This document shows, one piece after another, positions 1-32,000 of a DNA stretch of 32,000 nt. The stretch covers positions 448,357-480,356 of the forward strand of contig NZ_ATVI01000005.1 in assembly GCF_000420645.1 (NCBI RefSeq), written 5' to 3'. How positions within the stretch are numbered: position 1 is the stretch's first letter; every line of letters begins with the position of its first letter. The notes under the pieces are model-generated. The model was not told where the DNA came from and did no database searches. It saw only the letters and a program-made list of their open reading frames with translations. Origin of the DNA: Nevskia ramosa DSM 11499. GTDB lineage: Bacteria; Pseudomonadota; Gammaproteobacteria; Nevskiales; Nevskiaceae. Position numbers and translations under genes: made by a program.

Positions 1-893
1 CTGTCGAAGTCCTCGTTGATTCGAAGTTCGGTTGCCATCCGGGCAGACACCCGGTCATAGGCGGTCTGCCGCAGACTGCTGTCACGCCATTGCGCCAGAA
101 ACATCGTGGCCGCCGCCGTCATACGGGGCGGCAGCTGCATCGATTTGAAGCGATCCGGCAGGTCAGTCTGCAAAGCTGCACCGAGGTCGGATACGAACAG
201 CTGCAGCAGCAGGTTCAACAGGGATGGCGTGTCGGACCTGAATCCGAAGGTCTTGGCAGCCAGTGCCCAGAGCGGTGCTTCCAGATCCAGCTTGACGATC
301 GCCTGCCAGGCCTTTGCCTCGTTGACCGATTCTGCAGGATCCAGATCGCTCACCGATGCGAACAGGGTCGAAAACAGACTGAAGGTGTCGGCTTGGTCGG
401 CGCGCACCGCGACTGCCAGCATCTTCAGATCAAGTTCGGCTTCCAGGTCATCCTGCGTGACCCAGCGTTGCAGGCGTTCAAGCCGTGCCTTGCTGCCAAG
501 GAACCTCGCACGCAGCTTCAGGTGCTCGCTCATCTGCTGATGTCGCAGGCCGAGATCCTGCACCAACATTGCGCTCGCGTCGGCGGAGAACGGCGCGGCA
601 TAGCGGCGAATGTCCAGCAGCCAGTCACGCGTCGGCTCCGGGGCCTGCTCGTCTTCGTAGATTACGAAGGCCTGACCGGGTTCGATCAGCTCCAGCTGTC
701 GTTTCAAGGCTAGTGCCGGCACCTGCGAGCGGCGCAGCAAGGTCAAGTCTTCAAGTTGCAGCTCATCGACCAGTTCGGTGAATTGCGCTTCGGGATCGGC
801 CCACCAGATCACGCGGTGTTGCTTCGCGCGCAGTGCCAGCAGGCTTTCGCGAATCCGGCTTGCGTGCGGATTGGTTGGGGCTTCGATACTCAT
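1..893 (-). CDS. pglZ: BREX PglZ (alkaline-phosphatase superfamily), N-terminal ~297 codons; gene continues beyond the left edge
   Basis: Absent from the ORF track because it is open at the window edge. My minus-strand translation from ATG 893-891 has no stop down to base 3: MSIEAPTNPHASRIRESLLALRAKQHRVIWWADPEAQFTELVDELQLEDLTLL...TRDWLLDIRRYAAPFSAD... The W-x-D-P-E-x-x-F and DWLLDIR pattern matches my recollection of PglZ N-termini. It occupies the pglZ slot after pglX. Its ATG overlaps the upstream TGA (ATGA). Confidence 0.75.
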   Translation of the reverse strand, partial: MSIEAPTNPHASRIRESLLALRAKQHRVIWWADPEAQFTELVDELQLEDLTLLRRSQVPALALKRQLELIEPGQAFVIYEDEQAPEPTRDWLLDIRRYAAPFSADASAMLVQDLGLRHQQMSEHLKLRARFLGSKARLERLQRWVTQDDLEAELDLKMLAVAVRADQADTFSLFSTLFASVSDLDPAESVNEAKAWQAIVKLDLEAPLWALAAKTFGFRSDTPSLLNLLLQLFVSDLGAALQTDLPDRFKSMQLPPRMTAAATMFLAQWRDSSLRQTAYDRVSARMATELRINEDFD

Positions 894-1813
894 AAGCGTC
901 CGTAAGTGTCCAGAACAGCTTCCAGTCTTTCCCGCGCGGCGAGGCGCTGGGTCGTTTTCATCGTTTGCAGATTGCGCAGCTTCCACTGCACGGCCGGAAG
1001 TTCAGCAATGCGCGGGTGGGGGAAGAGCGCCCAGTCCGGCTCGCCGGCTTTCAGTGACAGCAGGAACGCCTTGTCGCGCTCCGTCATTAATTTCTGCAGC
1101 TGGTTCAGCAAACGCTCGCGTGCTGCTTCCAGCTGGTCGAGCGTCACCGGTAACACGGTCATGCCGGCGAACTGCTTTGCGTAGCTGTCCGCCAGCGGCT
1201 TCCAGCGCGGTGCCAGCAGTTCATTGATCGGCCGGCCGTGGCTGACCAGGTAGGTCAGGAAGCCTTCAAACACTGCGCGATCGAGTTCGTCGGCATCCAG
1301 CAGCAGCATCACGTCGAACCAGTCACGCGGATGCTGACGATCTAGCGCAGCGCATAGCTTGCCGCCGTAAAGATCCGGCAGTGAAAGCACCGGCACGCTG
1401 GCGAAGCCGAACTCGGTTTGCGCACGGCGCGCCAGATCGCGGACAGACGGCTCATGCAAGGTGCCGCGCAGCACCGGCGAGATCTCGACCTTGATCTGCA
1501 CGTTGCCACGGCCGACGACGATGCGGAGGGCATCGCTGCGATTCGTGTCGAGGCGTACCCGGCAGCCGGGTAGCCTTCGCTCGCATTCAGCAGCGATACG
1601 GTGCAGCGCCGCCCGCGCGTTCGGCAGTGCCTGATCCCGTGGCTCAAGCGGAAGGTAGGCTAGATCGATATCCACCGACAGCCTTGGCATATCGCGCACG
1701 AACAGGTTGATTGCCGTGCCGCCTTTCAGCCCGAAGCAGGCCTCCGCGCCGGTGAACGGCAGCACATCGATCAGCAATCGCACCTGTTCGACGTAGTACT
1801 CAGTCGCGGCCAT
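890..1813 (-). CDS. abiEii: AbiEii/AbiGii-family nucleotidyltransferase toxin (type IV TA), pair 1
   Basis: ORF track gives 890..1909. I prefer the internal ATG at 1813-1811 (MAATEYYVEQ...), which overlaps the abiEi stop by 14 nt. Motif FGLKGGTAINLF...LSVDIDLAY is the GG-T/DxD signature of DUF1814/AbiEii proteins. An AbiEi gene lies directly upstream. Confidence 0.8.
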   Translation of the reverse strand: MAATEYYVEQVRLLIDVLPFTGAEACFGLKGGTAINLFVRDMPRLSVDIDLAYLPLEPRDQALPNARAALHRIAAECERRLPGCRVRLDTNRSDALRIVVGRGNVQIKVEISPVLRGTLHEPSVRDLARRAQTEFGFASVPVLSLPDLYGGKLCAALDRQHPRDWFDVMLLLDADELDRAVFEGFLTYLVSHGRPINELLAPRWKPLADSYAKQFAGMTVLPVTLDQLEAARERLLNQLQKLMTERDKAFLLSLKAGEPDWALFPHPRIAELPAVQWKLRNLQTMKTTQRLAARERLEAVLDTYGRL

Positions 1814-2570
1814 CGACAAACCCTTTCGGTACGCTGATCTGATGGATGCGGTGAATGGCGCTGCCCGGCCAGAGGTGCCGCTTGCCGCTGCCACGATCGA
1901 CCGAAGCAAGGTCGATCCTCGACACCCAGGGATGCCGATGATGCTCGCCCAGCAGCAATACCAGCCGGGTCACGCGGACCTGAGCGCAGGCCTGCAATAG
2001 CGCTTGCATCAGGCTCGGGCGCAAGCCCATCAAGCCCTGCATCGCATGGTCCAGTGCTTCGAAGCCCGGCTCGTCGTGCACCGCATGGGCCAGTTCGAAC
2101 ACGGCGCGCTCAGCAGCGGCGATGGTGATCGACAACTCGCCGATCACATGCTTTTTGAACGAGGCATCGAGGCCGTCCAGCGTGCTGAACAGGGCCGACT
2201 TCTGCACCGACACCGGACGGGTCCAGTTTGCCTTCGCGAACCAGGTAGGCACGCGGGTCTTCGGTCTGGCGAACAGGTGGACCGGTGCTGCGCCCATTGC
2301 GATGTTCTGGCCATAGCCCAGCAGATCCAGTGCAGTCTGCCCGGCGATCCATATCGGAACGCCATCGTGCTGCAAGCCATGCACGCCACCGGGCCAGTCC
2401 ACCGATTCGCCTGCACGCGCATAGGCTCCCGTGCCCACCGGCACCAGCCAGCCACTGCGCAGGTAATGCGCGGTGAGGTTCCGGTCAATGCCCTGCGTCC
2501 GCAGCCACGCTGCCGTCACTACGGCATTCCGGGGCAGGCGCTGCAGCACAAGGTTTAATTTGGAACTCAT
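1800..2570 (-). CDS. abiEi: AbiEi-family antitoxin / transcriptional regulator (type IV TA), pair 1
   Basis: 256 aa. The N-terminal winged-HTH stretch AVVTAAWLRTQGIDRNLTAHYLRSGWLVPVGTGAYAR is typical of the AbiEi_4 domain. It overlaps the downstream AbiEii gene. Confidence 0.75.
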   Translation of the reverse strand: MSSKLNLVLQRLPRNAVVTAAWLRTQGIDRNLTAHYLRSGWLVPVGTGAYARAGESVDWPGGVHGLQHDGVPIWIAGQTALDLLGYGQNIAMGAAPVHLFARPKTRVPTWFAKANWTRPVSVQKSALFSTLDGLDASFKKHVIGELSITIAAAERAVFELAHAVHDEPGFEALDHAMQGLMGLRPSLMQALLQACAQVRVTRLVLLLGEHHRHPWVSRIDLASVDRGSGKRHLWPGSAIHRIHQISVPKGFVDGRD

Positions 2571-2571
2571 G

Positions 2572-2590
2572 GGCGTAGCGATACTACGCC
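2572..2590. promoter_or_regulatory. Palindrome GGCGTAG-N5-CTACGCC abutting the abiEi (pair 1) start codon; possible operator
   Basis: Read directly: ggcgtag (2572-2578), cgata, ctacgcc (2584-2590). It ends 2 nt before the ATG at 2570-2568, inside the 75-nt gap after the DUF932 gene. Confidence 0.3.
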
Positions 2591-2645
2591 AAAGAGAACT
2601 TCCTTAAACCAATGCACGGCGAAAATCCTTTGATGTGGACGATGC

Positions 2646-3647
2646 CTAGGCGGCTTCCAGCTTCGCAATCAGCGACGGAATGTCCCGCTGCCAGCCGCTA
2701 CGCTCATCCGCGTTGCGCCGATGCGTGGCGACCCAGGACAGCGCCTGACCGACGTCGTACAAGTTGACCACGTGGCGCACGGCACCTGGAACCGGTGCCA
2801 GCATCCCGGCGCGTTTCTTCGACGGAATAGCTTTCTCGAATGAATCCGCGAACTCGGCGTCATGCCCGGTGCGGCAAATGTGCAGCGTGCGGAAGGCTGC
2901 CAGCTTGCCCCAGGTATCGGCAACAGCCGTGTCCGCCCAGCGCGACAGGTGCTGCTGCTTGACCGCCGTCGTCGACCAGCGATGCAGCTGCTCGCGGTCT
3001 GCTGCCACGGTATTCAGCGCTTCTGGAACCAGCTGCGACAGCATCGAAATATCCAGCGAGGCGTCGTGAATCGCCCGCAGTTGCCTGAGCGACTTGTTGA
3101 TCACCAGGCCGTTCGAACACACCAACCGGTACCAGCCGAGAAACAGTTCGAGCGATGCGCCGCCGTCGACGGCATTGAAGCATTCGAAGCGCAGTCGCAG
3201 GCGGTGTTGGTCCGGCGGCACGTAATCCTTGCCTTCCGGCAGGAACATCCGGAAGTTCATCCATTCGCCGAGTGTCGTCAGGCCCAGCTGGCACTCAAGT
3301 CGATTGACGTCGAAACCGCAGCTCGCGAGCGCATTCACACAGCGCTCGGCGACTTCCTGATGCTGCGCCAGCGTGTAGGTGTTCGACACGATGCCAACCG
3401 GCATCCGTTGCTCGAATGGCGTCATCGGCAGCCGATATACCGCGCGGTAATACGGGTTGGCCGGCGCGCCGCCGTCACTGCGGAACTCGGCTAGCTCGAA
3501 CCGGGGGATATGTTTGCGGACTTGTGGCCAGTAGCCGCTGACATAGGTCACTTCGCGCGAGTGCCAGTTCGCGCTTTCGTCGGTCAGCCGAACGCCGTCT
3601 TCAGGCGGCGGGGCCGGGTTGGGCAAAAAAAGGTGACCATCATTCAT
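2646..3647 (-). CDS. DUF932-family protein (YfjQ-like), embedded in the BREX operon
   Basis: 333 aa ORF. VGIVSNTYTLAQHQEV and FECFNAVDGGASLELFLGWYRLVCSNGLV resemble the N-x-DG-S...R-x-VC-x-NG core I recall from DUF932 proteins such as E. coli YfjQ (LLNSHDGSSSY...FRFVCQNGCV). The ATG at 3647-3645 overlaps the pglX TGA at 3642-3640 (ATGAATGA). Confidence 0.7.
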   Translation of the reverse strand: MNDGHLFLPNPAPPPEDGVRLTDESANWHSREVTYVSGYWPQVRKHIPRFELAEFRSDGGAPANPYYRAVYRLPMTPFEQRMPVGIVSNTYTLAQHQEVAERCVNALASCGFDVNRLECQLGLTTLGEWMNFRMFLPEGKDYVPPDQHRLRLRFECFNAVDGGASLELFLGWYRLVCSNGLVINKSLRQLRAIHDASLDISMLSQLVPEALNTVAADREQLHRWSTTAVKQQHLSRWADTAVADTWGKLAAFRTLHICRTGHDAEFADSFEKAIPSKKRAGMLAPVPGAVRHVVNLYDVGQALSWVATHRRNADERSGWQRDIPSLIAKLEAA

Positions 3648-6600
3648 CGTTGTCGCCGCCAGTCACAGCCTTCACTTCCGCCAGCAGGTCGCCGAACTTG
3701 CCGTAATTGACCTTCACGCCATCGTCGAGATCTAGGGTGATGCGCTGGTCGGCGGCGTGGCGGAGTTTTTCGTCGAATCGACGGAGTTCTTCGAGTTGCT
3801 TGCGCAGGCTGTCCTGCTGCTTGCGCAGGCGGGTGGTGGTGGCGCTGCTGGTGCTGGCGGCGATGTCCTGGTCGAGCTGGTCGATGCGGGCTTGCAGGCG
3901 GCTTTGCAGCGGCACCACGTAGTCCATGCGCATGCGCGACAGGGTGCCGGCGTTGTAGCGGTGCAGGTAGACCAGGCACTGGAAGGCCTTTTCCTTGCCG
4001 CTGCTGAACAGCCAGTAGATCGGCCGCTTCTTGTAGGTCTGCAGGTGGTCCTTGAAGAAGCGGTCGCATAGATAGCGGCGCAGCGTGTCGCGGCTGGCCT
4101 CGCCCGTCTTCGGCGACAGGTTTTCGGCCAGGAAGCGCAGGTTCTCTTCTAGGTGCGTGGCATCCCAGGCCACCGAAATGAACTCGACCAGACGCTTGCA
4201 GGCATCGTCCTCGAACCATTCGGTATCGGTCAGCGGCAGGATGCCATCGGCATCGGCCGGGAAGCGGGTGTAGCGGCTGGGGTCGAAGCCTTCGTTGCCA
4301 CTGTGCGCGTAGATCAGTCCCGGCGCATCGAGGCTGTAGCGGCCCATCATGCAGCCGATGGCGTAGGACACCAGCTCCTGCATCGTGTCTTCGCGGAAGC
4401 GGGTCCACTGCTCTTCCTCGGTCAGCTTGCCGCCGTAGCGATAGGCTGGGTTCACCGTTAGCGTGATCTGCTCGATCGGGACTTCTGATGTCAGCTCGTC
4501 CTGCAGGCCGTAGGCGTCTATGAAGACGCGGTTGTTCTTTTCTTCGAGGCGCCGCATCTGGGCGATGGTGGCGCGGTTCTGAGTAATCCAGGCTGTGCAG
4601 CATGATTCGAGCGTTGACTTGGCTGTAGCGACGGCAACCAAGATCGGTAGAGATTGGAAGTCCCAAGAGCGCTCGTAAGCGTTCCAGTCGTTCATTGCGA
4701 TATCAATGCACGGCCTGACCACTTCAGTCGTTCTGCGCGCTACATCAACATTAATAGGCAGCTTGCCTAAAGGACCTTGCGAGTAATGAACATCTGGGCT
4801 AAGAAATCGCAGGAAGTAATCGAGGATCGGCGAGCAACCGAGTGCTAAAACGCTATAAAGATCGGAAATATTGCTCGCAAAGCACATCGGTCCTGTATGG
4901 CTGAACACGAAGCCCGGCGGAGAGAATCTTATAGAAAAACTTCCAATGCTGACGCTAGACCAAGTGACTCCCTGCTGAAAATATTTCTCTTTGTTAATTA
5001 CACGTCCATTTGATTTTACTCGTGCACCAGGGGTGCTATCAATAAATCTACAAATAGTTTCGCCATCGTTCTCATAGTTGATGACATGCTGATTGTTCCC
5101 GAACCACTTACGGAAATTTCCGCCCTTGTTTAGGGCAAACCACTTGCCCGATCGACGGGTTTCGTACGACACACAGGAAGGATGTACAAATGAGGCAACA
5201 GAGGGCTCATGCCATTGTCTTAAGAAAATTTCATCCTTTGTCGTGGCAAGCCCCTGCCGAGGCCTAGCAAAATCGTAGAGACTTGGAAATTCAGAGAAGG
5301 CTCTAATCGTCGAAGCACCGGCCCAATACGCTATTGGATTTCCGGGAATCTTTGAGAATTCAGCATTAGAGATGCTGAACCTAGTGTTTATGCGAAAACG
5401 GCGTTGTAGTTCTTCATTGCTCGCGACGCTGCCTGGCTTGTCGAATAGGCGTAAGAATCGACCACAAAATTGATGCGGTGCCCCCCGAAGCAATACATAG
5501 GAACAACTGCCAAAATCTGAGCCCCATACTCCTCGGCCATTATGTACAAGTGTCGAAATCGGGGCATCGCTTGATATGGTGTTCCGCAACTCTTCGAAGG
5601 AGGATAGGAACATCCAATTGGGAATTGTAATCATCCCGACACGACCGTTCTTCCGTGCAAAGATGACGTTTCTCTGGGCGAATGCACCATAGAGATCCGA
5701 TTTTCCGGCTGGGTAAGTACGATGTACGAAGTCCTTAAGTGGTTCGTCGTAATACTTTCCGCCCATATACGGCGGATTCGCCACAACGGAGTCATACCGT
5801 GCTGCCAGCATCTCTGCCTGTCGCGTCAGAACAGCCAACTGCGCCAGCGCCTCGAGCACGAACAGATCCTGCCCATCCGTCTCGCTCAAGCGCCGCAAAG
5901 CCGCCAGCTTGGCTGCCAGCGCTTCCGGCACGTGGATCAACGAGCCAAACGTCGTCGCATGCTCGAACAGCCCCTTCAGCGCCGTGAGGTCTCCCGAGGT
6001 CAGGCCGTAGTCCGCCAGCTTCACGCCCTGCACCAGCCGCTCGGCGTCAAAGCTTGCGCTGTCCTGCAGCGCCATCACGTTCAGCTGCACGCCTCGCTCG
6101 AACAGCCGCCGGTCGTCGGCGCGGGCCTTCATCATCAACGCGAAGCCGGTGAGCTGGGCGGCGCGGTCGTCGATGTCCAGCCCATACAGGTTCTTTTCCA
6201 GTATCAGCTTCGGGATGTCGCGCAGCACATAGCCGCGTTCCAGATAGATCGCTTTGAACAGTTCGTAGGCCTCGACCAGGATGTGGCCGGAGCCGCAAGC
6301 TGGGTCGATCAGGGTCAAGGCTTCCGGGTCTAGGCTGGCTGGCGTGATCGCCGCCAGTTGCGCCCTGACCGTTTCGGTCTGCTCGGCCGGCTCAATGTAG
6401 TAGGCCATCTGGGCCTTGAGGCCTGAATCCGGATAGGTGGCCAGCCACTGCGCGCCCAGCGAGTTCTGGACCATGTACTTGACGATCCAGTTCGGCGTGA
6501 ACAGCTGGGTGGCGGCCGGAATGTCTTCCGACTTCACGACCTTGCCGATCACTTGGTCCTTCTTTTCCGAGATGTAGAACTGGTACAGCCAGCCGATGAT

Positions 6601-7215
6601 CTCGACGTCCTGCCAGCTGGCTTCGTCGATGGCGGTGACCAGGCTGCGGATCAACGAATCGGTGCGCAGCAGGCCGTCCGGCAGCAGCAGTTCGGTGGCG
6701 TCATCAATGGCTTCGAACAGGAAGGGCATTGCGGTGTGCAGCGCGTGGCATTGGGCGAGCAGCACGGCGCGGTACAGGTCTTCATCGCGATTGCCGGCGG
6801 CCTTCCATTCCAGCGCCTGCTGGCGATCCAGCCCCGGCAGCTCGATGCGGGCCAGGTGTTCGAGGATTTCCGGCTGGCTGCTGCCATCCGGATGGCTCAG
6901 CACGCGGTAGCCGTGGTCGAGATAGCCGTGCAGCTCCATGTAGCGGATCGCGACCAGCCGGTTGAACCAGGTGTAGGCCAGTGCTTCGATGACGGACGCA
7001 TAGCTCTGCTGCTGGATGCGGGCGGCGAGCTTGCGGCGCTGCTCGGCGATCCGCGCCGGATGCGGCTGGCCGTTGATCAGCAGCACGTCGCCCTGCTGCT
7101 GGACGGTGGCCGGGTGCTCCGGGTTCAGGCCGAGCATTTCGGCGCGGCGGCCAACGGCGGCGATGAACGCCTTGCGGGCCAGCGGGGCGTAGGTTTTGAG
7201 GGGGGCGGTGTTCAT
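3640..7215 (-). CDS. pglX: BREX N6-adenine DNA methyltransferase PglX
   Basis: The ORF track frame 3640..7239 begins at a TTG. The first ATG at 7215-7213 gives MNTAPLKTYAPLARKAF... and overlaps the upstream TGA (ATGA). It has an AdoMet motif IDPACGSGHIL and catalytic motif IV VANPPYMGG (coded at 5764-5778). The ~1190 aa size and position after brxC also fit. Confidence 0.9.
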   Translation of the reverse strand: MNTAPLKTYAPLARKAFIAAVGRRAEMLGLNPEHPATVQQQGDVLLINGQPHPARIAEQRRKLAARIQQQSYASVIEALAYTWFNRLVAIRYMELHGYLDHGYRVLSHPDGSSQPEILEHLARIELPGLDRQQALEWKAAGNRDEDLYRAVLLAQCHALHTAMPFLFEAIDDATELLLPDGLLRTDSLIRSLVTAIDEASWQDVEIIGWLYQFYISEKKDQVIGKVVKSEDIPAATQLFTPNWIVKYMVQNSLGAQWLATYPDSGLKAQMAYYIEPAEQTETVRAQLAAITPASLDPEALTLIDPACGSGHILVEAYELFKAIYLERGYVLRDIPKLILEKNLYGLDIDDRAAQLTGFALMMKARADDRRLFERGVQLNVMALQDSASFDAERLVQGVKLADYGLTSGDLTALKGLFEHATTFGSLIHVPEALAAKLAALRRLSETDGQDLFVLEALAQLAVLTRQAEMLAARYDSVVANPPYMGGKYYDEPLKDFVHRTYPAGKSDLYGAFAQRNVIFARKNGRVGMITIPNWMFLSSFEELRNTISSDAPISTLVHNGRGVWGSDFGSCSYVLLRGAPHQFCGRFLRLFDKPGSVASNEELQRRFRINTRFSISNAEFSKIPGNPIAYWAGASTIRAFSEFPSLYDFARPRQGLATTKDEIFLRQWHEPSVASFVHPSCVSYETRRSGKWFALNKGGNFRKWFGNNQHVINYENDGETICRFIDSTPGARVKSNGRVINKEKYFQQGVTWSSVSIGSFSIRFSPPGFVFSHTGPMCFASNISDLYSVLALGCSPILDYFLRFLSPDVHYSQGPLGKLPINVDVARRTTEVVRPCIDIAMNDWNAYERSWDFQSLPILVAVATAKSTLESCCTAWITQNRATIAQMRRLEEKNNRVFIDAYGLQDELTSEVPIEQITLTVNPAYRYGGKLTEEEQWTRFREDTMQELVSYAIGCMMGRYSLDAPGLIYAHSGNEGFDPSRYTRFPADADGILPLTDTEWFEDDACKRLVEFISVAWDATHLEENLRFLAENLSPKTGEASRDTLRRYLCDRFFKDHLQTYKKRPIYWLFSSGKEKAFQCLVYLHRYNAGTLSRMRMDYVVPLQSRLQARIDQLDQDIAASTSSATTTRLRKQQDSLRKQLEELRRFDEKLRHAADQRITLDLDDGVKVNYGKFGDLLAEVKAVTGGDNDE

Positions 7216-8186
7216 GGTGGGTTGGCGGCGAGCAGGCAACGCGTCGCGATGTCCCGAAAGGTATTCAGGACATCGTCGAAGGCGGGGTTCTGGTTGGAAA
7301 ACAGCAAGGGGACAACGTGCTGGTCGTAGTCCGACCGATGCCGATCGGATTCGTCGAGGCTTTGCAGTGCGGCCTGAAGGGCCGATGCCGGGCTGGTCGC
7401 ATCGGTGAAACTGCGGCCATAGCTGGCGCGTTCTTCTTGGAGAACTTCGGCAAACAGGTTCACGGCCTCGTCCACGGCACCGGGGTGCCGGTGCGCGATG
7501 GCGTGAACATCATGCAGATGCCGGGCAAGCGTACGGTCCGATGGCTTGGCTGATGCTGGGTCGCGGATCTCGTCGGCCCGCCGCCGCAGCCACGCCATGA
7601 CCTTTTCGGCGAGGGTTTCGGCGATGTTCTGGCAGGGCACCTGGATCAGCGGGTTCGGGGTGTCGCCGACAAACTGGTCAACCATTCGCCAGATCGGCCT
7701 GGTTGTTGCTGGTCGCCGAAGGGTGGACAGGCGCAGTTCGATTTGCAGTTCAGGCCGCAGGGCGATGGCTTGCGCATATCGGGGGAGGTAGCGCCAGCGC
7801 ATGGTTATCTGCCGTGACTGATCGGCCTTGGTCAGCCATTGGTCGTCGGCCGGCTCGAATCCGGCGCTGGAAAGACGACCGGCGATGGCTTCGAAGACCG
7901 CCTTCATGGCTTTCGTCTGCTGGCCCCCGCTCAAATGCCCTTCCAGGTGGACCTTGATGTCGATGTCTTCCGACATGCGGGCGATGACGCCGTGACCCTT
8001 GGACAGGCTGGTGCCGCCGCAGAAGGTCAGGCTGGCGCCTGCGTTGACCGGCCAAGGGAACAGTTGGGCCAGGCTTTCGGTAACGTGGATGTCCTTTTCG
8101 AAAATCGCTGCCGTGAGACCGCCGACGTCACGTTCGGCCATCACGGCGTCGATCCGTTCAGCGTGTTCGGCTGAAATCGTTCTCAT
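7212..8186 (-). CDS. abiEii: AbiEii/AbiGii-family nucleotidyltransferase toxin (type IV TA), pair 2
   Basis: 324 aa. FCGGTSLSKGHGVIARMSEDIDIKV is the AbiEii-type GGT...DxD signature. It is preceded by an overlapping small wHTH gene. Its stop TGA at 7214-7212 overlaps the pglX ATG. Confidence 0.75.
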   Translation of the reverse strand: MRTISAEHAERIDAVMAERDVGGLTAAIFEKDIHVTESLAQLFPWPVNAGASLTFCGGTSLSKGHGVIARMSEDIDIKVHLEGHLSGGQQTKAMKAVFEAIAGRLSSAGFEPADDQWLTKADQSRQITMRWRYLPRYAQAIALRPELQIELRLSTLRRPATTRPIWRMVDQFVGDTPNPLIQVPCQNIAETLAEKVMAWLRRRADEIRDPASAKPSDRTLARHLHDVHAIAHRHPGAVDEAVNLFAEVLQEERASYGRSFTDATSPASALQAALQSLDESDRHRSDYDQHVVPLLFSNQNPAFDDVLNTFRDIATRCLLAANPP

Positions 8187-8574
8187 AGCGGACGGTCACG
8201 TTGCCGAAGCTGATCTTTCGGGAAATCCGCTTGCGCCCGGTGTTGAGCACGACTCCGGCCGGGATCTGGGTGGTGGCCTGGGCGTTGTAGCGCTGCGCCG
8301 CAAGTGACGGCCGGACCTGGACGCCGAGCTTTTTCAACGCCGCCGGTGCGAGTTCTTCCACCGGACGGACCGGGATGGGCTTGCCGGAGAGGGCGCTGGG
8401 CTTGGCGCGGGCATAGACACCCTTGCCAAGGCGAACGATGCGGCCATCCGCCTGCAAGGTCTTGATGGCGCGGCCGACCTGTTCATCGCTGCCGAGCTTG
8501 GCGAAGTCTGCGCGCACGAAGACATCGTCGCCGCGCAGGGCGATGGACCGCTTGAGGCGTTCGATGATGTTCAC
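8158..8574 (-). CDS. Short AbiEi-like winged-HTH protein, putative antitoxin of pair 2
   Basis: 138 aa with a GTG start (cac at 8572-8574). DDVFVRADFAKLGSDEQVGRAIKTLQADGRIVRLGKGVYAR resembles the AbiEi_4-type wHTH. It overlaps the AbiEii gene by 29 nt. It is much shorter than the pair-1 antitoxin (256 aa). Confidence 0.55.
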   Translation of the reverse strand: MNIIERLKRSIALRGDDVFVRADFAKLGSDEQVGRAIKTLQADGRIVRLGKGVYARAKPSALSGKPIPVRPVEELAPAALKKLGVQVRPSLAAQRYNAQATTQIPAGVVLNTGRKRISRKISFGNVTVRYENDFSRTR

Positions 8575-8659
8575 AGGCGGCGTTGTCTTCTGGAAATTTG
8601 TATTATAAATATCTGTCTTTGTTACAAAATAGTCAACAAAGAACCGTCATTGTCTTCGA
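8575..8659 (-). promoter_or_regulatory. AT-rich 85-nt intergenic region (brxC stop to abiEi-like start); candidate internal promoter/operator
   Basis: It is far lower in GC than its flanks. It holds the inverted repeat tctttgtt (8616-8623) / aacaaaga (8635-8642) and the direct repeat ttgtcttc (8583-8590 and 8650-8657). Confidence 0.35.
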
Positions 8660-11600
8660 TCATCTTATCTCGATTCGCTCGCCGCGCTCCAGCGCGGCAT
8701 GCAGCGCGCTGCGCAGCGTGGCGAGGAAGGCTTCGACCTCGGCTTCGGTGCTCAGCGCGGAACCGCTCGCCAGCTTCGCCACTTGCAGGATGTGCGGGCG
8801 TTTCAGCTCCGGCACTGGCTTGATGACTGCCGGCTCTGGCTCGTTCACCGACCGGGCAGGGGTGGTCGTATTCGGCTTGTAGGTCACCGCTTGCGCGGCG
8901 GCCGCTGCGGCCTTTGCGGCGGCTTCGGCGGCGGCTTTTTTGCGGGCGTCGAGCCAGTTGTGGATCAGGTCGATGGCTTCGTCGGCATGGCGCTCGGCGT
9001 CGTCCTTCGACAGGTAGATGTGGGCAACGCTGGCTTGCTGCTCGATGGTGGCCTTCAGCGTTTGCAGCGGGCGCAGGCAGCGGTTGGCCAGATCGGCATC
9101 GGCTTCGGCGGCGGTCAGCTCCTGCTGCACGCGGTCGATCTTGCCGGCGATGTAGTCCGTGCCTTGCTTGCGGGCGGCGGCGAGCAGTTCGTCGTTGGTC
9201 TTGCGGACGGTGGTGATCAGACCATCAACCTCCCGCAGCAGACCGTAGGGCGACGGCGCGGCCAGGATTTCCTGCATCCGGCTCAGTGCAGCCTTGGCTT
9301 CGGGCACCTGTTCGAGCTTGCCGGCGTTCGGCTTGAACTCTTGCAGCGCGGACTTGAGCTTGTCCCAAGTAGGCTTCTGGCTTTCGAAGAAGTTTTTCAG
9401 CTCGCCGTAGCTGTCGGCAGCGGCGAGCAGTTCGTTTCGGTTGGCCAGGAACAGTTCGATGGCGGCAAAGCTGTTGGCCGCAGCCAGCTGTTTGCGGGCG
9501 GCGATCAGGGTGTCGGTGATCGCCTTCGCACCGGGGTAGATGCCGCTGCTGACAAGCAGCTGCCAGCGGTCCAGCGACTGCTTCCAGGCTTCGAAGCGTT
9601 CGCGCAGAAATTCGTACAGCTTGTCTTCGCCATCCGGCCCGATGGTCTGGAACACGTCCTTCGCGAGCTGACGGGCCTTCTGCAGATCTGCCGAGGCCAC
9701 GGCCTTTCGTTTCTGTACGCGAAGGGTGCGCCAGCGGCTTTGGGTGACGATTTCTTCCCAGATGGCATTTGCTGCTAGCGGCTGGCTGTCCGCGCCTTTC
9801 ATCAGCGTCACTTCTCCGCGCATCACCAGTCGCACAACCAGCAAGACGGTTTCCCATTCCGGCCACCCGTAAGGGCGGCGGGCATAAATGCCTTCCGCGA
9901 GGTCGTGCAGCACTGGCGTGCGGGACAGGGCCTCCTGCGTCTCAAGGTGCTGCGCCACTTCCTTCATGGCACGAGGATTGGTTTCGGACGTCTGTTCGAG
10001 CCCGAGTCCAGTGGTTGGCGGCGCGCTCAGCAGCAGGCGGATTTCCTTCTGCGGATCGGCATTCAGGTGTTCGATGTAGCCGAGCTTGGAAAAGGTGTTG
10101 GCGACCAGATAGCCAAGCGCTTCGTCGAACATCGACGCCGCGTTGCTGGATTTCAGGCTCGGCTTCTGGCCCGCGACATACACATCTGCTTCCTTCAGCA
10201 GCTTGTCGAGGATGACTACGAGGCGCTTGCGTCGCTCGCGGTTCTCGTCGGCGCGGTGGCTCAGGATGGTCATCGTCGACGACGGTTGGGTGCCATCGCT
10301 CTTGCGGCTGATGTAACGATCAGTCTGCAGGTAAAGGCGCAGTTCGCGGGCCAGCGCGTCATCGTCCCGGAGGCGGATCAACACGCTGCCGTCGTTCGTA
10401 CTGCTATCGAGGATGCAGCGCGGCGGCGTGAGCTGCGCGCGGTCATCCGATAGCGGCGAAATGACCATCACGTTGAGATCGCCTTCGGTGCGGTTGCCAT
10501 GCGGATGCTGGTCGCAGGACAGGTTCAAACCGAAGTCCTTCTTGTTAGCCACATAACGGAACTTGCGCTTGTTGCCGAGCACTTCGTCGAAGATCAGCCG
10601 GGCGACTTCACGGGCTTCATCGGCGCTACTGAGGTCGACGTTTTTGATTTCCTTGCTGACGTCGCGCTCTTCGTTGGTCAGGAAGAAAAAGTCATCGCCA
10701 TTGCGGCCGACCAGATTCTGGTTTTCCAGCCGCTGTAGGCTAGCTTCCAGTTCTTGGCGCAGCGCGAGGCGATCTGCGTCTAGCTGGTCAATGAACAGGG
10801 TGATCAGGTTGTCGACCGATCCTTTCAGCTCATCGACGTAGCGGATCAAGAACAGCGTTTTCAGTACCAGTACGTCGAAGGATTTGAGGCTGGCGTTATC
10901 AGCGGCATGGTCGATGGTCGACTTCACGACACCTTCGAGAAAGCTCTCGATCGAAGGGTAGAAGCGGTATAGCGGAATCAACAAGCCGACCGACTGATCA
11001 GCAACGGCGACCGCTGCCGATTGGAAGGCATCGAGAAGCGAGCGTTCGCCACGAGCAAGGTGCAGGCCGGTGGCCCCTGCCTTGCGGATGCTTTCGAAAA
11101 TGCGCTGGACTAGCTGGAACTGGTAGGGAGCGAACGGGTAGACGGCGGCGAAGTTGTCTTCATCGGTGAAGCCCTTGAAGTTGCGGCCTGTGCTTCCGAA
11201 GCTGAGCTGGTTGCGAAGGATGTCCGCCTTGTCGCGGTAAATGCCGCGCAGCGTGGCGAGTACGTCATCCGGCTTGGCAAGCAGACGGGCTTGGATCACT
11301 TCATCGACGTTGGCGCTGGACAGCGACAGCCGCGTCTTGAAGCGGCCCTGAATCTTCGAGAAATCGTTGGCACTGCCGCCCCGCATGTCCTTGAGCACGT
11401 CGTCGATGTTTTCCTGCGAGGTGACCACTACCCAAGCGCGGCCGCCACAGACGGTGCCGAGATTTTCGGTGATGGTCTGCAGGCTGAGCATCAACTCGCT
11501 GTTCTTGCCGATGAATTGGCCGATCTCGTCGACCAGGAAGATCAGGCGGGCCTGCTTGCCCTTCTGATCGAGGTATTCCCGAACCCAGCCGGCAAAGTTT

Positions 11601-12331
11601 TCGACGGTGAGAGAGAAGCCGGTTTCGAAGCGCTGCATCCAGGCTTCTGCATCCGGGACGTCTTTCTTTAACGTGACCGATAAGGCTTTGCCGAGGGCAT
11701 CGAGGTGGAAGTTGTAGGCGTCGCGGCTGTCTTCCCAGGATTCGCCTGCTTCCAGTCGGAAGGCGTTGCGGAAGTTATCGTAGTCCTTCCTGCCGGCCAG
11801 ATAACGCTCCATGTGGGCGATGTGGGCGTGGTCGCCGCAGTAGCCCTGCATCTCGTTGAACACCTTCAGGAACACCCGAAGGATGGTGTCTCGGCCATCG
11901 GCGGCATCGGCCTTGCTGTCGATGTTGAAAAGCAGAACCTCGGCCCCGCCGCCGACGGCGCGCTTCAAGTCGCCGAACAGCATGGCGTCCTTGATCTTGT
12001 CTTCGAAGAAGCTGATGGCCTTGCGTTCGCCGCCCGCTGCGCTGACCGCTGCGCGGTTGCTAAGCAGGTAGGAAAGGATCTTCAAAAAGTGCGATTTGCC
12101 TGAGCCGAAGAAGCCGGAAATCCACACGCCCACCTTGCCGGAGGCCTCTTCCGGACGCTGCAGCGCCGACAGATAGGTTTCGAAAAAGCGACGCAGGTGC
12201 TGGTCCAGTTCACGTGTGATGACGTATTCGTCCAGTTCCTGCCAGACGGCGGCGGCATCGTTCTGATCTGCCTTGATGACACCGTTGATTGACCGGCGGA
12301 TAGGGCGGCTGAAAAGGGCTTCGATATTCAT
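8660..12331 (-). CDS. brxC: BREX ATPase BrxC (DUF499-type, PglY-like)
   Basis: 1223 aa. N-terminal Walker A context VWISGFFGSGKSHFLKILSYLL. Size and position after brxB fit. An Ala/Lys-rich linker lies near the C-terminus. Confidence 0.9.
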   Translation of the reverse strand: MNIEALFSRPIRRSINGVIKADQNDAAAVWQELDEYVITRELDQHLRRFFETYLSALQRPEEASGKVGVWISGFFGSGKSHFLKILSYLLSNRAAVSAAGGERKAISFFEDKIKDAMLFGDLKRAVGGGAEVLLFNIDSKADAADGRDTILRVFLKVFNEMQGYCGDHAHIAHMERYLAGRKDYDNFRNAFRLEAGESWEDSRDAYNFHLDALGKALSVTLKKDVPDAEAWMQRFETGFSLTVENFAGWVREYLDQKGKQARLIFLVDEIGQFIGKNSELMLSLQTITENLGTVCGGRAWVVVTSQENIDDVLKDMRGGSANDFSKIQGRFKTRLSLSSANVDEVIQARLLAKPDDVLATLRGIYRDKADILRNQLSFGSTGRNFKGFTDEDNFAAVYPFAPYQFQLVQRIFESIRKAGATGLHLARGERSLLDAFQSAAVAVADQSVGLLIPLYRFYPSIESFLEGVVKSTIDHAADNASLKSFDVLVLKTLFLIRYVDELKGSVDNLITLFIDQLDADRLALRQELEASLQRLENQNLVGRNGDDFFFLTNEERDVSKEIKNVDLSSADEAREVARLIFDEVLGNKRKFRYVANKKDFGLNLSCDQHPHGNRTEGDLNVMVISPLSDDRAQLTPPRCILDSSTNDGSVLIRLRDDDALARELRLYLQTDRYISRKSDGTQPSSTMTILSHRADENRERRKRLVVILDKLLKEADVYVAGQKPSLKSSNAASMFDEALGYLVANTFSKLGYIEHLNADPQKEIRLLLSAPPTTGLGLEQTSETNPRAMKEVAQHLETQEALSRTPVLHDLAEGIYARRPYGWPEWETVLLVVRLVMRGEVTLMKGADSQPLAANAIWEEIVTQSRWRTLRVQKRKAVASADLQKARQLAKDVFQTIGPDGEDKLYEFLRERFEAWKQSLDRWQLLVSSGIYPGAKAITDTLIAARKQLAAANSFAAIELFLANRNELLAAADSYGELKNFFESQKPTWDKLKSALQEFKPNAGKLEQVPEAKAALSRMQEILAAPSPYGLLREVDGLITTVRKTNDELLAAARKQGTDYIAGKIDRVQQELTAAEADADLANRCLRPLQTLKATIEQQASVAHIYLSKDDAERHADEAIDLIHNWLDARKKAAAEAAAKAAAAAAQAVTYKPNTTTPARSVNEPEPAVIKPVPELKRPHILQVAKLASGSALSTEAEVEAFLATLRSALHAALERGERIEIR

Positions 12332-12342
12332 GAGAATTTTCT

Positions 12343-12921
12343 TTATCCGACGAGGCGAAAGGCGCGGTAGTACGGGCTTTCGCCGAGTTCACCGAACAGG
12401 CGTAATGACTGGCCGTCGTAACGGCCGGGGTAGAACAGGACCAGGGGCGTCGCACCCATCAGCGGCTGGAGACTGTTCAGCAAGGTATGGGTGCGGATCA
12501 GCGGGTAGGCGCTGCCAACACCGGTCAGTAACAGCACATCGCAGCTGCTGGGCGGCTGGCGCTTCATCAACTCGGCAGCGACTTTGTCGGCACTCAGCGG
12601 TGCAAGCAGTGCTTTCAGCAGGGCGTCGTCGCCCTTCTTGCGCTGCATGTCGAGCGACTTTTCGTACAGGCCGCGCGCTTCGACCATGCCGATCAGCAGA
12701 TCCAGCAGATTGATACGCGCGACTCGTAGATCCGGCTTGCGCTTCGGGATCGCGTCAACCAGGAAGTCGACATGGGCTCGAACCTGTTCTTCTGCCTCTG
12801 GCGGGTAGTCGAAGGCGTAAAACGGGACTTCGTTGCCGAGGCCGCGCCCGGACAAGAATTCCGCCGATGTGATCCGATCCAAAATAGCGTTCAGTCGGAC
12901 TTCGAGCGTGGTCACGGACAT
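12343..12921 (-). CDS. brxB: BREX protein BrxB (DUF1788)
   Basis: The ORF track start at 12933 is a GTG. The first ATG at 12921 gives MSVTTLEVRLNAILDRI... VPFYAFDYPPEAEEQVR and the C-terminal SPYYRAFRLVG fit my recollection of DUF1788. It overlaps the brxA stop and lies 11 nt upstream of brxC. Confidence 0.8.
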   Translation of the reverse strand: MSVTTLEVRLNAILDRITSAEFLSGRGLGNEVPFYAFDYPPEAEEQVRAHVDFLVDAIPKRKPDLRVARINLLDLLIGMVEARGLYEKSLDMQRKKGDDALLKALLAPLSADKVAAELMKRQPPSSCDVLLLTGVGSAYPLIRTHTLLNSLQPLMGATPLVLFYPGRYDGQSLRLFGELGESPYYRAFRLVG

Positions 12922-13514
12922 ATCAGCAGGCACTCCAAAATTTGACGCTCGCCTGCGGCTTCGAGCAATTGACGGACAGCAGGTTCGATCGGGCGACGAC
13001 GCAGCGCGAGGTGTTTGGTATCGAGCACGAAGCCGGCTTCCTGCAGCATGCGCATGCCGTTCTGGCGGAGCTTTATGCGGGTCGACGCGTTGTAAGGCTC
13101 GATTTCCGGGTGCGCGCGCAGCTGCTGGTCGATGTAGTCATCCCAGGCGGTTGGCGCGAGCGCGGTTGAGAAACGACGGAACTCGTCGCGCAGAACATCA
13201 CGAAGAAATTGACCGAACAGTGGCGAGAACTTGACCGTGGCGGCAAGGGCGACGTCGGTGGCTTCGGCATGGCTGCCGTTGCGTGCCAGCTGCCACAAGG
13301 TCGTCGGCACGACCTGCAGCCGTGAGCGGGCAAGGGTGGCGTAGGTCACCGCTGTCAGGCGGGTTTTCTTCTGTAGGACGTTGTCGACTTCGATCGCCTG
13401 CTTCCAGTCCGCAGGCGAGATCCGATCCAGCAACAGCCCTGCCACGATCCGCGTTTCTGGAACGATCAGGGAGGCCTTGGTGAAGTTCGCCTTCATCGTG
13501 CGCGGAACGGCCAT
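12912..13514 (-). CDS. brxA: BREX protein BrxA (DUF1819)
   Basis: 200 aa and the first gene of the operon. The helical protein contains DNVLQKKTRLTAVTYATLARSRL...FLRDVLRDEF, which resembles BrxA. The call rests mainly on position, size and synteny. Confidence 0.7.
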   Translation of the reverse strand: MAVPRTMKANFTKASLIVPETRIVAGLLLDRISPADWKQAIEVDNVLQKKTRLTAVTYATLARSRLQVVPTTLWQLARNGSHAEATDVALAATVKFSPLFGQFLRDVLRDEFRRFSTALAPTAWDDYIDQQLRAHPEIEPYNASTRIKLRQNGMRMLQEAGFVLDTKHLALRRRPIEPAVRQLLEAAGERQILECLLICP

Positions 13515-14048
13515 TGCGGCGCCGCGTCCATGCCAGCGGCGGGCAATGCAAGGCAGCCCGCTGGCCTGCGGGGCAAGAAGAACTGAGCCATTACTCCCCG
13601 AATAAATTTTGTGGCCGATTAGCGGCTTTTCGTGAGTTTAGCCGTGCTTGTCGGCGCAGTGTTCCTGCTTGCCGGCTGTACGTGCTGATGACGGTTCTGA
13701 AGCGTGATCAAGCTCTCACGACGAGTCTGTAGCCTTCAGGAACGGAGCGGAAGTTAGGCGCGGGCATTGGGCGGCTGTTGACTCGGGTAGGCCAAAGTTC
13801 CGATTGCCTTGAAACAACTGTCGCAGTTTAGTGGTCTGCACCCCGAGCCAGGTACGGAAGGTTGGCTCTACATACCAACGACGGTACGCCTACCTCGGGG
13901 TACAGATGAAAAAGGAGACACCGGGTGGAAGTAAGGAGATTTTTGACGCCGCTGTATCCGCGACGCTGAATCTGACCTTCCCACAACCCAACGGGCCACC
14001 GTCGGGGCGGCGCCTCCCCCGCAGCATCTGGCCGGTGACGACAGAAGG

Positions 14049-14375
14049 TCAATCAGCCATCACTGATGCCATCAACGCTCGATAAGCAGCGCTTCCGGAT
14101 CGTCGACGCTCGGCTTTCGTCAGAAGCGCGCTCAGCAGACGTAGTGCATCGTCAGCAGCCTTCAAGCGCACGTCTTGGTCCGTAGGCTCCGACGCGACAT
14201 GCACCGCCCACAGACGGCCGAACGCCAGGTTGACCGACGCGCGCCAGCGCTCCGGGACGGCCCCTGCATTGTTGGCGTGGCGGCGGTGCTGCAATTGCTG
14301 CTCAGGTTGTGTGGCCTCGCCCATAAAGCACTGAAGCCGGTGGTTTCTCGATTGCATGAAGGATTTGCGACTCAT
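14049..14375 (-). CDS. Hypothetical small protein
   Basis: The ORF track 14049..14384 starts at a GTG; the first ATG is at 14375. I recognise no motif. The C-terminal half looks helical. Confidence 0.3.
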   Translation of the reverse strand: MSRKSFMQSRNHRLQCFMGEATQPEQQLQHRRHANNAGAVPERWRASVNLAFGRLWAVHVASEPTDQDVRLKAADDALRLLSALLTKAERRRSGSAAYRALMASVMAD

Positions 14376-14512
14376 CGTTCTCACCCGAATGGTTGCCGCT
14401 GGCGCTGACTCAGAAAAGCGCAGCCGACGGCCGCGCGATGCTGGCGCTCGCGAATTGGGGTTCTGGTGTGAAGCAATGACGCTACCCGGAACGGCCTGTT
14501 AGATGCCGGTCT

Positions 14513-14839
14513 TCAGCCGTCGATGACGAGCAAGTCGTGATTGAAGGTCTTGTGTATCACTCGAATATCCGCTCCGACCAGCGCCTTTATTTCCAGAGCG
14601 ATAAGCCGGCCCTCGGCATCCAGATAAACCGGGTCGAACTTTTCGGGCTCGTCAAGCCGAAGCCAGAAATGACGCTCCCAGTCGTCAATACGCTGTTCCA
14701 GCGCTTCCGGCCAGCCAAGCTCGTCCAGCCATATAGCAGCAAATGATTGATCCCAAATGCATGCGCCATAGTCAGCCATCAGGGTGATTTCGGTGATGGG
14801 GTCTGCATCCATGGCAGGAGAGGCTTGGGGCTCGATCAT
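14513..14839 (-). CDS. Hypothetical acidic Trp-rich protein (108 aa)
   Basis: The ORF reads like real coding sequence (ACIWDQSFAAIWLDELGWPEALEQRIDDWERHFWLRLDEPEKFDP). GC is lower than in neighbouring genes. No clear Shine-Dalgarno sequence and no family recognised. Confidence 0.45.
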   Translation of the reverse strand: MIEPQASPAMDADPITEITLMADYGACIWDQSFAAIWLDELGWPEALEQRIDDWERHFWLRLDEPEKFDPVYLDAEGRLIALEIKALVGADIRVIHKTFNHDLLVIDG

Positions 14840-15212
14840 CGAAATAGCTTACCCGGCATGCCGGTTCAGCAAGGCAGGGTCTTCATCGACGCTGCTCGAA
14901 GAAGTAAGAGACTTTGGGCTAACCACCGCCAGCGAACGGTATTGGTCCGACCCTCGTTCAGGTCGACGATCGGTAGCGACGAGAAATAGGCCGCGATAAA
15001 AAGGTCTAGGAAGGACGCCATACCTTCATCGTATTCCGGCCCTCTCAGGAACCGGCCCCCCAGTCGGCGAATTTTCTGGTGCTCTAGACGTTTTGAGTAT
15101 ATCGGCCGTCGAGTGCGGGTAGGTAGTGGCAAGGTTTCGCTTTAGACATCTTGTAAGTCGCCAATTTGATGCTGTCTAAACCATCGGTAGATCAGGGATT
15201 TGCGCTGATACC

Positions 15213-15494
15213 CTACGTCGGCCTTGATGGAAGCGGAGCCATTAGGAGCACGGTAATGGTCCGACCGTGCGCCGCAGCCGCACACGTAGGACACAGACCG
15301 TCCGTAGGCGTCATCCGATAGTGATGCCCCCGCTCCCAGCGCTCGCGTGTGATCCGGTGCTTTACAGCCGCTCGGCTAGTGCCGAAGCGGGCGGCCACGT
15401 CGTCAGCGTTGATTCTCCGACCGCCGCGTTCCCAATACAGCCGGGCTTCAAGCCAGATGTGCGCCGATAGGCGAGGGGTGTACGGCCGGCTCAC
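15213..15494 (-). CDS. Small putative HTH DNA-binding protein
   Basis: This is the C-terminal part of ORF 15213..15647, taken from the GTG at 15494, which overlaps the upstream TGA (GTGA). ARLYWERGGRRINADDVAARFGTSRAAVKHRITRERW looks like an HTH. Confidence 0.4.
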   Translation of the reverse strand: MSRPYTPRLSAHIWLEARLYWERGGRRINADDVAARFGTSRAAVKHRITRERWERGHHYRMTPTDGLCPTCAAAAHGRTITVLLMAPLPSRPT

Positions 15495-15778
15495 GCGGTG
15501 CCCTCGGACAATTTCAGCAGCAGACGGGCCGCAACTTCCGCGTTCGCGCGAGTCATGCCGCCGTCGTATTCCATGATGGCGGCACGCTCTTCGAATGCTT
15601 CGGATTGCGCTTCGCGCCGAAGCACTTCCGCCACCTCGTTCCTGCACGCCACCAACGCCGGCAGCATGCTTGTCAGCGCCGCTTTGGGTCCTTGGTAGCG
15701 CACACGCCCGGCTTCATGCCAGAGCCTGACGCCAACGGCCTGGGCTTCGCCGATCACTCCTTCCGCGTTCAAAGCCAA
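15491..15778 (-). CDS. Small hypothetical protein following the DUF3987 gene
   Basis: 95 aa with a TTG start that overlaps the DUF3987 stop by 10 nt. The ERAAIMEYDGGMTRANAE motif recurs, to my recollection, in small proteins of primase modules on mobile elements. Confidence 0.45.
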   Translation of the reverse strand: MALNAEGVIGEAQAVGVRLWHEAGRVRYQGPKAALTSMLPALVACRNEVAEVLRREAQSEAFEERAAIMEYDGGMTRANAEVAARLLLKLSEGTA

Positions 15779-17385
15779 CCCTCGACAATCTCGTCCGCAT
15801 CGGCTTTTTCGCTTTCAGCAGTAGCAGCTTGCGAACATTGCGACTGTTGCGAACATTCAATAACCGCAAGGGTTTCAGCCTGCGAACTTAGCTGCGAACT
15901 TCGTGCGAACTTTGACCGGGACACATCCGGTTGTGCTTGCTTGATCCGGTACTCGGTCCGCTTCCTCGGTCCACCGCCGTCTATTTCGCGCCGTTCGATC
16001 CGAGCTTCAAGGGCCAGCCTCTCCAGTGCTTCGTCGATCACGGGCTTGGCGGTGTGACCTTGGAAGCATTTGCTGGTGATGTCCTTCCGGCTTTGCCATC
16101 CGTCCTTAAGAATCAGCCAAGCTGCCAGCTTCTCGGCGTCATCGTTGCGGTGCGCTTCGCCCTCTACGTCAACTGCCGGCGCGAAGATCATTTGCGCGGA
16201 CTGGGCGAAGTAGGTCATCCATGCCTGCGCCGCTTCGACATGGCCCCGATCGATTTCGTCGGCAAGGTCAGTGACCGCGAACAGGCCTGCCATTCGTAAC
16301 AGCATCGGGGCGCGCCGTTGCAGCAGCCCCCCGATCAGCTCGCCACCCGGATGCGGCTTGGCGAACTCGCGGTAGCAGTCGGCATACAGGCTCAATGCCG
16401 TGCGGCTCATTCGCAGGGGGCAAGTTTCCGTTGCATCGGGGTAGCCCGCCAAGCCATGCCGGATGATGGCCGCGAACAATTTCGCCAGTTCGTGCACGGT
16501 CGCATCCGACGCGCGGCTGGGAAAAGGAATCACGCCCGTGCGTTCGCCCCAGACCATCAAAAACCGATTGGCAAAGCCGTTCGACAGGTCATTGCTGGCG
16601 AGCTTGGCGCGCAGTTCGGTCGGCGTGATGCAGCCATGCAGGGCGATGTGGGGCCGTGATGCCCAGACCTGTGAGGACTTCGTTGCCGGCTTGATCGCCG
16701 ACCCATCCCAAACATCACGCAGACACGTAGACAGCGTGTTGCCGTCGCGTTTTCCCTGTGCGAGCACGTTGGCAAACTCCGATTCGACGATGAACAAGCG
16801 CTTGTCGACGATCGGCGGGTACTCGGTTTTCCCTTCGGTATAGCCGTCATGAATCAGCACCGCCAGACCTTCACGGCTAGACAGCCCGCCCGTGTGCATC
16901 TGCGGGCGTAGCGTCGTCGCATCATCCAGCTTGCCGATGGCAGCGATGACGCGCTTCAACAATCCCAGTGCCATGCCCTTGCCGCCTCGCGAGCTTCGGC
17001 CGACGTGCAAGGTGAACAGACGCAGGTGATGCCATTCGTCGCCGATCGCTATCGCTCGATTGCGGCCCATACAGGCGGAGAGCCAGGACATTGCCGCCGC
17101 CATGGCAGCGACAGGATTGACCTCGGTGCCTTCAGCGGCTTGTCGGGCGAGCCTGCCGAGCGGGCCATAGAACATTGCCGGATCGACTGCCGGGGGCGGA
17201 ATCACGTAGTCCGATTCTGATTCCGCTGCGTCTTCTGCCAACGTTCGCGCGCGGTTCGCAGCAACCTTCGCAGCCGCAAAGCCACGTCGTTGCTGAATGT
17301 TCGCAAGGTTCGCAATGTTCGCGACCTCAATTGTTTCTTGCGACAACGCACCCGGTGCATCGCTCAAACCCAGATCGAGGGTCAT
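15769..17385 (-). CDS. DUF3987-like (YfjI-type) replication-associated protein
   Basis: The ORF track gives 15769..17463. I prefer the ATG at 17385, which overlaps the primase TGA (ATGA). Its ~540 aa size, position right after a toprim primase and general sequence character fit DUF3987. Both coding ends contain heptamer repeats. Confidence 0.6.
   Translation of the reverse strand: MTLDLGLSDAPGALSQETIEVANIANLANIQQRRGFAAAKVAANRARTLAEDAAESESDYVIPPPAVDPAMFYGPLGRLARQAAEGTEVNPVAAMAAAMSWLSACMGRNRAIAIGDEWHHLRLFTLHVGRSSRGGKGMALGLLKRVIAAIGKLDDATTLRPQMHTGGLSSREGLAVLIHDGYTEGKTEYPPIVDKRLFIVESEFANVLAQGKRDGNTLSTCLRDVWDGSAIKPATKSSQVWASRPHIALHGCITPTELRAKLASNDLSNGFANRFLMVWGERTGVIPFPSRASDATVHELAKLFAAIIRHGLAGYPDATETCPLRMSRTALSLYADCYREFAKPHPGGELIGGLLQRRAPMLLRMAGLFAVTDLADEIDRGHVEAAQAWMTYFAQSAQMIFAPAVDVEGEAHRNDDAEKLAAWLILKDGWQSRKDITSKCFQGHTAKPVIDEALERLALEARIERREIDGGGPRKRTEYRIKQAQPDVSRSKFARSSQLSSQAETLAVIECSQQSQCSQAATAESEKADADEIVEGWL
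15830..15910 (+). repeat. Iteron cluster A: five copies of TGCGAAC
   Basis: Copies start at 15830, 15848, 15881, 15893 and 15904. The last three are spaced 11-12 nt apart as (C/G)TGCGAACTT. Confidence 0.65.
17243..17323 (-). repeat. Iteron cluster B: six copies of the same heptamer in inverted orientation (GTTCGCR on the + strand)
   Basis: Copies start at 17243, 17254, 17266 (cTTCGCA), 17299, 17308 and 17317. The reverse complement of 17294-17323 matches 15830-15859 at 26 of 30 positions. Confidence 0.65.
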
Positions 17386-18404
17386 GACCGCACCTCGCTT
17401 ACCGCGTTCAGCAGCACTGCTGCCGTCGCGTCGCGTCCATAGCTCGCCTGATAGTCGTTCCAATCCGTGCCAGTATCGCCAGCGCCGAATGCCGGTGCGA
17501 TGACGGTGCCGCCAATGGCTCGCGCCGCTGCCCGGCCTTTGGTCAGCCCCGGATTGCCCGGTGTGCCGTGATCGTTGTCGGCACCGATGACGATGCGAGC
17601 GCTCGGGTACTTCGCCCGAAGCGCTAGTGCGACGGGTTCAAGGTTGCCGGCGTCGAATGCGGTGACTGTCGGCCAGCCTGTCACCTCATGAATCGTTGCC
17701 GCCGTGGCGAAGCCTTCGGCGATGGCCAGCATGCTGCCAGCGGCCAGCGGAGGGCTTCCGAGGGCATGAAAGCATCCGGTTTTCGCGGTATCCGTCAGGA
17801 ATCGCTTGCCGCCGTCGGCCGCGATGAATTGCAGGCCATGCAGGGTGTCGGACGTATCGACGACTGGCACCACGATGCGGGCCGCATGCTGGCGCGAGCC
17901 GTGCGGCTTGATACCTTTGCGGATCAGGTAAAAATGCGCGGCATCGACTTCTTTAGCAGCTTGCCAGAGCGTTGCGGCACGCTTCCGGCAGACCTGCCGC
18001 GCCTTGGCGACTTCGGCGCAACGCATGGCCCTTGCGGCTTCCACCCGCGCTCGGTGATCAGCCTGTTCGGTCCTTGTCAGCATTCGCCCGATACTGGCGC
18101 GCCAAGTGCCGCCGATGCCAGATTTCCAGTGTCCGAAAGCCGCAGCAGGAACGCCATCCACATGCAGGATGTACCAGCCGTTGACGGTGCCGCGCCGATC
18201 GCCGTCGACATGAAAGCGATGCAGCCTGCCGTCGGCCTGAATCGCGGCATCGGTATCCAGTCCCGCCGATCGCAGCGCGGCCCGGAACGCGTCAACGACC
18301 TCGCCAAAGGTGAAGACCTTAGCCGTATGATTCTGGTGTGTTTGGACATGCAATCCCGCCGCTTCCCGGTTCCAGCCGGGCGCGGCGTTTTTGTTGGCGT
18401 GCAT
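17382..18404 (-). CDS. Toprim-domain DNA primase (P4 alpha-like N-terminal module)
   Basis: The ORF track gives 17382..18476. I prefer the ATG at 18404 (MHANKNAAPG...), 1 nt after the alpA stop. Toprim-like acidic motifs are present: LAIAEGFATAATI (Glu) and RIVIGADNDH (DxD). Confidence 0.7.
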   Translation of the reverse strand: MHANKNAAPGWNREAAGLHVQTHQNHTAKVFTFGEVVDAFRAALRSAGLDTDAAIQADGRLHRFHVDGDRRGTVNGWYILHVDGVPAAAFGHWKSGIGGTWRASIGRMLTRTEQADHRARVEAARAMRCAEVAKARQVCRKRAATLWQAAKEVDAAHFYLIRKGIKPHGSRQHAARIVVPVVDTSDTLHGLQFIAADGGKRFLTDTAKTGCFHALGSPPLAAGSMLAIAEGFATAATIHEVTGWPTVTAFDAGNLEPVALALRAKYPSARIVIGADNDHGTPGNPGLTKGRAAARAIGGTVIAPAFGAGDTGTDWNDYQASYGRDATAAVLLNAVSEVRS

Positions 18405-18405
18405 G

Positions 18406-18651
18406 TCAGGCCACCGCCTTTGCGGCCAGTGACGCACGCAGTTCGCCGACGTTCCAAACCGTCGTGCGGGGCCCATGCTTGCGCGGCGCAGGGATTAAAC
18501 CGGCGTTCACCCAACGCCATACCGTGGCGGCGGAAACTGCATAAAGCTGCTCGACCGTCTTCTGCCTGACGAATGCGCAGTCCGGGGACCGGTCAAAGTT
18601 TTCGAACGATGCGGACTTGGCGTTATTTACGATCTGCGTTTTGTCGGCCAT
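18406..18651 (-). CDS. alpA: AlpA-family phage regulatory / excisionase-like HTH protein
   Basis: 81 aa. VRQKTVEQLYAVSAATVWRWVNAGLIPAPRKHGPRTTVWNVGEL matches the AlpA-type HTH pattern. It holds the typical position upstream of a primase in P4-like elements. Confidence 0.75.
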   Translation of the reverse strand: MADKTQIVNNAKSASFENFDRSPDCAFVRQKTVEQLYAVSAATVWRWVNAGLIPAPRKHGPRTTVWNVGELRASLAAKAVA

Positions 18652-19119
18652 TTTTAGGTTCCGCTTCCCTCCGTCACGTCCAGCGGGGCGCTGGTTTGCA
18701 TGAGCAAGGTGAAGTCGTTCCTATGGTTATGCATGCCAATCGCCGTTCTGGCGGGGGGTTTCCCAAGTCGTCTCGCTCCGACTAATGCGGTCTTTTTCTA
18801 TATCAATCAGATATTTAGGAAAAATCCGTACGCCCCGTATGCTCTTAGCAACCTTCCTGCCGGCGTGTTTTCGAATCCGCGCACCCCAGTGTTGTCAGCG
18901 ATTGTCCGCGGCCACGGTTTAAGTCCCCGGAGCAACCTGCAAGCGCGTCACGAGGTCACGTCGCTGCAAGAAGCTGGGATTGCCTGGCCGCACCGATGGG
19001 TCGTCGGTTCGGCGCAGCGTCAACAAAGATCAAAAAGCAGCGGCAATGGTCATGTCGCCACTGGTGCTTCCCGCCGCAGTCGAAACCTGACTTCGCGTCG
19101 AGCAGGCACCGCAAACACT

Positions 19120-20337
19120 TTACCGAGCGGACGGTGGGAGGTCTGCGTTTAAAAAGCCCGCCCAATCAGCCATCAGGTTTCGTCGTTTTACGAAAAGGTC
19201 GCCGCGAGCATAGGCACCCTCGGTCGCGTCACCAACACGATGCGCGAGTGCCAGTTCGGCAACTTCGCGAGGGTAGGCGGTGAGTTCACCCGCCCAATCG
19301 CGGAAGGTACTGCGGAAGCCATGCACGGTTGCATCGACGCCCATGCGCCGTAGGATCATCAGCATCGCCATACCTGATAACTGCTCCCCGCGCGGCGAGC
19401 GAAAAACTGCGTCGGTTGCGGCGCCGCGCGGCAACGTCTTTAGCAGATCAATTGCTTCTGACGTTAGCGGAACGCGGTGTTCTCGCTCGGCTTTCATGCG
19501 CTCGGCTGGAATCGTCCAGCAGGCGTTTTCAAAGTCAATTTCACCCCAAATCGCTCCACGCACCTCGGTGGTCCTGGTCGCAGTAAGGATCGTGAATTCC
19601 ATGGCGCGCGCCGCCACGCCCTTCGCTGTGCGCAGCCGGACCATGAACCCACCTACTTCGTGAACAGGCAGCGCCTCGAAATGCCCCTTCTTGGTGACCT
19701 TGGTCGGCTTCGGCAGCATCATCTGCAAGTTTCCGCGCCATCGAGCAGGGTTCTGGCCGGTGCGGCCTGCACGTACCATCGACGATGCGATGACGAGCTC
19801 GATTCGGTTACGGACGCGGTTTGCAGTCTCCGTTTTCGTGGTCCATATCGGATCGAGGATCGCCAAGACGTCCTGATTGGTGATTTCCCAGACCACCTTG
19901 TTCCCGATCACCGGGAAGGCGTACTCCGTCAGCGTCGATTCCCACTGCGCAGCGTGTTTGGCGTTTTTCCATCCGGCTCGATGCGCTTTGATGTAATCGG
20001 CGGCGGCTTCCTTGAATGTGTTGCGTATGCGCTCGGCGGCTTCATTGCGGATGGACGCCTGTGCTCTTGCCCTTAGTTCCACCGGATCGATGCCTTCGTC
20101 GATCGCTAGACGTTCCTTTCGCGCTCTCTCGATTGCACCCGCCAGTTTTACAGCAGGGTAGCCGCCAAGACCCATTTCCCGGCGGCGGCCACCGATGCTC
20201 GCGCGAAGCACCCAAGATCGTGCACCCGAGTCCTTAACCTGCAGGTACAGGCCGGGTACGGTGCCGACTGACCAGGTACCCGGCGTCTTCAAGCGCTCGA
20301 CTTCGAGCGCCCGCAATTCTTTCGCGATTCTTGGCAT
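19120..20337 (-). CDS. int: Tyrosine-type site-specific integrase (P4-like, DUF4102 arm-binding N-terminus)
   Basis: 405 aa. The N-terminus GLYLQVKDSGARSWVLRASIGGRRREMGLG is DUF4102-like. The C-terminus VHGFRSTFRDWAGE...LAHRVGDATEGAYARGD carries the catalytic R/H-x-x-R/Y pattern. Confidence 0.9.
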   Translation of the reverse strand: MPRIAKELRALEVERLKTPGTWSVGTVPGLYLQVKDSGARSWVLRASIGGRRREMGLGGYPAVKLAGAIERARKERLAIDEGIDPVELRARAQASIRNEAAERIRNTFKEAAADYIKAHRAGWKNAKHAAQWESTLTEYAFPVIGNKVVWEITNQDVLAILDPIWTTKTETANRVRNRIELVIASSMVRAGRTGQNPARWRGNLQMMLPKPTKVTKKGHFEALPVHEVGGFMVRLRTAKGVAARAMEFTILTATRTTEVRGAIWGEIDFENACWTIPAERMKAEREHRVPLTSEAIDLLKTLPRGAATDAVFRSPRGEQLSGMAMLMILRRMGVDATVHGFRSTFRDWAGELTAYPREVAELALAHRVGDATEGAYARGDLFVKRRNLMADWAGFLNADLPPSAR

Positions 20338-20505
20338 TATTTGAACTCAGACCCACCATCGGACCCACCATAGGTCCTAAGGTCACATGATAGGGCTTGA
20401 GATGATATACGTCTATAAGTATTTGTTAAATAACGAATAGTGCGCACTATTGTCTGCGTCAAACCGTCTCAATTTAACTCAGAATGGCGGACGCTCTCTC
20501 CGCCA

Positions 20506-20547
20506 CACAAATGAAAAAGCCCCTTGAATGGGGCTTTTTCATTTGTG
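20506..20547. terminator. Perfect 18-bp inverted repeat with 6-nt loop; bidirectional rho-independent terminator
   Basis: cacaaatgaaaaagcccc (20506-20523), ttgaat, ggggctttttcatttgtg (20530-20547). A GC core is flanked by A and T tracts on both strands. Confidence 0.7.
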
Positions 20548-20788
20548 CGACGTGCGCACGAGAGCGGGATTCGAAGCGGCGGCAGCCGCCGGGGGTGGAA
20601 TCAAGGACGGGAGAGATGGAACGTAAAGCCCGACTTTTTGTGCGAAGCGAGCGCGGCGAGCGGAATTCGCTTCTGCCAGTTGCAGGTTGCACTGTTCGCC
20701 GGGTGCCCTTGCACTGCCGCGAGTACGTTCAGGACCGTACTTCGATGAAGTAGGGTACTTGGCCCAACAGAACCTTCACGGACTGCAC

Positions 20789-21325
20789 ATGACAACTCCT
20801 ACAACAGACGCTGCTCCCGCCGTCACCCGGGACTTCATTCTCAGCCAGACGATGCTGCGCATTCGTGATCCGGAGCAATCGATCGCCTTCTATCGCGATG
20901 TACTGGGCATGACCCTGCTGGATCGCTTCGATTTTCCGGAGATGAAGTTCAGCCTGTACTTCGTCGGTTACCTGCGCGCAGAGGATGGAGTGCTGCCGGA
21001 AGAGCGTCTGGCGCGCGCCGAGTTCACGTTTCGCCAGAAGGGTGCGATCGAGCTGACTCACAACTGGGGCACGGAATCGGATGAGGCCTTCACGGGCTAT
21101 CACAATGGCAACGGTGATCCGCGAGGTTTTGGACACATCGGCATCACCGTGCCGGATGTGGACGCCGCCTGTGATCACTTCAGTGCCCATGGCGTCGAGT
21201 TCGTGAAGCGTCCGAACGATGGAAAGATGAAAGGACTGGCTTTCATCAAGGATCCGGACGGTTACTGGATCGAGGTTCTGTCAGCCAACAATTCGGCTCG
21301 CCTCGTGACCCACACCGCAGGCTGA
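20789..21325 (+). CDS. gloA: Lactoylglutathione lyase (glyoxalase I)
   Basis: The ORF track gives 20687..21325. I prefer the ATG at 20789 ([10 protein letters not shown]...). [33 protein letters not shown] and [12 protein letters not shown] are glyoxalase I / VOC motifs. Confidence 0.85.
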
Positions 21326-21328
21326 TCG

Positions 21329-21364
21329 AGGAAGGCGCGTCGCTATGCGGCGACGCGCCTTCCT
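21329..21364. terminator. GC-rich 15-bp hairpin between convergent gloA and the cupin gene
   Basis: aggaaggcgcgtcgc (21329-21343) pairs with gcgacgcgccttcct (21350-21364). No clear U tract. Confidence 0.45.
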
Positions 21365-21372
21365 GACGGGCC

Positions 21373-21840
21373 TCAGGCTGCTTTCCTGACACCGGCCTGG
21401 GAATCGAGAAACGCGTGCCAGGCGCCTTGCGCCTCTTTCCAGCCCACGGCCACGATCGGATTTCCCTCCGGCGTGATGAACAGCAGAGGGCCGAGGAAAG
21501 TCATGAAGAACTCGCTGTCGACCGGGAAGCTGGTCTGGTCGTGACGGGCACCCGAGGATTCATATCCGTAGCCGGGCGCAACAGCCGTATCGCCGCCATT
21601 CGCCTTGCCGCCGCGAACGTCCATCAGCCCCTTGGTCAGCAGGTATTCGCCAGGCCCTTGATGGACATGGGCGTTGAAGGACGATCCCTTCGGGCAGTCG
21701 AAGATCGCGGTCCAGGCGCCCATCTCGGGCGAGACGTGCAGCAGCTTCCAGCGGATTCCTCCCGTCGACAGGACATCGGGGAACGGTGCCCAGGGCTGGG
21801 CATCGATCTGCACGTACTCTTCGGGCGTTTGGCTTTTCAT
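21373..21840 (-). CDS. Cupin-domain protein (ChrR-like cupin)
   Basis: 155 aa. The stretch GSSFNAHVHQGPGEYLLTKGLM looks like a cupin metal-binding motif. Confidence 0.6.
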   Translation of the reverse strand: MKSQTPEEYVQIDAQPWAPFPDVLSTGGIRWKLLHVSPEMGAWTAIFDCPKGSSFNAHVHQGPGEYLLTKGLMDVRGGKANGGDTAVAPGYGYESSGARHDQTSFPVDSEFFMTFLGPLLFITPEGNPIVAVGWKEAQGAWHAFLDSQAGVRKAA

Positions 21841-22077
21841 GATGGCTCCTCTGGCTGGTCCGATTGCAGGTGCCGAGCGACATCGCCAATCAGGTCGACA
21901 GGGCTATTGAAGGATAGACAGCGACCGGCGGTGGCTCGTTGCCACGGGTGCCATTCCGTGTGCGTTTCCGTGCAAGCGAAAACTACGAGTTCTTGCGAAC
22001 GACACTGATGACGTTACAGTGCAAGTCACGAGCAGGACGCCGCATGAACGGTGCCGCTCGATGGAGGAGGAAAGAAA

Positions 22078-23046
22078 ATGACTGCCAGCGCAACGGAGTG
22101 GTCCACTGCGGCTCACTCGCGGCGGGACTCTTATGAAGCTTGGGAGAGCAAGCTGCAGGAGGTCTACGGCGCATTCCGCTTCGACGACAAGCCGAGCGAC
22201 GCGTTCTCCGCCAGCATCAGACGCCGCGTTGTTTCCGGCTTTCAGGTGGTGGATTGCCGATGCGATCCCTGCGGCGCCACGCGTACCGGCTCCGAGATGT
22301 CCCTGGATACCCGCGAGGTCCTGGGCATCCAGCTGGTTCTGCAGGGGCGTGAACACATCTCGTTCGGGCACGAGCAGATCGTGCTGACGCCCGGTGACCT
22401 CCTGATCTGGGATACCACCCGGCCGATGCGCTTCCAGGTGATGGAGAGTCTGCACAAGGTTTCAGTGCTGTTGCCGCTGGCCCGTCTGCAGAGCTGGTTG
22501 CCGCGCAGCTGGCATTCGATACGGCACAAGCTCGACAAGGATTCCAACGCCGCGAAGCTGATGGCGTCCTACGTTCGTTCGGTTTCGCCAATGTTCATGA
22601 GCGGCGCTTTCAGCCAGAGCGATGGCCTGACCGAATCGGCGATCGGTCTGCTGGTGACAGCGCTCGAGGATCCTCAAGCACCAATCTCGACCTCGCTGCG
22701 CGAAGTGCAGCTGGAGCAGGTTCGCGATTACATCGATGCCCATCTCGAAGATCCGGAACTCTCGCCGGCCACGATTGCCAACGGCACCCGGATTTCTGTT
22801 CGTTACCTGCACTGGTTGTTCAAGAGCACGGGAACGACAGCGTTCCAGTACGTCGTGCACAAGCGCCTGCTTCGCTGCCGCCTCGATCTGGAGAATCCCC
22901 GGATGCAGGGCCGCAAGATCATCGACATCGCCTATTCCGCAGGCTTTCAGAACGCGACGCACTTTGCGCGCAGGTTCCGCGACGAGTTCGGTATGAGCCC
23001 GAAGGATTACCGCGATTCACGCCTCGAGATCGCTGCCAATCAGTGA
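22078..23046 (+). CDS. AraC-family transcriptional regulator
   Basis: The ATG at 22078 is preceded by ggaggagga. The C-terminal double HTH is ISVRYLHWLFK...DIAYSAGFQNATHFARRFRDEFGMSPKDYR. Confidence 0.85.
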   Translation: MTASATEWSTAAHSRRDSYEAWESKLQEVYGAFRFDDKPSDAFSASIRRRVVSGFQVVDCRCDPCGATRTGSEMSLDTREVLGIQLVLQGREHISFGHEQIVLTPGDLLIWDTTRPMRFQVMESLHKVSVLLPLARLQSWLPRSWHSIRHKLDKDSNAAKLMASYVRSVSPMFMSGAFSQSDGLTESAIGLLVTALEDPQAPISTSLREVQLEQVRDYIDAHLEDPELSPATIANGTRISVRYLHWLFKSTGTTAFQYVVHKRLLRCRLDLENPRMQGRKIIDIAYSAGFQNATHFARRFRDEFGMSPKDYRDSRLEIAANQ

Positions 23047-23068
23047 GCGTCGCTGGGACTGTGCAGTC

Positions 23069-25519
<2,451 letters not shown>

Positions 25520-25599
25520 TCCGAACTTATCTTTATTGAATGGCTGCGAAGAACTGCGTGTTGCACGCTATTTGACGATTATTGCCTCTTGCTCAAAAG

Positions 25600-25625
25600 G
25601 AAACCACGGCAAGGGCCGTGGTTTC
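25600..25625 (-). terminator. Rho-independent terminator after the yceI/cytochrome b operon
   Basis: gaaaccacggc (25600-25610), aagg, gccgtggtttc (25615-25625). On the minus strand it is followed by CTTTTG. Confidence 0.55.
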
Positions 25626-25683
25626 TGGTCAGCGGATGCCACTTCTTCTCGAGACGAGAAGGAGCGGAACATCGAATGCTTGC

Positions 25684-26304
25684 TTAGCCGGCCGGGCCTG
25701 CCGCTTCATCCTTCAGCGCCTCGACCTGGATTTCCAGAGTCACCTTGCCGTCGGGAATTGCCTTGCCGACGCCGTAGCTGACGCCGAAATCAGTGCGATC
25801 GATCGTGGCGCTGGCATCCGCACCGCAGACTTCGCGCTTGTAGAACGGATGCGGAATGCACTTGAACTGGTTGACCGTCAGACGCACCGGCTTGGTCACG
25901 CCGTGCAGGGTCAGGTCGCCGTCGACGGCGGTCAGCGTGTCGCCGCTGAACGTGAGCTTGGTCGACTTGTAGGTGGCCGTCGGGTACTTGGCGACGTCGA
26001 AGAAGTCTTCCTTCTTGGCGTGCTCGTTCATCTTGTCCATGCCGAAGTCGATCGAGGTCATATCCATCAGGATTTCGATCGAACCGGTCTTCGCAGCACG
26101 ATCGAGCACGACCGCACCGCTGTTCTTGTCGATCTTGCCGCGCCAGAACGAGATGCCGCCGATGTGCGCGGCCTTGAAGCTCGGATAGGTGTGGCTGGAA
26201 TCGATCGTGTAGCTCTCGGGCGCGGCGAGCGCGGCACTGCAGGCGAGCAGCAGGGCGGCGGGAAGCAGGCCAGCGGTAAACAGATTCTTCTTGAGGTTCA
26301 GCAT
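25684..26304 (-). CDS. YceI-family periplasmic protein
   Basis: I prefer the ATG at 26304 (MLNLKKNLFTAGLLPAALLLACSAALA, a signal peptide). SSHTYPSFKAAHIGGISFWRGKIDK fits the YceI pattern. Confidence 0.8.
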   Translation of the reverse strand: MLNLKKNLFTAGLLPAALLLACSAALAAPESYTIDSSHTYPSFKAAHIGGISFWRGKIDKNSGAVVLDRAAKTGSIEILMDMTSIDFGMDKMNEHAKKEDFFDVAKYPTATYKSTKLTFSGDTLTAVDGDLTLHGVTKPVRLTVNQFKCIPHPFYKREVCGADASATIDRTDFGVSYGVGKAIPDGKVTLEIQVEALKDEAAGPAG

Positions 26305-26367
26305 TGGGGGACTCCTGTCAGTCGTGAGTTCGAAAACGGCTAGCGGCAAATCGGGTGATGCGGGATA

Positions 26368-26928
26368 TCAGCCGGCGGCGGGCACGGCGATGCGGAAGCG
26401 GATCTTCACCGTGTCTTCGACGGTGTCATCCCAGCTGGGGCTGCCGATTGCGAAGGCCTTGCGGGAGATCGATACGGCGCCGCTGTAGGTGGTCATGCCG
26501 CCTTCGGTCTTGGTGGTGACCGGCACTTTCAGTTCGACGGTCTTGCCCTTCAGGCTGAGCTTGCCGCTGGCTTCGAAGTTGCCCGGCGTGGTCGGCTTCA
26601 GGCCGCTGGCAACGAAGCTAGCCTTGGGAAATTTCGCGGTGTCGAACCACTCCGGCTTGCGGACTTCGGCGTTGTAGTCGTCATCGCCGATATCGAAGCT
26701 CGCGGTATCGATATCGAAATGGGCGCGCGCCTCGGCTGGTTTGGCGGGATCAAGATCGACGCCGCCGCTGAATTTCTTGAACGGTGCGTTGACCGGCACG
26801 CTCATCTGGGTGAACTCGGCGCTGATCGAGCTTTTCGCGGCGTCGATAGCGCGTTCGGCGGCGAACGCGGTGGGAGCAGAAGCCAGGCTCGCCAGCGCGA
26901 GGATGGCGGCGACGGAGCGGAAGCGCAT
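26368..26928 (-). CDS. YceI-family periplasmic protein (second paralogue)
   Basis: I prefer the ATG at 26928 (MRFRSVAAILALASLASAPTAFA, a signal peptide). It has YceI-like length and beta-rich sequence. Confidence 0.75.
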   Translation of the reverse strand: MRFRSVAAILALASLASAPTAFAAERAIDAAKSSISAEFTQMSVPVNAPFKKFSGGVDLDPAKPAEARAHFDIDTASFDIGDDDYNAEVRKPEWFDTAKFPKASFVASGLKPTTPGNFEASGKLSLKGKTVELKVPVTTKTEGGMTTYSGAVSISRKAFAIGSPSWDDTVEDTVKIRFRIAVPAAG

Positions 26929-26956
26929 GGGGCGATCAGGTCTCGGAAAATGAAGC

Positions 26957-27508
26957 TCAGCGGGATGGAAGCACGGGCAGCATGCGGCGCAGCGTGCCAT
27001 CGCGATCGATCAGATGATGCTTCAGTGCGGCGGCAGCGTGCACTGTGACCAGCGCGGCCATCGTCCAGTTCAGCAGCTCGTGGATCTGTTTCAGCACGGT
27101 CGCCAATTCCTTGTCCTTGGCCACCAGATCCGGCAGGCGCAGCGCCTTGATGCCGAGATAGACCACCGGATAGCCCGAGGCCGAGCTGTACAGCCAGCCG
27201 CTGAGCGGAATCGCCAGGATCAGCCCATACAGTGCGAGGTGAGTGTAGTGCGCGGCACGCAGCTGCCACATCGGTTGCCCCGGCAGCGGTGCCGGCACTG
27301 GATGACCCAGGCGCCAGCCGATGCGGATCAGCGCCAGCGCCAATACCGTGATGCCGCTCCACTTGTGCCAGGAGTACAGCTTCAGCTTGTCCGGGCTTAA
27401 GCGCAGCCCGGTCATGTACAGGCCGACTGCGAAGCCGCCGATGATCATCAGCGCCATCAACCAGTGCAGCGCAATCGCGGGGCGGGTGTAGGAGTCGTTG
27501 GCAGACAT
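26957..27508 (-). CDS. Cytochrome b561 family protein (CybB-like)
   Basis: I prefer the ATG at 27508 (MSANDSYTRPAIALHWLMALMIIG...). It has four hydrophobic helices with conserved His residues (HWL, HKW, HLALY, HAAAALKHH). Linkage to yceI genes is typical. Confidence 0.8.
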   Translation of the reverse strand: MSANDSYTRPAIALHWLMALMIIGGFAVGLYMTGLRLSPDKLKLYSWHKWSGITVLALALIRIGWRLGHPVPAPLPGQPMWQLRAAHYTHLALYGLILAIPLSGWLYSSASGYPVVYLGIKALRLPDLVAKDKELATVLKQIHELLNWTMAALVTVHAAAALKHHLIDRDGTLRRMLPVLPSR

Positions 27509-27627
27509 ATCGAAAAACTCGGGAACGACGACACCGTAACGCGCCGCGCTGCGCATTGCCACCGCCTGTTGCCACAGAGGGAATATCCCCGGTTGACGTA
27601 TGACTGACGATTTTCGATACTCGTCAC

Positions 27628-28230
27628 ATGAGAAGCGCTGCCATTACCCAGCCCGACATCCGGGACCGCATCCTGACCGAGGCCGAACGTCTGTTCCGGG
27701 CCTTCGGTTATTCCAAGACCACCGTCGCCGATGTCGCCCAGGCCTGCGAGATGTCGCCGGCCAACGTCTATCGCTTCTTCGAGAGCAAGGCGGCGATCAA
27801 CGAAGCGATCACCGAAGTGGTGCTCGCGCGGATGGAAGCGATGTCGCTCGGCATCGCCCGCGAAACGCGGCCGGCGGCGGATCGCCTGAAGCGCCTGATC
27901 ATGGAAGGCCATCGCTTTTCGTGCGAGCAATACCTCAATGAATCCAAGGTTCACGAGATCGTCATCAAGGCGATGGACGAACAGTGGAGCGTCATCGACG
28001 CGCACATCGAACGCATCCGCGCCTGCTTCCGGCTGGTCATCGAAGACGGCGTGCGCAGCGGCGAGTTCGTCGCCGATCACGTCGAGGAAAGCGCTCAGTG
28101 CGTGTTCAACGCGGTGATTCCGTTCTGCCATCCGCAGATCGTCGCCGAACGCTTTTCGCAGGATCGCGGTCGACAGGCGGCGCTGATGGCCGAGTTTCTG
28201 GTGGCTTCGCTGCTGGTCAGGGCGCAGTGA
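27628..28230 (+). CDS. TetR-family transcriptional regulator
   Basis: N-terminal HTH: ILTEAERLFRAFGYSKTTVADVAQACEMSPANVYRFFESK. It is divergent from the cytochrome b gene and upstream of the RND efflux genes. Confidence 0.85.
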   Translation: MRSAAITQPDIRDRILTEAERLFRAFGYSKTTVADVAQACEMSPANVYRFFESKAAINEAITEVVLARMEAMSLGIARETRPAADRLKRLIMEGHRFSCEQYLNESKVHEIVIKAMDEQWSVIDAHIERIRACFRLVIEDGVRSGEFVADHVEESAQCVFNAVIPFCHPQIVAERFSQDRGRQAALMAEFLVASLLVRAQ

Positions 28231-28333
28231 CGGAACTGTCGAAAAATTTCGATTTTCAATAACGATTAACGGTGTTTCGTCAACGGCCGACTTGAGCCGG
28301 GACGAGTGTCCGATTGTGCGGGAGGGAGCAAGC

Positions 28334-29476
28334 ATGACCGTCACCGAGCGCCAGTCCGGCGTGCTGCGAACGCTGAAATCTGTCTCCGTTTCAGCCGGCC
28401 TGATCGCCGCGCAGATGCTGTCGGCCTGCAGCAAGCCGCCGGTCGTGGCCGAGGAAGTGCGCTCGGTGCGCACCATCGTCGCGGCGCCGAGCGCGATCGA
28501 CTCGCGCAATACCTATGCGGGCGAGGTGCGGCCGCGCTACGAGTCGAACCTTGGTTTCCGGGTGACCGGCAAGATCGACCAGCGCAAGGTCAATGTCGGC
28601 GATCGGGTCAGGAAGGGTCAGTTGCTGCTTCAGCTCGATCCCGCCGATCTGGCGCTCAACGAAGCTTCTAGCCAGGCCACCGTCACCGCCCAGGAAGCGC
28701 AGTTCGCGGTCGAGAAGGCCGACCTCGCACGCTATCGCAAGCTGCTCGATACCGGCTTCATCAGCGCCGCCGAATTCGATCGCCAGCAGACCCGCTTTGC
28801 CGCTGCCGAAGCCCAGCTTGCATCGGTAAGAGCGCAGGCCCGGGTCAGCGGCAATCAGACCGGCTACGCGCAGCTGCATGCCGATGCCGATGGCGTGATC
28901 ACCGCGATCGATGCCGAAGTCGGGCAGGTGGTCGCAGCCGGCCAGACCATCGTCCGTCTGGCTCAAGCCGGCACCATGGAAGTGGCTGCCAACGTGCCGG
29001 AACAATTGCTGCGCACGCTGAAACCGGACGCACCGGTGACGGTGATGCTGTGGACCGACGATGGCCACGAGTTCCCCGGCCGCATTCGCGAGCTTGCGTC
29101 GTCGGCCGATCCGGCGACGCGTACCTATGCGCTGCGGGTGATGGTCGACAAACCGCCGCCGGAAATGCAGCTCGGCATGACCGCGAGCATCCGCATCCAG
29201 GGGCCGAAGCTGCCGTCGCTGATCCATGTGCCTCTGACTGCCTACACCGAGCAGAAGAGTGTGCACGGCGTCTGGGTGTTCGATGAAGCAAGCACTGAGG
29301 TGCACTTCCGGCCGGTGCGGCTGAGCGGCTTCGATGGCAACAGCGCCTTGATCGCCGAAGGCCTGGCCGCGGGCGAGCGCGTAGTCACCGCCGGCGCGCC
29401 GTTGCTGCGCGAAGGCCAGAAGGTACGTTTGATGCCCGATGCGGCCACGCCGGTGGCTCAAGACAGCGCCGGCTGA
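28334..29476 (+). CDS. RND efflux periplasmic adaptor (membrane fusion protein)
   Basis: The ATG at 28334 follows gggaggga. Lipobox LSAC. GQLLLQLDPADL, coiled-coil repeats and the C-terminal GLAAGERVVTAG fit the HlyD/MFP family. Confidence 0.85.
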   Translation: MTVTERQSGVLRTLKSVSVSAGLIAAQMLSACSKPPVVAEEVRSVRTIVAAPSAIDSRNTYAGEVRPRYESNLGFRVTGKIDQRKVNVGDRVRKGQLLLQLDPADLALNEASSQATVTAQEAQFAVEKADLARYRKLLDTGFISAAEFDRQQTRFAAAEAQLASVRAQARVSGNQTGYAQLHADADGVITAIDAEVGQVVAAGQTIVRLAQAGTMEVAANVPEQLLRTLKPDAPVTVMLWTDDGHEFPGRIRELASSADPATRTYALRVMVDKPPPEMQLGMTASIRIQGPKLPSLIHVPLTAYTEQKSVHGVWVFDEASTEVHFRPVRLSGFDGNSALIAEGLAAGERVVTAGAPLLREGQKVRLMPDAATPVAQDSAG

Positions 29477-29481
29477 ACACC

Positions 29482-32000
29482 ATGAACCAGCCGGGAGATT
29501 CGAGCGGTTTCAATCTGTCGCGCTGGGCGATCGAGCACGCCTCGTTCACTCGCTTCATCGTCGTGTTGCTGATGATCAGCGGCGTCTTCGCCTATCTGAA
29601 TCTCGGCCAGAAGGAAGACCCCGAGTTCACCTTCCGGATCATGGTCGTCCGCGCCTACTGGCCCGGCGCCACCGCCGCCGAGATGGAACAGCAGGTCACC
29701 GATCGCATCGAGGAAAAGCTCGAGGAAACGCCGTGGCTGGATCGCACGCAGAGCTATTCCAAACCGGGCGAAACCCAGGTCTTCGTGTTCCTGCGCGAGG
29801 ACACGCCGCCGAAGGACGTGCGCAACGTCTGGTACCAGGTGCGCAAGAAGGTCGGCGATGTTCAGGGCCAATTACCGCAAGGCGTGCAGGGGCCGTTCTT
29901 CAACGATGAGTTCGGCGACACCTACATCGCGATGTACGCCTTCCATGCCGAAGGCTTCACCTATGTCGAGCTGAAGGATTACGTCGATACCGCGCGCAAG
30001 GTGTTCGGCGCGGTGAAAGGGGTGGAGAAGGTCGATCTGCTTGGCGAGCAACAGCCGAAGATCTTTGTCGAGTTCTCGTACCGCAAGTTCGCTCAGCTCG
30101 GCATCACCTTCCAGCAGCTTTCCGAAGCGCTGCGCGGGCAGAACATTGTCGTGCCTTCCGGGCAGCTGAACACCGAGGAGCGCGCGCTGTTCGTTCGCGT
30201 CGACGGCACTTACGGCGATCTCGCGGCGATCGAGGACACCCGCTTCCGGGTTGGCCGCTCGACGTTCCGGCTCGGCGATTTCGCCAAGGTCTATCGCGGT
30301 TACGAAGACCCGCCGCGGATGAAGATCCGCCATCGCGGCAAGGAAACCATCGCGCTCGGCATCGTGATGGAGAAGGACAGCGATGTGTTGAAGGTCGGCG
30401 AGCAGCTCGACAGCACCCTGGCGCGGTTGCGCAGCAGCTTCCCGGTCGGCATCGAAGTCAATCAGGTCACCGATCAGCCGAAGGTGGTGAAGAGCGCCGT
30501 CGGTGAGTTCGTGCAATCGCTCGCCGAGGCGGTGGTGATCGTGCTGGTGGTCAGCTTCTTCAGCCTCGGCCTGCGTACCGGCATGGTCGTGGCGCTGACC
30601 ATTCCGTTCGTGCTCGGCGTCACTTTCCTGGCGATGGACTGGGCCGGCATCCAGCTGCAGAAGATTTCGCTCGGCGCGCTGGTACTGGCGCTGGGCCTGC
30701 TGGTCGACGACGCGATGATCGCCGTCGAAATGATGGCGCGGAAGCTCGAAGAGGGCTACGACAAGCTGAAGGCGGCCTCGTTCGCCTATACCTCGACCGC
30801 GTTCCCGATGCTGACCGGCACCCTGATCACCGCCGCCGGCTTCCTGCCGGTGGGCTTCGCGAAATCGGCGGCCGGCGAGTACACCTTCTCGATCTTCGCG
30901 GTGGTCGGCATGGCGCTGGTGATCTCCTGGATCGCCTCGGTCTATGTCACGCCCTGGCTCGGCATGATGCTGCTCAAGGAGCGCCCTGCCGGCGAGCATC
31001 ACGAGCTGTTCGACACGCCGTTCTACCGCCGCCTGCGCCGGGTCATCGATTGGTGCGTGGCGCAGCGCAAGACGGTGATGATCGCGACGTTCGCGGCCTT
31101 CGTGCTTGGCGTCGCCAGCTTCGCGGTGATCCCGCAGCAGTTCTTTCCGGACTCGACACGCGACGAGCTGATGGTCGATCTGTGGCTGCCGGAAGGTGCC
31201 AGCTATCTGGCCAGCGAGAACATCGCCAAGCGCATGGAAGCGAAGCTGGCGGGTGATCCCGATGTCGTCGATTACGTCGCCTATGTCGGTAACGGCGCGC
31301 CGCGTTTCTATCTGGCGCTCGATCAGCAGCTGGCCCACGTCAACTTCACCCAGTTCATGGTCGTGGCCCACGATCTGAAGGGCCGCGAACGTCTGCGTGC
31401 GCGGCTTCGCACCTGGATTGCCGAAGAATTTCCGGAAGTTCGCGGCCGTGTCGATCCGCTGCCGAACGGCCCGCCGGTGGGCTGGCCAGTGCAGTTCCGG
31501 GTGCAGGGGCCGGACCCGAAGCTGGTCCGCAGTTACGCCGATCAGATCAAGGCGATCATCGCCGCCAGCCCGATGACCCGGAACGTCCACGACAACTGGC
31601 ACGAGTCGATTCTGGTGGTTCAGGACCGTATCGATCAGGACAAGCTCCGCGTGCTCGGCATCACCAGCGAGCAGATACGTGGCGCCGGCCAGACGATCCT
31701 CTCCGGCAGCGTCATCGGCACTTATCGCGAGGCCAATCGCAATGTCGAGATCATCGCTCGTCAGCCGCTCGACGAGCGCTCGCGGATCAGCGATCTGGCC
31801 GATGCCTACATGCCGACCGCGAGCGGCGTCTCGGTACCGTTCTCGCAGTTCGGCAAGGCGCAGCCGTCGTTCGAGCCAGGCGTGCTGTGGCGCTATTCGC
31901 GGCTGCCGGCGATCACCATTCAGGCCGAAACGGTGCCTGGCAAGCAGGCGCCGGACGTCACCAATTCGATTGATCCGCAGCTTGATGCGCTGCGCGCCCA
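29482..32000 (+). CDS. RND efflux permease (AcrB/HAE1-like), 5' part; continues beyond the right edge
   Basis: Absent from the ORF track because it is open at the edge. My translation from ATG 29482 reads MNQPGDSSGFNLSRWAIEHASFTRFIVVLLMISGVFAYLNLGQKEDPEFTFRIMVV..., a typical RND N-terminus. It starts 5 nt after the adaptor stop. Confidence 0.85.
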   Translation, partial: MNQPGDSSGFNLSRWAIEHASFTRFIVVLLMISGVFAYLNLGQKEDPEFTFRIMVVRAYWPGATAAEMEQQVTDRIEEKLEETPWLDRTQSYSKPGETQVFVFLREDTPPKDVRNVWYQVRKKVGDVQGQLPQGVQGPFFNDEFGDTYIAMYAFHAEGFTYVELKDYVDTARKVFGAVKGVEKVDLLGEQQPKIFVEFSYRKFAQLGITFQQLSEALRGQNIVVPSGQLNTEERALFVRVDGTYGDLAAIEDTRFRVGRSTFRLGDFAKVYRGYEDPPRMKIRHRGKETIALGIVMEKDSDVLKVGEQLDSTLARLRSSFPVGIEVNQVTDQPKVVKSAVGEFVQSLAEAVVIVLVVSFFSLGLRTGMVVALTIPFVLGVTFLAMDWAGIQLQKISLGALVLALGLLVDDAMIAVEMMARKLEEGYDKLKAASFAYTSTAFPMLTGTLITAAGFLPVGFAKSAAGEYTFSIFAVVGMALVISWIASVYVTPWLGMMLLKERPAGEHHELFDTPFYRRLRRVIDWCVAQRKTVMIATFAAFVLGVASFAVIPQQFFPDSTRDELMVDLWLPEGASYLASENIAKRMEAKLAGDPDVVDYVAYVGNGAPRFYLALDQQLAHVNFTQFMVVAHDLKGRERLRARLRTWIAEEFPEVRGRVDPLPNGPPVGWPVQFRVQGPDPKLVRSYADQIKAIIAASPMTRNVHDNWHESILVVQDRIDQDKLRVLGITSEQIRGAGQTILSGSVIGTYREANRNVEIIARQPLDERSRISDLADAYMPTASGVSVPFSQFGKAQPSFEPGVLWRYSRLPAITIQAETVPGKQAPDVTNSIDPQLDALRA

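Follow-up and report, generated by a model that had tools for sequence, protein, structure and literature searches.

The Nevskia ramosa locus holds a complete type I BREX operon on an integrative, mobile island, with two AbiE toxin-antitoxin pairs and a gene of the DUF932 family lying between its core genes. On the explanation that we favour, and consider reasonably probable, an intact BREX system on an island of ~25 kb carries a fixed AbiE scaffold and one exchangeable slot behind pglX, the AbiE pairs being autonomous units with promoters of their own.

An eleven-gene BREX unit on a mobile island

Family calls were made by Pfam and PADLOC HMM profile searches on the ORFs of the window, i.e. 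the whole stretch of 32,000 nt that was analysed. All six type I core genes are present at the locus in the canonical order brxA-brxB-brxC-pglX-pglZ-brxL, which is reportedly the layout of Goldfarb et al. in 2015. The brxA gene (12912..13514; Pfam BrxA E 4.9e-37, PADLOC BrxA E 1.5e-47) shares 10 nt with brxB (12343..12921; Pfam BrxB E 1.4e-37, PADLOC E 1.5e-65), whose ATG at 12921 lies over the brxA stop, and an 11-nt gap leads to brxC (8660..12331; 1223 aa), which matches PADLOC BrxC over its full length with 1364 bits and contains Pfam BrxC domains. Behind an AT-rich gap of 85 nt (8575..8659) follows abiEi-1 (8158..8574; 138 aa, GTG start), a DUF6088-type gene (Pfam DUF6088 and AbiEi_4) that covers the PADLOC AbiEi model PDLC02229 end to end (1-131 of 131, E 4e-49). 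It overlaps by 29 nt with abiEii-1 (7212..8186), a member of the nucleotidyltransferase toxin family (Pfam AbiEii E 2.3e-35; PADLOC E 3.1e-92 from residue 1), which in turn is joined by an ATGA overlap to the methyltransferase gene pglX (3640..7215; 1191 aa; full-length PADLOC PglX match, 1464 bits; Eco57I/N6_Mtase domains). The start of the DUF932-family gene (2646..3647; 333 aa; Pfam DUF932 41.3 bits at a cut-off of 23) lies over the pglX stop in ATGAATGA. A 75-nt gap (2571..2645) separates it from the second pair, in which abiEi-2 (1800..2570; 256 aa), of the AbiEi_3 type (Pfam AbiEi_3_N E 4.8e-23, AbiEi_3 E 1.9e-36; PADLOC AbiEi E 2.3e-71), overlaps by 14 nt with the toxin-family gene abiEii-2 (890..1813; 307 aa; PADLOC AbiEii E 2e-117). 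A Nevskia ramosa protein matches the abiEii-2 product at 100% identity, and another ATGA overlap joins abiEii-2 to pglZ, whose first 297 codons (3..893; PADLOC PglZ E 9e-69) reach the window edge. Start codons were placed where the PADLOC profiles begin, namely at residue 9 of the long pglX ORF, residue 1 of abiEii-1 and about residue 33-37 of the abiEii-2 ORF. The nucleotidyltransferase motif is kept as G-G-T...E-D-I-D in AbiEii-1 and as G-G-T...V-D-I-D in AbiEii-2.

An earlier sequence-only reading had described ten genes on the minus strand, linked by nine junctions. All ten ORFs are in place, the junctions are as described when re-read from the sequence, and the HMM searches bear out the BREX and AbiE assignments (Pfam and PADLOC) as well as that of DUF932 (Pfam only). 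The ten-gene operon holds for the window. Since the window cuts pglZ, and the DNA of L171, which is 100% identical to window 1-11813, runs on into full pglZ (880 aa) and brxL (681 aa), the full unit comprises eleven genes. Compared with the type I BREX systems of E. coli, Acinetobacter and Salmonella, the Nevskia locus has the same six core genes, in the same order and at full length by HMM, but it differs in its five extra genes, three of which lie between pglX and pglZ, and in the absence of an upstream BrxR-type regulator: no brxR-like gene was found upstream of brxA, where the neighbouring small ORFs have no Pfam match.

The island backbone, likewise encoded on the minus strand, consists of a DUF3987 helicase/primase-like gene (15769-17463), a Toprim primase gene (17382-18476) and a P4-type tyrosine integrase gene (19120-20337), as assigned by Pfam and, for primase/helicase, by PHROGs matches. 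A 19-nt direct repeat, CGCTCTCTCCGCCACACAA, at 20492..20510 has its second copy about 580 nt beyond brxL. The match between the window and the tail of L171 is exact, with an estimated chance expectation of about 1e-6, and the repeat is the probable att site, which would give the island a length of about 24.9 kb.

Resident AbiE pairs and an exchangeable slot

A survey of 79 related BREX loci revealed inserts at the brxC-pglX junction in 28%, at the pglX-pglZ junction in 61% and at both in 29%. As 50/69 related loci have no insert at the former junction and 23/59 none at the latter, the five extra genes are indeed insertions relative to a compact BREX layout. The cargo at both junctions includes GmrSD, ABC-ATPase systems, DRT, PIN/MazE, Zeta, TIR and four AbiE pairs; both are general insertion hot spots. 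The extra genes of the window are co-directional with the BREX genes and tied to them via stop/start overlaps, which the sequence-only reading took to mean that they are woven into the operon. The overlaps are real but nothing special, such abutment being common in related loci: of the brxC-pglX inserts, 7/18 stop no more than 10 nt away from the pglX start, four of these with an ATGA overlap, and of the pglX-pglZ inserts 14/30 begin at most 10 nt from the pglX stop.

The scaffold brxABC-AbiE-pglX-[slot]-AbiE-pglZ-brxL recurs in relatives. The slot after pglX is occupied by DUF932 in N. ramosa, by GmrSD in L163 and by other ORFs in L164, and the L163 and window DNA is 87-93% identical on both flanks of the slot, with no identity across it. 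The central part of pglX itself (about 4369-5760) has a low GC content and cannot be aligned to the close relatives L163 and L164, the alignment being mosaic. The "three nested inserts" of the sequence-only reading are better described as a conserved scaffold of two lineage-resident AbiE pairs and one exchangeable slot behind pglX.

The AbiE-1 relatives at 93, 79, 43 and 41% identity are without exception found in the brxC-pglX junction, and free-standing ones appear only at 38% or less. The short AbiEi/AbiEii pair is, judging from its relatives' positions, a long-term resident of this junction. AbiE-2 relatives at 91, 75 and 66% identity are located directly before pglZ with overlaps of 1 to 4 nt. 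The AbiE-2 subfamily is very large (7986 proteins at E<=1e-30, many in Pseudomonas, Halomonas and Salmonella), and the same AbiE subfamilies also occur outside BREX, free-standing in L169 and L170 and beside a type I RM system in L172.

The arrangement is not unique; it is a well-preserved instance of the already described nesting of defence genes within defence systems. Embedding is frequent, 96.7% of embedded genes are co-oriented with the host system, and embedded defence systems occur in BREX, DISARM, type I RM and Hma (Payne et al., bioRxiv 10.1101/2024.01.29.577857). Auxiliary or backup effectors are found inside BREX operons (NAR 2026, PMC12839542), precedents being BrxU in the pEFER BREX and PARIS in the Salmonella BREX. 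Like these, the Nevskia extras share the orientation of the core genes between which they are inserted, occupy the same pair of junctions and include a known abortive-infection system. Unlike them, the cargo comprises AbiE twice, from two subfamilies, and a DUF932 gene without defence annotation, and the AbiE pairs, in contrast to sporadic embedded inserts, have a conserved place in a BREX lineage. The architecture had been presented as unfamiliar; the phenomenon is described, but in the searched literature on embedded defence neither AbiE nor DUF932 is named, nor is the exact combination of two AbiE pairs and DUF932 in one BREX operon.

Candidate promoters and the role of the AbiE pairs

AbiE systems of Lactococcus and Streptococcus are experimentally established abortive-infection systems. 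Like the type IV toxin-antitoxin pairs known from Lactococcus and Streptococcus agalactiae, those of the Nevskia locus are bicistronic, with a winged-helix AbiEi gene overlapping a DUF1814-type nucleotidyltransferase AbiEii gene, an intact catalytic motif and an upstream inverted repeat in an AT-rich gap. They differ in that the toxin gene is, by its overlap, presumably translationally joined to a BREX gene, and that AbiEi-1 is a short 138-aa DUF6088 form. A C-terminal antitoxin domain is known in the Streptococcus AbiEi; because AbiEi-1 may lack this domain at its length, its antitoxin role is assumed.

According to our favoured explanation, each pair would be an autonomous type IV toxin-antitoxin/abortive-infection module, in which AbiEi would act as a winged-helix autorepressor and AbiEii as a nucleotidyltransferase toxin, and would bring its own promoter/operator, located in the 85-nt and 75-nt gaps. 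In the former, a promoter-like site (TTGACT-17-GATATT at 8636..8608) overlaps a perfect 8-nt inverted repeat (8616-8623 / 8635-8642), which makes 8575..8659 a candidate abiEi-1 promoter/operator. All five BREX relatives have an AT-rich gap of 85-99 nt in front of abiEi-1. L163 and L164 share the -35 element and the left arm of the repeat but not the -10 region, a difference that counts against our explanation. At the second gap, an imperfect 27-nt inverted repeat on the minus strand (2552-2578 / 2584-2610) spans the abiEi-2 start; its arms are conserved in L001, where other gap positions vary, and 2552..2645 is a candidate operator or RNA hairpin. A promoter scan over 14.5 kb gave no excess over shuffled sequence (2 found vs 2.8 expected), which also argues against our explanation. 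Beyond the two gaps named in the sequence-only reading, promoters within coding sequence are possible as well. The main BREX promoter presumably lies, according to the ORF list, in the 534 nt upstream of brxA (13515..14048, minus strand), and a terminator-like hairpin is located further upstream, at 14436-14418.

Since each toxin gene shares an ATGA with the next BREX gene, transcripts from the AbiE promoters, and the ribosomes on them, would continue into BREX genes, with read-through into pglX-DUF932 and into pglZ-brxL. The AbiE modules would then contribute a layer of abortive infection and guard the island against loss, and they would provide the distal BREX genes with internal promoters under AbiEi control. 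Against this stands the Acinetobacter BREX, which is transcribed as a single mRNA, so that internal promoters are not required. Moreover, the abiEii-2 of L164 is decayed to 64 aa and the BREX of L167 stops after pglX; therefore, the AbiE modules are not indispensable. Their positional conservation could come from shared descent alone.

These decayed copies would also fit selfish toxin-antitoxin cassettes that settled in permissive BREX junctions and are kept by stabilising the island, with no part in phage defence or BREX expression and with overlaps that are ordinary operon compaction. Many unrelated cargoes at both junctions, toxin-antitoxin types (PIN/MazE, Zeta) among them, their frequent abutment whatever the insert, and the wide spread of the AbiE-2 subfamily point the same way. 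We nevertheless regard this as unlikely, as AbiE-1 relatives as distant as 41% identity still occupy the very same junction, BrxC and PglX having diverged alongside them, and AbiE is an established abortive-infection system. Even more improbable, in our assessment, is the coupled backup proposed in the sequence-only reading, in which AbiE activity is wired to BREX status: once a phage inhibitor, e.g. Ocr or a SAM-degrading enzyme, had blocked BREX or shut off host transcription, the labile protection would fail and AbiEii would arrest the cell. PrrC in type I RM, as well as BrxU and PARIS in BREX, are published precedents, and the putative translational link of the toxin genes to pglX and pglZ is conserved in relatives. 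However, no feature of the sequence connects BREX proteins with AbiE sensing, the same subfamilies occur in the non-BREX contexts noted above, and the coupling leads from the toxin to the BREX gene and not in reverse, so that BREX failure by itself would leave the toxin/antitoxin ratio unaltered. Layered defence and toxin-antitoxin-mediated stabilisation are both plausible, and the sequence favours neither.

The DUF932 gene behind the methyltransferase gene

The DUF932 subfamily of this locus has no defence annotation, and the gene has no PADLOC, NCBIfam or PDB match. The only matches of its AF2 model (pLDDT 86.6) are to DUF932 models from phages, with a TM of up to 0.65. Of the 47 homologue loci whose upstream flank spans 1 kb or more, 18 encode a PglX C-terminus directly upstream, and there the pglX stop and the DUF932 start mostly share 4, 8 or 11 nt. 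In 13 further loci the gene stands after a DUF1156 methyltransferase and before a DUF499 ATPase, and in three more after a distant PglX-like methyltransferase. DUF932 is thus repeatedly a partner of pglX, located directly after the methyltransferase gene in BREX and Hma-like systems.

This recurrence, together with the lack of relatives of the subfamily in phage and plasmid collections, would suit a dedicated methyltransferase partner, e.g. a protein that modulates the activity or specificity of PglX or senses through it, and not free cargo. Such a role is possible but in our view somewhat doubtful: the gene is absent from all of the 79 nearest PglX loci, L163 and L164 hold other genes there on the same BREX backbone, some homologues adjoin integrase, HsdR or unrelated genes, and the position behind the methyltransferase gene is a general hot spot for any cargo. 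DUF932 would rather be one of the interchangeable cargoes of the slot behind the methyltransferase gene, and its product most likely works independently, in defence or in modulating it, instead of being a core BREX subunit. With the DUF932/TIGR03299 'phage/plasmid-like protein' family it shares an above-threshold Pfam match and the predicted fold. Compared with a canonical island DUF932, the Nevskia protein is just 23% identical over 125 aa and, unlike the TIGR03299 family, its subfamily sits inside BREX and Hma-like systems. The new lead of the locus is this DUF932 subfamily, which is found repeatedly just behind a methyltransferase gene.

An eleven-gene BREX unit on an integrative island

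The operon comprises ten co-directional minus-strand genes between positions 3 and 13514 of the window, and the overlaps and gaps read from the sequence match those described in the sequence-only reading at every junction. Its family assignments also held, as Pfam backed all of the BREX, AbiE and DUF932 proteins and PADLOC all except DUF932. Where an overlap implies a start codon, the PADLOC profile begins there too. BrxA and BrxB are full length according to Pfam and PADLOC, and the PADLOC models covered positions 1-1171 of 1174 in PglX and 1-1189 of 1190 in BrxC, while PglZ is truncated solely by the window edge. A second record of this locus, L171, is 100% identical to window positions 1-11813 and continues into the full pglZ (880 aa, with the Pfam PglZ domain), brxL (681 aa) and housekeeping genes. 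Since pglZ and brxL continue there, the unit consists of eleven genes and the BREX system is complete, with the six core type I genes brxA, brxB, brxC, pglX, pglZ and brxL co-oriented in canonical order, five of them inside the window. The N6-adenine methyltransferase PglX and intact BrxC and PglZ expected of type I BREX are all present. By gene content the locus is thus an intact type I BREX system, for which site-specific genome methylation and a block of phage DNA replication are predicted. A BrxR/WYL regulator was not found upstream of the BREX genes in the window.

Between brxA and a P4-type integrase farther upstream are small ORFs, a DUF3987 helicase/primase-like gene and a Toprim primase. 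Just past the integrase (20492-20510) comes a 19-nt sequence, CGCTCTCTCCGCCACACAA, which recurs as a perfect direct repeat at about position 16175 of L171, some 580 nt past brxL; a terminator-like hairpin follows the right-hand copy. The two copies are probably the att sites of an integrative island of about 24.9 kb that carries the P4-type integrase, the Toprim primase, the DUF3987 gene and BREX. There is no tRNA or Rfam element anywhere in the window, including at the 19-nt repeat, and therefore none acts as integration site or regulator. The three small minus-strand ORFs between the primase/helicase genes and brxA (14049-15647; 111, 108 and 144 aa) gave no match in Pfam, NCBIfam or PHROGs, and a strong terminator-like hairpin (14436-14418) separates two of them. 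NCBIfam likewise had no match for the DUF3987, Toprim and four AbiE proteins.

Two AbiE modules and a recombining slot

The two AbiEi/AbiEii pairs belong to different subfamilies according to both Pfam and PADLOC. AbiE-1, between brxC and pglX, combines a 138-aa DUF6088-type AbiEi with an AbiEii (29-nt gene overlap), and AbiE-2, before pglZ, a 256-aa AbiEi_3-type AbiEi with an AbiEii (14-nt overlap). Both pairs show the adjoining, overlapping arrangement of a winged-helix abiEi and a DUF1814 nucleotidyltransferase abiEii that is typical of AbiE, a type IV toxin-antitoxin/Abi system. The nucleotidyltransferase motif hG[GS]...Dh[DE]h is kept in both toxins as G-G-T...D-I-D (CGGTSLSKGHGVIARMSEDIDI in AbiEii-1 and KGGTAINLFVRDMPRLSVDIDL in AbiEii-2). 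AbiEi-2 has both Pfam domains of a two-domain AbiEi, i.e. an N-terminal DNA-binding and a C-terminal antitoxin domain. For the shorter AbiEi-1, the matches are to a short AbiEi model of PADLOC and to DUF6088 (positions 11-123 of 172), and its antitoxin role is putative.

For the nearest relatives of AbiEii-1, the surrounding contigs were inspected. Those at 93% (L163), 79% (L164/L165), 43% (L166) and 41% identity (L167/L168) all lie between brxC and pglX, each downstream of a 135-138-aa DUF6088 AbiEi that is itself preceded by an 85-99-nt AT-rich gap. The relatives in Pseudomonas (L169, 38%) and Achromobacter (L170, 37%) are free-standing. Across the traced loci, the divergence of BrxC and PglX keeps step with that of AbiEii-1. 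From its position in these relatives, the AbiE-1 pair is a long-term resident of the brxC-pglX junction in one BREX lineage, as judged by sequence comparison. AbiEii-2, which is 100% identical to a Nevskia ramosa protein, is a member of a very large subfamily. The genes of its closest relatives (91% in L001, 75% in L163, 66% in L174) overlap a pglZ directly downstream by 1 to 4 nt; a relative at 63% (L172) adjoins a type I RM system.

The position directly after pglX behaves differently from these two modules. L163, a 4.4-Mb metagenome contig, has the order brxABC, AbiE-1, pglX, GmrSD (620 aa), AbiEi_3/AbiEii, pglZ and brxL. Its DNA is 87% identical to the window from upstream of brxA to the N-terminal part of pglX (5761-13646), 93% at the 3′ end of pglX (3653-4368) and 77% across abiEii-2 and the start of pglZ (7-1744); the centre of pglX (4369-5760) and the stretch with DUF932 and abiEi-2 (1745-3652) do not align. 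L001 carries the window's own version of the arrangement at about 88% nucleotide identity, and in L164 the slot holds three unannotated ORFs, with pglX split and an abiEii-2 remnant. Because of this comparison of L163, L164 and L001, the five extra genes, which had been described as three nested inserts, are better regarded as two fixed AbiE modules and one recombining cargo slot. On the present alignments, this double AbiE scaffold, fixed in the lineage and with a slot open to exchange, is a new lead.

Several further features of these loci are worth recording. AbiEi-2 and its L163 counterpart are 35% identical (window 1745-2570 vs L163 16437-17260), and the neighbouring AbiEii-2 toxins 75%. 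With the recombination breakpoint some 70 nt into abiEii-2, the cargo gene of the slot and the antitoxin were swapped together. The unalignable pglX centre has a GC content of 0.52-0.56 compared with about 0.62, and it does not align to L164 either, while the flanking pglX sequence is 87-93% identical. It looks like an exchanged target-recognition region, by which recombination would have changed BREX specificity. The region 7768-14689 of L164 is decayed, with a split or shortened pglX (848 aa) and an abiEii-2 remnant of 64 aa. L167/L168 (L167 8899-13000) have kept brxABC, AbiE-1 and pglX and lack pglZ, in place of which a RES-like ORF and unrelated genes follow. In some BREX loci pglX is present twice, as copies or fragments: L008 has them in tandem within the brxC-pglX region (1508-5014 and 10001-13549), L086 on either side of DUF932 (1-2511 and 5292-5753); these duplicates may represent phase-variable or shuffling methyltransferases.

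The DUF932 gene in the slot

The 333-aa product of the gene that occupies the slot scores 41.3 bits against the Pfam DUF932 model PF06067 (cut-off 23) and matched neither PADLOC (PADLOC-DB v2.0.0 models) nor NCBIfam. Its AF2 model, a confident one (pLDDT 86.6), resembles only phage DUF932/TIGR03299 models in Foldseek (E down to 1e-11, TM up to 0.65). A search of PDB sequences with its profile gave no match, the subfamily has no solved structure, and PHROGs returned only two families, both of unknown function. The 339 homologues, at 42-50% identity, are spread across phyla and form a subfamily that shares only 23% identity over 125 aa with a canonical island DUF932.

Genomic contexts were collected from eighty metagenomic loci and two others. 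In 24 loci the gene lies between pglX and pglZ of type I BREX. Of the 47 loci whose upstream flank spans 1 kb or more, 18 encode a PglX C-terminus directly upstream, mostly with the DUF932 start overlapping the pglX stop (ATGA in six loci, ATGAATGA in one, 11 nt in five), and pglZ starts no more than 200 nt from the DUF932 stop in 11-14 loci. Thirteen further loci, including L123, L135, L092, L144, L089, L100 and L113, have the order DUF1156 methyltransferase, DUF932, DUF499 ATPase, which is the Hma or 'BREX-related' layout, in some cases with a 4-nt overlap with the methyltransferase stop. In three loci DUF932 follows a distant PglX-like methyltransferase; the remaining neighbours are integrases, HsdR and unknowns. 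Judging by these contexts, genes of the DUF932 subfamily are repeatedly embedded next to methyltransferase genes. We found no description of the subfamily in the searchable part of the literature. The tie of the subfamily to methyltransferase genes in BREX and Hma-like systems, read from gene order, is a second new lead.

That DUF932 is a plasmid leading-region or phage gene was also considered and rejected for this subfamily, as tblastn gave no match in PLSDB plasmids or INPHARED phages. In an Achromobacter island (L170 12921-13883), a canonical DUF932 gene lies beside a YqaJ exonuclease, together with the free-standing AbiE-1-type pair and an adjacent integrase. Since this island carries both, AbiE and DUF932 co-occur on islands outside BREX, too.

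Embedding in BREX and the possible role of the extra genes

To place the locus among its relatives, a PglX scan with one genome per species was used, which yielded 79 loci at 48-64% identity; BrxC, PglX and PglZ were placed in each by tblastn, and gaps over 300 nt were counted as inserts. Such gaps occur at the brxC-pglX junction in 19/69 loci, at the pglX-pglZ junction in 36/59 and at both in 16/55, and 20/55 have an insert at neither. Of the 122 inserted ORFs with 70 aa or more, 103 are on the BREX strand. The inserted families include ABC-ATPase systems (AAA_15/AAA_21, matching the PADLOC AriA, AbiL and HEC-01 models), Schlafen/HATPase_c_4/Fic-like proteins, GmrSD, a UG5-nitrilase reverse transcriptase, PIN/MazE, Zeta and TIR proteins. 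The proposed survey of both junctions for AbiE inserts found AbiEii in four of the 79 loci, two per junction. Tight joints are common as well: of 18 brxC-pglX inserts, 7 stop no more than 10 nt from the pglX start, four of them through an ATGA overlap, and of 30 pglX-pglZ inserts, 14 start within 10 nt of the pglX stop.

Embedding has been described for BREX, DISARM, type I RM and Hma, where 96.7% of the genes concerned share the orientation of their host system (Payne et al., bioRxiv 10.1101/2024.01.29.577857), and a 2026 NAR survey (PMC12839542) reports auxiliary and backup effectors inside BREX operons. Since our survey agrees with this literature, neither the general phenomenon nor the 'weaving' of inserts by overlaps is new. 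The overlapping joints are present as first described, but they are not special to this operon; likewise, the families and junctions of the sequence-only reading stand on Pfam, PADLOC and the sequence, and its interpretation is supported in part. The extra genes show the features of embedded defence systems as defined by Payne et al., as they are co-oriented, lie between host core genes and have homologues elsewhere (AbiE-1 type in L169/L170, AbiE-2 type in L172, DUF932 in several non-BREX contexts). The locus is therefore a variant of an already known phenomenon, defence genes embedded in BREX. Searching the accessible portion of the Payne et al. supplements for AbiE and DUF932 retrieved only AbiE strings in the Pfam description of AAA_21. 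None of the five extra proteins matched the PADLOC models for PARIS (AriA/AriB ABC-ATPase plus Toprim) or BrxU (GmrSD-type nuclease); in the relative L163, GmrSD does fill the same slot.

Inside the unit, non-coding gaps occur only before the two abiEi genes. In the gap before abiEi-1 (8575-8659), a perfect 8-nt inverted repeat overlaps the sequence TTGACT-17-GATATT; the -35 element and the left repeat arm are kept in close relatives, the -10 region is not, and sites in the promoter scan overall were not above chance. The gap before abiEi-2 (2571-2645) has an imperfect 27-nt inverted repeat that spans the abiEi-2 start and whose arms are kept in L001. Transcription of Bacillus BREX reportedly proceeds from two operons split at pglX/pglZ; in Acinetobacter BREX a single promoter suffices. 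Because AbiEi autorepresses at inverted repeats in characterised AbiE systems, both gaps would, by analogy, hold autoregulated promoters. The AbiE transcripts would run on through the ATGA overlaps into pglX-DUF932 and pglZ-brxL. Proposed gains are a further layer of defence by abortive infection, stabilisation of the island by addiction, and AbiEi control over the distal BREX genes. Promoter activity, autorepression, read-through, neutralisation of toxicity by AbiEi and abortive infection are all candidate functions here.

There are three rival readings. The AbiE pairs could be pure passengers, or a backup triggered by BREX failure. DUF932 could be a partner of the methyltransferase. Its overlap with pglX was also considered as a sign of a core BREX subunit; this was not adopted as the main reading, since other genes hold this position on the same backbone in L163 and L164. 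None of the 79 nearest PglX loci contains the subfamily. The most far-reaching alternative makes DUF932 an unrecognised partner of BREX and Hma/DUF499 methyltransferases and has the AbiEi repressors of this lineage co-opted as regulators of pglX and pglZ-brxL, so that all eleven genes form one integrated system. We consider this unlikely; if true, DUF932 might adjust or protect methylation, or detect phage factors directed against methyltransferases.

The locus offers a clean natural test case for the expression of embedded genes and their cooperation with the host system. Two AbiE modules are fixed at BREX junctions and joined by ATGA to pglX and pglZ, the cargo slot is the one point at which natural variants differ, and the island is bounded and of clonable size. 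The DUF932 subfamily, in turn, is a candidate in methyltransferase-based immunity, either as a partner or as an embedded defence gene.

Follow-up and report, generated by a model that had tools for sequence, protein, structure and literature searches.

A distinct subfamily of DUF932 proteins linked to BREX, Hma and restriction-modification operons

Comparison of related loci reveals, at the level of sequence and gene order, that a distinct and conserved subfamily of DUF932 proteins recurs as an optional gene in operons that combine an N6-adenine methyltransferase with an ATP-dependent partner. One such gene follows pglX in the type-1 BREX operon of Nevskia ramosa DSM 11499. With a probability of about 0.5, the protein serves methylase-based defence as a system-agnostic auxiliary module, a second layer that would support or guard restriction; the specific supporting or guarding role is put forward more tentatively than the auxiliary nature as such.

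The mechanism by which BREX stops phages is still unresolved, and much of the progress towards it has come through accessory genes. DUF932 is a large family of unknown function that occurs in phages, plasmids, ICEs and the cryptic prophages of E. coli. The setting described here is the first reproducible functional context for DUF932 and turns its function into a testable question, and the gene offers a compact experimental handle on methylase-based defence. The family as such was already known, though uncharacterised, and the BREX locus studied here is canonical; what appears to be new is the link of a DUF932 subfamily to BREX, Hma and R-M operons, of which no earlier description was found in PADLOC-DB, in the literature, or in the text and part of the supplements of PMC12839542.

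The gene and its operon

The gene lies at 2646..3647 on the minus strand of the window, by which the whole analysed stretch of 32,000 nucleotides is meant, and is listed there as an open reading frame of 333 codons (333 aa) with an ATG start. This ATG (3647-3645) is located five bases upstream of the TGA of pglX (3642-3640), and the pglX stop and the DUF932 start share 8 nt (3640..3647, minus strand) with the sequence ATGAATGA. The start context reads ...GACAACG-ATGAATGA-TGGTCAC..., and the junction as it stands in the window is ...gacaacgATGAATGAtggtcac... The earlier note had described a 333-codon frame whose ATG overlaps the pglX stop, and its coordinates, the shared bases and the two motifs that it quoted from the translation, VGIVSNTYTLAQHQEV and FNAVDGGASLELFLGWYRLVCSNGLV, were all found again on re-reading the window, both motifs exactly. 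The ATG at 3647-3645 is supported by the alignment, because the N-terminus MNDG... is kept in the homologues that are 88% and 68% identical. A chance reading frame is ruled out by the 339 homologues and by the 343 clusters of 50% identity that reach E<1e-30, and judged from its conservation the frame is a real gene under strong constraint. It is presumably co-transcribed with pglX and translationally coupled to it, and its product would then be made together with the methylase.

On the minus strand, the operon has the order brxA-brxB-brxC-(AbiE pair)-pglX-DUF932-(AbiE pair)-pglZ. The genes brxA (12912..13514; Pfam BrxA, E=5e-37), brxB (12343..12933; Pfam BrxB, E=1e-37) and brxC (8660..12331; Pfam BrxC 4th, helical and wHTH domains) are followed by the first AbiE pair, which consists of a DUF6088/AbiEi_4-like gene (8158..8574; Pfam DUF6088, E=8e-9, and AbiEi_4, E=1e-4) and its partner, a further AbiEii-type toxin gene between brxC and pglX (7212..8186; Pfam AbiEii, E=2e-35; PADLOC AbiEii, E=3e-92). 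The BREX N6-adenine methyltransferase gene pglX covers 3640..7239 (1199 codons; Pfam Eco57I/N6_Mtase/MmeI_Mtase; PADLOC PglX with 1464 bits). Its longest open reading frame begins with TTG, and because residue 9 (MNTAPLK) is the first to be covered by the models, translation probably starts at the ATG at about 7215. The second AbiE pair follows 75 nt downstream of the DUF932 gene and comprises an AbiEi_3-type antitoxin or regulator (1800..2570; Pfam AbiEi_3_N and AbiEi_3; PADLOC AbiEi, E=2e-71) and an AbiEii nucleotidyltransferase toxin (890..1909; Pfam AbiEii, E=2e-39; PADLOC AbiEii, E=2e-117), the stop codon of which overlaps with the ATG of pglZ (ATGA). Of pglZ, the window holds the N-terminal ~297 codons (1..893; MSIEAPTNPH...), which were identified by tblastn to PglZ of related BREX loci (33-37% identity), and the gene continues past the window start. 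A brxL gene is expected outside the window.

Genes for a DUF3987 protein, a Toprim primase-like protein and a P4-type integrase lie upstream of brxA, which is why the BREX system of the window is regarded as carried by a P4-like integrative island that is broadly comparable to CP4-57 of E. coli; no tRNA that would mark an island end is found within the window. The E. coli DUF932 protein YfjQ is encoded on a P4-type island as well, and CP4-57 carries intA, alpA, a DUF3987 gene and an antirestriction gene.

The canonical type-1 BREX system comprises six genes (brxA, brxB, brxC, pglX, pglZ and brxL), and although the DUF932 gene of the window is situated inside such an operon and coupled to pglX, an order that is shared with 34 other loci, it is not one of the six and has no match to a BREX model. 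That the gene stands outside the defined BREX gene sets, as the earlier note had stated, agrees with the missing PADLOC match and with PMC12839542, a 2026 NAR survey of BREX and BR systems, which does not mention DUF932 in its text or in part of its supplements. A DUF932 gene is currently included neither in PADLOC and DefenseFinder-type rules nor in the text and part of the supplements of the recent BREX classification.

A distinct DUF932 subfamily

In Pfam, DUF932 (PF06067) is the sole domain assigned to the window protein. Residues 84-254 match profile positions 2-169 of 227 with E=2e-10 and 41.3 bits, which is above the gathering cut-off of 23, and the family assignment that had been made by eye is thereby borne out by the HMM. 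A search of 5.8 billion proteins gave the 339 matches, the best 120 of which are mostly full-length; except for the two close relatives at 88% and 68%, the aligned homologues are 42-50% identical to the window protein. When the threshold of the profile search against clusters at 50% identity is relaxed from E<1e-30 to E<1e-3, the number of clusters rises from 343 to 2438. An alignment of 31 homologues from different phyla contains 52 invariant columns, among them E128-W129, E155-C156-x-N158, W172-x-R174-x-x-C177-x-N179-G180 and H194, and additional His, Cys, Asp and Lys residues are nearly invariant. This conserved polar site looks like an enzymatic or ligand-binding centre.

In BLASTP with the window protein, YfjQ of E. 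coli (NC_000913) aligns with an E-value of 7e-8 and 30% identity over 81 aa that cover only the core motif, and the motif that is common to YfjQ and the subfamily of the window is N-x-x-DG-x-S...R-x-VC-x-NGLV...H, the positions of which are invariant within the subfamily. As YfjQ aligns across the core alone, the polar motif can be regarded as family-wide and the remaining protein as subfamily-specific. The YfjQ-type core that had been recognised in the sequence is thus confirmed as far as the motif is concerned, but the likeness is limited to these 81 residues. An affiliation with TIGR03299, which had also been considered, did not hold: NCBIfam release 20, which includes a TIGR03299-type model, gave no match to the window protein at E<=0.01, and the resemblance exists only at the level of the fold, to phage proteins that are annotated in this way.

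With the DUF932/PF06067 family, including YfjQ and YafZ, the window protein shares the Pfam match, the predicted fold and the core motif. It belongs to a DUF932 subfamily of its own, whose members have about 320-340 aa and are 45-50% identical across phyla. This subfamily differs from DUF932 proteins at large by its length of about 330 aa, by additional beta structure at the N-terminus and by a C-terminal half that is long and helical, and also by its typical home, which is in methylase-based defence operons, whereas DUF932 genes at large usually have antirestriction and TA surroundings.

The AlphaFold2 model, calculated with an alignment of 121 sequences, has a pLDDT of 90.2 and a pTM of 0.86, and in this model the N-terminal two-thirds are beta-rich and the C-terminal third is helical. 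Foldseek with the model against the PDB gave nothing at E<=0.001, the best match having an E-value of 0.13 and a TM score of about 0.1, and also a sequence profile search of the PDB gave no solved relative. Against the predicted viral structures of BFVD, Foldseek found 37 proteins at E<=0.001, with TM scores of 0.5-0.65 (best 0.65) and E-values down to 3e-11. These are phage proteins, and where they carry names, these are mostly DUF932, TIGR03299 or DUF945, with one putative alpha/beta hydrolase, and many others are unnamed or uncharacterised. The structural comparison that the earlier note had suggested therefore yields a confidently predicted DUF932-like fold by BFVD and no match in the PDB. 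The DUF932 family membership is secure by profile and model, and the predicted fold points to no function. No nuclease, effector, ATPase or toxin domain or fold is recognisable with Pfam, PADLOC or the PDB Foldseek search, no family of PADLOC-DB is matched by the protein, and PHROGs gave only two weak matches, both to families of unknown function. It has also been considered whether the protein might be a DNA mimic or a DNA binder; its near-neutral pI of about 6-7 favours neither strongly. Searches of the openly accessible literature, mostly of main texts, for DUF932, yfjQ, yafZ, TIGR03299 and PF06067 returned no function.

Host systems of the subfamily

Related loci were collected by a peptide-pattern scan of one genome per GTDB species (185,579 representatives), which gave 59 loci, and by a JGI metagenome scan, of which the best 80 of 179 loci were used, so that 139 related loci were compared in total. 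Neighbours were labelled mainly by tblastn with the BREX proteins of the window and a limited reference set of proteins from the loci, which had been identified beforehand by Pfam and PADLOC, and the gene calls are crude. Adjacency was defined as a distance of at most 300 nt, and metagenome contigs with at least 1.5 kb on both sides were counted as long (n=30). Among the 59 genome loci, the adjacent genes belong to BREX in 7, to Hma in 5, to type I R-M in 4 and to other R-M-like systems in 5; for the 80 metagenome loci the respective numbers are 27, 15, 1 and 0. Within 5 kb, an R-M-like system is present in 36 of the 59 genome loci and in 26 of the 30 long contigs, and as loci came from pattern scans and were ranked by similarity to the query, such proportions are not unbiased population frequencies.

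BREX genes adjoin the DUF932 gene in 34 of the 139 loci, and the order is nearly always pglX-DUF932-pglZ. Type-1 BREX systems with this order are found in six genome loci (L008, L010, L011, L016, L017 and L029), and in two further ones (L013 and L015) a divergent BREX system, with BrxL identified by Pfam, has DUF932 at the same place between pglX and pglZ. The arrangement occurs in Nitrospira, Verrucomicrobiota, Acidobacteriota, Nitrosospira, Bryobacterales, Burkholderiales and Lysobacterales and on 27 metagenome contigs. The homologues next to pglX elsewhere that the earlier note had called for thus exist (34 of 139 loci within 300 nt of BREX genes), and its view that the gene is no random passenger is strengthened by the recurrence of pglX-DUF932-pglZ in 7 genome and 27 metagenome loci, mostly with overlapping or abutting codons. 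Since the carrier loci still possess brxA, brxB, brxC, pglX, pglZ and brxL, the DUF932 gene adds to BREX and replaces no part of it. The pattern-limited scan found 7-9 BREX-linked copies among the 185,579 species representatives, which suggests that DUF932 is a rare, optional gene in type-1 BREX.

In Hma systems, the DUF932 gene is placed between the methylase and the ATPase in 20 of the 139 loci, in the order Snf2/NOV_C helicase - DUF1156 methylase - DUF932 - DUF499 ATPase (hmaB-DUF932-hmaC). Such loci are L004, L006, L012, L014 and L021 as well as about 15 metagenome contigs. L021 and L061 have full-length matches to the PADLOC models of HmaA, HmaB and HmaC, and precomputed Pfam labels of the contigs L061 and L062 (SNF2/NOV_C helicase - DUF1156 - DUF932 - DUF499) confirm the order independently. 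What PADLOC calls Hma, a system defined with three genes for the helicase HmaA, the methylase HmaB and the ATPase HmaC, corresponds to BR type 1 of PMC12839542, and in some loci DUF932 is an extra fourth gene between hmaB and hmaC.

With type I R-M systems, the arrangement varies: the gene follows hsdR-M-S in L027, hsdM-S-R in L001 and L066 and hsdS in L030, and in L035 the order is hsdR-DUF932-hsdM-S. Moreover, pairs of a Snf2(HKD)-helicase and a type IIG/ISP methylase are accompanied by DUF932 in L022, L031, L036, L041 and L046. An equivalent embedded position is therewith found in four kinds of methylase-based systems and at least eight phyla; as a rule, the gene comes right behind the methylase or specificity gene, and stop and start codons overlap or abut. 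That BREX, Hma/BR-1 and classical restriction operons all hold the gene at the same place points to an element that all of these share, the adenine methylase/recognition module or its inhibitors.

In about a third of the loci, DUF932 stands alone or has other neighbours. A Pfam summary of 104 neighbours revealed no recurrent partner in these remaining loci, and in several stand-alone loci other defence genes are present (PDC-M11A directly upstream in L002, type III R-M, ShosA). By tblastn at E<=1e-10 no match to the subfamily was found in the PLSDB plasmids, and the scan of IMG/VR viral contigs yielded no relative, so the subfamily is not obviously plasmid- or phage-borne.

The association of DUF932 with methylase systems is very probably real, and it is not limited to BREX. 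Recurrent co-occurrence at a conserved position across distant taxa, by which a candidate accessory component is operationally defined, is what the compared loci display; as a candidate BREX accessory the gene has stood up by its recurrence between pglX and pglZ, but the link is specific neither to BREX nor to PglX, as Hma, type I and helicase/type IIG systems carry the gene too.

Possible roles next to the methylase

If DUF932 is an auxiliary module of methylase-based defence, its gene would be co-transcribed and translationally coupled, and its product would be made along with the methylase as an optional component and not as a core subunit. It may then act as a second layer that responds, for example, when the methylase or recognition complex suffers interference, and this would involve the polar site E155-C-x-N-S/A-x-D-G...R174-x-x-C-x-N-G...H194 as the putative functional centre. 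Such an auxiliary role is favoured because it accounts for the occurrence in four host systems with a common methylase class, and also because it fits cassette-like evolution and the stand-alone copies. The window operon itself holds two AbiE pairs, which is a further argument for it. PrrC is an embedded module in type I R-M. According to PMC12839542, BREX and BR loci recruit embedded backup effectors, and this habit of BREX, BR and R-M loci argues for the auxiliary role as well. Embedded modules such as PARIS, GmrSD/BrxU, AbiE, Schlafen and OLD-family nucleases resemble DUF932 in that they are optional, are flanked by core genes, occur in several host systems with a common methylase class and have a semi-independent history. 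DUF932 differs from them as a single ~330-aa protein without a recognisable nuclease, ATPase or toxin domain, and its coupling is tighter and its position directly after the methylase more fixed than has been reported for these modules. It counts against the auxiliary role that Foldseek and profile searches of the PDB and PADLOC gave no recognisable effector, nuclease or toxin fold. Insertions between pglX and pglZ are moreover known to be frequent, which makes position alone weak evidence for it.

A more general form of the auxiliary role is conceivable, though it should be read as a conjecture: a DUF932 subfamily might be a portable plug-in, either an enzyme or a sensor, open to every defence system with an N6-adenine methylase, be it BREX, Hma/BR-1, type I or type IIG. 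Recruited directly behind the methylase, it would add a functional layer, for example by detecting or neutralising anti-restriction factors or by controlling the balance of modification and restriction. If this were true, the whole DUF932/TIGR03299 family, including yfjQ and yafZ, would act where incoming DNA meets restriction systems.

Instead of an add-on, DUF932 could be a dedicated partner of the methylase, a subunit in stoichiometric complex with PglX (alternatively HmaB or HsdM/S) that tunes methylation versus restriction, for example in de novo methylation by a newly acquired system or in target recognition, and this is rather unlikely. The geometry of the junctions agrees with it: measured from the stop of the methylase gene to the best start codon of DUF932, the gap is -17 to +15 nt in about 45 of 55 loci with BREX or Hma. 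In most BREX and Hma loci DUF932 directly follows the methylase with overlapping codons, and it follows hsdS in L027 and L030. The next core gene usually overlaps or begins within a few tens of bases, and DUF932 always has its place between this gene and the methylase. Where inserts are present, DUF932 remains with pglX despite a downstream insert in the window, L013, L078 and L123, as would be expected from a partner, but in L081, L085 and L112 the insert is upstream and leaves it with pglZ.

The evolutionary behaviour is mixed as well. In a neighbour-joining tree, one clade consists mainly of BREX-linked and another mainly of Hma-linked copies, which would suit a dedicated partner. The window protein, in contrast, falls outside the main BREX clade and groups with the type I-linked L001 and two stand-alone copies, and the type I-linked L009 and some stand-alone copies are nested within the BREX and Hma clades. 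Pairwise divergence in 18 BREX loci gave Spearman coefficients of 0.26-0.34 for DUF932 versus PglX, BrxC or PglZ, compared with 0.77-0.98 for the core proteins among themselves. On account of the mixed grouping and the weak co-divergence with the BREX core, the gene is seen as cassette-like, with more than one entry at the same operon position and movement between systems. The host methylases are moreover very different (PglX, DUF1156-HmaB, HsdM, type IIG), which weakens the case for a dedicated subunit, and no methylase-DUF932 fusion is found among the 150 top representatives. Longer proteins among these are a tandem DUF932 (P0122), which resembles neither PglX nor HmaB and hints that DUF932 may form dimers, a Helicase_C-DUF932 protein (P0125) and proteins with N-terminal extensions that lack a Pfam match. 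Also the six-gene type-1 BREX set has no DUF932, and the pairing with BREX in only 7-9 recovered GTDB loci speaks against a dedicated partner. A dedicated PglX modulator is less likely than a system-agnostic add-on because of the other host systems, the stand-alone loci and the weak co-divergence. The tight coupling at both junctions and the BREX- and Hma-specific clades would equally fit a true subunit, which is to be held against the auxiliary role.

It is improbable that DUF932 serves only the island or element, for example in establishment or anti-restriction, and persists between pglX and pglZ as at a safe harbour that tolerates insertions. DUF932 proteins at large are indeed borne by phages, plasmids and islands, as exemplified by the phage proteins of BFVD and by YfjQ in CP4-57, and the window's BREX lies on a comparable P4-type integrase/Toprim/DUF3987 island; the junction accepts AbiE here and other inserts elsewhere, and the cassette-like evolution would suit a gene of this kind. 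The subfamily itself, however, was not found in the IMG/VR viral contigs or the PLSDB plasmids, and an equivalent position in four systems and at least 8 phyla with conserved coupling is hard to explain without selection for co-expression.

That DUF932, AbiEi and AbiEii were inserted into BREX as a three-gene module is very improbable and largely refuted by the comparative data. Between pglX and pglZ, the three do lie side by side in the window and also in L060 (the 88% identical copy, with the window's exact order pglX-DUF932-AbiEi-AbiEii-pglZ by precomputed Pfam labels), but in tblastn of 145 other loci an AbiE match beside DUF932 occurs only in L060, most loci have DUF932 directly at pglZ or hmaC, and AbiEi/AbiEii form a complete two-gene system by PADLOC and Pfam models. 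An obligate linkage to AbiE is ruled out by the same tblastn result. For Variovorax, it is reported in a preprint that exposure to phage was followed by selection of mutations in a DUF932 gene carried by an ICE.

An integrative island carrying the BREX system

The BREX system of the window is carried by an integrative island, three genes of which lie upstream of brxA and, like the operon itself, on the minus strand. At 19120-20337 (-) they encode a P4-type tyrosine integrase, at 17382-18476 (-) a Toprim primase-like protein, and at 15769-17463 (-) a DUF3987 protein. The island is similar to CP4-57 of E. coli, which has the arrangement intA-alpA-DUF3987...yfjQ. A search of the window for tRNA genes gave none.

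Also embedded in the BREX operon are two distinct AbiE-type toxin-antitoxin pairs, a DUF6088/AbiEi_4-like gene with AbiEii between brxC and pglX (7212-8574 (-)), and AbiEi_3 with AbiEii between the DUF932 gene and pglZ (890-2570 (-)), the stop codon of the latter pair overlapping the pglZ start codon (ATGA). Together with the DUF932 gene, the two pairs thus amount to three insertions in a single six-gene operon. Within pglX, the G+C content falls to 0.52-0.56 in the interior (window positions 4001-6000), as compared to about 0.62-0.65 in the flanks, which could point to horizontal exchange of part of the methylase, for example its target-recognition region.

Further genetic associations of DUF932

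A recurring order of three genes, which encode a protein of about 490 residues, a 132-residue protein and then DUF932, is found in the loci L002 (1-2889) and L064 (8033-10969). The larger protein of L002 matches the PADLOC candidate PDC-M11A with E=7e-194 (the PADLOC scan covered the L002 copy), and in the neighbour-joining tree the L002 DUF932 protein is among the nearest relatives of that of the window. DUF932 may be an unlisted member of the candidate system PDC-M11A.

In the locus L031, a Snf2 helicase gene and the DUF932 gene, the stop and start of which overlap by 4 nt, precede the gene of a 1325-residue type ISP/IIG-like methylase-restriction protein with a C-terminal S24 (LexA-like) peptidase domain (11045-15022). 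In the locus L069 (1-5755), pglX and DUF932 are followed, after about 1.8 kb, by another stretch that matches the PglX N-terminus from residue 9 onward, and pglX could have been duplicated or shuffled downstream of the DUF932 gene.

Decay and unusual architectures of DUF932

Frameshifted or truncated copies, recognized as at least two tblastn pieces or as a short remnant, occur in the genome loci L023, L024, L037, L052, L056 and L059, three of them in a single Bryobacterales genome, which indicates that the DUF932 gene also decays or is lost. Among the longer representatives of the subfamily, P0125 (461 residues) has a Helicase_C domain N-terminal to DUF932, which may be a genuine fusion or a gene-call artefact. 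P0122 (895 residues) has two DUF932 domains in tandem, the first of which is degenerate and lacks the C-x-N-G motif, and this tandem arrangement hints that proteins of this family function as dimers.
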